From a virus: a DNA stretch of 60,032 bases. Location of the stretch: the UHGV virus genome UHGV-0168673; one strand, 5' to 3'. The notes below the pieces were generated by a model that was given only the letters and a program-made list of their open reading frames with translations, did not search any database and was not told the origin of the DNA. Shown here one piece after another: positions 1 to 60,032 of this stretch (positions are counted from its first letter, which is position 1; the number at the start of each line of letters is the position of its first letter). Both the position numbers and the translations under genes were made by a program.

Positions 1-49
1 ACGAGATCGCTCAGTGTCTCGTGGGCTCGGAGATGTGTATAAGAGACAG
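1..49. other. Illumina Nextera adapter / i7 index-primer sequence (library artefact, not phage DNA)
   Basis: ACGAGAT + 8-nt index-like CGCTCAGT + GTCTCGTGGGCTCGG + AGATGTGTATAAGAGACAG (Tn5 mosaic end); exact reverse complement of 59984..60032. Confidence 0.9.
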
Positions 50-670
50 GAGGTAAAGAGATTTCATTAGCTCACGCTTCCAATATGTCTCATGCTCAAT
101 AGCATCTTCAATAACGTCTTCGTCTGCATTAATTTCTTTTTGGTATTCGATATCAGCTTTAGCGTTTTCCCAATAACGAGTTTTAATCAGAACATCATCA
201 TAATAACGTCCAATGGATTCAGCACGTTTCATAATAGCTTCATCTAATACAATTTCATCAAATACCTTCGATGGATCAGTATAAAGATTTCGCATGATAT
301 GAGTATATGAACGACTGTGAATAGTTTCACTAAAAGTCCATGTAGCAACCCATGTATCAAGACTTGGGTCTGAAATTAATGACATAAGTACAGCAGATGG
401 CGCGCGACCCTGAATGCTATCTAAAAGTGATTGATACTTCAGGTTATTAGTAAAAATATCTTGCTGATACTGAGGAAGCTTATTAAACTGTGCAGCATCC
501 ATCATCAAGTTTACTTCTTCAGGACGCCAGAAAAATGATAATTGCTTTTCGGTTAAATCTTCAAAAACTTTATGACGTTGAATATCATAACGCGCAATAC
601 CAAGACCTGAACCAAAAAACATAGGTTCTTTTAAAACATCAACTGGATTTGTATTAAAAACTGTGCTCAT
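50..670 (-). CDS. nrdB: Ribonucleotide reductase class Ia small subunit NrdB, N-terminal ~207 codons only; gene runs off the contig into adapter
   Basis: Track ORF 11..670; MSTVFNTNPVDVL..FFWRPEEV..FSETIHSRSY matches T4 NrdB as recalled; the last ~13 codons of the track ORF are adapter-derived. Confidence 0.85.
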
Positions 671-721
671 AAATTTTCCGCTTAGTTAATAGTTGGTGAC
701 TCGTCCGTGAGTCAAATTATA

Positions 722-2986
722 TCATAATTTACAGGATGAACAATCTTCAGCTTTTGGAGTTTCTATTTCATAATCATCAGTACCAGAACCATCGCGGGTA
801 TTATGATAATAGAAATTTTTTCCGCCAAAATACCAAAAATACAAAAGGTCATCAATCATTATTGACATTGGAACCTTGCCTTTAGGGAAGATTTGGGGGT
901 CATAGTATGTATTCGCCGAAGCTGATTGACAAACCCATTTCAGCATAATAGCTACCTGTGTAAGATAAGGTTTATTACCTTTCTTAGCTAATTTCCACGT
1001 ATAATCATAGAGGTCTATGTTATGCTCAATATTGGGCACGACTTGATTAAAGGAACCCTCTTTTGATTCTTTAACAGAGACTGGTCCACGTGGAGGCTCG
1101 ATACCGTTTGTACTGTTAGAAACTTGGGAAGATGACTCACATGGCATAAGTGCTGATAATGTGCTATTACGGATGCCAAAGAGCTTAAGGTCTTCCCGCA
1201 GCGACGACCAGTCACAAACGTATTTTGGAGCTGCGATTTGGTCAATCTTTTTATTGTACCAGTCGATAGGTAATTCGCCTCGAGACCAACGAGTGTCTGA
1301 ATAATATTCGCAAGGTCCTTTTTCTTTGGCGAGCTTGATGGATGCTTTAATGAGTCCATACTGCAATCTCTCAAATAGTTCATGTGTTAAATCGTTAGCG
1401 TCTTCATAAGAAGCAAAATTACTTGCCAGCCAAGCTGCATAGTTAGTAACACCTACGCCAAGGTTTCGACGCTTTTTAGCTTTTTCTGCTTCAGGAACTG
1501 GATATCCTTGGTAATCCAAAAGATTATCAAGAGCACGAACTTGGACTTCTGCTAATTCATTAATTTTATCTTGGTCTTGCCAATCGAAGTTATCTAACAC
1601 AAATGCAGATAACGTGCACAATCCAATTTCAGCATCAGGACTATTCACATCATTTGTTGGAATAGCAATTTCACAGCACAAGTTACTCTGACGAATAGGT
1701 GCCTTTTCACGAATAAACGGAGTATAGTTATTCGTATTATCAATGAACTGTACATAAATCCTTGCTGTTCCTGAGCGTTCAGTCATGAGCAATTCAAATA
1801 GTTCACGGGCTTTAATACGCTTTTTACGAATATTAGGGTCTTTTTCTGCTGCTTCGTATAATTCACGGAAACGGTCTTGGTCTTTAAAATAAGAATAATA
1901 AAGCTCGCCACCCATTTCATGCGGACTGAACAAAGTAATGTAATCGTTCTTTCCGAATCGTTCCATCATCAAATCATTCAGCTGAACACCATAATCCATA
2001 TGACGAATGCGGTTTTCTTCTACGCCTTTGTTATTTTTCAAAACGAGAAGATTTTCAACTTCCAAATGCCAAATAGGATAATAAGCAGTAGCAGCGCCGC
2101 CACGAATTCCACCCTGTGAACATGATTTAACTGCAGTCTGAAAATGTTTCCAAAAAGGAATAACACCAGTATGGCGTACTTCACCCATGCCAATCTTAGA
2201 ACCTTCGGCACGAATCATACCAACGTTAATACCAATTCCAGCGCGTTTAGAGATATATTCAACAATTGAAGCGGAAGCCTTATTGATAGACTTTAATGAA
2301 TCACCTGCCTCAATAACAACGCATGAACTAAACTGTCGAGTCGGAGTACGACAACCAGCCATAATAGGAGTTGGCAATGAAATCTGTCGAGTAGATACCG
2401 CTTCATAAAAACGGATAACATGTTTTAATCTATCAACAGGTTCATCTTGATGCAGTGCCATTCCAATAGTCATAAATGCAAACTGTGGAGTTTCATAAAT
2501 TTGACCAGTGGTTTTATCTTTAACTAAATATTTTTCTTTTAATTGCATCGCCCCGGAATAAGTAAATTCCATATCCCGCTCGTGCTTAATTTTTGATTCT
2601 AAAAATGTAATTTCTTCTGCTGAATATTTTGACAATAATTCAGGGTCATATTTACCTGCATTTACACAATAAGAAATATGGTCAATAAATGAACGTGGTT
2701 CATACTGCCCATAAACATGCTTACGAAGAGCGAACATTAAACAGCGAGCGGCTACATATTGGTAATCAGGCTCTTCAACTGAAATAGAATTTGCAGCAGC
2801 CTTAATGACAATAGTCTGAATATCATCAGTTGTCATTCCATCACGGAGATAAGATTTAATATTTTCATATAATTCATAAGGATCTACTGATGTTCCCTCA
2901 GCTGCCCAAGATAAAACTTTAATAATTTTTTGTGGGTCAAAGCTCTGAGAAACACCACTACTTTTGATAACATTAATTAATTGCAT
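722..2986 (-). CDS. nrdA: Aerobic ribonucleotide reductase large subunit NrdA
   Basis: 754-aa ORF, same length as T4 NrdA; N-terminus [21 protein letters not shown] and catalytic-region motifs as recalled for T4. Confidence 0.95.
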   Translation of the reverse strand: MQLINVIKSSGVSQSFDPQKIIKVLSWAAEGTSVDPYELYENIKSYLRDGMTTDDIQTIVIKAAANSISVEEPDYQYVAARCLMFALRKHVYGQYEPRSFIDHISYCVNAGKYDPELLSKYSAEEITFLESKIKHERDMEFTYSGAMQLKEKYLVKDKTTGQIYETPQFAFMTIGMALHQDEPVDRLKHVIRFYEAVSTRQISLPTPIMAGCRTPTRQFSSCVVIEAGDSLKSINKASASIVEYISKRAGIGINVGMIRAEGSKIGMGEVRHTGVIPFWKHFQTAVKSCSQGGIRGGAATAYYPIWHLEVENLLVLKNNKGVEENRIRHMDYGVQLNDLMMERFGKNDYITLFSPHEMGGELYYSYFKDQDRFRELYEAAEKDPNIRKKRIKARELFELLMTERSGTARIYVQFIDNTNNYTPFIREKAPIRQSNLCCEIAIPTNDVNSPDAEIGLCTLSAFVLDNFDWQDQDKINELAEVQVRALDNLLDYQGYPVPEAEKAKKRRNLGVGVTNYAAWLASNFASYEDANDLTHELFERLQYGLIKASIKLAKEKGPCEYYSDTRWSRGELPIDWYNKKIDQIAAPKYVCDWSSLREDLKLFGIRNSTLSALMPCESSSQVSNSTNGIEPPRGPVSVKESKEGSFNQVVPNIEHNIDLYDYTWKLAKKGNKPYLTQVAIMLKWVCQSASANTYYDPQIFPKGKVPMSIMIDDLLYFWYFGGKNFYYHNTRDGSGTDDYEIETPKAEDCSSCKL

Positions 2987-3303
2987 AAGTCCTCAACTTG
3001 AAAATCGTCTTTAAACAATCGGTTAACTATATGAGCTATTATATCACCATGACACGGCTTTGGTTTACATGTGCATCCTAGCCTCATTCCACGTAAAGGC
3101 TCTAAATGTGCTTTAGTTATTTCTCCGGATTTAATTCGACGTATAAAATCTTTTTTGAATAATTCAATGGCAGCCGGGAGGCTGCCAGCATCTTTACCGA
3201 CGTAATTTCCCCAAAATGTACCGCGGTGAATATTAACATCAAAGTCGGATTTGTATTTATTCACTACCCGGCATAGACGGCCCACGCTGGAATAATTCGT
3301 CAT
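2977..3303 (-). CDS. Hypothetical protein (position of T4 nrdA.1), Cys/His cluster [11 protein letters not shown]
   Basis: 108-aa track ORF overlapping nrdA start by 10 nt; no function inferable. Confidence 0.55.
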
Positions 3304-3520
3304 ATTGTTTTTCCGTTAATACAGTAATATCATAGTAACAATCGGAAGAAGTTTTAACTGTGGAAATTTTATTATCAAAATACTCACGAGTCATTTTATG
3401 AGTATAGTATTTTTTACCATAAATGGTAATAGGCTGTTCTGGTCCTGGAACTTCTAACTCGCTTGGGTTAGGAAGTGTAAAAAGAACAACGCCAGAAGTA
3501 TCTTTAAATCGTAAAATCAT
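3257..3520 (-). CDS. Hypothetical protein (position of T4 nrdA.2)
   Basis: 87-aa track ORF; start overlaps td stop (coupled arrangement). Confidence 0.5.
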
Positions 3521-4377
3521 ATTGCCATTTTCCCTTTAATTGCTGGATGCGATTCATAATTTTCAAGGATAAAATCTTTCGGTTTCATGTATTCAGTTAA
3601 CCAGTAAAGCTGTGTTTCGGTGTCACAATTTCCAAACTCTATAGGCCAATCAATTTTAAGTTCACACAGTTCTTTAGGCTCACGACGTAAAATTTCTTTA
3701 CATTGTGCAGTATGATTCATATAGATGTGAGTATTACCACCAGAAAATATCAAATCTCCTGGGATAAGATTACACATCTTAGCCACAATATGCGTCAAGG
3801 CAGCGTACGAGGCAATGTTGAATGGCAAGCCCAAGAAAACATCTACACTTCTTTGGTACCATTGTAAATCAAGATAACCATTACGCACATTAAACTGATA
3901 GAACATATGACAGGGCGGTAATGCCATTTGATTGATTTCAGCTGGATTCCATGCTGAAACGATTTGACGTCGATCAGTTGGTAATTTTTTAATACGATCA
4001 ATAGTTTCAACTAATTGATCCACACCGCCGAAATCACGCCATTGTTTACCGTATATAGGACCAAGTTCACCACTATGATATCCTAGGTCTTTAGCCTGGT
4101 TTTCATAGTTATCGTCCCAAATAGTTTTACCTTGAATAAGACTGCCATGAGTGCGAAGACGTAAATCATTAACATTGGTAGAACCGGAAATAAACCATAG
4201 AAGCTCAGCAATGCATGCATTCCAGGCGAGCTTTTTAGTTGTTACTGCAGGAAAACCTTTGGTTAAATCCCAACGCAATTTAGTACCGAACAAAGCAATT
4301 GTTCCTGTGCCTGTTCGGTCATCGGTTTCATAACCATTTTCAAAAATGTCTTTAATTAAATCTTGGTATTGTTTCAT
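3517..4377 (-). CDS. td: Thymidylate synthase, uninterrupted (no intron)
   Basis: 286-aa continuous ORF; [26 protein letters not shown] and PPCH active-site region match T4 Td. Confidence 0.95.
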
Positions 4378-4422
4378 TTAGTACCTTATATAAATTATAA
4401 TACATTTTATGAAGCTAAATAA

Positions 4423-4770
4423 TCAATACGGTTTAGCATCAAATTTTCTCTCAATTTCAGGCGTGAAATATAATTCTTTACCGCGTTTGGAAAAGCGACC
4501 AATAATATGATAATTATTCTCATCAAACGTGATATTACCAATATCCATAGCTTTCAACCAAATATCGATATTTCTGTCAAGCTTTATATCAAAATTCCAA
4601 TACGGAGAACTATTACCAAAAATACTGCAAGCGGATTCAGTGAAACAACTGCTATAAATTTTGTCTTTAGGAACTATTAATTGATAGACGCCTTTAATAA
4701 ACTGAGGACCTTGCCATTTTGGTTGTTTCGCGTCTTTTTCTAATAGAATAGGGTAATAATTAAAATTCAT
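4423..4770 (-). CDS. Hypothetical protein encoded between frd and td
   Basis: Track ORF 4423..4782 starts at GTG; first ATG (MNFNYYPILL..) at 4770; no recognisable motif. Confidence 0.55.
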   Translation of the reverse strand: MNFNYYPILLEKDAKQPKWQGPQFIKGVYQLIVPKDKIYSSCFTESACSIFGNSSPYWNFDIKLDRNIDIWLKAMDIGNITFDENNYHIIGRFSKRGKELYFTPEIERKFDAKPY

Positions 4771-4790
4771 ATTTTCCGCCACGTATTATT

Positions 4791-5617
<827 letters not shown>

Positions 5618-5628
5618 ATTATCTCCTA

Positions 5629-5961
5629 TTAAAAAGGATCAGGAATATATCCGCTAGCTTTAATCATTTTAATTAACGTTAGCATTCCTTTATTAACCGC
5701 TAGTGAGATTTCATCAAAAACTTCATCACTAAAAAGTTCTAACACACCCTTCTGAACTTTTAATTTACAGCCAACAATTTCGTCATCGCCTATAGTAAAT
5801 TCATTACCACCAATTCCTCCGAAAAACTTAATTACACCAGTTAACTGTCTTCCACGAGAATATGGGTCGTGTGATAAAGTAATATGAGTCACCCCGGGTA
5901 CAGTTTTAAATTGGCAGCGAATATTTACTTGTGAAATTCCAGTTACATGAATATCAGACAT
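5629..5961 (-). CDS. Hypothetical protein
   Basis: 110-aa track ORF with GAGGA SD. Confidence 0.55.
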   Translation of the reverse strand: MSDIHVTGISQVNIRCQFKTVPGVTHITLSHDPYSRGRQLTGVIKFFGGIGGNEFTIGDDEIVGCKLKVQKGVLELFSDEVFDEISLAVNKGMLTLIKMIKASGYIPDPF

Positions 5962-5971
5962 AATATTTTCC

Positions 5972-6214
5972 TCAAATAGACTTTTTCACAATTTTCCAAT
6001 CAGCTTTAAACTGATCAACGTCAGAGTGATAAATCCAAAATCCTGCGCTTTCTCCATCCTCATAAAGAGGGCATCTATCACATTCATCTTCCCATCCCAT
6101 ATCACGCAAAAGATGTTCAGCTTTTTCAACAAGTTCAGAATCTTTACCGATGATATTAAAATACCATTTACCTCTAACTTCTGAATCTTTGATGCTTTGG
6201 CGTTGTAATCTCAT
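5972..6214 (-). CDS. Hypothetical protein
   Basis: 80-aa track ORF; GAGGAG SD and early-promoter module immediately upstream. Confidence 0.6.
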   Translation of the reverse strand: MRLQRQSIKDSEVRGKWYFNIIGKDSELVEKAEHLLRDMGWEDECDRCPLYEDGESAGFWIYHSDVDQFKADWKIVKKSI

Positions 6215-6243
6215 TTTATTCTCCTCAGTAGTTGATAGGGTAA

Positions 6244-6272
6244 TAGTATCACACTACTACCCTGTTGTAAAC
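6244..6272 (-). promoter_or_regulatory. Early promoter (-35 GTTTAC / -10 TGaTACTAT)
   Basis: Same module as at 7235; upstream of ORF 5972..6214. Confidence 0.55.
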
Positions 6273-6274
6273 AA

Positions 6275-6535
6275 TTATTTTTGAATTTTATCGAGCCACT
6301 TACCAAGCTTAATCATTTCTTTAGTAGCCTTTTCCATACTTCTGAACTTAACCAATAGAGGATAGGTATCGACACCCATAACTAAACTGGTTACAAGACT
6401 GTGTTCACCCACAAGCCATAATGAATACGTTTGAATATCGAGTCCGTAATTTCTGTCTTTATGGACCCGTACACCCATCACTTCAAATTTCTCACTAGCT
6501 TTTTCTACCGCATCCAGGAAATCATCTTTAGTCAT
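6275..6535 (-). CDS. Hypothetical protein
   Basis: Track ORF 6275..6577; I prefer the ATG at 6535 (MTKDDF..) one nt after the upstream stop (TAA-T-ATG coupling); the 6577 ATG is an alternative. Confidence 0.45.
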   Translation of the reverse strand: MTKDDFLDAVEKASEKFEVMGVRVHKDRNYGLDIQTYSLWLVGEHSLVTSLVMGVDTYPLLVKFRSMEKATKEMIKLGKWLDKIQK

Positions 6536-6536
6536 A

Positions 6537-6917
6537 TTAGGCCTTAAAAGTTTTTCGCAAAAGTTCAATGATTTCATCTACATTGTTTTCGTCAACAATG
6601 CAGTGAATTTTTGTTACGCCAGAAACCTTGTCTTTGACTTCATCTTCTTCAGAAGTCGGTTCTTTATACTCACGAAAACAATGAAATTCATCTTCGCAAA
6701 TTTCTAAAAGTCTATCTTTGAGGTAAAAATGCTTTCCATTTGCGCATTCAATGTGTTTTACTGCTTTATATCCATTAGCGACGGAAACTTCTTTAACTTC
6801 AAACCATCCGCCATTATCTCGAATAGCTTTAACGATTGATGAATTAGAACGTGGGCTATAATTAATAAATGTATCAATAAGTCTTGGAACAAGCTCATAC
6901 TTTTTGCCGATATACAT
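6537..6917 (-). CDS. Hypothetical protein
   Basis: Track ORF starts at TTG 6974; first ATG (MYIGKKY) at 6917 preceded by GAGGAA. Confidence 0.55.
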   Translation of the reverse strand: MYIGKKYELVPRLIDTFINYSPRSNSSIVKAIRDNGGWFEVKEVSVANGYKAVKHIECANGKHFYLKDRLLEICEDEFHCFREYKEPTSEEDEVKDKVSGVTKIHCIVDENNVDEIIELLRKTFKA

Positions 6918-6963
6918 TACGGTTTCCTCATTTTGATAGGGGCTTGATAGAGCCCCTTGATAA

Positions 6964-7191
6964 TTATTGTTCAATCAGTCCCATGTAAAATTCTGCGTCT
7001 TCAGAATCCATGCCATCACAATATTCATTAGCCATAAAGCGGGTGAGGTCTTCAAGAGGACCTTCAACAACAATTTGAATACTCCAAAATTTAGAATCTT
7101 GCACACTTGTGATACTAAGTTCAGGATAACGATTACGAATAATCTCTTCAATATATTCAAAATCAACAATGTCAATATCAACTTTAGCCAT
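6964..7191 (-). CDS. Hypothetical protein
   Basis: Track ORF 6964..7254; first ATG (MAKVDID) at 7191 preceded by GAGGAA and an early promoter. Confidence 0.55.
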
Positions 7192-7234
7192 ATTATTTTC
7201 CTCTTTAATCATCAGCAGTATTGCCGATAGTTGT

Positions 7235-7264
7235 ATAGTACCATGGAAGGACAAGGATGTAAAC
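7235..7264 (-). promoter_or_regulatory. Early (sigma70-type) promoter: -35 GTTTAC, 18-nt spacer, TG-extended -10 TACTAT
   Basis: Minus strand GTTTACA..TGGTACTAT with A/T-rich upstream region; directly upstream of ORF 6964..7191. Confidence 0.6.
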
Positions 7265-7289
7265 CGTTTTGTGAAAAAAATTTTTGAAA

Positions 7290-7316
7290 TAAAAAAAGGG
7301 GACCTCTAGGGTCCCC
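7290..7316 (-). terminator. Rho-independent terminator after gene 32
   Basis: Minus strand GGGGACC-CUAGA-GGUCCCC followed by UUUUUUU. Confidence 0.7.
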
Positions 7317-7338
7317 AATTAATTAGTAATATAATCTA

Positions 7339-8247
7339 TTAAAGGTCATTCAAAAGGTCATCCAGGTCCGTGTCATCAGCACTAGATGAACTACCAGAGC
7401 TTGAGCTCATAAAATCATCTTCAGTTTTTGTATTGAAGTCATCAACATTGAATGCATCCAAATCATCAGCAACTTTATCAGCTTTCTTAGCAGCAGTTGC
7501 AGCGGCACCGCCCATCACAGCAGTTCCCATGACTTGACCGAATTTAGTGCTCAGTTCTTCAAACGATTTGAATTTATCTTTAGAAGTCATTTCAGAAAGG
7601 TCAACCATTTGTTCGAACAATTCTTTCTGGAAAGATTCATCATCAATGTTTGGAATCGCAGATTGATTCAGGAATTTAGATTCGTCGTAGTTACTAAATC
7701 CAGAAACTTGTTTAACTTTCAGTACAAAGTTAGCACCTTCCCACGGACAAGTTACATCAACCGGAGTTTCACCCATTTCAACATCAACCGCAATCATCGC
7801 GTTGATTTTATCCCAGATTTTCTTACCGAAACGATATTTAAATACTTTACCTTCGTTTTCTGGAGCAGCTGGGTCTTTTACAACAAGAATGTTAGCCCAG
7901 TAAGAAGTTTTACGTTTAACAAGACTGTACTCTTTATTGTCAGTGTTGTACAGATCATTTTTACTGATGTATTGACATACTGGGCAAGAATCGTAATCAC
8001 CATGGGTAGATGAACATGTTTCAATATACCATTTACCATTTTTCTTGAAACCGTGATTTACAAGAATTGCGAATGGTGCTTGTTCATCATTTTTAGACGG
8101 AAGAAAACGAATTACTGCTTGACCGTTACCCGCATTATCGAGTTTCAGTTTCCACTCGCCTTTATCTTCAGAAGAAAAACCACCTTTATTTCCAGCCAGT
8201 TTAGCCATTTGTGCAGCGAGTTCAGCAGTAGATTTACGTTTAAACAT
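7339..8247 (-). CDS. 32: Single-stranded DNA-binding protein gp32
   Basis: 302-aa ORF; [17 protein letters not shown].. and acidic C-terminal tail match T4 gp32. Confidence 0.97.
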
Positions 8248-8330
8248 TTTTATTTCCTTTTTAATTTAATTAACAGTTGGTGCTATGACGATGTATGACC
8301 TCATAGCTGGTCAGTGAGATAATTATAATC
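8248..8330 (-). promoter_or_regulatory. Gene 32 mRNA leader: autoregulatory translational operator (pseudoknot plus unstructured UUAAA-repeat region)
   Basis: Minus strand ..GACCAGCUAUGAGGUCAUACAUCGUCAUAGCA..CUGUUAAUUAAAUUAAAAAGGAAAUAAAAAUG matches the T4 gene 32 operator as recalled. Confidence 0.7.
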
Positions 8331-8338
8331 TATTTATA
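8331..8338 (-). promoter_or_regulatory. Late promoter motif TATAAATA upstream of gene 32 leader
   Basis: Exact TATAAATA on minus strand, ~84 nt upstream of the gene 32 ATG. Confidence 0.45.
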
Positions 8339-8346
8339 ATAAGCAA

Positions 8347-9000
8347 TTAATACTTACAAGATTTCACAGTTTCAATAAAAACACTTTTAGCTTTATGTGA
8401 ATCAATATTTAAAATTTTTCTATAAGCCTTTAACTTTATAGAATAATTATTCCAGACTAAATTATCAGTCTGTTCATCATGTTTATCAATTATATTTAAA
8501 AACGAATCAAGCAAGATAAACGTCTCAAACGAAATTATATTCGATTGAAGTAGTTTAAAAATATAACTTGATTGAACTTTTGGATTATATTCAAAGATTT
8601 CTTTAAAAGCAGAAACTTCAACTTTTTTACTAAAATAATAAATGTTGCGAATATCTTCTTCAAACTTAAATTTAATTTGCTTTAAGCGTCCGATATATTC
8701 ACGATAAAACACAAGTGCATCAGCGTCAGAGATGTCACCAATCCAAGCATCTTGGTTAGCAACCAAATTGCTTATAAAGATTAAAGCAAGTTCCTTTAAT
8801 TTATATTTTTCTGATAACTTCTGGAAAAAATACTTATCCCTTCGCTTTTGATAAGCGGCATCAGACACCCGCATGCACCAATTATACTTAATAACATCAT
8901 ACTTTCCATTCATATGTTGTTTTATCATTAAGTATAATTTATAAACTGATTTACCATCAATGTATCTTTCACCACCAGCAGGCATGCGGAGTTTAATCAT
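8347..9000 (-). CDS. 59: Helicase loader gp59
   Basis: 217-aa ORF, MIKLRMPAGGERYIDGKSVYKLYLMIKQHMNGKYDV..; same length as T4 gp59. Confidence 0.95.
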   Translation of the reverse strand: MIKLRMPAGGERYIDGKSVYKLYLMIKQHMNGKYDVIKYNWCMRVSDAAYQKRRDKYFFQKLSEKYKLKELALIFISNLVANQDAWIGDISDADALVFYREYIGRLKQIKFKFEEDIRNIYYFSKKVEVSAFKEIFEYNPKVQSSYIFKLLQSNIISFETFILLDSFLNIIDKHDEQTDNLVWNNYSIKLKAYRKILNIDSHKAKSVFIETVKSCKY

Positions 9001-9335
9001 AGTAGAAAATCTAATGTATTAGTTTTTTCACAACGAACAACAGAAGGACGTAAAAGATTTTCGTCGATAGCTTCTGACTGAATTTTTTCAATTATACCCG
9101 AAGGAATAAATTTAGCAAATTGAGTTTCAGGAATAGAGTTTTCTTCTAAGAATGCTGTCGTAGCTTCAAGATAACTCATTCCAAACTCTTCTACCATTTT
9201 TTCAATAATAAATCCATTTTCTTGACGATCAAGAAGCTTTGCTATTTCATCCTTTTCTTTCTTGATTGAAAGTTCTTTTTCTGAAAGACCGGTCTCATCG
9301 ACCGGACGAATATCATTTAGAGAAAACTGTGTCAT
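8997..9335 (-). CDS. 33: Late transcription co-activator gp33
   Basis: Track ORF starts at TTG 9344; from the ATG the product (MTQFSLNDIRPVDETGL.., 112 aa) matches T4 gp33. Confidence 0.85.
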   Translation of the reverse strand: MTQFSLNDIRPVDETGLSEKELSIKKEKDEIAKLLDRQENGFIIEKMVEEFGMSYLEATTAFLEENSIPETQFAKFIPSGIIEKIQSEAIDENLLRPSVVRCEKTNTLDFLL

Positions 9336-9582
9336 AAAGTTCAACTACCTCTTCGGTTTCAGCTTCAAACACATCACGGTTATCTTTATGATATAGAGCC
9401 AAAAGACGATTAAACATCTTGCCATCAACACCAAGTTCATCTTTAGCACGAATTCGAATATCTTTAATCAATTCATTATAACCGGAAATTTTCAGTTTAT
9501 GATCAGATGCTTCTTTAATAAATTTAGCCAAGTCTTCGCCGTGGATAGCTTCATCAAATTCAACCATTTCTTTTTTAGCCAT
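9313..9582 (-). CDS. dsbA: dsDNA-binding protein DsbA
   Basis: 89-aa ORF MAKKEMVEFDEAIHGEDLAKFIKEASDHKLKISGY..; T4 DsbA size and position. Confidence 0.85.
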   Translation of the reverse strand: MAKKEMVEFDEAIHGEDLAKFIKEASDHKLKISGYNELIKDIRIRAKDELGVDGKMFNRLLALYHKDNRDVFEAETEEVVELYDTVFSK

Positions 9583-9590
9583 TATTCACC

Positions 9591-10508
9591 TCAAAATTCA
9601 TTAATGCTATTAGTTAATTTAGAAAGACCCGCTTTTACAAAATATGAATAAATTTTGCCACGCGGTGGTAATTTATATGAATTATAGTAATTCACAATGT
9701 TTGAAGCAATATTATCAGGAATATAATCAAAATCAATTAGAACTAAATTTTCTTTATAACGATTATATTCAGATTCTGTGAGAAGCACCTTAGCTTGCTC
9801 ACGGTCATTAGCAATAGCTTCAACGATTGAAGTTTTCATTGAAGGGGTTCGTTCACCTTCAACTTTGGTAAACCAAAAGTCAGATCGTACTTTAACTGAA
9901 GCAACGTTATCCTTTTTATCGCCTTTAAGGATTTTAGTCATACAGTCAATTTCAGCAGAACCGCTTTTAATTTTAACCCATTTCTTATGCATCGGTGACC
10001 ATTGCTTAACATTTGGATATTTGTGAAGTTGAGTAAAGTCACCATCCGATGAAATGATTAAAATCTTGTGTCCTTCTAAAGAGAACTTTTTAACAAGAAC
10101 AGCAATGTGGTCATCTGCTTCATACTTATCAATATCCATAACGATGTATGGCATATAAGCTTTCAATTCATCTATAACTTTATGACTGGATTCAAAATAA
10201 CCTTCCCAGTCCCAAGTAGATTCTTCTCGTGCTTTTCCACGGTTTTTCTTATAATAATAAGCAAAATCACGACGCCAGTATCCAGATTTCGCGTTATCAA
10301 TACACAATACAATTTTAGTGTATCCAAGCGTTTTTGCTTTTTTGACATTAAACTTAATTGAGTTCAATATCAAATGACGAACCATTGATAAATTAATTTT
10401 TTCTTTATCTGGGAAGTTTACTAAAGCAGTTGAAAGCGCAATTTGACTAAAGTCAATAAAGCAAATTCCTTCTTTGTAGTCTTCATCCAACATCATTTCT
10501 AAATCCAT
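9591..10508 (-). CDS. rnh: RNase H (5'-3' exonuclease / flap endonuclease)
   Basis: Track ORF 9591..10523; internal ATG gives MDLEMMLDEDYKEGI.. (305 aa) as in T4 RNase H. Confidence 0.9.
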   Translation of the reverse strand: MDLEMMLDEDYKEGICFIDFSQIALSTALVNFPDKEKINLSMVRHLILNSIKFNVKKAKTLGYTKIVLCIDNAKSGYWRRDFAYYYKKNRGKAREESTWDWEGYFESSHKVIDELKAYMPYIVMDIDKYEADDHIAVLVKKFSLEGHKILIISSDGDFTQLHKYPNVKQWSPMHKKWVKIKSGSAEIDCMTKILKGDKKDNVASVKVRSDFWFTKVEGERTPSMKTSIVEAIANDREQAKVLLTESEYNRYKENLVLIDFDYIPDNIASNIVNYYNSYKLPPRGKIYSYFVKAGLSKLTNSINEF

Positions 10509-10570
10509 ATGAACCTCGTTCAATTAGTGAGATTTCTATTATATACCATCCGAATCTTAAAGTAAACAAG

Positions 10571-10578
10571 TATAAATA
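10571..10578 (+). promoter_or_regulatory. Late promoter TATAAATA for gene 34
   Basis: Exact TATAAATA 35 nt upstream of the gene 34 ATG. Confidence 0.75.
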
Positions 10579-10612
10579 CTTATTATTGAAAACACAATAG
10601 GAGCCCGGGAGA

Positions 10613-13600
10613 ATGGCCGAGATTAAAAGAAAGTTCAGAGCAGAAGATGGTCTGGACGCAGGTGGTGATAAAATAATCAACGTAGCTTTAGCTGATCGTA
10701 CCGTAGGAACTGACGGTGTTAACGTTGATTACTTAATTCAAGAAAACACAGTTCAACAATATGATCCAACTCGTGGATATTTAAAAGATTTTGTAATCAT
10801 TTATGATAACCGCTTTTGGGCTGCTATAAATGATATTCCAAAACCGGCAGGAGCTTTTAATAGCGGACGCTGGAGAGCATTACGTACAGACGCAAACTGG
10901 ATTACAGTCTCATCTGGTTCATATCAATTAAAATCTGGTGAAGCTATTTCGGTTAACACTGCGGCTGGTAATGATATTACATTTACTTTACCATCTACTC
11001 CAATTGATGGTGATACTATCATTCTCCAAGATATTGGAGGAAAACCTGGAGTTAACCAAGTTTTAATTGTAGCTCCAGTGCAAAGTATTGTAAACTTCAG
11101 AGGCGAGCAAGTACGCTCAGTACTAATGACTCATCCAAAGTCACAGCTAGTTTTAATTTTTAGTAATCGTCTGTGGCAAATGTATGTTGCTGATTATAGT
11201 AGAGAAGCTGTAATTGTAACACCAGCGAATACTTATCAAGCGCAATCAAATGATTTTATCGTACGTAGATTTACTTCTGCTGCACCAATTAATGTCAAAC
11301 TTCCAAGATTTGCTAATCATGGCGATATTATTAATTTCGTCGATTTAGATAAACTAAATCCGCTTTATCATACAATTGTTACTACATACGATGAAACGAC
11401 TTCAGTACAAGAAGTTGGAACTCATTCCATTGAAGGCCGTACATCGATTGACGGTTTCTTGATGTTTGATGATAATGAGAAATTGTGGAGATTGTTTGAC
11501 GGGGATAGTAAAGCGCGTTTACGCATTATAACGACTAATTCTAATATTCGTCCAAACGAAGAAGTTATGGTATTTGGTGCGAATAACGGAACAACCCAAA
11601 CAATTGAGCTTCAGCTTCCAACTAATATTTCTGTTGGTGATACTGTTAAAATTTCCATGAATTACATGAGAAAAGGACAAACAGTTAAAATCAAAGCTGC
11701 CGGTGAAGATAAAATTGCTTCTTCAGTTCAATTACTGCAATTCCCAAAACGCTCAGAATATCCGCCTGAAGCTGAATGGGTTACAGTCCAAGAATTAGTT
11801 TTTAACGGTGAAACTAATTATGTTCCAGTTTTGCAACTTGCTTACATAGAAGATTCTGATGGAAAATATTGGGTTGTACAGCAAAACGTTCCAACCGTAG
11901 AAAGAGTAGACTCTTTAAATGATTCTACTAGAGCAAGATTAGGCGTAATTGCTTTAGCTACACAAGCTCAAGCTAATGTCGATTTAGAAAATTCTCCACA
12001 AAAAGAATTAGCAATTACTCCAGAAACATTAGCTAACCGTACTGCTACAGAAACTCGTAGAGGTATCGCAAGAATAGCAACTACTGCTCAGGTGAATCAG
12101 AACACCACATTCTCTTTTGCTGATGATATTATCATCACTCCTAAAAAGCTGAATGAAAGAACTGCTACAGAAACTCGCAGAGGTGTCGCAGAAATTGCTA
12201 CGCAGCAAGAAACTAATACAGGTACTGATGATACTACAATCATTACTCCTAAAAAGCTTCAAGCTCGTCAAGGTTCTGAATCATTATCTGGTATTGTAAC
12301 TTTTGTATCTACTGCAGGAGCTACTCCAGCTTCTAGTCGTGAATTAAATGGTACAAATGTTTATAATAAAAACACTAATAACTTAGTTGTTTCACCTAAA
12401 GCCTTGGATCAGTATAAAGCTACGCCTACTCAACAGGGTGCAGTAATTTTAGCAGTTGAAAGTGAAGTAATTGCTGGACAAAGCCAAGAAGGATGGGCAA
12501 ATGCGGTTGTAACGCCAGAAACGTTACATAAAAAGACATCAACTGATGCAAGAATTGGTTTAATTGAAATTGCTACGCAAAGTGAAGTTAATACAGGAAC
12601 TGATTATACTCGTGCAGTCACTCCTAAAACTTTAAATGATCGTAGAGCAACTGAAAGTTTAAGTGGTATAGCTGAAATTGCTACACAAGTTGAATTCGAC
12701 GCAGGCGTCGACGATACTCGTATCTCTACACCATTAAAAATTAAAACCAGATTTAATAGTACTGATCGTACTTCTGTTGTTGCTCTATCTGGATTAGTTG
12801 AATCAGGAACTCTCTGGGACCATTATACCCTTAATATTCTTGAAGCAAATGAGACGCAACGTGGTACACTTCGTGTAGCTACACAAGTTGAAGCTGCTGC
12901 AGGAACATTAGATAATGTTTTAATAACTCCTAAAAAGCTTTTAGGTACTAAATCTACCGAATCGCAAGAAGGTGTTATTAAAGTTGCAACTCAGTCTGAA
13001 ACTGTGACTGGAGCATCAGCAAATACTGCTGTATCTCCAAAAAATTTAAAATGGATTGTGCAGAGTGAACCTACCTGGGCAGCTACTACTGCGGTAAGAG
13101 GTTTTGTTAAAACTTCATCTGGTTCAATTACGTTCGTTGGTAATGATACAGTTGGTTCAACACAACCTTTAGAATCGTATGAAAAAAATAGCTATGCTAT
13201 ATCTCCATATGAATTAAACCGTGTATTAGCAAATTATTTACCGTTAAAAGCAAAAGCTGCAGATAGTAATTTATTGGATGGTCTAGATTCATCTCAGTTC
13301 ATTCGTAGGGACATTGCGCAGACAGTTAATGGTTCACTAACCTTAACCCAACAAACGAATCTGAGTGCCCCTCTTGTATCATCTAGTACTGCTGCGTTTG
13401 GTGGTTCAGTTTCGGCAAATAGTACATTAACTATTTCTAATACTGGAACGGCAACTCGTCTGATTTTTGAGAAAGGACCTCAAACTGGAACTAACCCAGC
13501 ACAGACGATGACTATCAGAGTTTGGGGAAATCAGTTTAGTGGCGGATCAGATACAACGCGTTCTACTGTATTTGAAGTTGGTGATGAAACGTCTAATCAC

Positions 13601-14482
13601 TTTTATTCTCAACGCAATAAAGCTGGGAATATAACGTTTAGTATCAATGGTACTGTAATGCCAATAAATGTTAATGCTTCGGGTTCTTTGAATGCGAACG
13701 GCGTAGCAACATTTGGTAGTTCAGTTACAGCCAATGGTGAATTCATTAGCAAGTCTGCAAATGCTTTCAGAGCAATAAACGGTGATTATGGATTCTTTAT
13801 CAGGAATGATGGCGGCAGCACATATTTTATGCTTACTGCATCTGGTGATCAGACCGGTGGATTTAATGGATTACGTCCATTATCAATTAATAATCAATCC
13901 GGTCAAGTCACAATTGGTGAAAGCTTAATCATTGCCAAAGGTGCTACTATAAATTCAGGCGGTTTAACTGTTAACTCGAGAATTCGTTCTCAGGGTACTA
14001 AAACCGCTGATTTATACACCCGTGCACCGACATCTGATACTGTAGGATTCTGGTCAATTGACATTAATGATTCAGCCACTTATAACCAGTTCCCAGGTTA
14101 TTTTAAAATGGTTGAAAAAACTAACGAAGTGACTGGACTTCCGTACTTAGAACGTGGCGAAGAAGTTAAATCTCCTGGTACACTGACACAGTTTGGTAAC
14201 ACACTTGATTCGCTTTACCAAGATTGGATTACTTATCCAACGACACCAGAAGCGCGTACCACTCGCTGGACACGTACATGGCAGAAAACCAAAAACTCTT
14301 GGTCAAGTTTTGTTCAGGTATTTGACGGAGGTAACCCTCCTCAGCCGTCTGATATCGGTGCTTTACCATCTGATAATGCTACAATGGGGAATCTTACTAT
14401 TCGTGATTTCTTACGAATTGGTAATGTTCGCATTATTCCTGACCCAGTGAATAAAACTGTTAAATTTGAATGGGTTGAATAA
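10613..14482 (+). CDS. 34: Long tail fibre proximal subunit gp34
   Basis: 1289-aa ORF, same length as T4 gp34; MAEIKRKFRAEDGLDAGGDKIINVALADR.. Confidence 0.97.
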   Translation: MAEIKRKFRAEDGLDAGGDKIINVALADRTVGTDGVNVDYLIQENTVQQYDPTRGYLKDFVIIYDNRFWAAINDIPKPAGAFNSGRWRALRTDANWITVSSGSYQLKSGEAISVNTAAGNDITFTLPSTPIDGDTIILQDIGGKPGVNQVLIVAPVQSIVNFRGEQVRSVLMTHPKSQLVLIFSNRLWQMYVADYSREAVIVTPANTYQAQSNDFIVRRFTSAAPINVKLPRFANHGDIINFVDLDKLNPLYHTIVTTYDETTSVQEVGTHSIEGRTSIDGFLMFDDNEKLWRLFDGDSKARLRIITTNSNIRPNEEVMVFGANNGTTQTIELQLPTNISVGDTVKISMNYMRKGQTVKIKAAGEDKIASSVQLLQFPKRSEYPPEAEWVTVQELVFNGETNYVPVLQLAYIEDSDGKYWVVQQNVPTVERVDSLNDSTRARLGVIALATQAQANVDLENSPQKELAITPETLANRTATETRRGIARIATTAQVNQNTTFSFADDIIITPKKLNERTATETRRGVAEIATQQETNTGTDDTTIITPKKLQARQGSESLSGIVTFVSTAGATPASSRELNGTNVYNKNTNNLVVSPKALDQYKATPTQQGAVILAVESEVIAGQSQEGWANAVVTPETLHKKTSTDARIGLIEIATQSEVNTGTDYTRAVTPKTLNDRRATESLSGIAEIATQVEFDAGVDDTRISTPLKIKTRFNSTDRTSVVALSGLVESGTLWDHYTLNILEANETQRGTLRVATQVEAAAGTLDNVLITPKKLLGTKSTESQEGVIKVATQSETVTGASANTAVSPKNLKWIVQSEPTWAATTAVRGFVKTSSGSITFVGNDTVGSTQPLESYEKNSYAISPYELNRVLANYLPLKAKAADSNLLDGLDSSQFIRRDIAQTVNGSLTLTQQTNLSAPLVSSSTAAFGGSVSANSTLTISNTGTATRLIFEKGPQTGTNPAQTMTIRVWGNQFSGGSDTTRSTVFEVGDETSNHFYSQRNKAGNITFSINGTVMPINVNASGSLNANGVATFGSSVTANGEFISKSANAFRAINGDYGFFIRNDGGSTYFMLTASGDQTGGFNGLRPLSINNQSGQVTIGESLIIAKGATINSGGLTVNSRIRSQGTKTADLYTRAPTSDTVGFWSIDINDSATYNQFPGYFKMVEKTNEVTGLPYLERGEEVKSPGTLTQFGNTLDSLYQDWITYPTTPEARTTRWTRTWQKTKNSWSSFVQVFDGGNPPQPSDIGALPSDNATMGNLTIRDFLRIGNVRIIPDPVNKTVKFEWVE

Positions 14483-14490
14483 GAGGTATT

Positions 14491-15606
14491 ATGGAAAAAT
14501 TTATGGCAGAGTTTGGACAAGGATATGTCCAAACGCCATTTTTATCGGAAAGCAATTCAGTAAGATATAAAATAAGTATAGCGGGTTCTTGCCCGCTTTC
14601 TACAGCAGGACCATACGTTAAATTTCAGGATAATCCTGTCGGAAGTCAAACATTTAGCGCAGGCCTTCATTTAAGAGTTTTTGACCCTTCTACAGGAGCA
14701 TTAGTTGATAGTAAGTCATATGCTTTTTCGACTTCAAATGATACTACATCAGCTGCTTTTGTTAGCTTCATGAATTCTTTGACAAATAACAGAATTGTTG
14801 CTATATTAACTAACGGAAAGGTTAATTTTCCTCCTGAAGTAGTATCTTGGTTAAGAACCGCCGGAACGTCTGCTTTTCCATCTGACTCTATATTGTCGAG
14901 ATTTGATGTATCATATGCTGCCTTTTATACTTCTTCTAAAAGAGCTATCGCATTAGAGCATGTTAAATTAAGTAATAGAAAAAGCACAGATGATTATCAA
15001 ACTATTTTAGATGTTGTATTTGACAGTTTAGAAGACGTTGGAGCTACAGGGTTTCCAAGAAGAACGTATGAAAGCGTTGAGCAATTCATGTCAGCCGTTG
15101 GTGGAACTAATAACGAAATTGTGCGTCTACCAACTTCAGCTACTATAAGTAAATTATCTGATTATAATTTAGTTCCTGGCGATGTTCTTTATCTTAAAGC
15201 CCAGTTATATGCTGATGCCGATTTACTTGCTCTTGGAACTACAAATATATCCATTCGTTTTTATAATTCATCAAACGGATATATTTCTTCAACACAGGCT
15301 GAGTTTACTGGACAGGCTGGGTCTTGGGAATTAAAGGAAGATTATGTAGTTGTTCCAGAAAACGCTGTAGGATTTACGATATATGCGCAGAGAACTGCTC
15401 AAGCGGGACAAGGCGGTATGCGAAATTTAAGCTTTTCTGAAGTATCAAGAAATGGCGGAATTTCAAAACCAGCTGAATTTGGCATCAATGGTATTCGTGT
15501 TAATTATATCTGTGAATCTGCTTCACCTCCGGATATAATGGTACTTCCTACACAAGCATCGTCTAAAACTGGTAAAGTGTTTGGGCAAGAATTTAGAGAA
15601 GTTTAA
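14491..15606 (+). CDS. 35: Long tail fibre hinge connector gp35
   Basis: 371-aa ORF; body matches T4 gp35 (..SESNSVRYKISIAGSCPLSTAG..); N-terminal ~20 residues differ. Confidence 0.95.
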   Translation: MEKFMAEFGQGYVQTPFLSESNSVRYKISIAGSCPLSTAGPYVKFQDNPVGSQTFSAGLHLRVFDPSTGALVDSKSYAFSTSNDTTSAAFVSFMNSLTNNRIVAILTNGKVNFPPEVVSWLRTAGTSAFPSDSILSRFDVSYAAFYTSSKRAIALEHVKLSNRKSTDDYQTILDVVFDSLEDVGATGFPRRTYESVEQFMSAVGGTNNEIVRLPTSATISKLSDYNLVPGDVLYLKAQLYADADLLALGTTNISIRFYNSSNGYISSTQAEFTGQAGSWELKEDYVVVPENAVGFTIYAQRTAQAGQGGMRNLSFSEVSRNGGISKPAEFGINGIRVNYICESASPPDIMVLPTQASSKTGKVFGQEFREV

Positions 15607-15611
15607 ACTGA

Positions 15612-15637
15612 GGGAGCCTTCGGGTTCCCTTTTTCTT
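15612..15637 (+). terminator. Rho-independent terminator / UUCG hairpin after gene 35
   Basis: GGGAGCC-UUCG-GGUUCCC followed by UUUUUCUUU. Confidence 0.6.
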
Positions 15638-15645
15638 TATAAATA
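15638..15645 (+). promoter_or_regulatory. Late promoter TATAAATA for gene 36
   Basis: Exact TATAAATA 24 nt upstream of the gene 36 ATG. Confidence 0.75.
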
Positions 15646-15668
15646 CTATTAAAATAAAGGGGCATACA

Positions 15669-16334
15669 ATGGCTGATTTAAAAGTAGGTTCAACAACTGG
15701 AGGCTCTGTCATTTGGCATCAAGGAAATTTTCCATTGAATCCAGCCGGTGACGATGTACTCTATAAATCATTTAAAATATATTCAGAATATAATAAACCG
15801 CAAGCTGCTGATAACGATTTCGTTTCTAAAGCTAATGGTGGTACTTATGCATCAAAGGTAACATTTAACGGCGGTGTTCAAGTTCCGTATGCTGTAAACA
15901 ATACAAATCAATCTGGTATTTATCCTGGTAATGGAGATGCAGCTACTTTTGCTACAGCAAATATTGATATTGTTTCATGGTATGGCGTAGGATTTAAATC
16001 ATCACAAGGATCTGCCGGTAGAACTGTAGTAATTAATACACGCAATGGTGATATTAGCACAAAAGGTGTTGTGTCGGCAGCTGGTCAAGTAAGAAGTGAT
16101 GCGGCTGCTCCTATAGCAGCGAATGACCTTACTAGAAAGGACTATGTTGATGGAGCAATAAATACTGTTACAGCAAATGCAAACTCTAGAGTGTTGCGTT
16201 CTGGTGACACTATGACGGGAAACTTAACCGCACCAAACTTTTTCTCACAGAATCCTGCGTCTCAACCTTCTCACGTTCCGCGATTTGATCAAATCGTAAT
16301 TAAGGATTCTGTTCAAGATTTCGGCTATTATTAA
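15669..16334 (+). CDS. 36: Long tail fibre distal connector gp36
   Basis: 221-aa [32 protein letters not shown]..; T4 gp36 size. Confidence 0.95.
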
Positions 16335-16342
16335 GAGGACTT

Positions 16343-19300
16343 ATGGCTACTTTAAAACAAATACAATTTAAAAGAAGCAAAACTGCAGGTCAACGTCCTG
16401 CTGCTTCAGTATTAGCCGAAGGTGAATTGGCTATAAACTTAAAAGACCGTACTCTTTTTACTAAAGATGACTCGGGAAATATTATTGATTTAAGCATTAC
16501 CGCTGGCGGTAATATTAGTGGAAATATCACTCAAACTGGCGATTATACACAGACTGGAAAATTTAATTTAATTGGTCCGCAAATTGTAGCAAGCGGTGGA
16601 TATATTGAGTTTAATTATCGTACTACTGGAAGTGGGGCTTGGTCTGGTCAACACACTGCAAAAGCTCCAATTTTTGTAGATTTAAGCTCAGCTACTTCCA
16701 CATCTGAATATAATCCTATAATTAAACAGCGCTTTAAAGATGGAACTTTTTCATTAGGTACTTTAGTTTCTGAAGGTTCGTTGAAGATTCATTATATCAA
16801 TGAATCTGGCGATTCGAAATATTGGACGTTTCGACGTGACGGCGGATTTGTTGTTGACGGTGGAGGTTTAGCAGTATCAGGAGGTAGTATAACTACATCT
16901 GGAAATATTGCAGCTCTCGGAAATATTACTTCGCCTCAGATTAATACTAAAAATATTATTTTAGATACAAAAGCATTTGGACAATACGATTCGCAATCAT
17001 TAGTTCAATATGTTTATCCTGGAACAGGTGAAGAAAATGGTATAAACTATCTTCGTAAAGTTCGAGCTAAATCAGGCGGAACCATTTACCATGAAATCGC
17101 TTCAGCTCAAACCGGTAAAAATGATGAAATTTCTTGGTGGACCGGAAATACACTTACTACTAAATTAATGGGTCTTCGTAATGATGGCGCAATGGTATTA
17201 CGTCGTTCACTTGCTATTGGCACAATTACCACTGACGAAAATACTAACAACTATGGTTCTCCTACTCCAATGGGAGAAAGATATATTGCTTTGGGCGATG
17301 CTGCCACTGGTTTAAAATACATTAAGCAGGGTGTTTATGATTTAGTAGGTAATTGGAATTCTGTTGCTTCTATTACTCCTGATAGTTTCCGTAGTACTCG
17401 TAAAGCGTTATTTGGACGTTCAGAAGACCAAGGCGGAACCTGGACAATGCCTGGAACGAACGCTGCCTTTTTATCAGTTCAAACACAGGCTGATGAAAAC
17501 ACTGCTGGAGACGGCCAGACGCATATTGGCTATAACTCAGGCGGAAAAATGAACCACTATTTCCGTGGTAAAGGCAAAACTAATATTAATACTCAGGAAG
17601 GTATGGAAGTTAATCCGGGTATTTTGAAATTGGTAACTGGCTCTAATAATGTAATGTTTTATGCTGATGGCGGTATTACATCTGTTAAGCAGCTTTCAAT
17701 ATATAATGGCATATATTTAGCAGCTAATAATTCTACTGCTGGGCTAACATTCGCTCCAACTACTACAATTGATGGCACTAAGCAAATTTTGTGGGAAGGC
17801 GGTACTCGTGCTGGTCAGAATAAAAGCTATGTAACTGTTAAAGCATGGGGTAATTCATTTAATGCATCTGGCGATCGTGCTCGTGAAACAGTTTTTGAAG
17901 TATCAGATGGACAAGGATATTATTTTTATTCACAGCGTGTGGCTCCAAGTGGCTCTGAAACTACTGGGCCTGTTGTAACCCAGTTCAATGGACAAGTTAA
18001 TGCTAGAGGAAGTATTATTACTGACGGAAGTTTTAAAGTTAATGGATTAAGCACTTTAGTCGGTAATGTTACCATGTCTAATGGTTTGTTTGTCCAAGGT
18101 GGTTCTTCTATTACTGGACAAGTTAAAATTGGCGGAACAGCTGATGCATTAAGAATTTGGAATGCTGAATACGGGGCTATTTTCCGTCGTTCTGAAGATA
18201 AGCTTTATATTATTCCAACTCCACAGAATGCTGGTGAATCAGGTGGTATTTCTAATTTACGTCCGTTCTATATTACATTAAGTAATGGTAAAGTTTCCAT
18301 GGATCATGATGTAGATATCGGTGGAGGTAGATTTAAAGTAGAAGTGGCTGGAACTACTGCTAATCAACGCATAACAGTAAATATGGCATCAGATGCTATT
18401 AGAATAAATGCTCCAACACAAGAGTCTTCTAACTTCATTCAAGGACGTAAAGCAGATGTTCCGAAATGGTATTTAGGTATTGGCGATGGCGGAAACGTCG
18501 TTCGTATGCATAGTTACACCCATTCACATGGTATTGCATTAAACTCTGATACTGTCGATATTACTAAGCCTCTTAAAGTCGGAAATGCCCAACTAGGAAC
18601 TGACGGTAATATTACCGGTGGTTCAGGAAACTTTGCTAATTTAAACAGTACAATTGAATCATTAAAAACCGATATTGTTTCAAGTTATCCTATTGGAGCT
18701 CCTATTCCATGGCCAACGGATACTCCTCCTGACGGTTACGCTATTATGGAAGGCCAGACTTTTGATAAGTCTGCATACCCAAAATTGGCTATGGCTTACC
18801 CATCTGGCGTAATTCCAGATATGCGCGGGCAAACTATTAAAGGTAAACCAAGTGGTCGAGCTGTATTAAGCGCAGAAGCCGATGGTGTTAAGGCTCATAG
18901 CCATAGTGCATCGGCTTCAAGTACTGACTTGGGTACTAAAACTACATCAAGCTTTGATTATGGTACTAAAACATCTTCAAGCTTTGATTATGGTACTAAG
19001 ACTAGTAACACCACAGGAAACCATAATCATACAGTGAGTGGTAATACTAGTTCCGCCGGTGCGCACCAACACAACGAAGGGACGTATTTTTCATCGTACG
19101 GATACTTTATGAACGGATACAATATTCGCCAGTCATCGGGAGCTGCCATCGAAACATCCAATAGACAAGGCATAGCGTTTTATGGTAAAACCTCTAGTGC
19201 TGATGCCCACACTCATAGTTGGTCAGGAACCACGAGTACTACAGGTAACCATGCTCATACTGTAGGTATAGGTGCTCATACCCATACTGTAGGTATCGGT

Positions 19301-19420
19301 GCTCATACCCACACGGTAGCAATTGGCTCGCATGGTCATACTATCACTGTAAATAGTACAGGTAATACAGAAAACACGGTTAAAAACATTGCTTTTAACT
19401 ATATCGTTCGTTTAGCATAA
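16343..19420 (+). CDS. 37: Long tail fibre distal subunit gp37 (receptor-binding), T4-type with HxH iron-binding repeats
   Basis: 1025-aa [31 protein letters not shown]..; C-terminus ..[42 protein letters not shown] as in T4. Confidence 0.95.
18932..19009 (+). repeat. Tandem 30-bp repeat (2.6 copies) inside the gp37 tip, encoding GTKT(T/S)SSFDY
   Basis: ggtactaaaactacatcaagctttgattat / ggtactaaaacatcttcaagctttgattat / ggtactaagactagtaac. Confidence 0.85.
19259..19339 (+). repeat. Three tandem 27-bp units in gp37 encoding the His-box nonapeptides TVGIGAHTH / TVGIGAHTH / TVAIGSHGH
   Basis: actgtaggtataggtgctcatacccat / actgtaggtatcggtgctcatacccac / acggtagcaattggctcgcatggtcat. Confidence 0.85.
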
Positions 19421-19450
19421 GGAGAGGGGCTTCGGCCCCTTCTAAATATG
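19421..19450 (+). promoter_or_regulatory. Gene 38 split ribosome-binding site: SD GGAG, then C(UUCG)G hairpin, then AUG
   Basis: GGAG-AGGGGC-UUCG-GCCCCU-ucuaaau-AUG; linear SD-to-AUG distance ~23 nt, shortened by the hairpin. Confidence 0.65.
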
Positions 19451-19999
19451 AAAATATATCATTATTATTTTGACACTAAAGAATTTTACAAAGAAGAAAA
19501 TTACAAACCGGTTAAAGGCCTCGGTCTTCCTGCTCATTCAACAATTAAAAAACCTTTAGAACCTAAAGAAGGATATGCAGTTGTATTTGATGAACGTACT
19601 CAGGATTGGATTTATGAAGAAGACCATCGCGGAAAACGAGCATGGACTTTTAATAAAGAAGAAATTTTTATAAGTGAAATTGGAAGCCCGGTTGGTATAA
19701 CTTTTGATGAGCCTGGCGAATTTGATATATGGACTGATGACGGTTGGAAAGAAGACGAAACATATAAGCAAGTTTTAATTCGTAATAGAAAAATTGAAGA
19801 ATTATATAAAGAGTTCCAAGTTTTAAATAATATGATTGAAGCTTCTGTCGCAAATAAAAAGGAAAAATTTTATTATAAAAACCTTAAGCGGTTCTTTGCT
19901 CTTTTAGAAAAGCATGAGCATTTAGGTGGTGAATTCCCTTCATGGCCTGAAAAAGAACGGAAACCTTGGTATAAGCGTTTATTCAAGCATTACGTATAA
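19448..19999 (+). CDS. 38: gp38, long tail fibre assembly chaperone (T4-type, not the T2-type adhesin)
   Basis: 183-aa ORF, same length as T4 gp38; MKIYHYYFDTKEFYKEENYKPVKGLGLPA.. Confidence 0.9.
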   Translation: MKIYHYYFDTKEFYKEENYKPVKGLGLPAHSTIKKPLEPKEGYAVVFDERTQDWIYEEDHRGKRAWTFNKEEIFISEIGSPVGITFDEPGEFDIWTDDGWKEDETYKQVLIRNRKIEELYKEFQVLNNMIEASVANKKEKFYYKNLKRFFALLEKHEHLGGEFPSWPEKERKPWYKRLFKHYV

Positions 20000-20002
20000 A
20001 TA
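19995..20002 (+). promoter_or_regulatory. Late promoter TATAAATA for the holin gene t, overlapping the gene 38 stop codon
   Basis: cgTATAAATAtc; the TAA of gene 38 lies inside the motif; 18 nt before the t ATG. Confidence 0.7.
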
Positions 20003-20019
20003 TCTTAAAAGGAGGGTCT

Positions 20020-20676
20020 ATGGCAGCACCTAGAATATCATTTTCGCCCTCTGATATTCTATTTGGTGTTCTAGATCGCTTGTTCAAAGATAACGCTACC
20101 GGGAAAGTTCTTGCTTCCCGGGTAGCTGTCGTAATTCTTTTATTTATGATGGCGATTGTTTGGTATAGGGGAGATAGTTTCTTTGAGTACTATAAGCAAT
20201 CAAAGTATGAAACATACAGTGAAATTATTGAAAAGGAAAGAAATGCACGCTTTGAATCTGTCGCCCTGGAACAACTCCAGATAGTTCATATATCATCTGA
20301 GGCAGACTTTAGCGCGGTGTATTCTTTCCGCCCTAAAAACTTAAACTATTTTGTTGATATTATAGCATACGAAGGAAGATTACCTTCAACAATAACTGAA
20401 AAATCACTTGGAGGATATCCTGTTGATAAAACTATGGATGAATATACAGTTCATTTAAATGGACGTCATTATTATTCTGACTCAAAATTTGCTTTTTTAC
20501 CAACTAAAAAGCCTACTCCCGAAATAAACTACATGTACAGTTGTCCATATTTTAATTTGGATAATATCTATGCTGGAACGATAACCATGTACTGGTATAG
20601 AAATGATCATATAAGTAATGACCGCCTTGAATCAATATGTGCTCAGGCGGCCAGAATATTAGGAAGGGCTAAATAA
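20020..20676 (+). CDS. t: Holin T
   Basis: 218-aa ORF MAAPRISFSPSDILFGVLDRLFKDNATGKVL..; one TM segment; matches T4 T. Confidence 0.95.
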   Translation: MAAPRISFSPSDILFGVLDRLFKDNATGKVLASRVAVVILLFMMAIVWYRGDSFFEYYKQSKYETYSEIIEKERNARFESVALEQLQIVHISSEADFSAVYSFRPKNLNYFVDIIAYEGRLPSTITEKSLGGYPVDKTMDEYTVHLNGRHYYSDSKFAFLPTKKPTPEINYMYSCPYFNLDNIYAGTITMYWYRNDHISNDRLESICAQAARILGRAK

Positions 20677-20949
20677 TTATTTGTTCGTATACATCTCTAG
20701 ATATCGATATACACCCTCAAAACCCTCGTTGAATTCGTCGATGAGGGTTTTCTTATCTTCTTGAGTTAATTCAGAAACAATTTTACGGAATGAATTCTGA
20801 TTTAATTTTCTACCTTCATGCGTTACTCCAATCTCATTCAGAAATGCAATAAAATTAGCACGATTTTCAACAATATCTTCTCTGGAAAATTTAATCAAAA
20901 TAGACGCAACAGTAATAATTTCACGAACTGTATCAATGTTTTTATTCAT
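20677..20949 (-). CDS. asiA: Anti-sigma70 factor AsiA
   Basis: 90-aa ORF MNKNIDTVREIITVASILIKFSREDIVENRANFIAF.. matches T4 AsiA. Confidence 0.95.
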   Translation of the reverse strand: MNKNIDTVREIITVASILIKFSREDIVENRANFIAFLNEIGVTHEGRKLNQNSFRKIVSELTQEDKKTLIDEFNEGFEGVYRYLEMYTNK

Positions 20950-20961
20950 TAACTATACCAC

Positions 20962-21114
20962 TCAATTAGTTGACTTTGTTATAATATCATCAGACGCTTG
21001 ATTTGTAAACTGGTCTGTGTTATTTTCTTCAAAAATTTTTTCTACGAATTCTTTGAACGACTCACGTTCCTGAGCTACATTATGCTCGATTACCTTTTCA
21101 AGATTATGACTCAT
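20962..21114 (-). CDS. Small hypothetical protein (50 aa; position of T4 asiA.1), not in ORF track
   Basis: MSHNLEKVIEHNVAQERESFKEFVEKIFEENNTDQFTNQASDDIITKSTN; ATG overlaps the arn stop (ATGA); stop 12 nt before the asiA ATG. Confidence 0.5.
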   Translation of the reverse strand: MSHNLEKVIEHNVAQERESFKEFVEKIFEENNTDQFTNQASDDIITKSTN

Positions 21115-21389
21115 TCGAAATAATCTTCAATTTCATAATCATGGACATAAATCATTATAGTTTTTAATACATCATCAATACTTTTTCCTGGAGCTGGAAT
21201 TACATAAAAATATCCTGCTTTTGAGAGGTCTTTATAAGTTCCAACCAAGAAATCGTTATTCTCAAGATGTAGTTCTTCAACTAATTCATTGACAATTGAG
21301 TGGTATAAATTTGGTAGAAACTTATATAGCTTTTCTAGAATATCAATTTTGATTGTGTATTGAACCACGGACTGAGAATCAATAATCAT
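21111..21389 (-). CDS. arn: Anti-restriction nuclease Arn (McrBC inhibitor)
   Basis: 92-aa ORF MIIDSQSVVQYTIKIDILEKLYKFLPNLYHSIV.. matches T4 Arn. Confidence 0.9.
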   Translation of the reverse strand: MIIDSQSVVQYTIKIDILEKLYKFLPNLYHSIVNELVEELHLENNDFLVGTYKDLSKAGYFYVIPAPGKSIDDVLKTIMIYVHDYEIEDYFE

Positions 21390-21472
21390 AGACCTTCCCC
21401 TTATGTTTCTGTTTGCGATTAGATTCTTTAAACGCTTTCTTCTTATCCTTATGAACAGAAGCTTTATTAAAA

Positions 21473-21691
21473 TTATGCTTTGCGACTAAATTGTTCATAG
21501 TGCTGAATTACCTCTCTTAAACATTTGCATGTGAATGAAAACTTTTTAGCTACACCACATTCAAATATATGTTCTCTTAAATCACGTGTATCAGTATATC
21601 CCATCTCAACAATAAAATGCCGTATTAGATTTTTATCTTTATCATTAAGAGAATTAAAATAGTCAGATTTTGAATTAATTTCCCTGGCCAA
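21473..21691 (-). CDS. Hypothetical protein (arn.1 position)
   Basis: 72-aa track ORF. Confidence 0.5.
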   Translation of the reverse strand: MAREINSKSDYFNSLNDKDKNLIRHFIVEMGYTDTRDLREHIFECGVAKKFSFTCKCLREVIQHYEQFSRKA

Positions 21692-21971
21692 ATTGAATCA
21701 CCTTCAGTTGACGTTTTAACTCTTTTATCATTTCTTCGTTCATCGCAATATAAAGATCACGTAAAGCAGGTTTTAGCATGTCATTTATTATAGAACTAAA
21801 TGGACATACATAATCTTTTCCTACGAGCTTTTTGGTGAATTCCATATCACAGAACTTAAATCCCGGCTCATTGGTATAAATTCCCCAATTAGTTGACATC
21901 ATTTTATTAGCATATTCCAGCGCCTGGATTTGATTCATAATTCCATCAATTTGAAACTTTTTAATATTCAT
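21675..21971 (-). CDS. Hypothetical protein (arn.2 position)
   Basis: 98-aa track ORF. Confidence 0.5.
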   Translation of the reverse strand: MNIKKFQIDGIMNQIQALEYANKMMSTNWGIYTNEPGFKFCDMEFTKKLVGKDYVCPFSSIINDMLKPALRDLYIAMNEEMIKELKRQLKVIQFGQGN

Positions 21972-22432
21972 TAGTAAAGGTCCTCAGAGTAAAGTTCTTT
22001 TTCACTACCACCGCGTTCAATACGTACTTGTCCGGCGTAAGTTGCAATAATCATTGCTTCTTCACGTGTCCAATAATTACTATATTGGTCAATAAACCCT
22101 TGGTCATCATCACAAACTTGCTGAGTAACTAATTGAGGTTTAACTACATCTAAAACTTCTGCCATATCTTTAGAATAATGACGAGCACCTGGAATAATAA
22201 GAGTTCGTCCATCTTTTAATTTAAAACGGTTGGCTGCGCAAACAATTCGTCGTTGATATTTTTGATTTTCGTCCCAATATGCAGACTGCCAACAGATTTC
22301 AGGAACTTCTTTCAGAATATCTTCTTCTGTGCATTTATAACCATGCGCTTTAAATTTTTCAACAAGACTTTCTGGAGTCTCACGAGATAAAGGAACATTC
22401 AACATTTTTAAACGATTAATAAATGGGTTCAT
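21971..22432 (-). CDS. Hypothetical protein (arn.3 position)
   Basis: 153-aa track ORF; stop/start overlap with neighbours. Confidence 0.55.
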
Positions 22433-22758
22433 TTAAACCATCCTTTAATACGTTGCCACAAAGTTTTCTGTTGAGCTTTGTTAACACCAATTGAGCGAAT
22501 AACTGGTTGAGATTCCTGGAATTCTTTATAATCGGCAAGGTAAATTTCGTAAGCTGCATCTGTAAAGGAACTTATCGCTGCCATGAAATTATTGCGAATA
22601 CCTACTGGAGCATCTTTACTTTCACGAATAATCATGTATTTACCAGTCTTAATCTTTACAATAGTTCCAAGATAAGCTCCATGGTACCAAATATCCCAAC
22701 CCTCTTGAGTAGGTTCTGCACAACGACGAAGTTCATTGACAATTTCTAACTTGTTCAT
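22429..22758 (-). CDS. Hypothetical protein (arn.4 position)
   Basis: 109-aa track ORF. Confidence 0.55.
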
Positions 22759-22768
22759 TATTTATTCC

Positions 22769-23404
22769 TCACAGTTCAGATGCTACAGTGATTACAGCTT
22801 CAATGTTTTCTGCCGAGCGTTTAATGTCAAGATACACATTACCGTTTTTAGCGATTTTACATGACATTCCGATATCAGTAAATTTCTGAATATGATGTTC
22901 CATCATTTTATATCCAAAAATTCGCATGTTTCCATTGTTGTTAATTTCAAAATTACGAATTCCGTGAGTGCGTTTTTCTAAAATAGCGAGATAGTTACTG
23001 CGATAAGTTTCAACCTTTTTAAGAACAAATCCATTTTCATCTAAAAGTTTTAACATGAGGTCTTTATCTTCTTCCATATCGGAAGTAATCTCGCGAGCTT
23101 TACGAGTTGCTCGTTTTTTCAGTAGTTCCGGAGCATTTTCTTGTGCGTATAAAGTTGCTGCATTTGAAATAATATCCTGAGCTTCACCAGTAATGATTAA
23201 TCCATCACCAGATTTCTCCACCAGGCCTTTTTTAATTAATACCCCAATATTACTATTAACTACTGCGTTACCTAAATCTGGATGCACCTCACGAACTTCT
23301 GCAGCTGTAATGAAATCTTTCTTAGCAATGGTAATTAAAATCGCAGCAGTTTTTTCATTCAGAACATCGTTAGAAGCTTTGATGATGTAAGTTACTTTAG
23401 ACAT
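22769..23404 (-). CDS. motA: Middle-transcription activator MotA
   Basis: 211-aa ORF MSKVTYIIKASNDVLNEKTAAILITIAKKDFITAAEVREV.. matches T4 MotA. Confidence 0.95.
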   Translation of the reverse strand: MSKVTYIIKASNDVLNEKTAAILITIAKKDFITAAEVREVHPDLGNAVVNSNIGVLIKKGLVEKSGDGLIITGEAQDIISNAATLYAQENAPELLKKRATRKAREITSDMEEDKDLMLKLLDENGFVLKKVETYRSNYLAILEKRTHGIRNFEINNNGNMRIFGYKMMEHHIQKFTDIGMSCKIAKNGNVYLDIKRSAENIEAVITVASEL

Positions 23405-23445
23405 TTTCTAATCTCCGTAATTCTGTATCAGTAGTTGATAGTTGT

Positions 23446-23475
23446 ATAGTACCACAGTATGCTTTGGTTGTAAAC
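23446..23475 (-). promoter_or_regulatory. Early promoter for motA (-35 GTTTAC, TG-extended -10 TACTAT)
   Basis: GTTTACAaccaaagcatactgTGGTACTAT on minus strand; A/T-rich upstream block identical to the module at 7258..7296. Confidence 0.6.
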
Positions 23476-23499
23476 CGTTTTGTGAAAAAAATTTTTGAA

Positions 23500-23527
23500 A
23501 TAAAAAAGGGAGAGCCGAGGCTCTCCC
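23500..23527 (-). terminator. Rho-independent terminator after the motA.1-like ORF
   Basis: Minus strand GGGAGAGC-CUCG-GCUCUCCC followed by UUUUUUA. Confidence 0.65.
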
Positions 23528-23533
23528 TAAAAA

Positions 23534-23683
23534 TTACTGCATGACTGTGATAACTGTCATGATAACACGTTGAATTCCGAACGCAAGAAGACCTCCTGCT
23601 ACGGCTGGAACAACACCTAAACCCGCCAGTAAAATGCTACCGGATACTAATGCAGCGCTTGTAATACCTATGAATGGACTCAT
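23534..23683 (-). CDS. Small hydrophobic protein (49 aa; motA.1 position), not in ORF track
   Basis: MSPFIGITSAALVSGSILLAGLGVVPAVAGGLLAFGIQRVIMTVITVMQ; ATG overlaps gene 52 stop (ATGA). Confidence 0.5.
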   Translation of the reverse strand: MSPFIGITSAALVSGSILLAGLGVVPAVAGGLLAFGIQRVIMTVITVMQ

Positions 23684-25008
23684 TTGATTTCCTCTAAATC
23701 TTTAGTGTATTCAGTAACTACATCAGTAGTTTTCCAATATTCGTTTTCTTCTTTTTTAGCTTTAGCTTCTTCAGCAAGTTTCTTTGCTTCGTCGGAAGTC
23801 ATATGAAAAATATTCATTCCAACTAATTTATCAACATAAGAAGAATACATATCGATTTTCGAAAGTTCTTCGGTCAGTTCTTTACGAGTTTTACCCTGTA
23901 CAACAATTTCACATGAAATTACTTTCTTAATGAAATGTGCCTTGGCAAAGGCTAAACGAAAGGCTGACTCAGTTTCTTTAATTTTGTTATCAATTCGTTT
24001 TTGGACATAAGTTTTACGAACTTCGACGAAGTCTTTGATTAAATCAACTACGTTATCGTAAACTTGTAGTTTTCCTTTCTCATTAATAACCGTAATATTC
24101 TGAGAACGACGCTCAATCAACCCGAAGTCTTTCATAATTTTTGCATGGCGTTCTTCTTCGTTATCGCTCAAAGAATATTCTTTGCGGAATTTAACTTTGA
24201 ATCCAAAACCGTGCTCACCACAAGCATCATCCCATGTAATGAAGCCTTTATCTTCAAGTGGGTCTAAGATTTTACTCACATAAGTTTCACGATCATACTT
24301 ATACGGAATCTCAGTGATATGCATTTGAGTTCGTGAAGTAAACTTGTACGTTCCACGAATTTCATATTGACCGTCAATCTCAACGACTTCACCACGAAAT
24401 TCTGGGAATTCTACCTTCGGTTTAGTTACTTTCTTTCCTTGAAGAGCTTGCAGTACAGCTTTCTTGACAGAAGAAACACTATGAGGAAGAATGTAAGTTG
24501 CATAACCAGTTGCAATACCGGAAACACCATTAAGAAGAACAGTAGGAATAATAGGCAAATAGAAAGCAGGCGGAATGTGTTCTTTATCTTGATGTACCGG
24601 AGCATATTCAGTATCTTTATATACGTTATAGAAATTTTTACTTACACGAGCAAAAATATAACGACTTGCTGCTGCTTTTTGGACGGTACGAGAACCGAAG
24701 TTTCCTTGACCATCTAACAGAGGAAAATTATTATTCCAAGTGTTAGCCATCAAAGCACCTGCATCTTGTGCAGAGTTTTCACCATGATGATATCCAAGGT
24801 CAGCTACACCACCTGCAATAGAAGCAAGTTTGTGAAACTTATCTTTATTTCCTCGTGCCAAATCAAGAGCTCGAGCAATAACAAATCGTTGGACTGGCTT
24901 AAATCCGTCAATCATATTTGGGATAGCACGATTTTCAACCGTGTACATAGCATAAGCCAATGCTTCATTATCAATAATACTTTTTAAATCGCGATTATTC
25001 AGTTGCAT
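23680..25008 (-). CDS. 52: DNA topoisomerase II medium subunit gp52
   Basis: 442-aa ORF MQLNNRDLKSIIDNEALAYAMYTVENRAIPNMIDGFKPVQR.. matches T4 gp52. Confidence 0.95.
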   Translation of the reverse strand: MQLNNRDLKSIIDNEALAYAMYTVENRAIPNMIDGFKPVQRFVIARALDLARGNKDKFHKLASIAGGVADLGYHHGENSAQDAGALMANTWNNNFPLLDGQGNFGSRTVQKAAASRYIFARVSKNFYNVYKDTEYAPVHQDKEHIPPAFYLPIIPTVLLNGVSGIATGYATYILPHSVSSVKKAVLQALQGKKVTKPKVEFPEFRGEVVEIDGQYEIRGTYKFTSRTQMHITEIPYKYDRETYVSKILDPLEDKGFITWDDACGEHGFGFKVKFRKEYSLSDNEEERHAKIMKDFGLIERRSQNITVINEKGKLQVYDNVVDLIKDFVEVRKTYVQKRIDNKIKETESAFRLAFAKAHFIKKVISCEIVVQGKTRKELTEELSKIDMYSSYVDKLVGMNIFHMTSDEAKKLAEEAKAKKEENEYWKTTDVVTEYTKDLEEIK

Positions 25009-25012
25009 AAAT

Positions 25013-25153
25013 TTACCATACTAGTGAATGTAGTGCCATAATAACATCAGAAATGAAAAGCACGACTTGAATTAATCCGAACATTATTCCGTAATATAAC
25101 GCTACCAATAAAGTAGCAAGGGCTAGTGAATAGCCCAAGATTTTCTTAATCAT
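25013..25153 (-). CDS. Small hydrophobic protein (46 aa; 52.1 position), not in ORF track
   Basis: MIKKILGYSLALATLLVALYYGIMFGLIQVVLFISDVIMALHSLVW; stop 4 nt before the gene 52 ATG; ATG overlaps the 3' end of the next small ORF. Confidence 0.45.
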   Translation of the reverse strand: MIKKILGYSLALATLLVALYYGIMFGLIQVVLFISDVIMALHSLVW

Positions 25154-25304
25154 TAGTAGATAACAACACAAATGTTAAATATGCACACATACCCTGGGCT
25201 AAAGCTTGTGAAAACACACTGCTGGCATCAATACAGATAGTTAAAACACATGCTACTATCCAACAAATAAATGAAATAACTCCTAATAATTTTGCGATAT
25301 TCAT
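25146..25304 (-). CDS. ac: Small membrane protein, probable Ac (acriflavine sensitivity) homologue, 52 aa, not in ORF track
   Basis: MNIAKLLGVISFICWIVACVLTICIDASSVFSQALAQGMCAYLTFVLLSTND; size and position between 52 and stp fit T4 ac. Confidence 0.5.
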   Translation of the reverse strand: MNIAKLLGVISFICWIVACVLTICIDASSVFSQALAQGMCAYLTFVLLSTND

Positions 25305-25311
25305 ATTTTCC

Positions 25312-25392
25312 TCACTGGCGTCCGAAGACGCCTTTAGTTTTAAGATTGTTACGATAAAACTGCATCACATGTTCGTTGTGGAAATTACTCAT
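25312..25392 (-). CDS. stp: Stp peptide (26 aa), not in ORF track
   Basis: [26 protein letters not shown] matches T4 Stp; ATG overlaps ndd stop by 1 nt; 3' end forms a UUCG hairpin. Confidence 0.8.
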
Positions 25393-25835
25393 TAATATGC
25401 CTGCAAAACGAATTTAAAGTTATCAGCCAACATACGGTTCATTTCTTCAAGTGTTTGATACTCAGAATGATGATTACGAGTAAACGCCAAAGCTAACTGA
25501 CCTTTACCAAATCCTGTCGTCAGAGGTTTCATCTTAGAAGCAGGCAGATAAAATACTGTGTATGGAACATTGTTATTTGCAATAGTACGCGCAAGTTGAG
25601 ACCGGCGTTGACGAATATGACTTAGAACTGCGCTGAATCCTTGCTTAGAACGCTGATTACCCACATAAAATCGTGCGGATACGCATGAACCATCGAATTC
25701 ATTTACTAAAAAGTAAAATCCAGGTTTAGATAAAATATCTTTATGCGGAGTTCCCAAAAACCATTCACCACCCTTGATTGTACCAATAACAGTAGCACCT
25801 GCGTTGTTCAGATCAGTAACAGTCATATATTTCAT
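25392..25835 (-). CDS. ndd: Nucleoid disruption protein Ndd
   Basis: Track ORF 25392..25883; internal ATG with GAGGAA SD gives [28 protein letters not shown].. as in T4 Ndd (147 aa here). Confidence 0.85.
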
Positions 25836-25895
25836 ATTAATTTCCTCTAAATTATTTTCTACTCCAAGGCCGCATGAATACACACGGCCATTAAA

Positions 25896-26111
25896 TTACT
25901 CGTCGCAGTCGACGCTCAATTCCCAGAATTCTTCTACGGTGTAAGTTTCAGTATCATTTTCAATACAGAAACGTTCATTACTATTATTTGCTAAAGTAGC
26001 ATTAACTGTCGGTTTCTCGCTAGTGCTCTTAAGAGGTGAAATACGAATTAACTGATCACCGTTATCTAAACAGAAAATTTCACCAACTTTTACATCTTTA
26101 AAACTTTTCAT
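25896..26111 (-). CDS. Hypothetical protein (ndd-denB variable region)
   Basis: 71-aa track ORF. Confidence 0.45.
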   Translation of the reverse strand: MKSFKDVKVGEIFCLDNGDQLIRISPLKSTSEKPTVNATLANNSNERFCIENDTETYTVEEFWELSVDCDE

Positions 26112-26226
26112 AATTCACCTCAAGGAGTATAAAATCCAAATGCAGTTGTTGACCATCCCATCCAATATGGGAAATTTGCACCAATGTAAAACATAAGAAT
26201 ATAAAACCAACCGCTCAACAAATTCA

Positions 26227-26445
26227 TCATTTTACACCATTCCAAATTGTTTCAACTACGGATTTTAAACCATTTTGATGAATATCCATTCCGACTACCG
26301 CCATCAAATAGATTCCAACTACAACTGAACCTAAGGCAAAAATCAGCATGAAAATGAATAAAGCCGGAAAAATATTATCGAAAAACCATTCAATAAATGT
26401 AAAAGCACTGCGTTTACGCTTCATATTTTCCTCACATAAATCCAA
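26227..26445 (-). CDS. Hypothetical small membrane protein
   Basis: 72-aa track ORF with two hydrophobic segments. Confidence 0.45.
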   Translation of the reverse strand: MDLCEENMKRKRSAFTFIEWFFDNIFPALFIFMLIFALGSVVVGIYLMAVVGMDIHQNGLKSVVETIWNGVK

Positions 26446-26571
26446 AGTAAGCGTTTAATACATCAATCATTAAAACGATTGGGAATATACTCAAAACTAT
26501 TAGTATTATAACTACATTCCATATAGCTTTAATAATCTTTTTCATTTTCTGTTCCTCCGTAGTTGATAGGG

Positions 26572-26601
26572 TAATAATACCACGGAAGAACAGTCTTGTA
26601 A
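26572..26601 (-). promoter_or_regulatory. Early promoter (-35 GTTTAC / -10 TGgTATTAT)
   Basis: Module followed by conserved leader and GGAGG SD; lies inside track ORF 26432..26680, whose likely true start is the ATG at 26545 (37-aa hydrophobic peptide). Confidence 0.5.
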
Positions 26602-26788
26602 ACAACTTTTTTAAAAATATTCGTAATAAATGTGAATACCAACTACTACCGCTGAAACCTGTGCAACCCACCACGCACAAGCAATAAGTACAGAATTCAA
26701 AATTTTCATAATAACCTCATTACAAAAGTAAATGTTAAACAAATTAATGGAATACTAATTAACCAAACGAAACACCACCATAGTGAAC

Positions 26789-27052
26789 TCATAACTCAAT
26801 CTCAGCGATTTTCATTTCATTACTATTAATAGCCGCTTTAAGACTATCTGAAAGAATTACACCCCAGTGGTCATTCATATGACCATTAATTAAGCGTGTA
26901 ATTTCTTCGGGAGTTGAAAAATAAGGCGTATCAGACTCCCAATGCGATAATCCTAAGCGAGTATAAATCATACCTTCATCATCGCTAGAATATTCAACTG
27001 ACACAAACTCATCAGTTATTTTATGTTTAGCGTAATAAAATTTAAATTTCAT
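26789..27052 (-). CDS. Hypothetical protein
   Basis: 87-aa track ORF with GGAGG SD and early promoter upstream. Confidence 0.5.
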   Translation of the reverse strand: MKFKFYYAKHKITDEFVSVEYSSDDEGMIYTRLGLSHWESDTPYFSTPEEITRLINGHMNDHWGVILSDSLKAAINSNEMKIAEIEL

Positions 27053-27080
27053 TTTCCGCTCCTCCGTAGTTGATAGAGTA

Positions 27081-27110
27081 ATAGTACCACGGTCCTTGTG
27101 GTATGTAAAC
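27081..27110 (-). promoter_or_regulatory. Early promoter (-35 GTTTAC / -10 TGgTACTAT)
   Basis: GTTTACAtaccacaaggaccgTGGTACTATTA on minus strand, upstream of ORF 26789..27052. Confidence 0.55.
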
Positions 27111-27128
27111 CGTTTTGTGAAAAAATTT

Positions 27129-27686
27129 TTAAATGGAAAGATACCATCCGTTGTAGTTGCTTTTTCTTACAACCTTACGAAGGTCTTCTCTGTCACCGAT
27201 GAACTTCGGAGTGTACTGGATGACACCTGGATGAATTTCTTTAGTGTTGAATATAATTATACAGTCAGCGACTTGATGATTTAGAATGGGCCCTAAATTT
27301 ATTCCAGAACCATATGGATACTCTCCGCTGCATCCCGTTGTTACCGAAATCCAACGCGAGTCAGTTTGATGTGTTTTGACTTCTACACGAAGCCCGCAAT
27401 ATTTTGGATGCGCTAAAACATCCCATGCATACGTGTACGGATCATCGACATTTTCTTGGCCTTTATTGACATATCCGCTTAGCCAATCTGCCACAAAAAA
27501 CTCTGCGTACACAGCGATACGGCATCTTTCGATAACTTCTGCTTTATCCTGGTTCGGGTTTTGTTTTAAAGAGTATCTTGCTGTATCAGCAATTTTGACC
27601 TTCATTTCACTAGTCAAGTCACTGTTCGATAGGGTAAATGTCGGAATCTGAAATAGTCTCTGTAAACCCGGATTCGTTTTCTGCAT
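27129..27686 (-). CDS. denB: Endonuclease IV DenB (cytosine-DNA specific)
   Basis: 185-aa ORF MQKTNPGLQRLFQIPTFTLSNSDLTSEMKVKIADTARY..; T4 DenB size. Confidence 0.9.
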   Translation of the reverse strand: MQKTNPGLQRLFQIPTFTLSNSDLTSEMKVKIADTARYSLKQNPNQDKAEVIERCRIAVYAEFFVADWLSGYVNKGQENVDDPYTYAWDVLAHPKYCGLRVEVKTHQTDSRWISVTTGCSGEYPYGSGINLGPILNHQVADCIIIFNTKEIHPGVIQYTPKFIGDREDLRKVVRKSNYNGWYLSI

Positions 27687-27730
27687 TTAAACTTTCCTTT
27701 ATGTCGGAATCATAATTTCTCTTAAAACAA

Positions 27731-27746
27731 AAGGGCCGAAGCCCTT
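27731..27746 (-). other. Intercistronic C(UUCG)G RNA hairpin
   Basis: Minus strand AAGGGC-UUCG-GCCCUU between ORF 27750..27944 and denB. Confidence 0.6.
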
Positions 27747-27749
27747 ATT

Positions 27750-27944
27750 TTATTTGAATTGTGCGATTCTTTTCTCTAGACACTCAGCATAAGATTTCAT
27801 TGAGATGAACTGCGAAAGTAGCAGTTCTTGCTCAACTGCGTTAACTGTTAGAAACTTTGCGCTTTCTAAAAATTTGCTCAGTGCATTAATTTTGAGCATT
27901 AATTGATCGTATTCTTCTTTTACTCGTGCTTGATAACCTAACAT
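27750..27944 (-). CDS. Hypothetical protein (denB.1 position)
   Basis: 64-aa track ORF. Confidence 0.5.
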   Translation of the reverse strand: MLGYQARVKEEYDQLMLKINALSKFLESAKFLTVNAVEQELLLSQFISMKSYAECLEKRIAQFK

Positions 27945-27962
27945 AATTTTCCTTAATATGAT

Positions 27963-27978
27963 AAGGGCCGAAGCCCTT
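27963..27978 (-). other. Intercistronic C(UUCG)G RNA hairpin overlapping the rIIB stop codon
   Basis: Minus strand AAGGGC-UUCG-GCCCUU. Confidence 0.6.
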
Positions 27979-28915
27979 ATTTAAATTGTTCAGTAACGTC
28001 TTCAACTACTTCGTATTGGCAGGTACGCATTTTAGCATCGTTGTAATCAATCGGAATTGATACTACATCACGTGGATGTACTTTAACTTTTACAACTCGG
28101 CTGGTTGAACTGCCAAAGTGACGAATATAAGATTTAGAACACACATGCAGACCACGAGAACAAGTTTGTGTATCATCGTCATTCACACGAGTACGCGGCA
28201 TTTTAACTACTTTACCAGGACTGTTATCAAAGGTGTTTGAGTGACAGTCAAAGTAGTTGTCACGAACTACTTTCCAAGCATAGAAGTAACCATCTTCTGT
28301 AATTTCAATATCGTTTGCTACCAAGAAATCAAAGAGTCGAGATACCGCTTTCTGGCTTGGGTTTTCCAGCAGATTTTCCAAGAACGGAAAATAAAATTCA
28401 AAGTTTTCACCTTTTTCCATCGAATCGAGAATACGATCAACTAAACCAGACCGTAATTCGATATTTTGATAGAACAAGCTTCCGCCTTCAATTCGAACAT
28501 CGCCGGAAATATATTTTTCAACAGCGCGACGAACATTAATTTTTTGTGCCGCTTCTTCCAACTTATCTGCTACAAGCAGATTAAGAATTTCCTGGAAGTT
28601 TGAATGAGTATTAGGAGTTGCGTTATAAGTTACACCGTCAACAGTAATTGAAATGAATTTTTTAGATGCATTCCAAATAATGTCAGATTTAGCAACTGGA
28701 GCAATAACTGCATCGCTATTAACTTTAACTGTAATATCACCGCTAATAGTAACTTTAGAGCGTTTAGCTTCTTCAGCATTTTTCAAAACACGACGAATTG
28801 TGTCAACCGATACACCTTGCCAATCAGCCAATTCCTGTTGGGTGTAATTACCGCTTGAATACAATTTAACAATTTCAGCTTGTTCGTTTTTGGTCAGGCA
28901 TTTAATATTGTACAT
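27977..28915 (-). CDS. rIIB: rIIB protein (rapid-lysis / membrane integrity)
   Basis: 312-aa ORF MYNIKCLTKNEQAEIVKLYSSGNYTQQELADWQGVSVDTIRR.. matches T4 rIIB. Confidence 0.95.
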   Translation of the reverse strand: MYNIKCLTKNEQAEIVKLYSSGNYTQQELADWQGVSVDTIRRVLKNAEEAKRSKVTISGDITVKVNSDAVIAPVAKSDIIWNASKKFISITVDGVTYNATPNTHSNFQEILNLLVADKLEEAAQKINVRRAVEKYISGDVRIEGGSLFYQNIELRSGLVDRILDSMEKGENFEFYFPFLENLLENPSQKAVSRLFDFLVANDIEITEDGYFYAWKVVRDNYFDCHSNTFDNSPGKVVKMPRTRVNDDDTQTCSRGLHVCSKSYIRHFGSSTSRVVKVKVHPRDVVSIPIDYNDAKMRTCQYEVVEDVTEQFK

Positions 28916-28926
28916 AATTTTCCTTA

Positions 28927-31104
28927 TTAGGCCGCAAGGGCCTTCATAGTTTTAGCGATTTGGGAAACTTCATCATCACTCAAAGAGTTACGATAACCGA
29001 TGAAGTCGGAAACAATACGGAATTTCTTGGTAAACTCAGCAACCATTTTATCACTATTTTTTGAAGCATTACGTGATAATTCATCAAAGAGATTAGTTAC
29101 TGTCCAGATATCATGACCGATGGTATCTTTTCCACCATTGAAATACACACCGCGTAATGAACTAACCATATTACCAAGTCGTGTATATTCTTCAGAAACT
29201 TCATCTGTACTGAAGTACTTCATCATAAAATCTAGTTCAGGATACTTGATAATTTTATCAATATATCGTTGAGCTGAACTTGAATAACCTACATACTTAT
29301 CATAATCTACATCATCAAAAGCATCTACATATAAATCACGCAAAGCTTCAAAAATACATTGGCACTGACCAAGTTCTTTTACCTTTTTCTGCAAAAGCGG
29401 ACGAATAACATAAAATTCATTAATGCCAATAAGATTAGCCATACGAATCAAAATATTCATAGATGGATGACAAAGTGATGTAGTACCATCCATAGAGAAA
29501 ATATCAGAACGATGCATATACGCTACATAACCAGTAATTTCATCTGCTTCTGACGTAAGTGTAAATAATTCCTCTTTTTCCCAACGCCCATCTTTAATTT
29601 CAAACTTAAATGCTGTAGCAGCTTTAGGACGAGGAGCTTTACTTTTAACTACCTTTGGAATATAGCTTTTAACTAAAGCTTCAATTTCTGACAAATAATG
29701 AATGTTAACTTCATCACTTTCAAACATTGCCATAATATCAGGAAGCAAATCAATCTGCGATTCTACTTCCGGATTAATAAACAGAAGACGCTCATTGTGA
29801 TGAATATTTAAAGTGTTATTAAATTCACTATCATCTAGCGCATGTGCTAATCCACGGACAATATTAACACGATTTTTAATATTATCAATAACGATATTAA
29901 TTTTTGTTGCATTAATACCAAACAGACGATAACTTGATGCAACGGCTGAAGTTTCATGACTTTGCTTAATGCGCTTCAGTCGAGGGTCAAGATTTACTTC
30001 ATACACAACTCCTGCATTGCATAACTTACTATCAGGTTCAAACATGCTTTGCATCTTCTTATATGACAGATTTTTAGTCGTGAATTTGACCGAATTACTA
30101 ATCATATAATCTCGAGCAGAATATCCCATCTTCATCAATTCACGGTATGTATGACGAGGAGATGTAGATTCTTTAAATCGTTTTACATCTTCATTAAATG
30201 CCTTTTCACTAAGCTCTTTAACTCGTTCAATAATATTTTTACGAGTGCGATCATCTAATGAAAGAGCTTCACGTGATGGAGCAATATCAAGTGAACCCAT
30301 TGGAAATTTAATGTAATTCACTTCATTGCGAATGCTTAGCCAGTTACGGTCTCTAATAACACCATCGATAGGATAAACAATACCGCCATAGATAGCATAT
30401 AATCCACCGCGATCAGGCCAGTATCTTTCTGGATTTACGCCATAATAATCATCAAAATCCGGAAAATAATCAATTTCGCGGTCAAGACCATTAATGATAG
30501 CCAAATCTTTGAACGGTCGCATGATATAAGAAACTTCATAAGCAAAGTTTCTAAAGTCTTTTTCTTCAACTGGAACTACGATTTCAATACCAGTTTTATC
30601 ATCTGGACCCATTTCTTTCACGAATGTAGGTTTAATTTGTGGACCATCACCATCCATGTAAGCTACATAACCACGAATTTCACCTTTATGATACGAAGTA
30701 ATACTAAACGTATCAGTATAACTAAACGGAGATTTAGAACCTAAACCAAATCCGCCAATGAAATCGTTAGATTCAGCTTTAGATGAACTGAAGTATGAAT
30801 TATACAGCCCAGGAGAATTATCATCACCCTGAATATCAAAATCACTCATACCCGGACCAAAATCTCGGCAAACAAATCGTGGATCTAATCGTCCTGGAAC
30901 TTGAATGATAAATTTTTCAGGATTTCCATTAAGTGCATGAGCATCAATCATGTTAGTAATCAATTCACGGACTACTGCGCGAATTTTGTTTGTATACAAA
31001 TCAGATGACAGAATTTTAAATACTTTAGGAGATGCTGTGATGCTAAATGCTTTTGATTTAGAACCATTACCAAGAATTGTTTCTTTTTCAGTGGTGATAA
31101 TCAT
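28927..31104 (-). CDS. rIIA: rIIA protein
   Basis: 725-aa [34 protein letters not shown].. matches T4 rIIA, same length. Confidence 0.95.
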
Positions 31105-31114
31105 AATTTCCTCA

Positions 31115-31318
31115 TTAATTCATATTACGCTTAATAACTTCAGCAACTTCTAGTAGTTCATCTTTAGTTGCAGTGTCGGATTGAATTTTATCTCTAATAT
31201 CTTTAAAGCGGTTTTTAAATTCTTCGGCTTCTCCCATATCGAAAAAGCGTTGAATGATTCTATATTCTCGATGAACTGCTTTATCAAAAAGTTCTAAATT
31301 TACTTTATATGATTTCAT
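31115..31318 (-). CDS. Hypothetical protein (rIIA.1 position)
   Basis: 67-aa track ORF. Confidence 0.6.
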
Positions 31319-31372
31319 TCCAATATCCTCATTTGCCCAATTAATTATACCACATCCTTGTGGTAAAGTAAA

Positions 31373-33190
31373 CTACTGGCTCATCCATTCTTTGCGAAGG
31401 TCAGCATTATCTCCCATGAGCATTTCAAAAAGCTCTTTCCAGTTCTCAGGAAGTTTAACAACATCATATACTGGGTTTTGAATCATCTCACGATATTCAG
31501 ATTTTTCCAAAGAGCCAAGTCCTTTAATATAACGGATGCTATGTTTAGGTAGAGCATCTTTGGCACTCTCATATTCAGCGACTGTATAAAACCATTCTTG
31601 TTTTTTACCGACCTGAGCGATGATTACAGGAGTTTTGACAAAGCGAATTCGTCCTTGCTCAAACAATTCTGGCCAATTACTAAAAAATCCGAGCAGAGAA
31701 GGATAAATGCTTCCTAGACCATCATGGTCAGCATCAGTCATAATAGCAATATTATGATAATTCAAGTTTTCAGCTTTTTCACCAAGAACTAGACCAGTGA
31801 TTGCGCAAATATCAAATAGTTCTTTGTTTTTAAGCATATCGGCATATGACATACCCCAGCTATTAAGAACTTTACCGCGCAATGGATAACCACCATGAAG
31901 TTCTTTATCGCGAACATCAATAAGATATCCGATAGCTGAATCACCCTCAGTCAAGAACAATGTAGTGTCAGCATCTTTACCGCAAAGATTCGCTTTAATA
32001 TGTTTATGAACCTTAGCTTTAGAAGCCTTTTTAGCTGCTTTAGTTTCTGCTGCTTTTTCTGCCGCCAATTTACGAGCCAAAGCAGCTTCAATAATCGGCA
32101 TCAGAATTGCTTCATTATTTAGAATAGCGCGTGAAATCTTTTTAGCGTCAAGTTGAATATGACTACGAATTTCGCCAAATGGAGAAGTCAAACGCTCTTT
32201 AGTTTGAGAATCAAATCGCATGTTTTTCATATCACGAACAAACATAACGATAGTCAAACATTCTTTAACGCGTGCTTTAGTTACATCAATTTTGAACTTA
32301 CGTTTGATTTGTGGAATAAGGTCTTCACAAATATCATCCATAACACAGTCAATGTGATGGCCACCATTCTTAGTATGAATGTTATTGACGTATGTTAATT
32401 GACGAAAACCATCCGGTGAACGACCAACCGCAATAGAACAATTTTCTTGTTCTTGAACAATAGCATGCTCATCATATTGGCGTGCATATTTCTTAAAATT
32501 ACCCTGAACCTTTTTACCATTAAAGGTAAATTGAATATCAGGATAAACAACAGCAAGTGTCTGGAGACGATCTAATGTAATGTCAAGATAAACTTGGGAC
32601 AGCTCATTAGTTTCAAATGACATAAAATCAGGAATGAAAGTAACACGGGTTCCTTTCCATTTTCCAGGAATATCTTCCCATGATTTATTTTCCATGCCGT
32701 TTGAACAACGAACTACAATATTATTTTGACCGTCGCCAGTTTCACCAACAAACATCACAGAAAAAATGTTTGTCAAACTAGAACCAACACCATTCATACC
32801 GCCGGTGACGCGTTCTTTATCATCACCGAAGTTACCTCCTGCTTTTGGAATAGTCCACGCAGCAACAGGACCAGGAATTTCTTCACCGGTAGGTGTTTTA
32901 ACCATCGCTTGTGGAATACCGCGACCGTTATCTTCAACTGTTACTTGATTGTTTTTAATAGTAACATTAATTTTATTTGCGAATTTAAACTTAGTACGAA
33001 TACCTTCATCTACTGAGTTATCGATAATTTCATCAATAAGCTTAACAAGACCAGGTACATACTGAACACTTTCCCATTTACCAAACAGAAAGCGCTCATG
33101 CATTTCATTAGCAGAAGAGCCAATGTACATGCCGCTACGCTTTTTGATATGTTCAATATCGCTCAGAATTTTAATTTCATTCTTAATCAT
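31373..33190 (-). CDS. 39: DNA topoisomerase II large subunit gp39, uninterrupted (T4 gene 39 + gene 60 equivalents in one ORF)
   Basis: Track ORF starts at GTG 33193; from the ATG: MIKNEIKILSDIEHIKKRSGMYIGSS..(GyrB-like ATPase) continuing through ..NIAIMTDADHDGLGSIYPSLLGFF..KEWMSQ (T4 gp60 segment); 605 aa. Confidence 0.9.
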   Translation of the reverse strand: MIKNEIKILSDIEHIKKRSGMYIGSSANEMHERFLFGKWESVQYVPGLVKLIDEIIDNSVDEGIRTKFKFANKINVTIKNNQVTVEDNGRGIPQAMVKTPTGEEIPGPVAAWTIPKAGGNFGDDKERVTGGMNGVGSSLTNIFSVMFVGETGDGQNNIVVRCSNGMENKSWEDIPGKWKGTRVTFIPDFMSFETNELSQVYLDITLDRLQTLAVVYPDIQFTFNGKKVQGNFKKYARQYDEHAIVQEQENCSIAVGRSPDGFRQLTYVNNIHTKNGGHHIDCVMDDICEDLIPQIKRKFKIDVTKARVKECLTIVMFVRDMKNMRFDSQTKERLTSPFGEIRSHIQLDAKKISRAILNNEAILMPIIEAALARKLAAEKAAETKAAKKASKAKVHKHIKANLCGKDADTTLFLTEGDSAIGYLIDVRDKELHGGYPLRGKVLNSWGMSYADMLKNKELFDICAITGLVLGEKAENLNYHNIAIMTDADHDGLGSIYPSLLGFFSNWPELFEQGRIRFVKTPVIIAQVGKKQEWFYTVAEYESAKDALPKHSIRYIKGLGSLEKSEYREMIQNPVYDVVKLPENWKELFEMLMGDNADLRKEWMSQ

Positions 33191-33217
33191 CACTTATCCT
33201 CGTTTGGTTTCGGGAAT

Positions 33218-33245
33218 ATTATACTCCGGCAATCATAAAGCTAAA
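33218..33245 (-). promoter_or_regulatory. Candidate MotA-dependent middle promoter for gene 39
   Basis: Minus strand tttAGCTTTA (one mismatch to MotA box TGCTTtA), 12 nt, TATAAT. Confidence 0.35.
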
Positions 33246-33260
33246 GGCCCGAAGGCCTTT
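33243..33260 (-). other. C(UUCG)G hairpin / possible terminator upstream of gene 39
   Basis: Minus strand AAAGGCC-UUCG-GGCCUUU. Confidence 0.5.
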
Positions 33261-33529
33261 TATTTAAAACGAATAGTTGAATCCTTAAAGAACAGCCCAG
33301 AACATATTGTTCCTTCTACTTTCTGCCCAGTAGGTCCAATAGCACGAAATCCAGTATGTTGGAAATCATTTTCAGAACAACCAAACCAATTATATCCAGT
33401 GATTTCAATATTAGTAAAACCACTTGAAGATAAAATTTTAGTTGCATTATCAGCATCAGTGCATCCTACTAAAGATACTGCTAATACTAATGCTGCAATA
33501 GAACGATTAATATATTTCATAATTTTCAC
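33260..33529 (-). CDS. Hypothetical lipoprotein-like protein (39.1 position)
   Basis: 89-aa track ORF; N-terminal signal peptide ending LVGC (lipobox-like). Confidence 0.5.
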   Translation of the reverse strand: MKIMKYINRSIAALVLAVSLVGCTDADNATKILSSSGFTNIEITGYNWFGCSENDFQHTGFRAIGPTGQKVEGTICSGLFFKDSTIRFK

Positions 33530-33897
33530 TTAAATTTAATAGCTTGAAGGAGACTAATAATTCTTAAACGGCTTCTTTCATCTTTAACTGTAAAAGAAAG
33601 AGGGTCACCAGATTTCATAGTAATAGTACATTCAAAATCAAAATCTTCGGAAACTTCTTTGAAGAAGTCAAATTCTTCATCATAAATTAGAACATTACTC
33701 TGAAAACTGTGAAGAATTTTTCCATCATTTCCGGATGCTGTACTAATCATTGTAACATTATGACCTTTCATATCTTCAACGATAAATTCGCTTGTAGATA
33801 TTACAGCATTAATAGAACCATTCCTATAAATAGCAGACATTAGATATTTCTTTTCTTCGCCTTCGCGAATACGATATTTCTTACCGATTTTAAACAT
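33526..33897 (-). CDS. Hypothetical protein (39.2 position)
   Basis: Track ORF starts at GTG 33903; first ATG at 33897 (MFKIGKKY..). Confidence 0.5.
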   Translation of the reverse strand: MFKIGKKYRIREGEEKKYLMSAIYRNGSINAVISTSEFIVEDMKGHNVTMISTASGNDGKILHSFQSNVLIYDEEFDFFKEVSEDFDFECTITMKSGDPLSFTVKDERSRLRIISLLQAIKFK

Positions 33898-33899
33898 AA

Positions 33900-34076
33900 T
33901 CACCCTTTAAGTAAATCGTAAAAACCACCATTCACATGCTTAGGAGCAGAAGGCCGACGAGTAGACAAACGATGACATTTAGGGCAAACATCATTTTCTC
34001 GTTCAGAAATCTTTTTAATTTTTTCATATTCATGCCCGCAATCTTCGGATTGGCATTTATAATCATACATTGGCAT
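33900..34076 (-). CDS. Small zinc-ribbon-like protein (58 aa), not in ORF track
   Basis: MPMYDYKCQSEDCGHEYEKIKKISERENDVCPKCHRLSTRRPSAPKHVNGGFYDLLKG; Cys pairs C8/C13 and C31/C34; AAGGA SD; wedged between flanking genes with 2-nt gaps. Confidence 0.5.
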   Translation of the reverse strand: MPMYDYKCQSEDCGHEYEKIKKISERENDVCPKCHRLSTRRPSAPKHVNGGFYDLLKG

Positions 34077-34078
34077 AA

Positions 34079-34504
34079 TTATTCCTTAAAATGTGCTTTC
34101 AACATCTGATACAAGGACCATGCATGTTCATTATTTTCAATAGTAACTTTCATGACCGGGAATTCTGTGAAATCTTCTATTTGTTCTTGCTCTTTCTCTT
34201 CCTGCTCTTGCTCTTCGGCTGCCTGGTATGGATTTTCCACTTCATCAAAGAACTCAGCTTCGCTCGCTGAAAGCCAGATAAAATCTTCATCCAAAATATC
34301 TTTACCAGAAGATAACGCCAATTTTCCACTAGATGTCACAAGTTTAGTAGGACGACCAAGATAGTCAATATCTGTAACTCTAAAAGGTTCCATACCTAAA
34401 CGTCGTGCATAAATTCCGTTTTCAGTATGATATTTAATAAATTTTTCTTGAGCTTGTTTATTTTTAAATTGATACCATTTATTAACTTCAAATCTAATAG
34501 CCAT
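34079..34504 (-). CDS. Hypothetical acidic protein, 141 aa (position and size of T4 goF/comC-alpha; sequence not recognised)
   Basis: Track ORF; Glu-rich segment [12 protein letters not shown]. Confidence 0.5.
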
Positions 34505-34719
34505 TAATAAATTTCCTTCCAGTAAGTTGTACCGTCTTCAGTGATTTCACGGAATACACCATAAATCGGTTGTTTATCACCAACCTTTTCATACACATAA
34601 ACCGAAGTCAAGTGAGTAAACTTGATGGTGTGTTCCTTTTGAACTACTACCAAATCTGGATCGAATAATACATCTTCAAATTCGTCATTAGTGCAATTCT
34701 GAACAATTTTACGTTTCAT
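34504..34719 (-). CDS. Hypothetical protein, 71 aa (position and size of T4 cef; sequence not recognised)
   Basis: Track ORF; start overlaps upstream stop. Confidence 0.5.
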
Positions 34720-34732
34720 TACAATTTCCTCA

Positions 34733-35014
34733 TTAATTAAACATTGGAGCGATACGTTTCAGAAGAGTAGCAGCACCTTTAGCGAATTTTACATCATGAA
34801 AAACAGTTTCTTCTTCTGTAACAACTCGAACTTTAATATTTTCACAATCCCAATTTTTACGAACAATCTTCAAAAGCTGCAGTAAATCTTTACATTCAGC
34901 AATATCGATAACACATCCACGAGAATCTTCCATTATCGCACGATAACCGTAAGCCATACCATAATCATTGAAAGATTGCTCGATGATAATTAAGTTTTCC
35001 ATTTTATTCTCCAA
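34733..35014 (-). CDS. Hypothetical protein
   Basis: 93-aa track ORF. Confidence 0.5.
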   Translation of the reverse strand: MENKMENLIIIEQSFNDYGMAYGYRAIMEDSRGCVIDIAECKDLLQLLKIVRKNWDCENIKVRVVTEEETVFHDVKFAKGAATLLKRIAPMFN

Positions 35015-35099
35015 GTTGTTTTCTGTATCAGTAGTTGATATTGATATAGTACCATAATCAACTACTGATGTATATAGTTTTATGAAAAAAATTTAAACT

Positions 35100-35591
35100 T
35101 TATGCATAGCGAGCTTTGCTGTAGTGTTTAATCCAACTTTCAGGAATGACTTTGTATGTTCCTAAAAATACCGCGTTGTACAGCTTAACACCGTCTTCTA
35201 CCCACTGATCGGTAATGTATGCGCACATAGCACGAGTACGGTTAACAACCCCTTCCTCACCTTCAGTAAATTCAAACTCATAAGGAGCAACGAACTTAAT
35301 AGCCTGACCGAGTTTCCACTTAAAGTCTACACCTACATGCGAAGTATCAATCGTTTCAATTCCTTTAGCAGGAACAGCTTTCAAAAACGCAGATTCAAGA
35401 AATTTCGCACGAACATAGCCAAACTGAGTTTTAGACTTTCCATCTTTAGGAATGATACGCACTTTTACTTCAGAATCTTCATCTTTAACACCGTGTTTAA
35501 GCTGAATGCTTACAACTTCGACCAATTTTCCTGCTGCTTTAGAACGGGATTTATCAGATACACGAGCAATTTCACCGATATTAATAATCAT
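35100..35591 (-). CDS. Hypothetical protein, 163 aa (position and size of T4 MotB); shares a C-terminal domain with the next ORF
   Basis: Track ORF; C-terminal ..ITDQWVEDGVKLYNAVFLGTYKVIPESWI. Confidence 0.5.
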   Translation of the reverse strand: MIINIGEIARVSDKSRSKAAGKLVEVVSIQLKHGVKDEDSEVKVRIIPKDGKSKTQFGYVRAKFLESAFLKAVPAKGIETIDTSHVGVDFKWKLGQAIKFVAPYEFEFTEGEEGVVNRTRAMCAYITDQWVEDGVKLYNAVFLGTYKVIPESWIKHYSKARYA

Positions 35592-35635
35592 AGTTATCTC
35601 TCACTTGTTAAAAAGATTTTATACTCCACGGGACC

Positions 35636-35665
35636 ATTATACTCTGGTCCCAAGAGTTTGTAAAC
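35636..35665 (-). promoter_or_regulatory. Early promoter (-35 GTTTAC / -10 TATAAT)
   Basis: GTTTACaaactcttgggaccagagTATAAT on minus strand; -10 sits between a 7-bp inverted repeat GGGACCA/TGGTCCC. Confidence 0.55.
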
Positions 35666-36168
35666 TAGCTTACACGAACATTAATCACTGCGCTACGAGG
35701 AACTACAGAGTATTCTCCAGCATGAACTACGTTCAGAAGTTCAACGCCATCTTCAATCCACTGGTCAGTTACCCAACCACCGACCGGATTCGCGAATGGA
35801 CGACGAATGTAAACCGCCTTACACAACAAATCAGTCGGGTCTTCAATTTTTTCAACTGGTGCCACATACATAGAAACTAAATCCATATCAATATGGAATT
35901 TTTCCTGTTCTTCTTTTTCAATTTCTGTCAATAGACTAAAATCTTTTTCATAAATAATAAGCGATGACACCATTCCATAATAGTTTCTAATTTCAATATA
36001 CATCATGCCGATAAGAATTCCGCTATTAACACTAATAACAGTAAAAGGATATCCGCCAGTTAAAGCAAGAAGTTCACAAAACTTATTATGAGATGTATTA
36101 GACAGTACCGGAAAATTCTTAATTTCATCAAATTTTTTCAATTGATAAACAGCATTATTTTTAATCAT
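35665..36168 (-). CDS. Hypothetical protein, paralogous C-terminal domain to ORF 35100..35591
   Basis: 167-aa track ORF; ..VTDQWIEDGVELLNVVHAGEYSVVPRSAV. Confidence 0.5.
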   Translation of the reverse strand: MIKNNAVYQLKKFDEIKNFPVLSNTSHNKFCELLALTGGYPFTVISVNSGILIGMMYIEIRNYYGMVSSLIIYEKDFSLLTEIEKEEQEKFHIDMDLVSMYVAPVEKIEDPTDLLCKAVYIRRPFANPVGGWVTDQWIEDGVELLNVVHAGEYSVVPRSAVINVRVS

Positions 36169-36178
36169 AATTTTCTCT

Positions 36179-36691
36179 TTAATCTAAGGTAATAAAGCCT
36201 TTTAATTCGGCATGCGATTTGCGGAACATTACTTGATGTCCGCCAATGATAACTTGGTCATCTGGCACTTCATAAATCGCAATGTACATTCCACGTTCTT
36301 TTAAGTCTTTACGCTCTTCTCGAGTGAACCATCTCATCATATCATATTCACTAGCGAAAGCAAAATGATATAATGCAATAAACCACAATGGAATATAATT
36401 TTCAATTCGTGAATAATCTTTATTCCATTTAGTTTTAATAACATCATTAGCATTTTCAACTAATAACTTATCATCGTGTGGAATAGGAATACTTTCATGG
36501 CTTTCATAATTATCGCTATGATGATGAAATGACGATGAATTAATACCGCAAAATTTTAGCCAAGTTCGAGTTTTCATAGAATCAAATCCACGATAAGGAG
36601 TTGATTGAACGCATAACTCTTGCCTAATTTTGACTATACCACTATCATCATTTAATGCGCTAAACGATGATTCAACACGATAAATTTTCAT
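36179..36691 (-). CDS. Hypothetical protein
   Basis: Track ORF 36179..36730; first SD-preceded ATG at 36691 (MKIYRVESSF..); the early promoter at 36719..36748 lies inside the track extension. Confidence 0.5.
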   Translation of the reverse strand: MKIYRVESSFSALNDDSGIVKIRQELCVQSTPYRGFDSMKTRTWLKFCGINSSSFHHHSDNYESHESIPIPHDDKLLVENANDVIKTKWNKDYSRIENYIPLWFIALYHFAFASEYDMMRWFTREERKDLKERGMYIAIYEVPDDQVIIGGHQVMFRKSHAELKGFITLD

Positions 36692-36718
36692 TTTATTATC
36701 CTCAGTAGCTATGGTGTT

Positions 36719-36748
36719 ATAGTACCACAACTAACCGAGGAAGTAAAC
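36719..36748 (-). promoter_or_regulatory. Early promoter (-35 GTTTAC / -10 TGgTACTAT)
   Basis: GTTTACttcctcggttagttgTGGTACTATAA on minus strand. Confidence 0.5.
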
Positions 36749-36754
36749 AACTTT

Positions 36755-37438
36755 TTATCGTTTTGTTGGAAGAGATAGAGGATCGCATTCTTCCTCTGAT
36801 GGAGCATCTTCAAGACCCATAGCGTATCGCAAAGCATACTTCATCATCAGGATGTCTTTCGCACAGTCATGAATAGAATCATGTGCAACGAATCCATCTA
36901 AAGTTCCTTTTGGAAGAGGACACGTGGTCATATCACGAACAAGCAGAAGTGCTTCAATTCTGGTACGAATATCACGCTGATTCCAGAATTTACATGGTTC
37001 TAACTTAAATGTATCAAGCTCATTCTCGGAAACGCCATTAAGACGTTGAATATCGCGAATGAGATCGACTAAAATTGGAAAATCAAACGACATTCCACGG
37101 CACCAGCCTTGAGATTTCCAAGGATCGATATTATGTGCATTGATGTAATCGTTGAATTTTGCAATACCATCAATGGTGCTTACATCTTCATCGGATGGTG
37201 CAATATTTTTTCGAGCTTCAGGAGACTGATTTTTCCACCATTCGATAGTGCTTTTAGTAAAAAGACGATGTCCTTTTTGGCTTTTTAAATCAAATTTGAT
37301 TTTAATGCCACGTGAAACTAGTTCATCGAATGATTCAACTACTTCTGGGTTAGGGTCAAAAGCAATTACAGCCAAATCAATAACAGCTGCTTTTTCACCG
37401 CTTCCCATTGTTTCAAAATCTATAATAAAATCAAACAT
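36755..37438 (-). CDS. dexA: Exonuclease A (DEDDh 3'-5' exonuclease)
   Basis: 227-aa ORF MFDFIIDFETMGSGEKAAVIDLAVIAFDPNPEV.. matches T4 DexA. Confidence 0.9.
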   Translation of the reverse strand: MFDFIIDFETMGSGEKAAVIDLAVIAFDPNPEVVESFDELVSRGIKIKFDLKSQKGHRLFTKSTIEWWKNQSPEARKNIAPSDEDVSTIDGIAKFNDYINAHNIDPWKSQGWCRGMSFDFPILVDLIRDIQRLNGVSENELDTFKLEPCKFWNQRDIRTRIEALLLVRDMTTCPLPKGTLDGFVAHDSIHDCAKDILMMKYALRYAMGLEDAPSEEECDPLSLPTKR

Positions 37439-37695
37439 TAAATTTTCCTCGCTAAATCACGAATTTGGCCTACAGTATAGTCTTGAATATAAACTTTATT
37501 AATAGGCTCATCAATAAATTTTGCCATAGATTCAATATCTTTTTGTATCTCTTCAAGACTGTATACTATCTTTAAAGCTTTTTCGCGAATAGTAACATTA
37601 TCAGGTCCTGAATTTTCTTGAATGACAGCTTTAACATTTGCCATAAGAGATTTAAACTGGTACCAACTCAACTCAATCATTAATAATCGCCTCAT
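37438..37695 (-). CDS. Hypothetical protein (dexA.1 position); paralogue of the next ORF
   Basis: 85-aa track ORF; LEEIQKDIESMAKF..YIQDYTVGQIRDL. Confidence 0.5.
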   Translation of the reverse strand: MRRLLMIELSWYQFKSLMANVKAVIQENSGPDNVTIREKALKIVYSLEEIQKDIESMAKFIDEPINKVYIQDYTVGQIRDLARKI

Positions 37696-37933
37696 AAAGA
37701 TAGCTAATTTCGCCTAAAACATAATCACTGATTGTGACAGTTTTCACTTCACCACAAAAGAATTCTAACGCAATTAAATCTCGTTCAATTTCTTCTAATT
37801 GAAGCATCAACTTACTAGATTCAATTTTTACAGTTTCACGATTTTTACCATGAGCAATTTCATAAATTTCGCTAACTTTATCCTGAAGAAGATAAAACTG
37901 ATCTTTAGTTATTTCCACGAATAGCTTCCTCAA
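37673..37933 (-). CDS. Hypothetical protein (dexA.2 position); paralogue of the previous ORF
   Basis: 86-aa track ORF; LEEIERDLIALEFF..TISDYVLGEISYL. Confidence 0.5.
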   Translation of the reverse strand: MRKLFVEITKDQFYLLQDKVSEIYEIAHGKNRETVKIESSKLMLQLEEIERDLIALEFFCGEVKTVTISDYVLGEISYLYEAIIND

Positions 37934-38165
37934 ATTTAATTAGTAATTTACAGACACTTTCATCTAGTGTAATTACCGTATCTGTATTACTGTGATATGA
38001 TTGTTTTTCAATTCGTTTAATTGCTAATATAGTATCACTTATAAGATAAAGCTTATGAAGGAGCTCAGCTCCTGTTACCATAACATCGAGATTATCTTGC
38101 TTATTAGTATGCTTCCTTATACCATCTATTAGACGATTTAAATATTTTGAATTGATGTTAATCAT
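37905..38165 (-). CDS. Hypothetical protein
   Basis: 86-aa track ORF. Confidence 0.5.
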   Translation of the reverse strand: MININSKYLNRLIDGIRKHTNKQDNLDVMVTGAELLHKLYLISDTILAIKRIEKQSYHSNTDTVITLDESVCKLLIKFEEAIRGNN

Positions 38166-38171
38166 ATAGCC

Positions 38172-39491
38172 TCACACATAAAACACATCATAACGACCGC
38201 GGGTGACACCAACATAAAGAAGTTGTTGAGCTAGTTCAGCATCTGCATAATGAATACAAGGCGTATAAATGAAAGCACGGTCTACAGACATACCCTGAGC
38301 TTTATGGAATGTTGATGCAGGAAGTGCTTTCACTTTACTGAACTGTGATTTAGCATCCCAAAAATCACTCCATGGAGCTTTTCCGCCTTTGTTCCAATTT
38401 TTATAAGTTTCTGCCGTTTTACCTAAAAACAGGTTAAACTTATATAGCTCTTCATCAGATGAAATTATTTTAATCTTTTCACGATAATATTCATCATCGC
38501 CGTAAGTTTCTACTGTTAAATCCCAATGACGAATTAAGTATTCTCCAGGAACACCACGAGCTTTAACAAACGTCGATGTATACTCTGCTTCTATAATACG
38601 AACTAATTGCCCATTATTAAAAATAATTTCTGATACAGGCTTTCCATCAATTTTATATGTTTTAATTAATGGTTCCTGCATTACAATAATTTCACCGACA
38701 ATAAAATCTTTATCAGTTTCAAAAATCTTTTTACGAATAATGCTATTTAACTTATCAACAGATTTATTCGTAAATGCCATCACACGATTTTCAAACAAAT
38801 CATCTAATGATTTAACAATTGAAAAATAATTTACCATAAAATCGCGTAAAGCGGTATCACCAGTAAATCCACGTACTCCATGCCCGTCAACAACTTTATC
38901 ATAAATCCACTTACCGTTACGAACGTCAGTAGCTACATCAATAATAGGAGCATTACTGCGTTTAACTTCAGTGAGTTCACACTGATAAAAATCTTTATGT
39001 GTAAAGAATGGACTGATATAAGCAGTGTTTTCTCCTGGGTCAACAGGTCTGATTTGCTTATTATCACCTATTCCAATTATGGTACACCATGGCGGGATAG
39101 TTGAAAGCAGAATTTTAAATAGCTTTCTATCATACATTGACACTTCGTCGCAGATTAATACCCTGCATTTAGCTAAATCTGGTACTTCCTTCTGTTCAAA
39201 AAGAACGTTTTCTTCATACGTAACTGGGTTAATTTTAAGAATACTGTGAATAGTACTCGCTTCTTTCCCCGACAGTTTTGAAAGAATCTTTTTAGCTGCA
39301 TGTGTAGGAGCTGCCAAAATGATACCAGTTTCGCCTGTTGATATTAAAGCTTCAATGATGAACTTAGTAAGAGTAGTCTTACCAGTACCAGCAGGTCCAT
39401 TAATAGTTACATGATGTTTCTTTTCTTTAATAGCCCTCATAACAATGTTAAAGGCATTTTTCTGGCCTTCGGTCAAATCATCAAATGTCAT
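38172..39491 (-). CDS. dda: Dda DNA helicase (SF1B)
   Basis: 439-aa ORF MTFDDLTEGQKNAFNIVM..GPAGTGKTT (Walker A) matches T4 Dda. Confidence 0.95.
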   Translation of the reverse strand: MTFDDLTEGQKNAFNIVMRAIKEKKHHVTINGPAGTGKTTLTKFIIEALISTGETGIILAAPTHAAKKILSKLSGKEASTIHSILKINPVTYEENVLFEQKEVPDLAKCRVLICDEVSMYDRKLFKILLSTIPPWCTIIGIGDNKQIRPVDPGENTAYISPFFTHKDFYQCELTEVKRSNAPIIDVATDVRNGKWIYDKVVDGHGVRGFTGDTALRDFMVNYFSIVKSLDDLFENRVMAFTNKSVDKLNSIIRKKIFETDKDFIVGEIIVMQEPLIKTYKIDGKPVSEIIFNNGQLVRIIEAEYTSTFVKARGVPGEYLIRHWDLTVETYGDDEYYREKIKIISSDEELYKFNLFLGKTAETYKNWNKGGKAPWSDFWDAKSQFSKVKALPASTFHKAQGMSVDRAFIYTPCIHYADAELAQQLLYVGVTRGRYDVFYV

Positions 39492-39799
39492 CGTAAATTC
39501 CCTGCAATTGGTATACTAACAATACGCCCAGTATCTAAAATTCGCTGATATAATCTTTGTGTGTCTACATCAGGCTTAACATGTTTAACTTCTATTTTAT
39601 TAAACCAAAATTTACGTGGAGTCTCAACTAATCTTGGAATTCCCTTACCTAAAGCTAGTTGATACTGCTCTTTAAGAGTGGTAAATACTTTATCAGCAAT
39701 CTTCCATTCAAAAAATACAGCAGGACGATGTTCATCAAGTGGAACTGGCGCCGTAAATCCGTCTTTGTCTCGGTAAACTATCGCATATACATAAAACAT
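39488..39799 (-). CDS. Hypothetical protein (dda.1 position)
   Basis: 103-aa track ORF; start overlaps dda stop. Confidence 0.5.
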   Translation of the reverse strand: MFYVYAIVYRDKDGFTAPVPLDEHRPAVFFEWKIADKVFTTLKEQYQLALGKGIPRLVETPRKFWFNKIEVKHVKPDVDTQRLYQRILDTGRIVSIPIAGNLR

Positions 39800-39800
39800 A

Positions 39801-40547
39801 TTATCCTCGGATAAGTTTAAAAATTGAACAATTTAGCGGGTATCCTCTTTTCAGTTTAAGTTTATCAATAAAAGACAAGTTTTGATACCGCTCTACACCT
39901 TGAATAATTTTATCACACATATCATATTGCATTTCTGCTTCTGACAACTTTTTCACGGTTTTCCAATCCGAGCCTTTAAGAAGAACGTTCAATTTAACAA
40001 CTTCAGCGCCTTCTGCTATGCGAGAACCATCAATACGAGCTTTAAGTGCTATAATCCTTAGCTTAATGTCAGAGGTCTGTTTTGATTTAGAAAGCTGAGA
40101 AATGTGTTCAATTCGATTTTCACGCTTTTTCTGTATAGCTTTAATTTGATTATAAGTCTTTTTGATTTTAGCCCATTTCTTTTCATCTAAATTTAGTTTA
40201 TGAACTTTTTTCGCAGATGAACGACCAATTCGCAAAGCAAATAAATCCCGTTTTTCAATCAACTCTTCTAAAGTATAATCAGAACGAAATGTATTATACT
40301 TTTTCTTTACTGCAATAACATTCCCTTTAATGTATCCAATGTTATTATCAAAACGTTCTAATGATAATTTCTCTCCTTCAATACGATTATCAAAAGGTTC
40401 TCCCGAGTAAGCACAAACTTTCTGATCTAAAATGTTCTTAATGTAATTGAAGTCTAAGTTAAAATCTTTAGAACGTCTTTTTGCAGATGCCTGAGTATGC
40501 TCTAAACGACGTTTAATTTTACGAATTTGGTTATTAGACAGCTTCAT
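39801..40547 (-). CDS. srd: Basic protein, probable Srd homologue (by size and position between dda.1 and modA)
   Basis: 248-aa track ORF, lysine/arginine-rich; sequence not independently recognised. Confidence 0.5.
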   Translation of the reverse strand: MKLSNNQIRKIKRRLEHTQASAKRRSKDFNLDFNYIKNILDQKVCAYSGEPFDNRIEGEKLSLERFDNNIGYIKGNVIAVKKKYNTFRSDYTLEELIEKRDLFALRIGRSSAKKVHKLNLDEKKWAKIKKTYNQIKAIQKKRENRIEHISQLSKSKQTSDIKLRIIALKARIDGSRIAEGAEVVKLNVLLKGSDWKTVKKLSEAEMQYDMCDKIIQGVERYQNLSFIDKLKLKRGYPLNCSIFKLIRG

Positions 40548-40583
40548 ATTTTTCTCACATCTTACGGACGGTTAACTACTTAT

Positions 40584-40612
40584 ACTATAACATTTTTACT
40601 TTAACTTGTAAA
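40584..40612 (-). promoter_or_regulatory. Early promoter upstream of the srd-like gene (-35 TTTACA, 17 nt, -10 TATAGT)
   Basis: Minus strand aTTTACAagttaaagtaaaaatgtTATAGT. Confidence 0.45.
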
Positions 40613-40628
40613 TAACTTTATGTAAAAA

Positions 40629-40653
40629 TGCTTTAAAAATTTCATGGTATAAT
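40629..40653 (+). promoter_or_regulatory. Plus-strand MotA-box-like middle promoter (aTGCTTTA, 12 nt, TGgTATAAT) pointing antisense into modA
   Basis: aaaTGCTTTAaaaatttcaTGGTATAATg on plus strand in the srd-modA intergenic region. Confidence 0.3.
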
Positions 40654-40670
40654 GAATCTAAGTCCTTCCA

Positions 40671-41273
40671 TTATAGATTAAATCCTTCAAAATCAAGAGT
40701 ATAGATAGTGTATGTTGAATACTTTTTATACTCATATCTATCTGCAATTCTAAATACACTTCCAGCTGGTATCATTACTTCTTGTTCATCTGAAACTAAT
40801 TCCATATTACGATAGCGATGGCTATCCGGAAACTTAAAGTTTGGATTATATTCTTTGCAGCGTAGAGCTTTTATAGCATACTCCTGGAAATTGAATACCA
40901 TAGGAGCTTTGAATTCAAAAATAACTTGTGTGTTATACTCTAAACCGGAAGCAAAATGTAGAGCTATATTTTTATCATATGAAGCTGATACGACTTTATC
41001 AAATGTAATAATATCAATTCCTTGATTTAATACTTGCTTAGTCTCAGCTGGAACACCTCTCCAAAGAGGTTTATCGTTTGGAACCAAACGAGATTTGATT
41101 ATTTCATTTAACCAAGTATGGTCATCTGGCTTATTAGTAATACAATGAATTAAAAGTTCAATTTCAGATAAATTAAACCCTTCAGAAAGCAATTCTTCAC
41201 GAATAGAAGCACGCACCGATGCATCCATTGATTTTATTTTAAAATCTTTTAGTTGCATTACTGAGTATTTCAT
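40671..41273 (-). CDS. modA: ADP-ribosyltransferase ModA
   Basis: 200-aa ORF, size and position of T4 ModA; paralogue of the adjacent ORF. Confidence 0.75.
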   Translation of the reverse strand: MKYSVMQLKDFKIKSMDASVRASIREELLSEGFNLSEIELLIHCITNKPDDHTWLNEIIKSRLVPNDKPLWRGVPAETKQVLNQGIDIITFDKVVSASYDKNIALHFASGLEYNTQVIFEFKAPMVFNFQEYAIKALRCKEYNPNFKFPDSHRYRNMELVSDEQEVMIPAGSVFRIADRYEYKKYSTYTIYTLDFEGFNL

Positions 41274-41893
41274 TCAACTACCTCAATATCATAAACTTTA
41301 AATGTTCCAAATGAATCGTGTAATTTTTCTTTTGAAATAGAAGTTATTCTATACTTTCCAATTGGAATCATCCATTCTTGTTCATGTACAATCATCATTA
41401 AGTTATCAGTTCTTTCTGAATCTAACCCATCAGTATCTTCATACGTGTACTTAAACTCAGTATTAGGAGAAGAAAGTATAATATCGCTGATATGGTCAGA
41501 ATAATTAAAAGCTTTATCAGTTTTTAAGCGAAGTACTATTTCAGTGAAATATTCAGCATAAGAAAAAGAACACGCTGTATGCAAACTAGTAGTAAATGAA
41601 TCTACCCTGTTCGTTGAAAACACTTCTCCAACTTGCAAATCTTTAATAAGTTCTTTTGTCGATTTTGATATACCACGATATAATTGATAAGGCGATTTAG
41701 TTAAATGCTTTTTAATGATTTTATTCAACTGTCTGTGAAGAGCTTCATTCTTTTTGGCTTCCATACATTGCCAAAGAACAGACTGCTCAAAGTCAGTAAA
41801 TTTTTCACAGACTTTTTTATACATATCATATTGAAAATCAACGCTTTCAGCTTTTATAGATAACTGTTCAACATCTACAGGATTAATAATCAT
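41270..41893 (-). CDS. modB: ADP-ribosyltransferase ModB
   Basis: 207-aa ORF, size and position of T4 ModB; GGAGG SD and early promoter upstream. Confidence 0.75.
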   Translation of the reverse strand: MIINPVDVEQLSIKAESVDFQYDMYKKVCEKFTDFEQSVLWQCMEAKKNEALHRQLNKIIKKHLTKSPYQLYRGISKSTKELIKDLQVGEVFSTNRVDSFTTSLHTACSFSYAEYFTEIVLRLKTDKAFNYSDHISDIILSSPNTEFKYTYEDTDGLDSERTDNLMMIVHEQEWMIPIGKYRITSISKEKLHDSFGTFKVYDIEVVE

Positions 41894-41919
41894 GATAGCC
41901 TCCGTATACTTCAGAAGCT

Positions 41920-41949
41920 ATCATATCATCGTTAGAAAGGAAAGTAAAC
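41920..41949 (-). promoter_or_regulatory. Early promoter for modB-modA (-35 GTTTAC / -10 TGaTATGAT)
   Basis: Minus strand GTTTACtttcctttctaacgaTGATATGAT. Confidence 0.5.
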
Positions 41950-41960
41950 AACTTTTTGAA

Positions 41961-42143
41961 TTATTTTGCCCAGGGAGCCCAAGGCGGAGGGTCAAGATGG
42001 TATGAAGCTAGTTCTTCTAGAAGAGCATCTGGGGCTTCAATTCCATAATTCTGTAATACTATACGGTACTCTTTCTTATAATCACTAGAATCATTCTGGT
42101 TATTCGTAGAATGATTATCTTCTAACATCTCAAATAAATCCAT
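41961..42143 (-). CDS. Hypothetical protein
   Basis: 60-aa track ORF. Confidence 0.45.
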   Translation of the reverse strand: MDLFEMLEDNHSTNNQNDSSDYKKEYRIVLQNYGIEAPDALLEELASYHLDPPPWAPWAK

Positions 42144-42151
42144 ATTAATTC

Positions 42152-42622
42152 CTAGCGATAAAAACCAAAGTGACGATTAGCTTCAATGATCTTTCTTTCT
42201 TCTTCGGACATTCTCCAGCGTAGTCCAACATCAAAATGAGCCCAGACCATCCTAACAAATGCATTTATATCTTTAATATCTTCAATAATGAATGTTTTAC
42301 TTTTAGAAGGTTGACTCGCTAATTTAACTTTATCGTCTTCAAACATGTCAAAAAGACCATATTCATGAGCTCTTTTATAGCCTTTAATAGTTAAAGCTTC
42401 AGAAGAAGAAAATGGTGAATCTGTATTCTGCAAAATATCTTCAGTATGCTTTATAATTAGAATAACATTTTCTGGATATTTTCTTTCTTTTATATCTTTA
42501 ATTAAAATATCCGGATTTTCTGCTAAAGGAATAATTAACGAGCATTTTTTATCAAGTGTATTTACTGATTTACCTTCTTTAGACATAAATTCTATTGAAT
42601 ATAATTTTGCTACTTCAATCAT
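42152..42622 (-). CDS. Hypothetical protein
   Basis: 156-aa track ORF. Confidence 0.5.
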
Positions 42623-42779
42623 GTGATTTCCTTTTGCCTACTAATGGACCGTCAGGAATTTTGTTTTCCTGAATGTATTTCTCATTTTCTTCCATCATTT
42701 TACTACCGATTTTAAGAAGCAAATCCATTGCTTCATTTGCTTTAGCCTTTGCCTCTTCTAACGTCATATCTTTGGTCAT
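42615..42779 (-). CDS. Small hypothetical protein (54 aa), not in ORF track
   Basis: [54 protein letters not shown]; ATGA overlap with upstream stop; stop overlaps downstream ATG. Confidence 0.45.
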
Positions 42780-42979
42780 GATTTATCACCATAGATGTCT
42801 CTCATCAATTTAAGCGCTGAGCGTTCTAATTTCTTTTCTTTCTCAGCACTAATCATTGATTTCATCCATTCTTCTGACTCGTTCTGCATTTCTTTATTTG
42901 CTTGTTCAACCCAACCATCATCAATATACATTGAGTTTGGTCTATTGAACCATTCAAGCATTTTCTTCAGAGCTTTCAT
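42776..42979 (-). CDS. Hypothetical protein, 67 aa (possibly srh by position)
   Basis: Track ORF. Confidence 0.45.
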
Positions 42980-43439
42980 CTATTTTACCTAAAACAATAG
43001 TAGGAGCATCGTCAAATTCATGAATTTTTAGCAATTTTGGATTTAAATTATTCCATACATAATAAATAAAGTATGATAAAGCATCTTCACTCGCAATTAT
43101 AAATTTATTTCCTTCATTTATTTTCCAGTCATATACTGAATCGTACGAATAAAAAGATAAAGGATTACCATTATATTGTTCTGCGCTAACATTAATGTAT
43201 TCGGATTTAGTAAATGCTTCAATTGCTCTAAACGGACTATTTGGCACAGTTTCAATAATTCCGATCTTTTTAAGTTTTATTTCAACATCTTCTGGAACTG
43301 GCATTGAAACGAAATTTTCTACGAGATACATAGGGTTACAATAACCCTTATCAATCACTACGGCTACAGTAATTGGAACATCTTTAGCAAACGACATGCT
43401 ATTACTGCTAATATACATTTCAAACAAAATCGCTTCCAT
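42954..43439 (-). CDS. Hypothetical protein, 161 aa from first ATG (possibly mrh by size and position)
   Basis: Track ORF 42954..43472; ATG at 43439 (MEAILFEM..) lies 8 nt after the upstream stop. Confidence 0.45.
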
Positions 43440-43447
43440 AATTTTCC

Positions 43448-43789
43448 TCAATCGCAAGATGTAGATGAACAACTAGAATCACAAGAACTTCCACATGAAT
43501 CACCCGCCCATACATGAACAGGAACATTAGTGTCATATGAATCAGAACTAGACTGTGTATTCTGTGCATTAGATGATGTAGTAGGTACTGACCAGCGCCA
43601 AGGATTTTTATAATATTCTTGGGCTTCTTCATAAGTCATAGTAACTGCTTCTACTGTTCCATCTCCCATATAAACATATTCAACTACAGTTAAAGGAAGG
43701 TAGTCATTTGAAATAGGAACTACACCTTCCCCAGGAGTCGTAGAGAAAAAATCCGTAAAGAAACTTTTAAACCAATTAAAGATAAACAT
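43448..43789 (-). CDS. Hypothetical protein with Cys/Ser-rich C-terminal tail
   Basis: 113-aa track ORF ending ..[20 protein letters not shown]; ATG overlaps upstream stop by 1 nt. Confidence 0.5.
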
Positions 43790-43995
43790 TACAGAAAGCC
43801 TCTTTTGAATTCGACTTGCTTCTCACCATAATCATATCGAATCTCTGCATTAAATTCGACAGAACCATCTGCGTACATCATAAATGAATGCACAACAACT
43901 TCTGTAGACCATGGTTGCAATTCATATTTCTTCATTACATGCCGTGAAATGATAATATCTAAATCTTCATTTGGTTTAATCCAACGATTTAACAT
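43789..43995 (-). CDS. Hypothetical protein
   Basis: 68-aa track ORF with GAGGAG SD and early promoter upstream. Confidence 0.5.
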   Translation of the reverse strand: MLNRWIKPNEDLDIIISRHVMKKYELQPWSTEVVVHSFMMYADGSVEFNAEIRYDYGEKQVEFKRGFL

Positions 43996-44021
43996 AGCGC
44001 TCTCCTCTATAAGATAATTCT

Positions 44022-44051
44022 ATTATACCATACTCATTGTGGAAAGTAAAC
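44022..44051 (-). promoter_or_regulatory. Early promoter (-35 GTTTAC / -10 TGgTATAAT)
   Basis: GTTTACtttccacaatgagtaTGGTATAAT on minus strand. Confidence 0.6.
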
Positions 44052-44060
44052 CGGTAAAAT

Positions 44061-44086
44061 GAAAAAAGGACTCCCGAAGGAGTCCT
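44061..44086 (-). terminator. Rho-independent terminator after soc (UUCG loop)
   Basis: Minus strand AGGACUCC-UUCG-GGAGUCCU followed by UUUUUU. Confidence 0.75.
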
Positions 44087-44101
44087 TGAATTATTAACCA
44101 C

Positions 44102-44338
44102 CTATTTCTGTAGGTGTAAACATTGCAGCATTGCAGCATTCTTAGTTTTCCAAGTTGCTGCATCGGAAACTACATCAGAATAAGCTGCTTTTTCTGACGG
44201 AAAGATTTGATAATGAGAATCTGCAATACGGTGTTCATTTGAATATACATCAAATGCTACAGAAACTTCCATACCTTTAACTTCTTTGCCTTCACCTGCT
44301 GGATGAGTAAAGGTCTTGATGTTAACGAAACCACCCAT
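44102..44338 (-). CDS. soc: Small outer capsid protein Soc
   Basis: 78-aa ORF ..FVNIKTF..VSVAF..YQIFPSEKAAYS.. resembles T4 Soc; late promoter upstream. Confidence 0.8.
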   Translation of the reverse strand: MGGFVNIKTFTHPAGEGKEVKGMEVSVAFDVYSNEHRIADSHYQIFPSEKAAYSDVVSDAATWKTKNAAMLQCLHLQK

Positions 44339-44369
44339 AATAAACTCCTTTATTGTTTAATTACAGGTG

Positions 44370-44377
44370 TATTTATA
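44370..44377 (-). promoter_or_regulatory. Late promoter TATAAATA for soc
   Basis: Exact TATAAATA on minus strand ~31 nt upstream of the soc ATG. Confidence 0.7.
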
Positions 44378-44551
44378 TCAGTCTTCAATGAAAACTTGTG
44401 CCAGGAATTCGTGTTCATCTTGAATTTGTTTATATAAAGCCATTACAGCATTTATATTAGAGCTATCTACTTTAAGTTGATAAGCATACCACTCGTGTAA
44501 ATTAATTAAAGCTTTTTGACGTCTAATAAATTCTTCTTTGGATATTTTCAT
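44375..44551 (-). CDS. Small hypothetical protein (58 aa), not in ORF track
   Basis: MKISKEEFIRRQKALINLHEWYAYQLKVDSSNINAVMALYKQIQDEHEFLAQVFIED; ATG overlaps upstream stop; would overlap the soc late promoter, so uncertain. Confidence 0.35.
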
Positions 44552-44742
44552 TTTGAATGCTCTATAATTAATTTTAAAGCTTCTTCACTGACAAAAATTT
44601 CGTCAGGACCTTCTATAACTTCAACCATACGAAGTTGATTAGTTAAGAGCTCACATACGAGCTCCTTGTTATAATCTTTAAATAGCTGGTCAATGCGTTT
44701 CTTATGGGCTTTCTTGAGCTGACGCTTATTTAAACGAGCCAT
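44548..44742 (-). CDS. Hypothetical basic protein
   Basis: 64-aa track ORF; ATG overlaps gene 56 stop by 1 nt. Confidence 0.5.
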   Translation of the reverse strand: MARLNKRQLKKAHKKRIDQLFKDYNKELVCELLTNQLRMVEVIEGPDEIFVSEEALKLIIEHSK

Positions 44743-45260
44743 TAATAACCTCGGTCTTGACGAGCGAAGTTTTCAGCATTTTTCAGGTAATAAAGTTTAA
44801 AGATTTCTTCAGCTGACATTCCAAGAGCAATAAATTTATTCATGAAAAAGTGAAATTGGTCAATCAGTTCAAATTTAATTTCAAGCTGATCTTCAGGAGA
44901 TAAATCTTGAATTTTCTTGGATTGCATTTCAGAATAACGTTTCTTCCAAGGTTTCCATACAGCAGAAGCTTCTTTTTCACCATTACTCATACCACCAAGA
45001 GAAGTATATAGCTCGCGAGTTTCATCTGCGATATAATCGTCTTGGTTTCGCAACCAAGCAAGAACTTCTCCTGCAGTTTCAAGTGAATCAGGATGACGAT
45101 TTGTTTCTGGTTTATCATTAGCCAAACGAATCTGTAAATGCCGCTGCATGTCAAGCATAACCTGCAGTGGGTCAATATTGTGCATAATATTCTCAGCATA
45201 TGCACGATTTGCTTTATCAACACCTTTGATCAAATGAGCACATTCATTAAAGTGAGCCAT
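44742..45260 (-). CDS. 56: dCTPase / dCTP pyrophosphatase gp56
   Basis: Track ORF starts at GTG 45353; from ATG 45260: MAHFNECAHLIKGVDKA..LQVMLDMQRHLQIRLAN..KEASAVWK..EIFKLYYLKNAENFARQDRGY matches T4 gp56. Confidence 0.9.
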   Translation of the reverse strand: MAHFNECAHLIKGVDKANRAYAENIMHNIDPLQVMLDMQRHLQIRLANDKPETNRHPDSLETAGEVLAWLRNQDDYIADETRELYTSLGGMSNGEKEASAVWKPWKKRYSEMQSKKIQDLSPEDQLEIKFELIDQFHFFMNKFIALGMSAEEIFKLYYLKNAENFARQDRGY

Positions 45261-45331
45261 TATTTTTCCTTTCAATTCATGGGTTAGTAGATTAATTATA
45301 CAATAAATATATAAAGCAATAAGGAGGACAT

Positions 45332-45532
45332 ATGGTACAAAAATTAATGGCACTTGTTAATGCCATAAAAGGTAATAAAAAACGTATAGCTTTTACTATT
45401 TCTGCTATGGTAGGAATTTTACTCTGGAACTTTATTCTATCACCTGTTGCAATTGCACATGGTATTAATATTCCAGTAGTTACTCTTGATACATTTGTAG
45501 ATTTAGCATTTGCTTTAGTTGGGTTAATTTAA
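45332..45532 (+). CDS. Small predicted membrane protein (66 aa) on the opposite strand
   Basis: Strong SD AAGGAGGA 5 nt before ATG; two hydrophobic segments; stop overlaps the gene 61 stop (convergent). Confidence 0.5.
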   Translation: MVQKLMALVNAIKGNKKRIAFTISAMVGILLWNFILSPVAIAHGINIPVVTLDTFVDLAFALVGLI

Positions 45533-46557
45533 ATCTTAGCATATTTAGATAACCGCATTTTAGCCATCAACCCCTGGGCAATATTATTTTTCATATATTC
45601 CATAATTTGTTCAGGGGTTGCACCTTCCTTTCTAATCATATCATTAACATCTTTTGATTTCCAGGGAGATTTATCCCAAAACATAACCCTTTCTCCTGCA
45701 TCAACTAATTTAGTCATTCGCTTAATAGTGTCAGGATGACGAGGTTCATTATCTAAAACCCACACACGTCTATCTTTAAATGGAACAACTTCTAGGTCTA
45801 ATTGACCACCCGTAATAGCTATACCATTTTCAATAAAAAGTGAATCTATAGGTCCTTCTAGAACATATACATCACCATCTTTAACTCGTTCAACACCGTA
45901 AATTTTTGTTGCCTCAGGATAAGCTTTAATGGTGATATATTTTTGAGGAGCATCTTTCTTTAATGCACGTCCTTGAAAAGACTCAGCTTTTCCATTAGCA
46001 TTATAAATTGGAATAACAAGACGAGGCTCAGAAATTTCCTTTTTGTATGTTCCCGGTGCTATGCTATTAACTAATTTAGGCCATTCAGTTGTAAACCAAA
46101 GATATTTCCATTTATCCTTTGGAATACAACGAGCTTTTACATATTTTATAATTGCATGGTCTTCCGCCAGTTTATCTAATCGAACACATGACGGAAGAGA
46201 TTTAATTATTTTCTTCTCAGGTTGTTTAGGAAGTTCTTTAGGTTTTTCTACTGGACGACTTTTACCTTTTTCTTTTCTTATTTCAAAGATATACTCACGA
46301 TATAAATCAGGTTCAAACTCCTTTAAATATATTCCGATTGGTGCATGATAGTTACAGTTATAACAATGAATATTTCCTTCATTATTATCACCATAATACC
46401 ATCCACGAGCTTTATTCTGATCGGTTTTTGAATCTCCACAAACAGGGCATCTAAACCGCAATTTAAAAGTTGAACTATTATTTACTTGTGCGAATTTAGG
46501 TAAATGAGCCAATGCACGATACGCAAACTCATTATCAATCCAAGGTATTGATGACAT
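45529..46557 (-). CDS. 61: DNA primase gp61
   Basis: 342-aa ORF MSSIPWIDNEFAYRALAHLPKF..CPVCGDS..CYNC (zinc ribbon) matches T4 gp61. Confidence 0.95.
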   Translation of the reverse strand: MSSIPWIDNEFAYRALAHLPKFAQVNNSSTFKLRFRCPVCGDSKTDQNKARGWYYGDNNEGNIHCYNCNYHAPIGIYLKEFEPDLYREYIFEIRKEKGKSRPVEKPKELPKQPEKKIIKSLPSCVRLDKLAEDHAIIKYVKARCIPKDKWKYLWFTTEWPKLVNSIAPGTYKKEISEPRLVIPIYNANGKAESFQGRALKKDAPQKYITIKAYPEATKIYGVERVKDGDVYVLEGPIDSLFIENGIAITGGQLDLEVVPFKDRRVWVLDNEPRHPDTIKRMTKLVDAGERVMFWDKSPWKSKDVNDMIRKEGATPEQIMEYMKNNIAQGLMAKMRLSKYAKI

Positions 46558-46723
46558 TTTTACTCTTCTTTTTCTTTAGATTCCTCTTTTTCTTTTTAGG
46601 AATCTGCTCAGGACCTTTATTTACTACAGCACCTGACGTTGTTCCAGTAGAGATATTTTCAGGATTACCACCTGAATCTCCAGCTACCATATCTTCTTTG
46701 ATAAATTCTTTATATGTTTTCAT
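46535..46723 (-). CDS. Hypothetical basic protein (61.1 position)
   Basis: 62-aa track ORF; lysine-rich C-terminus. Confidence 0.5.
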   Translation of the reverse strand: MKTYKEFIKEDMVAGDSGGNPENISTGTTSGAVVNKGPEQIPKKKKRNLKKKKSKNVINTLD

Positions 46724-46724
46724 A

Positions 46725-47081
46725 TTAACCTCTATTCATAAAAGCATTAAAAATTTGGTCATCAATAGATGGAATAGCAACCTTTTCGGCATCATTTAGC
46801 AAATCATTAATTTCATCAGATAACATAACACATGTGCCTTTATTTCCTGTAATTGTTACTGCACAATTACGAACGTTTTCTTTATCAAATTTTAGGTTAA
46901 TATTTTCGTAGTGAAAATCCTTTAATGCCGAATATATCTTTAAAATGAAATTGTCTTTTACTACAATAAACCCAACCTCACTATTAAAACGCGGTTCATG
47001 GAAACTGTAATAAACCTTTTCATCTATAAAATCGTATGAAATTTTTTCCATTTTTAAATATGAAAATTCAGAACTATACAT
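46725..47081 (-). CDS. Hypothetical protein; C-terminal tail duplicated from the adjacent 210-aa ORF
   Basis: 118-aa track ORF ending ..SIDDQIFNAFMNRG. Confidence 0.5.
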   Translation of the reverse strand: MYSSEFSYLKMEKISYDFIDEKVYYSFHEPRFNSEVGFIVVKDNFILKIYSALKDFHYENINLKFDKENVRNCAVTITGNKGTCVMLSDEINDLLNDAEKVAIPSIDDQIFNAFMNRG

Positions 47082-47082
47082 A

Positions 47083-47715
47083 TTAACCTTTATTCATAAA
47101 AGCATTAAAAATTTGATCGTCAATAGAAACTTTTACTTTAGGCTGTTCTTCAAACGGTAATTCATATCCACATATTACAATTTTGTGATCGATACCAAAA
47201 TACACAGAAGCAATATTATTAATATTATTTTCAGTGAAATCTAAATCAACATCAATATCTTTTTGACTAACGCTCAAAGGATAATTAATACGAATAATTC
47301 GATTATCTTTAACAAAGATTCCACCGACATACTCTGTGCTGCGTTTAAAGTTTACACGTTTCCTAAATGAAAAATATTCAGGTTCTTTATGGGCTCGACT
47401 CATAGGGCTTAAAGTGTATTCCGAATATGAAATATCAAATCCTACACCTTCAATATGAGCCAAAGTGTCATGATTAAACCAATTATAATCGTATGCCAAA
47501 TCCATTAAATTGTAATATGTGAAAGGCACCGGATTAACATCATATGTTGTACCTTTAAAATCTGCCCAGGCAACGATTTCGTTATCTTTAACAATTACAA
47601 AAATTGTGCCAATAAGATATCCACGGTTATTTTCATCAGGCGTTATATTATAACATTGTGCATCAGGAAATTTACCGTATTTAAACGGTGGATTTTTGTG
47701 CATATAATAAATCAT
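47083..47715 (-). CDS. Hypothetical protein (61.2 position)
   Basis: 210-aa track ORF ending ..SIDDQIFNAFMNKG. Confidence 0.55.
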   Translation of the reverse strand: MIYYMHKNPPFKYGKFPDAQCYNITPDENNRGYLIGTIFVIVKDNEIVAWADFKGTTYDVNPVPFTYYNLMDLAYDYNWFNHDTLAHIEGVGFDISYSEYTLSPMSRAHKEPEYFSFRKRVNFKRSTEYVGGIFVKDNRIIRINYPLSVSQKDIDVDLDFTENNINNIASVYFGIDHKIVICGYELPFEEQPKVKVSIDDQIFNAFMNKG

Positions 47716-47716
47716 A

Positions 47717-48010
47717 TTATTCGCCTGTGATTTCGGTTACGATATTTTTGTTATTAAAGTTTTTATCGCAGTACAGAACATAATTATACTGCATTACACC
47801 ACCAGACTTAAGTTGTTTTTGCACTTCAGCTTTCATTTCAGGACGATCGCGCTCAACGATATTCATAATATCCGCTTCAATTTGAGTTTCAACTTCAGTC
47901 TGATCTGCAGTCATAGACCATTCACACAAATCTTTATCATATCCTGCCATAGCAGGCTGAGCAGCACAAGAAGCCAAAGTAAAAATTGTAGCAAAAATAA
48001 ATTTTTTCAT
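47717..48010 (-). CDS. sp: Spackle periplasmic protein (superinfection exclusion)
   Basis: 97-aa ORF with signal peptide MKKFIFATIFTLASCAAQPAMAGYDKDLCEW.. matches T4 Sp. Confidence 0.9.
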   Translation of the reverse strand: MKKFIFATIFTLASCAAQPAMAGYDKDLCEWSMTADQTEVETQIEADIMNIVERDRPEMKAEVQKQLKSGGVMQYNYVLYCDKNFNNKNIVTEITGE

Positions 48011-48038
48011 GATAATCTCCTCAGTAGTTTATGTTTAT

Positions 48039-48068
48039 ATAGTATCTCAATTTCCAACAAAAGTAAAC
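48039..48068 (-). promoter_or_regulatory. Early promoter for sp (-35 GTTTAC / -10 TACTAT)
   Basis: GTTTACttttgttggaaattgagaTACTATAT on minus strand. Confidence 0.5.
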
Positions 48069-48070
48069 AG

Positions 48071-48328
48071 CTATTTTAAAACTTCTGCGTAATCACATGT
48101 TACAAACTGTTTCTCTAGCTTAACGATTTTACGAAAATACCTTTTATACTGACGAATCTGCCTCTTCGTAGGACGTACAGCAAACTTAATAAATTCCACT
48201 CGACCAAATGGAGGACTTTCTTCTGCTGGAATATCTAACACCAATTCCCACGTATCTGCAATAAGTGCTTTGAATTGAGTATTTTTCCTGACGTTATACG
48301 GAGTAGGTTTAAATAAAACAATATGCAT
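48071..48328 (-). CDS. Hypothetical protein (61.4 position)
   Basis: Track ORF 48071..48382; ATG at 48328 (MHIVLFKP..) with GAGGA SD, one nt after the dmd stop. Confidence 0.5.
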   Translation of the reverse strand: MHIVLFKPTPYNVRKNTQFKALIADTWELVLDIPAEESPPFGRVEFIKFAVRPTKRQIRQYKRYFRKIVKLEKQFVTCDYAEVLK

Positions 48329-48329
48329 A

Positions 48330-48512
48330 TTATCCTCGGCAATCCACTTCGCACACTTTCTTGTCATCAATGAAAGCTTCAACTAATGCTTTATTAACTT
48401 CAGCATATTGAGTAGTAGCCCATTGAACGTCATCTTTCATCATTGTGATTTCTTTAGTAAACATGCTTTCATTCTTAAACCACCCCATAAAAACTACCTT
48501 TACCAATTCCAT
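48330..48512 (-). CDS. dmd: Dmd antitoxin (inhibitor of host RnlA/LsoA toxins)
   Basis: 60-aa ORF MELVKVVFMGWFKNESMFTKEITMMKDDVQW.. matches T4 Dmd. Confidence 0.85.
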   Translation of the reverse strand: MELVKVVFMGWFKNESMFTKEITMMKDDVQWATTQYAEVNKALVEAFIDDKKVCEVDCRG

Positions 48513-48541
48513 AACAATCTCCTCATTTAACCAACAAGACT

Positions 48542-48571
48542 ACTATACCATAGTCTTGTCAGCTTGTAAAC
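48542..48571 (-). promoter_or_regulatory. Early promoter for dmd (-35 GTTTAC / -10 TGgTATAGT)
   Basis: GTTTACaagctgacaagactaTGGTATAGTA on minus strand, abutting the gene 41 stop. Confidence 0.55.
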
Positions 48572-49998
48572 TAAAATTTTAATTCATTTGCCAAAGCATC
48601 TAACTGTGCTCGAGTGGATTCATTTCTTTGATAGCGATTCTGTTCAGCCTGAATCTGTTGTGAACCTGCTACTTCACTCACTTCAGTTGGAGTAGAATCT
48701 TGTTCAATTTCTACCCATTTCTGATTTCCCTTTTGAACACCCATCAAAAACTTATTCCACTTATTCTTATCGCCATATCGCGATTTGATTTGCTTAATGA
48801 GTTGTTGTTCAGCAGCTGCTAGCTCCTCGGTTTCAATGACCGCAAGCATAAAATCAGCTGTTGCTGGAAGACCAGCAGATTCTGCGATATCACTCATGTT
48901 AACATCGGAAGAGTCCCAAGCTTGTTTACCAACCTGTGCTGCAGTCCAAAGAACAGTTTCGGTTTCAACAGCAAGAGCACGCAATTCCTCTGCAATAGCT
49001 TTAACAGTTGTGTAACTATTTTCTGAGTAAACTCTGATGCGACAAGATTTACAAATACCTAGATAGTCGACAATAATGATTGTTGGAACAAAATTCTTTT
49101 TGAGCTTCAATTCATTCAAGAGAGACCTGAATGTGTTAGCATCTGCCCCACCAGTAGGGTACTGTTTAACAATTAAACGACCGAGAGTAGATTTCTCACG
49201 CCATTTTTCCATTTTTCCTTTATACTCAGCGTAAGAAATATGCCCATCATCAATGTCATCAAGAGAAACATCGAGCATATTAGCGTCAATACGTTTAGCA
49301 CAGACTTCTTCTGCCATTTCCATGGAGATATAAAGAACGTTATGTCCAAGCTGTAAATAATCTGCTGCTAATGAACACAATCCTAATGATTTACCAACGT
49401 TAACGCCAGCCATTAAAACGTTCAGTGTTCCAGTTTCAGCTCCGCCTTTAGTAATTTTGTTTAGAATTCTGAGTTTAAATGGAACCTTACGAGCTTTATT
49501 CATATAAGATAGCCAACGTGCTTCATAGTCATCCATCCAATCATGGCCAACGTAGCTATCAAATGAAATTGATAATGCTTGTCGCATGATGTCAGGAATA
49601 GCACCAACATCCGGCATTTTCTTATTTCGTTTTTCCGGAGGAAGCTCAGCATTAGTTTGAATTTCGATTATTTTAGACGTAGCATTAAACATCGCCCTTT
49701 GCTGAACATATTTTTCTGTTTCTTTTACTAACCAGCTGTGGTCTTCCGGAGAATCAGCTAGTTTTGAAATAAGTGTTTTTACACCAGAATATTCTGTTTC
49801 AGTAAATGAACTATTTTCTAATGCAACATTTAACGCATTAATAGATGGAACGCTATGGTACTCATTAACATGAGATTTAATTAATTTAAATGTATTTTTA
49901 GCTGGACCACTTTCAAAATATTCTGAATCCATATATGGCCAAACTTTTGAAAAATAAGCTTGATCAAATATGAGATGAGAAAGAATAATTTCTACCAC
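48571..49998 (-). CDS. 41: Replicative DNA helicase gp41
   Basis: 475-aa ORF MVEIILSHLIFDQAYFSKVWPYMDSEYF.. matches T4 gp41, same length. Confidence 0.97.
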   Translation of the reverse strand: MVEIILSHLIFDQAYFSKVWPYMDSEYFESGPAKNTFKLIKSHVNEYHSVPSINALNVALENSSFTETEYSGVKTLISKLADSPEDHSWLVKETEKYVQQRAMFNATSKIIEIQTNAELPPEKRNKKMPDVGAIPDIMRQALSISFDSYVGHDWMDDYEARWLSYMNKARKVPFKLRILNKITKGGAETGTLNVLMAGVNVGKSLGLCSLAADYLQLGHNVLYISMEMAEEVCAKRIDANMLDVSLDDIDDGHISYAEYKGKMEKWREKSTLGRLIVKQYPTGGADANTFRSLLNELKLKKNFVPTIIIVDYLGICKSCRIRVYSENSYTTVKAIAEELRALAVETETVLWTAAQVGKQAWDSSDVNMSDIAESAGLPATADFMLAVIETEELAAAEQQLIKQIKSRYGDKNKWNKFLMGVQKGNQKWVEIEQDSTPTEVSEVAGSQQIQAEQNRYQRNESTRAQLDALANELKF

Positions 49999-50007
49999 AC
50001 TTACTCC

Positions 50008-50352
50008 TTAAAAGAATTTAAACTTTTTCTTTGACCTTTTATTAAATGCATCTTGTAGTTGCATTGTAATACATTTTTCTACATGAGGAGCTAACTCAGC
50101 TTTTCTTTCTTGGTCAAGAACAGCAAAGTCCATTACAACCTTTCCATCAACCCAATTTAATTTTGTCACATACACAATGTGCGTAGAACCATCTTCTAGT
50201 TTAATGACAATCTCCTGGATAACATTTTCCATGGCAGATTTAATTATCTTAAGAGACTCATTAAAAAGACGTTCTTTTCTTTCTTCTTCCCCCTCCGAAG
50301 AGGGGGATTCATCGATAATTTCTAGATCTAAGTCTAAATCATCTTTATTCAT
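50008..50352 (-). CDS. 40: gp40 head vertex assembly protein
   Basis: Track ORF starts at GTG 50370; ATG at 50352 overlaps the uvsX 3' end; MNKDDLDLDLEIIDE.. 114 aa. Confidence 0.7.
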   Translation of the reverse strand: MNKDDLDLDLEIIDESPSSEGEEERKERLFNESLKIIKSAMENVIQEIVIKLEDGSTHIVYVTKLNWVDGKVVMDFAVLDQERKAELAPHVEKCITMQLQDAFNKRSKKKFKFF

Positions 50353-51526
50353 TAAATTCTTCCATATCACTTAACTGCTCGAGGTCAGTTTCTAAATCAG
50401 CAGCTGATTTACTTTTACTTTCTGGAGATTTAAATTTTTCAACCTTTGAGTTAATTAATTCATCAACTTCAGCTTCAACAATTTCATTACTATCAATAGC
50501 ACCTAACTGATAAGCACGCTTAATAGCATCTCGGAATGGTTGATGCTTAAATAAAGGACCCCAGAATGTAGTGCAGTTAGTATCTTTTGCACGCCAAGAT
50601 TTTTCTTCGCGAATCATCTCGCCGGTTTCTTCATCAAGAAATTCACGAGCATACCAACCATTTTTAGGTTTTACAACAAATCCTAATTCTAGAGCCATAT
50701 CTAACAATCCAGAATAAGGATCGATACCACCGTCAAATTTAACATCAATAAAGAATTTACTTTTTTCTTTAACGGTACGAGATTTTTCTACATTTAGAAC
50801 AAATTGATACCCCTGAAGATCAGAACCATCTTTAATCTGGCGTTTACCGATAATGAATACAGTATCAGCCGAATACATTACGCCTGTACCACCTGTCATC
50901 ACGGTTTTACTAAACATTTCAATTGTTTCAATTGTATGGTTAACCGCAACACATGGAATATTTTTAATGCTAAAATAAGGAGTAACAATACGGAATAATG
51001 ACTTCAGTGATTTAGCACGAGTCATATCTGCCACAGATTTTTCATTTAAGGCATCTTCCGTTTCTTTCTTAGAAGCCATATTACCGATTGAGTCGATGAA
51101 TACAATAACCTTTTCACCGCGCTCAATAGCTTCAAGCTGGTTCACCATATCAATTTTCAGCTGTTCAACTGACTGGATTGGCGTATGAATTACTCGTTCC
51201 GGGTCAACTCCCATGGATCGCAAATAAGCTGGAGTAATACCAAATTCGCTATCATAGAATAGACAAACCGCGTCAGGATATTTGTTCAAATATGCCGCAA
51301 CCATAGTCAAAGACATATTTGATTTAAAGTGTTTAGAAGGCCCTGCGAAAATAGTTAAACCAGACTGCATGCCGCCATCAATCGCACCAGAAATAGCAAT
51401 ATTAAGCATTGGGATTTTTGTACGGATTACATCCTTTTCATTAAAGAATTTAGATGTAGTCAGTTCAGCAGTCATTTTAGAAGTGGAAGCTTTAATCAAA
51501 CGGGATTTTAAATCTGCAATAGACAT
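50345..51526 (-). CDS. uvsX: UvsX recombinase (RecA homologue)
   Basis: 393-aa ORF; RecA-fold motifs and acidic C-terminus as in T4 UvsX. Confidence 0.95.
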   Translation of the reverse strand: MSIADLKSRLIKASTSKMTAELTTSKFFNEKDVIRTKIPMLNIAISGAIDGGMQSGLTIFAGPSKHFKSNMSLTMVAAYLNKYPDAVCLFYDSEFGITPAYLRSMGVDPERVIHTPIQSVEQLKIDMVNQLEAIERGEKVIVFIDSIGNMASKKETEDALNEKSVADMTRAKSLKSLFRIVTPYFSIKNIPCVAVNHTIETIEMFSKTVMTGGTGVMYSADTVFIIGKRQIKDGSDLQGYQFVLNVEKSRTVKEKSKFFIDVKFDGGIDPYSGLLDMALELGFVVKPKNGWYAREFLDEETGEMIREEKSWRAKDTNCTTFWGPLFKHQPFRDAIKRAYQLGAIDSNEIVEAEVDELINSKVEKFKSPESKSKSAADLETDLEQLSDMEEFNE

Positions 51527-51603
51527 TCATTTTTTCCATAGGCATCATTATATTTTCCTCACTGGTTAAAGATAGAGTAATTATAACACAATAAATTTAG
51601 GCA

Positions 51604-52446
51604 TTAATCAACTGCTATTGGATGAATAGCATTAAACTTATGAAATGCTTCTGATTTTTCTTTGCGCGAAACACACATGCGAAGAACCTTTAATGGCTCG
51701 TCTTCTTCACCCAACGATTTTCGTTTTTCAATATTAGAAGTTTTCCAACGAGCTTGCTCTGGAAACTCTCTATTGATTTGCTCAAGCGCTCTATTATGTT
51801 TAGAATTACTACGAATTGAACTACACCCGCCAGGAGCTTGTGCTTTTCCAGATACAACCAGATATTTGAACAAGGCCAAATGCGGATAACCTTGATTAAT
51901 TAAATTGAGAAATGCATACATATCTTCGCATAAATCAATTTTTCCATACCCAATTTGTTCTGTCGTAAGTTTTCCGAGGTCATACCATGTATTCGTGAAT
52001 CCATATGAATTTTCACGATAATTACCCCAAGATGAAGTAATTTTAAAAATTGGTAGGCGAGCATGACCATGATAATACCCGCAATCCATGGCATCTTCAA
52101 CGTATTGAATCAATTCATAGAACTGTTCACGGGTTAATTGATTGACTTTATCTACACAACGACGGTCATCTCTTTTTCGCATTGAACTCATACGAATAGT
52201 AGTATCATCGTCAATCATCCAGATTCGTTGACCTGCATACATATTAGTAATTGCTTTACGAGTACCGGCAATTCCGTTTACATCATCAGGAATAGTTATA
52301 ATTTTAGCTCTAGACCCATAAGCGTCATGATAAGCTTTTTCTTCGTGTTCACGCACTACAATATGGGGTTCATAATCAGTCGGAAACATATCAAGGGCAG
52401 AAACTGCCCCGACACGCTGATAACTTGGAATTACGAATTGAATCAT
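51604..52446 (-). CDS. Putative glycosyltransferase (GT-A-like, DxD motif) at the position of T4 beta-glucosyltransferase
   Basis: Track ORF starts at GTG 52452; ATG at 52446 overlaps gene 42 stop (ATGA); 280 aa, VIPSYQR near N-terminus and IWMIDDDTTI; not T4 Bgt (351 aa). Confidence 0.55.
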   Translation of the reverse strand: MIQFVIPSYQRVGAVSALDMFPTDYEPHIVVREHEEKAYHDAYGSRAKIITIPDDVNGIAGTRKAITNMYAGQRIWMIDDDTTIRMSSMRKRDDRRCVDKVNQLTREQFYELIQYVEDAMDCGYYHGHARLPIFKITSSWGNYRENSYGFTNTWYDLGKLTTEQIGYGKIDLCEDMYAFLNLINQGYPHLALFKYLVVSGKAQAPGGCSSIRSNSKHNRALEQINREFPEQARWKTSNIEKRKSLGEEDEPLKVLRMCVSRKEKSEAFHKFNAIHPIAVD

Positions 52447-53183
52447 TTCCACTCACCTTTATAGTCTTTTTTCACAATATGAGTTTCGCCAGTATTCCAC
52501 CAATGATCAACCAAGTAAAAATGACGAGAATATACATGAAGACTTCCGACATTCCATATAATAGAACCTGCTTTATACTGACGAGTTGAATCGCCTGCAT
52601 TCAAATCAGATACTAATTTATCTAATACGTATTTTTGCCATGCATAATCATTACGGAATCCGAAGACCACGTCATTTGAGCGCATGCTTACTACTGCATT
52701 GACTTTCTTATCACGAATCAGGTACTGTACTGTATTAGTACACATGAAATCTGACATACCATCTTTATTGTAGTCAAATTGCATGGATGGACGAGTATAA
52801 ATCATGATACCACGTCGAGAATCAGGATTTTGACCAAGTTCAGCTAAACACATATCATACTGGGCGTAGTTATCTTCTGACCAAATAGCCCAACCATAAT
52901 TCGAGTTAATTTCGCCTTTAGAAGATGCTACTTGCTGCCAAATCTTCGGTGTTTCACCTGGAATATCTTTAACAAACAGACTTTGAGACTTGTACCATTC
53001 AAGTTCACGCTGAATGTATTCATCATTAAGAGCGCCAAAAATAAAGGGTTCATCTGCTACAAATGATGCGCCAATAATTTCAATAGTTTTAACACCAGTT
53101 TTATCAACTACGAAATCTTTTTCTTTTAATGCAAGCCCCAAATGAAGACGGATTTCTTCAACTGTCAAAGAGTCACTAATCAT
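52443..53183 (-). CDS. 42: dCMP hydroxymethylase gp42
   Basis: 246-aa ORF MISDSLTVEEIRLHLGLALKEKDFVVDKTGVKTIE.. matches T4 gp42. Confidence 0.95.
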   Translation of the reverse strand: MISDSLTVEEIRLHLGLALKEKDFVVDKTGVKTIEIIGASFVADEPFIFGALNDEYIQRELEWYKSQSLFVKDIPGETPKIWQQVASSKGEINSNYGWAIWSEDNYAQYDMCLAELGQNPDSRRGIMIYTRPSMQFDYNKDGMSDFMCTNTVQYLIRDKKVNAVVSMRSNDVVFGFRNDYAWQKYVLDKLVSDLNAGDSTRQYKAGSIIWNVGSLHVYSRHFYLVDHWWNTGETHIVKKDYKGEWK

Positions 53184-53336
53184 TTAAACCTCAATTGATA
53201 CATTCATATTTAACTTGTAACAGTAATAAACCCCAACCTAAAATAATAGTTGGAATCATAGCAGGAACTGTTACGCTATAGTATATACTTATTATAACCA
53301 TCAAGATTAAAAGCAACACTGTTATAATTTTGCTTT

Positions 53337-53588
53337 TCATTCCTTCTCTCTGATGATAATTACCTGATTTGGTTGTGCAGACTTTTTAGTTTCACCCGCA
53401 ATTGACCAAATAAATGTAATAAACCAACCAATAATTGACCAGTTAAACAGTAAAGATGTGAAAAAGATTCCTACTGTCGATTTTGACCCACGCATCAAGG
53501 CGATAAACCATGGAAGCATGTATATAATAATAGCCAACACACCTGAAACTAAAACCATAAAAATTGAACCTGCTACTAAAGTTTCCAT
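53337..53588 (-). CDS. imm: Superinfection immunity protein Imm
   Basis: 83-aa two-TM ORF METLVAGSIFMVLVSGVLAIIIYMLPWFIALMRG.. matches T4 Imm. Confidence 0.9.
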   Translation of the reverse strand: METLVAGSIFMVLVSGVLAIIIYMLPWFIALMRGSKSTVGIFFTSLLFNWSIIGWFITFIWSIAGETKKSAQPNQVIIIREKE

Positions 53589-53599
53589 GTTTTCCTCAC

Positions 53600-53980
53600 T
53601 TAGTCAATTTTTTTTTTTACACATGAATTATAAGAATTCACTACATACTCCATCGGAGCATTTTTACCAGTACGCCATTGGTAATTATTAGCCCAATTTG
53701 CCCAAAGCTCGGCGCAGTAGTTTTCAATTTTTTCTTCGCGTGTAATTACATCAGAATTACGATATGCTTGAGCAGATTCATCCGGACGAATAGCTTCGTC
53801 AAAATTCGCCTGCATTTGTTCTACTGTTTGCTTTGGAGCTTCTTTATAACACTTGACATTAGGATTATAAAATTTGCTTGAACAGTTTACAATTTTTCCT
53901 ACACCAGACTGATTTACTACCGGTCCTTGAGCTACACAACCAGTAAGACCTAATGCAATAACCAAAATAGCGATTTTCAT
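53600..53980 (-). CDS. Hypothetical lipoprotein (imm.1 position)
   Basis: 126-aa track ORF with signal peptide and LTGC lipobox. Confidence 0.6.
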   Translation of the reverse strand: MKIAILVIALGLTGCVAQGPVVNQSGVGKIVNCSSKFYNPNVKCYKEAPKQTVEQMQANFDEAIRPDESAQAYRNSDVITREEKIENYCAELWANWANNYQWRTGKNAPMEYVVNSYNSCVKKKID

Positions 53981-53990
53981 AATAATTTCC

Positions 53991-54239
53991 TCAAATGCAA
54001 GTAGTAATTACTCCAGTAGTGCTTATGCAGGTATTACCCATTTGCACACCTAAAGATCCATTTGTATTCACATGAAGATTATCATCAATTTTAACTGATA
54101 TTTTACCATTAGTGTGAATAACGGTGCTAGATTTAATCACAGGTTGAGTATCATTTTCAACACTAACAAATGGAACTGCTACTAATGCAACTAAACAAAC
54201 TGCTAAGCATCCCATAACAATTTTCATTTTATTCTCCAA
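53991..54239 (-). CDS. Hypothetical secreted/membrane protein
   Basis: 82-aa track ORF with hydrophobic N-terminus; early promoter upstream. Confidence 0.5.
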   Translation of the reverse strand: MENKMKIVMGCLAVCLVALVAVPFVSVENDTQPVIKSSTVIHTNGKISVKIDDNLHVNTNGSLGVQMGNTCISTTGVITTCI

Positions 54240-54264
54240 ATCTGTATCAGTAGTTGATAGTTGT

Positions 54265-54294
54265 ATAGTACCACAGAAGAACAGTCTTGTAAAC
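54265..54294 (-). promoter_or_regulatory. Early promoter (-35 GTTTAC / -10 TGgTACTAT)
   Basis: GTTTACaagactgttcttctgTGGTACTATACAACTATCAACTACTGA; module near-identical to the motA promoter. Confidence 0.55.
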
Positions 54295-54375
54295 AGTTTT
54301 GTGAAAATTTTTTTAGGGAATTCTAAAGGTCCAGAATCATCTGTTTTTCATAAGTATAGATTTATATTACTTGTA

Positions 54376-54398
54376 TGAAAAAGGGACCCGGAGGTCCC
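54376..54398 (-). terminator. Rho-independent terminator after gene 43
   Basis: Minus strand GGGACC-UCCG-GGUCCC followed by UUUUU. Confidence 0.65.
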
Positions 54399-54411
54399 TA
54401 GATTTATTCTA

Positions 54412-57108
54412 TCAGCCAAACAGGAAGTCTAACGAAGCTTTTTCTTCATAGTCCATACCAGCCGATTCACACATGCCTGCAAGCGGTTTAACAAACGATT
54501 TTTGGAACAAAGTTGAGTAGTCAATCCAAGACAATACGTCAGAACGAATTTCTTTTGGAAGTTCTGTGCCCGACGGCCAAGCAATGCACTTGTCACCAAA
54601 TGGATTTCCTTCACGCAATGGAAGAACCATTACTTTATTTCCATCCAAAATTGGAGCTACACCTAAACCGTTAACAGCTCGACGATAAGTTAGCACACCA
54701 CGAATATGGAACGGGCATTTAAATCCTGGCCAACCTTTATCATCATATTTCGCTATATCGTTCGCAGTTTTTACTTCAGCGATAACTTTATAGTCAAGTT
54801 GACGATATTCTTTCTCGAAGTTCTTGTAGTATTCTTGAACAGACTCTTCACCTTCCTGAAGAATACGACGAATACTTTCTTCGAGTGCTTCTTGCACTGC
54901 TTTTGGTGTTGAACTCTGCTGAGTTTCCATACCCATGATTTTTAGATGCGGTTCAGCAAATCGCTTATCTTCCATATCATAAACGTTCAGAGCATAACGC
55001 TTTTTCGCTTTCCAAAATCCGCCAACGCCCTTTGAACCAAGTGGAGGGCAAGAAATAGCTTCACGGTCCATATGCATCAGATGCTCGCGGTTATTCATAT
55101 AATCACATAACTCACGATATGCAACATCAATCATAGGTTCCATCTTTTTCTTACCGAATTGATTCATGAATTCAACTAAATCGTTCTGCTCTTTGAATCG
55201 GTCAAGACCAACTTTTTCAATAACTTTATCTACACAAACATATACCGAATCAGTATCACCTGCTGCGATGAAATCTTCGCCATTAGTTCCACATACTTTA
55301 TTCAGATACTCATTAATTTTACGAGCAATCCACTGAATACCAACTTGACCAAAAATTGTGATAGCAGTAGCATTTCGCAAATCATAGTAACGGAAATGAA
55401 TGTTACCAAGAGCACCATAAAGACTATTAATAAGAATTTTACGGTTCAGCTGATTTGTGTTAGCAAGTGTAGCTGCTTTTTCACATTCTTCAATCAAACT
55501 ATTGAGAACAGATTCAGTATAATTCGATAGTTCATTTAAGAAATCATCACTGAACTTAACATATCGTTCAACTTCAGGTTTAGTTGAACAAGACCCTGCG
55601 CCTTTCATAATAATCTTTTTAATAGCTTCGGCATTCATTTCTTCAGCGAACATTTTCTTTTTCCAATCTTTACGCTGGAAAAATACTTTAGCGATTTCCT
55701 TTGGAATGATACCTTCTTGATGCTTATCGTACATCCATCCATTCGGAGAACAAGAATATTCATCACTCGGTTTAGGAGCTGTTCCTGCGATATATTCATG
55801 AATTGGATGAACTTTAAACTGCCCACGAATAGTCTCAGGACTAATGTTAACCTGACGAATAATGCTCGGATACAGAGACGTCAAGTCAAAACTCATAATA
55901 TATCGACGAGCAATTGGTTTAGGTTCAAACACAAATGCACCCGGAAAACTCTGTTTAACATGCGAACCTTGTTGAGGAATAACCTTATGTTCACCTTTCA
56001 ATGAGTTAAAAATAATAGCATCCCAGGTTTTAATAGGACTCATTACACCAGAAAAAGGCATTTTAGCGTAATAAGACATACTTAAAACTAGATCGATAAA
56101 CCCGCGGATTTTATCAATTGCTTGAACTGATTCTACGTCAATGATGTTATAACTAATGTATCGTTGATGATTAGTCTCACGAAGTTTATTAATAGGACCG
56201 TCGTATGGTAATTTACCTTTTTTGGTTTCATGCTGAGCAACTGATTCCAAAGAGAATGACGGCAAATTAGTAAATGCGAATTTCTTGTACAAATCTAAAT
56301 AATCAAGAATAGATACGCCATCAATAGAATAAATTTCTTTGCTACCGTACATATTTTGAATTAGTTTAGATTTTACTCGACCGATTGGAGAGAAGCGTTT
56401 CATACTACGTTCACCGAGAACCATTTTAACGCGATTCATGATATATGGAACGTCAAATCCCTCAATATTCCAACCAGTAAAAATAGCAGGTCGTTTCTGT
56501 TCCCAAAGATTGATATATTCCATGAGCATATCACGCTCGTTATCGAATGGCATATAAATTACTCGGTCAAGAATTTCTTGAGGAACTTCATCACCACCTT
56601 CACAGTCAAGCTTAGCAGCTAACTTTGCATCCCATTTTGATACTGAACCGTACATTGAATTCAAAAGGTCGAAAACATAAAAACGGTCATCAATTGAATC
56701 GTAATGAGTGATAGCATCAATTTCATATTCTGCTTTCATTGGGTCAGGAAATTTATCACCAGTAACCTCAATGTCACAGTTAGCTACACGAACAAATTTT
56801 CGGTCATAAACAATTTCTGAACCATATGTATCACTGATATAAGCGAGTTTAAAATCGTTCATACCGAGAGCTTCGAGACCGATGTCTTCCATTCGTTTCA
56901 TCCAATCTCGAGCATCTTTCATTGATGAAAATTTTTGAGGAGCGCAATTTTTACCATAGATGTCTTTGTACTTTGACTCTTCCTTACAATGCCTAAACAT
57001 AGTCGGAAGATATTCTACTTCACGAGTACGTTCCTTTCCGTTTTCATCAATATAACGTTCAACAATGTTATTTCCGACTGTTTCGATAGAGATATAAAAT
57101 TCTTTCAT
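54412..57108 (-). CDS. 43: DNA polymerase gp43 (family B)
   Basis: 898-aa ORF MKEFYISIETVGNNIVERYIDENGKERTREVEYLPTMF.. matches T4 gp43, same length. Confidence 0.97.
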   Translation of the reverse strand: MKEFYISIETVGNNIVERYIDENGKERTREVEYLPTMFRHCKEESKYKDIYGKNCAPQKFSSMKDARDWMKRMEDIGLEALGMNDFKLAYISDTYGSEIVYDRKFVRVANCDIEVTGDKFPDPMKAEYEIDAITHYDSIDDRFYVFDLLNSMYGSVSKWDAKLAAKLDCEGGDEVPQEILDRVIYMPFDNERDMLMEYINLWEQKRPAIFTGWNIEGFDVPYIMNRVKMVLGERSMKRFSPIGRVKSKLIQNMYGSKEIYSIDGVSILDYLDLYKKFAFTNLPSFSLESVAQHETKKGKLPYDGPINKLRETNHQRYISYNIIDVESVQAIDKIRGFIDLVLSMSYYAKMPFSGVMSPIKTWDAIIFNSLKGEHKVIPQQGSHVKQSFPGAFVFEPKPIARRYIMSFDLTSLYPSIIRQVNISPETIRGQFKVHPIHEYIAGTAPKPSDEYSCSPNGWMYDKHQEGIIPKEIAKVFFQRKDWKKKMFAEEMNAEAIKKIIMKGAGSCSTKPEVERYVKFSDDFLNELSNYTESVLNSLIEECEKAATLANTNQLNRKILINSLYGALGNIHFRYYDLRNATAITIFGQVGIQWIARKINEYLNKVCGTNGEDFIAAGDTDSVYVCVDKVIEKVGLDRFKEQNDLVEFMNQFGKKKMEPMIDVAYRELCDYMNNREHLMHMDREAISCPPLGSKGVGGFWKAKKRYALNVYDMEDKRFAEPHLKIMGMETQQSSTPKAVQEALEESIRRILQEGEESVQEYYKNFEKEYRQLDYKVIAEVKTANDIAKYDDKGWPGFKCPFHIRGVLTYRRAVNGLGVAPILDGNKVMVLPLREGNPFGDKCIAWPSGTELPKEIRSDVLSWIDYSTLFQKSFVKPLAGMCESAGMDYEEKASLDFLFG

Positions 57109-57145
57109 AGATATTCCTTAGTTTATAGCCCGAGTTATTAGGCTC
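57109..57145 (-). promoter_or_regulatory. Gene 43 translational operator (hairpin adjacent to SD)
   Basis: Minus strand GAGCCUAAUAACUCGGGCUAUAAACUAAGGAAUAUCUAUG matches the T4 gp43 autoregulatory site as recalled. Confidence 0.6.
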
Positions 57146-57165
57146 TGATATATTATACTCCAAAT

Positions 57166-57183
57166 AAGGGGCCGAAGCCCCTT
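57166..57183 (-). other. C(UUCG)G hairpin between regA and gene 43
   Basis: Minus strand AAGGGGC-UUCG-GCCCCUU. Confidence 0.55.
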
Positions 57184-57185
57184 GC

Positions 57186-57554
57186 TTAATTACCAATCGT
57201 ATATTTAGGAACGAGTTTCCATTCATGTTTTTGTTTAAAAGAAATAACTCGGAAGTTATTAGTTAAATCTTTCATAAAAGTTCTTTGACCAGGAACGATT
57301 TCAATCAGTCCCCAATCTTCTAACAGCCATGCAATCGAATCACGACGAACTTCATCTTCTTCTGTCATTTCAACTTGCCGGCCATCCATACGAAGCATTT
57401 CTTTAAAATGAACGATATAGTATAGTCCTTTTTTCTGAAGAATATGACAGGACTGATACAGAACTTTATCTTTATTATTAGCAATTCCCATACGAGTCAA
57501 AGTTTCTTTTACTTTCAGAAAATCTTCAGGTTTTTTAAGAGTAATTTCAATCAT
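57186..57554 (-). CDS. regA: Translational repressor RegA
   Basis: 122-aa ORF MIEITLKKPEDFLKVKETLTRMGIANNKDKVLYQSCHILQKKG.. matches T4 RegA. Confidence 0.9.
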   Translation of the reverse strand: MIEITLKKPEDFLKVKETLTRMGIANNKDKVLYQSCHILQKKGLYYIVHFKEMLRMDGRQVEMTEEDEVRRDSIAWLLEDWGLIEIVPGQRTFMKDLTNNFRVISFKQKHEWKLVPKYTIGN

Positions 57555-57555
57555 T

Positions 57556-58119
57556 TTACCATTCCAATGCTAGTTTTTTGAGTTGTTTCTGTTCTTTTAC
57601 GTTCTTAGTCACTTCTTTTAAAAAATCATCCGTGACTAATCCTTTAAGTTCTTTTAATACTAAAGGTAGTTTTCCATTTTTAGTAAGAATTGATTTATAG
57701 TTAATTGCATCATTTGTATTAACTTGATACCGCTTAGCAATTAACTTAATAATCAATACTTCGGTGGAATCTTCAACTAGTTTTGCCCATTTACCATATC
57801 TTTTACCCCGAGGAACAGCAGCCATCAGATAATTAAAATGGGCTTCATCGCTTAAACCTGATCCAATTAAATTCATAGCATATACAGCTGGCATGCACTC
57901 CGGAAATTGTGATAATGCATTTTCAACCATGAATTTTGAATAATCTTTTTGAGCGATAGAGCATTTAGTTTTATTATTAATAGCTCCAATTATTTCAAAA
58001 AACTCATTTTCAGCTTTTTCTTTAAAAGAATCAGCAGCGGATTGGACAGCTGTCCAATCTTTTGAATACCAAGCAACTTGATGCTCGTTTAATTGAATAT
58101 CATCTTCAAATAAGCTCAT
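57556..58119 (-). CDS. 62: Clamp loader small subunit gp62
   Basis: Track ORF 57556..58140; from ATG 58119: [22 protein letters not shown].. (187 aa) as in T4. Confidence 0.9.
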
Positions 58120-58120
58120 A

Positions 58121-59080
58121 TCACTTCCACTGCATTTCACATGCTAACTGAATGAAAAGATAAGCTAGATGCAATTCAGTATTAGCTGCAATACCATGAT
58201 ACTGATTATTTTCGCCGACAATTTCGTACATACGAATAATACTCTGTGGAGTTACACGTGAATAGATTTCTTCGGCAAGTTTACCCACGAACCACGAATA
58301 ATCAGCTGCATATTTTGGTGCTAAAGCTCTGAGTTGTTTAACATCTTTATTTTTGAGAGACTCAAGAACATCATCAATAGCACCACGATCGTTAGTAACC
58401 AGTGATAAAATACCAGCATCCAAAACACCTTTAGATGAATAACTATCGAGCTCGCCAATAGTTTTACGAAAATCAGGAAAATTCTTTTTAACCAAAGCTG
58501 CTACAACTTTCATATCAGCTATAGCAATTCCTTCATGCTTGCAGATTTCAGTCAATCGACGAATCATCTGCTTCATCATTTCAATTTTATCTTCATCGGT
58601 CGGTTGACCGAACGTAATAACTCGGCAGCGTGACTGAAGCGGTTTAATAATACCATCAATATTGTTAGCAGTAATAATAATACTACAGTTTGAACTATAA
58701 GCTTCCATAAAGGAACGAAGATGTCGCTGAGACTCTGCTAATCCTGAGCGGTCAAATTCATCAATAACTATTACTTTTTGACGACCATCAAATGAAGCGG
58801 CGCTGGCAAAATTAGTCAAAGGACCACGAACGAAATCAATTTTACAGTCTGATCCATTCACAAACATCATATCAGCATTTACATCATGACACAATGCTTT
58901 CGCTACAGTTGTTTTACCTGTTCCTGGAGAAGGAGAATGAAGAATAATATGTGGAATCTTACCTTTACTTGTAATAGATTTAAAGGTTTCTTTATCAAAG
59001 GCGGGAAGAATACATTCATCGATAGTAGATGGACGATATTTCTGTTCAAGAATGTGTTCTTTTTCATTTACGGTAATCAT
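58121..59080 (-). CDS. 44: Clamp loader large subunit gp44 (AAA+ ATPase)
   Basis: Track ORF starts at TTG 59095; from ATG 59080: [32 protein letters not shown].. (319 aa) as in T4. Confidence 0.9.
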
Positions 59081-59113
59081 AATTTCCTCATTCAAGTTTT
59101 AGTGTAAATTATA

Positions 59114-59128
59114 AAGGGCCGAAGCCCT
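59114..59128 (-). other. C(UUCG)G hairpin between genes 45 and 44
   Basis: Minus strand AGGGC-UUCG-GCCCU. Confidence 0.55.
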
Positions 59129-59131
59129 CTA

Positions 59132-59818
59132 TTAAAAATCGTGGGTAGAATCAGCTTCAAGAGCTACTACATAATTCGCATGTTCACCTTCAAATTTAGC
59201 AGCACCTTGTTTACCTTTTGCCCAGAGCAGAAGTTTATAATTTCCTGGTTGCATTTTCATATTTGCCATATTGATAATGAAATTAAATGTATTTTCACCA
59301 TCATAATCACCAAGAGTCAAAGAATATTTAACACGAGTCAAAGCAGAATCTTCTACTTTATTAAAACCGTTAATTACGATTTTACCTTCTTTTACCGTGA
59401 TAGCAATTGTATCAATTTGCAGACCACGAGATACACGCAACAGTTGTTGAAGGTCTTCAGCTTTAATTTCAGTAACAACAGATGCTACCGGGAATGGAAT
59501 TGGTTTATTAGGAGCAACTACTGTACTCGGATCGGCTGCTGGCCAAAAAATTGTTGAACGAGCATCAGCAATTTTAATATTTCCATCTTCTGACTGGGAA
59601 ATTTCTGCATCATCATTAACTAGAGACAGAATACCAAGAAAACCGTTCAAATCGTAAATCGCTACATCAAAATCAATAGTGTCAGAAATATTTGCTTCTG
59701 CATAAGTTGTACCATTAACTGCGCGAGTCATAATAAATTGACCTGATTTAAGCATAATGCCAGAGTTAATAGTAGCGAAATTTTTCAAAATATTCAGTGT
59801 GTCTTTAGATAATTTCAT
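59132..59818 (-). CDS. 45: Sliding clamp gp45
   Basis: 228-aa ORF MKLSKDTLNILKNFATINSGIMLKSGQFIMTRAVNGT.. matches T4 gp45. Confidence 0.95.
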   Translation of the reverse strand: MKLSKDTLNILKNFATINSGIMLKSGQFIMTRAVNGTTYAEANISDTIDFDVAIYDLNGFLGILSLVNDDAEISQSEDGNIKIADARSTIFWPAADPSTVVAPNKPIPFPVASVVTEIKAEDLQQLLRVSRGLQIDTIAITVKEGKIVINGFNKVEDSALTRVKYSLTLGDYDGENTFNFIINMANMKMQPGNYKLLLWAKGKQGAAKFEGEHANYVVALEADSTHDF

Positions 59819-59983
59819 TTCAATTTCCTATTTACATAATAGTTAGACCAGGACCGTACAGCACCCTGATAAGATTCGTCGTTAAACCCATTAGCTACTG
59901 CAATTTTACGAAATTTATTATAACTTGGTTTTCCGTAAGCATGCCATAAAGATTTTAATTCATCTTCATGTTCAATCCAAGTT
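59815..59983 (-). CDS. rpbA: RpbA (RNA polymerase-binding protein), C-terminal fragment; 5' end lost at contig/adapter junction
   Basis: Track ORF 59815..60012; first 10 residues MGSEMCIRDR are translated adapter; remainder ..TWIEHEDELKSLWHAYGKPSYNKF.. lies where T4 rpbA sits upstream of gene 45. Confidence 0.55.
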
Positions 59984-60032
59984 CTGTCTCTTATACACAT
60001 CTCCGAGCCCACGAGACACTGAGCGATCTCGT
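59984..60032. other. Illumina Nextera adapter / i7 index-primer sequence (library artefact)
   Basis: CTGTCTCTTATACACATCT + CCGAGCCCACGAGAC + index-like ACTGAGCG + ATCTCGT; reverse complement of 1..49. Confidence 0.9.

Follow-up and report, generated by a model that had tools for sequence, protein, structure and literature searches.

The junction between genes 56 and 61 in the phage DNA analysed here (the whole 60,032-nucleotide stretch, referred to below as the window) represents, with a probability that we place at about 0.8, the T6-type, dam-less allele of a variable cargo slot located between gene 56 and dam.1, and the small plus-strand open reading frame (ORF) found at this junction is the conserved gene dam.1. 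Both dam.1 and the dam-less layout are already known and have been deposited many times, T6 included, and the finding is an ordinary one, with a modest annotation point. The identity of the gene is well supported; what we propose for its function is held with low confidence.

Organization of the 56-dam.1-61 locus

We found that the window belongs to a Tequatrovirus, whose closest relative is Shigella phage SHBML-50-1 (99.3% identity over 44742-46557); 332 phage records cover at least 80% of this segment. The locus is composed of gene 56, dam.1 and gene 61 (Table 1). The start of gene 56, a gene annotated in relatives as dCTP pyrophosphatase, was aligned with that of T4 gp56 (MAHFNECAHL), and the intergenic space between gene 56 and dam.1 measures 68 bp. 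A 203-aa, GTG-started form of gene 56 reaching to 45353, which appears in the mechanical ORF list, is an artefact; it would overlap dam.1. The plus-strand ORF of 66 codons with a strong Shine-Dalgarno sequence is present exactly as originally predicted, and so is its tail-to-tail contact with gene 61. The two genes are convergent, and the dam.1 stop TAA (45530-45532, +) and the gene 61 stop (complement of 45529-45531) have TTAA in common, which gives a 4-nt overlap when the stops are counted. The ORF had also been described as an opposite-strand gene in an otherwise minus-strand early region; in agreement with this, all but one of the approximately 155 annotated genes in the first 76.6 kb of SHBML-50-1 (1..76600; L023, L024) are on the minus strand, the exception being the dam.1 CDS.

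Table 1. Features of the 56-dam.1-61 locus in window coordinates
Feature	Position	Strand	Details
Gene 56 (dCTPase/dUTPase)	44742..45263	-	True ATG at 45263; PHROG 173, E 1.4e-44
40-bp segment opposite the 919-bp dam cassette of T4 (T4 L001 3807-4725)	45281..45320	.	Flanked on either side by sequence homologous to T4
Putative MotA-dependent middle promoter of gene 56	45295..45319	-	TTGCTTTA (45319 to 45312), 11-nt spacer, TATAAT (45300 to 45295)
Late-promoter-like box AATAAATA, A(-13) variant of TATAAATA	45302..45309	+	Ends 22 nt before the dam.1 ATG
Shine-Dalgarno sequence of dam.1, AAGGAGGA	45321-45328	+	3 nt before the ATG
dam.1, gene of a predicted 66-aa small inner-membrane protein	45332..45532	+	PHROG 2024, E 1.4e-31; named Dam.1 in T4T and T6
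Terminator-like hairpin, ATGGCATTAACAAGTGCCAT then TAATTTTTGT	45347..45366	-	Antisense in dam.1 codons 6-12; consensus scan
Gene 61 (DNA primase)	45529..46557	-	PHROG 47, E 1.8e-105; 342 aa, near-identical to T4 gp61

T4 dam does lie between genes 56 and 61, as originally stated (16846-17625 in NC_000866), and dam is indeed missing from the locus studied here, which holds genes 56, dam.1 and 61 only. With T4 Dam as a tblastn query, no Dam homologue was detected in the 60-kb window (best E 4.9) or in the whole SHBML-50-1 genome (best E 1.0). In turn, the 309-bp unannotated gap between dam and 61 in NC_000866 contains the same 66-codon plus-strand ORF, while T4 Dam itself, which occupies the neighbouring slot on the other strand, is unrelated to the 66-aa product. 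T4 and T4T possess the 919-bp dam cassette between 56 and dam.1 and otherwise show no material difference from the window. In a global alignment of window positions 45201-45400 with T4, 68 of 70 positions are identical up to 45280 and 71 of 73 from 45328, and between these points the shared AAGGAGG is all that can be aligned. The exchange of 40 bp for 919 bp is a plain replacement; apart from the ATAAATA and Shine-Dalgarno region, which both phages have, the alignment shows no repeats at its flanks. Gain or loss of dam by recombination between repeated promoter cassettes was considered; it is neither supported nor excluded.

T4-type Dam (at least 90% identity) is encoded in 182 phage records, compared to 503 records for dam.1 at the same identity, which makes the dam-less layout the commoner state. 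This layout is common to T6, whose 56-dam.1-61 order is identical to that of the window, and to about two thirds of Tequatrovirus records, while dam is present next to dam.1 in T4, T2 and about one third of them. The dam-less junction is therefore a common deposited polymorphism and says nothing new about dam. What the locus does illustrate is a variable cargo slot between two fixed genes, accommodating dam, MazG-like or other ORFs. The slot upstream of dam.1 is empty in the window and in T6, occupied by dam in T4 and T2, and filled in CHD2BS1 by dam together with a 186-aa hypothetical ORF (L022 841..1401, -); Klebsiella phage PhiKpNIH-6, Citrobacter phage Moon and Enterobacter phage IME523 carry other minus-strand ORFs there. 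On the other side of dam.1, a homing-endonuclease gene (L004 2872..3621, -) lies between dam.1 and gene 61 in DK-13. A 94-aa MazG-like ORF adjoins gene 56 in CC31 (L027 6821..7105, -), IME523 and Moon.

The tetranucleotide GATC occurs 65 times in the window, against about 194 occurrences expected from base composition. A link between this depletion and the missing dam was considered and rejected: the dam-positive T4 is equally depleted (14 sites against 36 +/- 5 expected in the 10-kb stretch L001), so depletion is unrelated to dam carriage. Further along the locus, two small minus-strand ORFs (44378..44551 and 44548..44742; 57 and 64 aa; PHROGs 9053 and 5782) separate soc from gene 56. T4 has the homing-endonuclease gene segF at this site; the arrangement in the window is that of T6 and SHBML-50-1.

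Distribution and diversity of dam.1

The 66-aa product matches PHROG 2024 with its residues 2-66 on profile positions 1-65 of 65. Its T4 counterpart (L001 4739..4939, equivalent to NC_000866 17738..17938) is likewise 66 aa in length, differs at 2 of 66 residues (97% identity) and retains the same stop overlap. This T4 ORF between dam and 61 is left without annotation in NC_000866, but it is named dam.1 in T4T (T4Tp032, ADJ39749.1), and the T6 record also uses the name Dam.1 (AXN58073.1), with a later start codon chosen (186 nt). The Dam.1 proteins of T4T and T6 are 97-98.5% identical to that of the window, and their genes share its length, strand, TTAA overlap, ATAAATA core and Shine-Dalgarno sequence. 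The JS98 RefSeq entry (L028 6344..6544) and the IME523 record (L033, approximately 1501..1710) leave the ORF unannotated, as does the T4 RefSeq entry. One practical consequence is that transcriptome, proteome and knockout studies based on NC_000866 miss dam.1.

Using tblastn, we detected dam.1 in 693 phage records, always beside the primase gene. At least nine genera of T4-like phages, of which eight are placed in Tevenvirinae, encode homologues at the same position and on the same strand; besides Tequatrovirus, these include Mosigvirus (RB69ORF029w), Gaprivervirus, Dhakavirus (JS98), Marfavirus, Kanagawavirus (IME523), Jiaodavirus and Moonvirus. The homologues comprise 63-73 codons, lie on the same strand as in the window and are placed tail-to-tail with gene 61. 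Convergent abutment with gene 61 was seen in T4, T6, RB69, JS98, PhiKpNIH-6 and Moon, and in KPV15 the two genes lie without overlap. RB69ORF029w and the type B and C proteins (JS98, PhiKpNIH-6, IME523, KPV15 and Moon) show 20-55% identity to the window protein and resemble it in position, orientation and size (63-73 aa), as well as in a basic N-terminus, one membrane helix and a W-N...P...G...P motif; a late-promoter-like box precedes all of their genes but that of Moon, which has ATTAAATA only. They differ from it in the C-terminal helix, which bears an acidic DxxxD in the window protein and contains E/H in types B and C. Even the JS98-type proteins, which share no more than about 20% identity with the window protein, match the family profile (hmmsearch E 3.7e-9; hhalign probability 95.5%, E 1.5e-8). 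Five residues, W32, N33, P38, G44 and P48, are invariant across all subtypes, and all are present in the window protein.

VR25/VR26-like Gapriverviruses carry two intact tandem paralogues (2495..2692 and 2701..2901 in L013 and L014), the first of the dam.1 type and the second of the JS98 type. In DK-13, TH40 and a third Gaprivervirus (L004, L005 and L017, approximately 2701..2900), the second copy has decayed into a pseudogene, carrying frameshifts and deletions as well as a stop at codon 2. The repeated decay of this copy suggests that the two paralogue types are functionally redundant. In Enterobacter phage CC31, no dam.1 copy was found between genes 56 and 61; thus, at least one lineage can do without the gene at this site.

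Transcription signals around dam.1

The late-promoter motif upstream of the ORF, previously taken as only a near match, turned out to be better than that. The box AATAAATA is the commonest accepted variant of the T4 late promoter: 32 of 50 listed T4 late sites have a perfect TATAAATA and 9 of 50 carry A at -13, as is the case here (Geiduschek and Kassavetis, PMC2988020). Of 11 independent upstream contexts, 10 contain an ATAAATA core at a distance of 12-22 nt from the ATG; these cover 8 of 9 genera, and the core is kept despite differing neighbour genes and unalignable flanks. The Marfavirus and Kanagawavirus copies have the canonical TATAAATA. The canonical T at -13 is found in no Tequatro-, Mosig-, Gapriver- or Dhakavirus lineage, and T4 itself has G at this position. 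As a caveat, ORF029w has no late promoter listed before it in the published HMM scan of RB69. Across the window, ATAAATA is depleted, with 14 sites against 35 +/- 6 expected and at least 14 in every shuffle. Five of the 14 sites are positioned 14-34 nt upstream of an ATG-started ORF on the same strand; apart from that of dam.1, they precede ORFs of 1289, 221 and 218 aa and the soc ORF, and the genes concerned are read as late genes 34, 36, t and soc besides dam.1.

The orientation of the gene points in the same direction as the box. T4 early and middle transcripts all run counterclockwise, late transcripts run in either direction, and the two strands of this phage are known to be transcribed at different times (PMC2988020). 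As dam.1 is oriented clockwise, against the direction of all early genes within the first 76.6 kb of SHBML-50-1, it should be readable late only. Judging from these sequence features, we commit to the reading that dam.1 would be a late, gp55-dependent gene, and we regard this predicted timing as well supported. Transcription would be carried out by gp55-RNA polymerase with gp33 and the gp45 clamp, and a start from the AATAAATA box would yield a leader of roughly 15 nt carrying the strong Shine-Dalgarno sequence, the GGAGG/GGAG core of which is kept before the dam.1 ATG in all lineages compared.

MotA boxes follow the consensus (a/t)(a/t)TGCTT(t/c)A and lie about 12 bp upstream of a sigma-70 -10 element. 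Such an arrangement is found on the minus strand of the window between dam.1 and gene 56 (Table 1), and the combination of a MotA box and a -10 element is seen also in the intergenic regions of Mosig-, Gapriver- and Dhakaviruses. T4 record X01416 has a mot-box promoter, P(M)16.53, annotated just upstream of gene 56/69, and the homologous spacer of RB69 contains the predicted middle promoter Pm:16038 (-), with a score of 21.6 (Nolan et al., 2006). According to the oriA note of the T4 record, the middle promoter at this locus makes the oriA primer. The late box AATAAATA sits within the spacer of the opposite-strand gene 56 promoter, so that one 25-bp stretch would drive leftward transcription in the middle period and rightward transcription late. 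If true, such sharing of late and middle promoter DNA would make the locus a compact temporal switch.

About 165 nt separate the gene 61 stop from the terminator-like hairpin that lies downstream of it on the minus strand. Folding energies in Tequatroviruses, T4 included, range from -8.9 to -13.2 kcal/mol, and the hairpin was present in all those examined; in Mosig- and Gapriverviruses it is not conserved. The putative hairpin could stop early transcripts leaving gene 61. In turn, a scan of the window detected no plus-strand terminator after dam.1, and late dam.1 transcripts therefore probably run on antisense into gene 61.

Coding status, predicted product and possible roles of Dam.1

Pairwise comparison of 13 distinct Tequatrovirus alleles yielded dN/dS values of 0.09-0.25. 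Comparisons across species and genera gave saturated synonymous sites (pS 0.6-0.86), with pN at 0.15-0.39 and dN/dS at 0.05-0.39. These substitution patterns show dam.1 to be protein-coding and under purifying selection.

That the product is a membrane protein, as originally predicted, is supported by hydropathy and charge analysis and by the AlphaFold2 model. The product has a GRAVY of 1.25, basic residues only at positions 4, 13, 16, 17 and 18, and Asp53 and Asp57 as its only acidic residues. The model (24-sequence alignment, mean pLDDT 77) contains an N-terminal, basic, amphipathic helix (2-14), a long helix (16-42) and a short, acidic-hydrophobic one (52-63), with the conserved HG..P loop between. 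Two hydrophobic segments had been claimed, of which the first, at about 19-42, fits a membrane span; the C-terminal stretch does not, being modelled as a 12-residue helix with Asp53 and Asp57. For RB69ORF029w, a single membrane span was predicted at 21-41 (Nolan et al.). The product is thus predicted to be a small single-span inner-membrane protein. Since all five basic residues fall at positions 4-18, the N-terminus would be cytoplasmic, followed by one span at approximately 19-42 and a short C-terminal helix at the periplasmic face. In such a topology, the invariant W32, N33, P38, G44 and P48 would be placed in the outer half of the membrane helix and in the loop that follows.

Several other readings of the ORF have to be weighed against a conserved, translated dam.1. 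The original prediction saw in it a lineage-specific membrane factor occupying the place of dam in this phage, as dam is absent and the ORF is the sole gene in the 56-61 interval. However, the gene is not lineage-specific, with 693 phage records and nine or more T4-like genera containing it; T4 has dam and the same ORF side by side, and what differs from T4 is the 40-bp spacer upstream, not the ORF. The T4, T4T and T6 records already refute this reading, and we give it next to no weight. It is also very improbable that the ORF is untranslated and the region conserved because it supplies promoter DNA or else the terminator and 3' untranslated tail of the primase mRNA. Such a reading would accommodate the minus-strand hairpin inside the ORF and the omission of the ORF from the T4 RefSeq, JS98 RefSeq and IME523 annotations. 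It would also fit that our literature search found no expression data for dam.1. The search turned up nothing relevant for dam.1, RB69ORF029w or T4Tp032, and no T4 transcript, start-site-mapping or ribosome-profiling study that includes the gene; the 56-61 locus is not discussed in Petrov 2010 or Arbiol 2010. Yet, the hairpin is limited to Tequatroviruses, which led us to reject it as the reason for conservation, while the ORF length, the Shine-Dalgarno sequence and the five invariant residues persist at 20-55% identity; dN/dS is well below 1 with synonymous sites saturated, and no antisense ORF is maintained. A main role at the RNA level, in which late clockwise antisense transcription through gene 61 and beyond helps to shut off primase and early genes and the peptide is secondary, seems somewhat less remote, but still improbable. 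In most genera, dam.1 and gene 61 still abut stop to stop, the lack of a detected plus-strand terminator downstream in the window and the documented transcription of the two T4 strands at different times (PMC2988020) fit this role, and the annotation of Moon places a plus-strand terminator no earlier than the far end of gene 61. Against this, the purifying selection on amino acids and the invariant residues are left unexplained, the homing-endonuclease gene of DK-13 separates dam.1 from 61, and the KPV15 genes do not overlap. RNA-level and protein roles could coexist.

A holin or pinholin-like lysis protein is suggested by the small size, the hydrophobicity and the probable lateness of Dam.1, by one UniRef member named 'Holin' and by one Klebsiella phage record labelled 'putative holin'. 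Class II holins and pinholins (e.g., S68 of phage 21) are small (approximately 65-70 aa), hydrophobic, late membrane proteins, and Dam.1 resembles them only in size, hydrophobicity and probable lateness, the likeness being one to class descriptions and not to holin sequences. We consider this role unlikely. No Pfam or NCBIfam holin family was matched; the protein lacks a charged hydrophilic C-terminal tail, has no basic residue after position 18 and ends in ...AFALVGLI; one full-length membrane span is predicted; and the neighbours are dCTPase and primase genes, not lysis genes. Moreover, the phage already has a T holin, encoded by the 218-aa ORF behind TATAAATA at 19996, about 25 kb away, which is annotated as holin. 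That T4 t-null mutants fail to lyse also speaks against a second holin.

What Dam.1 does instead can be proposed only tentatively. It may serve an envelope process late in infection, for instance exclusion, lysis timing or lysis inhibition, through its conserved periplasm-proximal motif. On the periplasmic side of the inner membrane, it would then bind a partner rather than form a hole. To our knowledge, T4 lysis genetics has not pointed to the 56-61 locus. It is equally speculative that dam.1 encodes an overlooked late inner-membrane protein with a real envelope-biology phenotype (lysis timing, lysis inhibition, superinfection exclusion or host-range-dependent fitness), with a late promoter sharing DNA with the middle promoter of the oriA primer. 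Annotating and deleting dam.1 would be a cheap route to one more function in the best-studied phage.

The 66-aa product has no match in Pfam (E<=10), NCBIfam (E<=1) or PDB sequences (E<=1); Foldseek gave no structural match in PDB (E<=0.001) and no informative match in BFVD. Among 1.84 billion representatives searched with phmmer, the credible matches are Mosig- and Gapriver-type relatives only; three long repeat proteins also retrieved (P0032, P0036 and P0037) are spurious, their scores being summed over repeats. A word-indexed search with the profile returned 75 proteins, all of the same family and all unnamed but for the one 'Holin' label, and a scan of IMG/VR produced 10 loci, which added little. 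A 63-aa protein of Enterobacter phage vB_EclM_CIP9 (BFVD A0A6B9Y0M4) shows a weak resemblance to Dam.1 in both structure and sequence (33% identity over 51 columns, E 0.22), and may be a further diverged member of the family in a Karamvirus-like phage.

Follow-up and report, generated by a model that had tools for sequence, protein, structure and literature searches.

A T2/T6-type glucosyltransferase between uvsX and gene 42

The open reading frame (ORF) that separates uvsX from gene 42 in the virus genome UHGV-0168673 almost certainly encodes a beta-glucosyl-HMC-alpha-glucosyltransferase of the T2/T6 type (ba-gt or g-gt; Pfam TAGT). We analysed a single stretch of 60,032 bases (the window), where ORF finding places the gene on the minus strand, running from an ATG at 52446 to a stop codon at 51604-51606 and specifying 280 residues that begin MIQFVIPSYQR. 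An alternative in-frame GTG at 52452, two codons upstream of the ATG, would extend the product to 282 residues. Read directly from the sequence, the ATG overlaps the stop codon of gene 42 as ATGA, as would be expected if the transferase gene were translationally coupled to gene 42. A preliminary description of this DNA had reported a 280-residue ORF between uvsX and gene 42; the ORF is indeed there and contains both motifs quoted for it, VIPSYQR (residues 5-11) and IWMIDDDTTI (residues 75-84). Coordinates of the principal features are collected in Table 1.

Profile searches and close relatives agree on the identity of the protein. It scores 40.7 bits (cut-off 27.5; E = 3.2e-10) for Pfam family PF20691 (TAGT, 'TET-associated glycosyltransferase'), over positions 2-205 of the 205-position profile, and matches PHROG 842 (phrog_842, 'beta-glucosyl-HMC-alpha-glucosyltransferase') at E = 4.2e-88; no NCBIfam model covers it. 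Across its 280 residues it shares 99% identity with the T2 protein (AP018813, 22282-23124) and 98-99% with that of T6 (MH550421, AP018814). Four substitutions distinguish it from the T2 protein: R11 (T2 H), H40 (Y), N68 (D), and P251 (S). The likeness extends to context, as the T2 and T6 genes also lie between uvsX and gene 42, also overlap gene 42 by ATGA, are accompanied by the same partner genes (a-gt, 42, and 56), and encode proteins of predicted GT-A fold. The preliminary description had offered the T2/T6 enzyme only as an example of what the ORF might be, to be checked by a Pfam search and by alignment with the T2 and T6 glucosyltransferases; both analyses, together with PHROG 842, support that example.

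The protein is not confined to this genome. Its exact sequence was already in NCBI (EFJ1046529.1, on a 167-kb contig) and occurs on five independent contigs, and the protein of Shigella phage SHBML-50-1 differs from it by one residue, at N68. By megablast, 475 phage records contain the gene at full length and at least 90% nucleotide identity; most come from Tequatrovirus phages of Escherichia, Shigella, and Yersinia, and many name it beta-glucosyl-HMC-alpha-glucosyltransferase. This conservation, together with a score above the Pfam gathering threshold for PF20691, shows that it is not a chance ORF; the transferase gene is intact here and ordinary for this phage group.

Table 1. Features of the transferase locus and of the associated hydroxymethylcytosine genes in the window.
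Feature	Coordinates	Strand	Basis
Gene 56, dCTPase/dUTPase, 172 aa	44742..45260	-	ORF; called on scaffold L010 at 21849-22367
uvsX recombinase, downstream flank	50345..51526	-	ORF; PF00154 and PF21134 on identical scaffold L010
946-bp cassette without T4 DNA similarity	51515..52460		blastn; T4 homology ends and resumes at borders
Beta-glucosyl-HMC-alpha-glucosyltransferase (ba-gt / g-gt / TAGT), 280 aa, almost certain	51604..52446	-	ORF; PF20691; PHROG 842; T2/T6 identity
E174-D175 codons (CED), candidate catalytic base of inverting GT2-like enzyme	51922..51927	-	Conservation; model
D79-D80-D81 codons, DxD motif, expected metal/UDP-sugar site	52204..52212	-	Invariance; model position
Gene 42, dCMP hydroxymethylase, makes hmC base	52443..53183	-	96% protein identity to T4 gp42; PF00303 on L010
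Candidate MotA-type middle promoter upstream of gene 42 (TGCTT, 14 nt, TATAAT)	53291..53315	-	Pattern match only

In the course of these comparisons we observed that the deposited laboratory genomes carry apparent lesions in this gene. In one T6 record (MH550421; L001 7138-7980) codon 10 is a stop, and the annotation gives a 261-aa 'ggt' that begins at M20; in the other (AP018814; L006 2135-2974) an in-frame deletion removes one Asp from the DDD motif, leaving 279 residues; and T2 (AP018813; L002 7283-8125) encodes His as residue 11, which is Arg in all ten aligned homologues. These lesions could bear on the long-known difference between the gentiobiosyl-hydroxymethylcytosine contents of T2 (5%) and T6 (72%) (PMC13390438; PMC11078745), or could reflect drift of laboratory stocks.

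A cassette in place of T4 segA and b-gt

At the same locus T4 carries a 351-aa b-gt and the homing endonuclease gene segA. Nucleotide comparison (blastn, window 50000-54500) showed that T4 homology stops at 51514, slightly within the 5' end of uvsX, and restarts at 52461, slightly within the 3' end of gene 42, whereas T2 and T6 DNA align straight through this interval. A 946-bp cassette therefore replaces the 1941-bp segment of T4 that holds segA and b-gt, and its breakpoints abut the two conserved flanking genes closely. By tblastn, neither b-gt, a-gt, nor segA was found anywhere in the window.

The T4 enzyme (Bgt, PF09198) resembles the T2/T6-type enzyme in its syntenic slot beside gene 42, in its use of UDP-glucose, in making a beta linkage, and in modifying hydroxymethylcytosine (hmC) DNA. 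The two differ in acceptor, which is naked hmC for Bgt and alpha-glucosyl-hmC for the T2/T6-type enzyme, and in fold (GT-B for Bgt, GT-A for the window protein), and they share no sequence similarity: compared with T4 Bgt by BLASTP, the window protein gave chance matches only (best E = 2.2), and a Pfam search gave no PF09198 match at E up to 1. The mismatch with T4 Bgt noted in the preliminary description is thus borne out, and we rejected the idea of a diverged Bgt on the grounds of absent similarity and different fold. An arabinosyltransferase system of the RB69 type was likewise rejected, since gp42 shares 96% identity with the T4 hydroxymethylase and the transferase is near-identical to the T2/T6 enzymes. 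A TAGT at the position syntenic with T4 b-gt has been stated explicitly before (PMC13390438), and the pairing of a-gt with b-gt is the exception, found in T4 and five relatives, most phages pairing either a-gt or b-gt with a TAGT (PMC13216743).

Predicted fold and candidate catalytic residues

In a structure search the predicted structure of the window protein matched GT2/GT-A enzymes and nucleotidyltransferases; it does not have the two-domain GT-B fold. The suggestion in the preliminary description that a GT-A-like DNA glycosyltransferase takes the place of Bgt is accordingly supported. The DxD motif of the protein is conserved: the DDD at residues 79-81 does not vary among 10 homologues with identities as low as 32%, and in the model it follows strand 74-77 of a predicted Rossmann-like domain, the typical position of the DxD in GT-A enzymes. 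There, the DxD binds metal and UDP-sugar. By analogy, DDD 79-81 should hold metal and UDP-glucose in the phage enzyme. A second conserved site comprises D175, which is invariant, and E174, kept in at least 90% of homologues; the pair lies at the N-terminus of modelled helix 174-184 and is a candidate for, and likely to supply, the general base, like the TED/ED motif of GT2 enzymes. To judge from the predicted fold, glucose transfer should be inverting, and an inverting enzyme acting on UDP-alpha-glucose would make a beta linkage, in agreement with the known product. The model is poor at residues 125-151 and 203-211, hence its acceptor-binding part is not resolved.

The resemblance to bacterial GT-A glycosyltransferases of the GT2 family (BcsA, TarP, TarS) is one of fold: these share only 6-17% sequence identity with the window protein, act on polysaccharides or teichoic acids rather than DNA, and offer no clear counterpart to its C-terminal 100 residues. 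A sequence search of solved structures gave no match at E up to 1, indicating that no TAGT family member has an experimental structure. Our assignment agrees with published work that places the T2/T6 enzyme in PF20691/TAGT and, from an AlphaFold3 model of T6 TAGT, describes it as GT-A and sister to GT2 (PMC13216743).

Hydroxymethylcytosine genes and an alpha-glucosyltransferase partner

Genes 42 and 56 lie in the window (Table 1), the latter syntenic with the T6 gene annotated as gp56 dCTP pyrophosphatase. The preliminary description had also proposed a search for agt in the rest of the genome. Through contigs that encode an identical DNA polymerase (gp43) we obtained a scaffold, L010, that is 100% identical to window positions 44412-59984 (the last 15.6 kb) and encodes an identical TAGT. 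This scaffold carries an intact 400-aa a-gt (PF11440) about 5.3-6.5 kb past the point at which the window ends. Both genes are present on all four contigs listed with an identical gp43, and the pair also occurs in SHBML-50-1, T2, and T6. From the identical scaffold we infer that a-gt, though outside the window, belongs to the same genome as the window TAGT; the co-occurrence of the pair on L010, on the other three contigs, and in SHBML-50-1, T2, and T6 indicates that the acceptor-making enzyme is present in this genome type.

Taken together, these genes would make up the following pathway. By removing dCTP from the pool, gp56 would leave only hmdCTP to be incorporated, and gp56 with gp42 would thereby give phage DNA made with 5-hydroxymethylcytosine. 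The alpha-glucosyltransferase would then add glucose to hmC in alpha linkage, and TAGT, using UDP-glucose, would place a second glucose on the first in beta-1,6 linkage, producing gentiobiosyl-hmC. This chemistry would carry over to the window enzyme from the T2/T6 literature; our own evidence concerns sequence identity, fold, motifs, and context.

Alternative activities and residue N68

Could the enzyme instead act as a primary glycosyltransferase, modifying unmodified hmC directly, or transfer a sugar other than glucose? Phages without a-gt and b-gt have solitary TAGT homologues for which such activity is suspected. TAGTs associate with an alpha-GT or a beta-GT, and 288 of 753 phage genomes carry a solitary TAGT (PMC13216743); with so diverse a family and such varied partners, acceptor specificity varies within it. 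However, the window protein matches the T2/T6 enzymes at 98-99% identity, and a-gt is present in the same genome (via scaffold L010). In T6, deletion of ba-gt/g-gt removes the second glucose only, leaving alpha-glucosyl-hmC and raising sensitivity to Brig1 (PMC11078745; bioRxiv 10.64898/2026.02.25.707755). Furthermore, HPLC/MS of the Durham Tequatrovirus phages NR1 and Some, whose transferase gene shares 98.0-98.1% nucleotide identity with the window gene, put gentiobiosyl-hmC at about two-thirds and detected no beta-glucosyl-hmC (PMC13390438). We therefore regard direct action on hmC, or use of another sugar, as extremely improbable.

Residue 68 raises a different question, namely whether an intact gene might encode a weakened enzyme, so that the phage would contain mostly alpha-glucosyl-hmC, like T2, and not mostly gentiobiosyl-hmC, like T6. 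N68 is the single unusual residue of the window protein relative to T2/T6-type enzymes: T2, T6, SHBML-50-1, and Maryam have D here and remoter homologues D or E, so that the position is acidic in every other homologue compared. The T2 and T6 proteins, too, are only a few residues apart, yet their phages differ as widely in gentiobiosyl-hmC as noted above. That difference, however, is not known to stem from the transferase gene, and position 68 lies outside the invariant columns, at the end of helix 58-69 and away from the DxD. The recovery of the exact protein on independent contigs, moreover, indicates that the variant persists in nature. We consider a weakened enzyme very unlikely, and the same slim probability attaches to the idea that D68N changes activity or processivity and so shifts the ratio of alpha-glucosyl-hmC to gentiobiosyl-hmC. 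If it did, the shift would alter phage sensitivity to glycosylases such as Brig1. The preferred reading remains that of a T2/T6-type TAGT adding the second glucose.

Other features of the region

Several further features were observed around the locus. A MotA-type pattern upstream of gene 42 (Table 1) is one of 30 matches in the window, where 18 +/- 4.7 were expected; judged by pattern, it probably drives a transcript of 42 and ba-gt. Within the 77-bp spacer between the transferase stop and uvsX, positions 51580-51603 (minus strand) read TGCCTA, 12 nt, TGnTATAAT, a sequence that by pattern resembles a T4 MotA-dependent middle promoter, here for uvsX, and whose box overlaps the transferase stop. 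A scan of 51000-54500 for sigma-70 promoters and terminators gave no excess of sites over shuffled sequence.

Between imm and gene 42 lies a strongly hydrophobic 49-aa ORF (53191-53340, minus strand) that contains the MotA-box-like match at 53291-53315. It is conserved in T4, T2, and T6, is unannotated in the T4, T2, and T6 records we fetched, is listed as hypothetical in phage Maryam, and matches Pfam PF26865 (Phage_T4_Y02C) on scaffold L010. Another small ORF, between imm.1 and gene 43 (53991-54239, minus strand), encodes 78 residues from an ATG or 82 from a TTG and has a signal-peptide-like start; it has no Pfam match and is shared with SHBML-50-1 (gp049) and the contigs with identical gp43. 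The position is a small variable slot, which an unrelated 83-aa ORF occupies in T2 and which holds no ORF in T4 or T6. Just past the window end, L010 encodes a 295-aa ORF between rpbA and gene 45 (6407-7294), whose counterpart in SHBML-50-1 (L004 12281-13168) is annotated as a homing endonuclease, and a 238-aa ORF on the opposite strand beside gene 46 (5052-5768). Both are absent at those positions in T6 and T2.

The first and last 49 bases of the window (1-49 and 59984-60032) stem from read-through into Illumina Nextera adapter and not from phage DNA. The adapter letters (CTGTCTCTTATACACATCT CCGAGCCCACGAGAC ACTGAGCG ATCTCGT) at one end are inverted relative to those at the other, and both copies carry the same 8-base index. 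The window, at 60,032 bases, is therefore an entire contig from which the adapters had not been trimmed; scaffold L010 runs on with real phage sequence past 59984.

Implications

The genetics, fold, product, and syntenic position of this enzyme have all been published, so what we find in the window is already known and the gene is an unremarkable representative of an established family rather than a discovery. The preliminary description had suggested the right type of enzyme; it was unaware that this is the usual and already described state in most Tequatrovirus genomes (PMC13216743), in which a-gt with TAGT is the majority arrangement and T4 the exception. Gentiobiosyl-hmC alters how host defences see phage DNA: it resists the Brig1 glycosylase in vitro as well as the glucose-removing enzyme BapA, and is still cut by GmrSD-type enzymes (PMC13216743; PMC11078745; bioRxiv 10.64898/2026.02.25.707755). 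Given these effects, whether a phage carries a-gt with TAGT or a-gt with b-gt predicts its restriction profile, a prediction that is useful in annotation and in the choice of phages.
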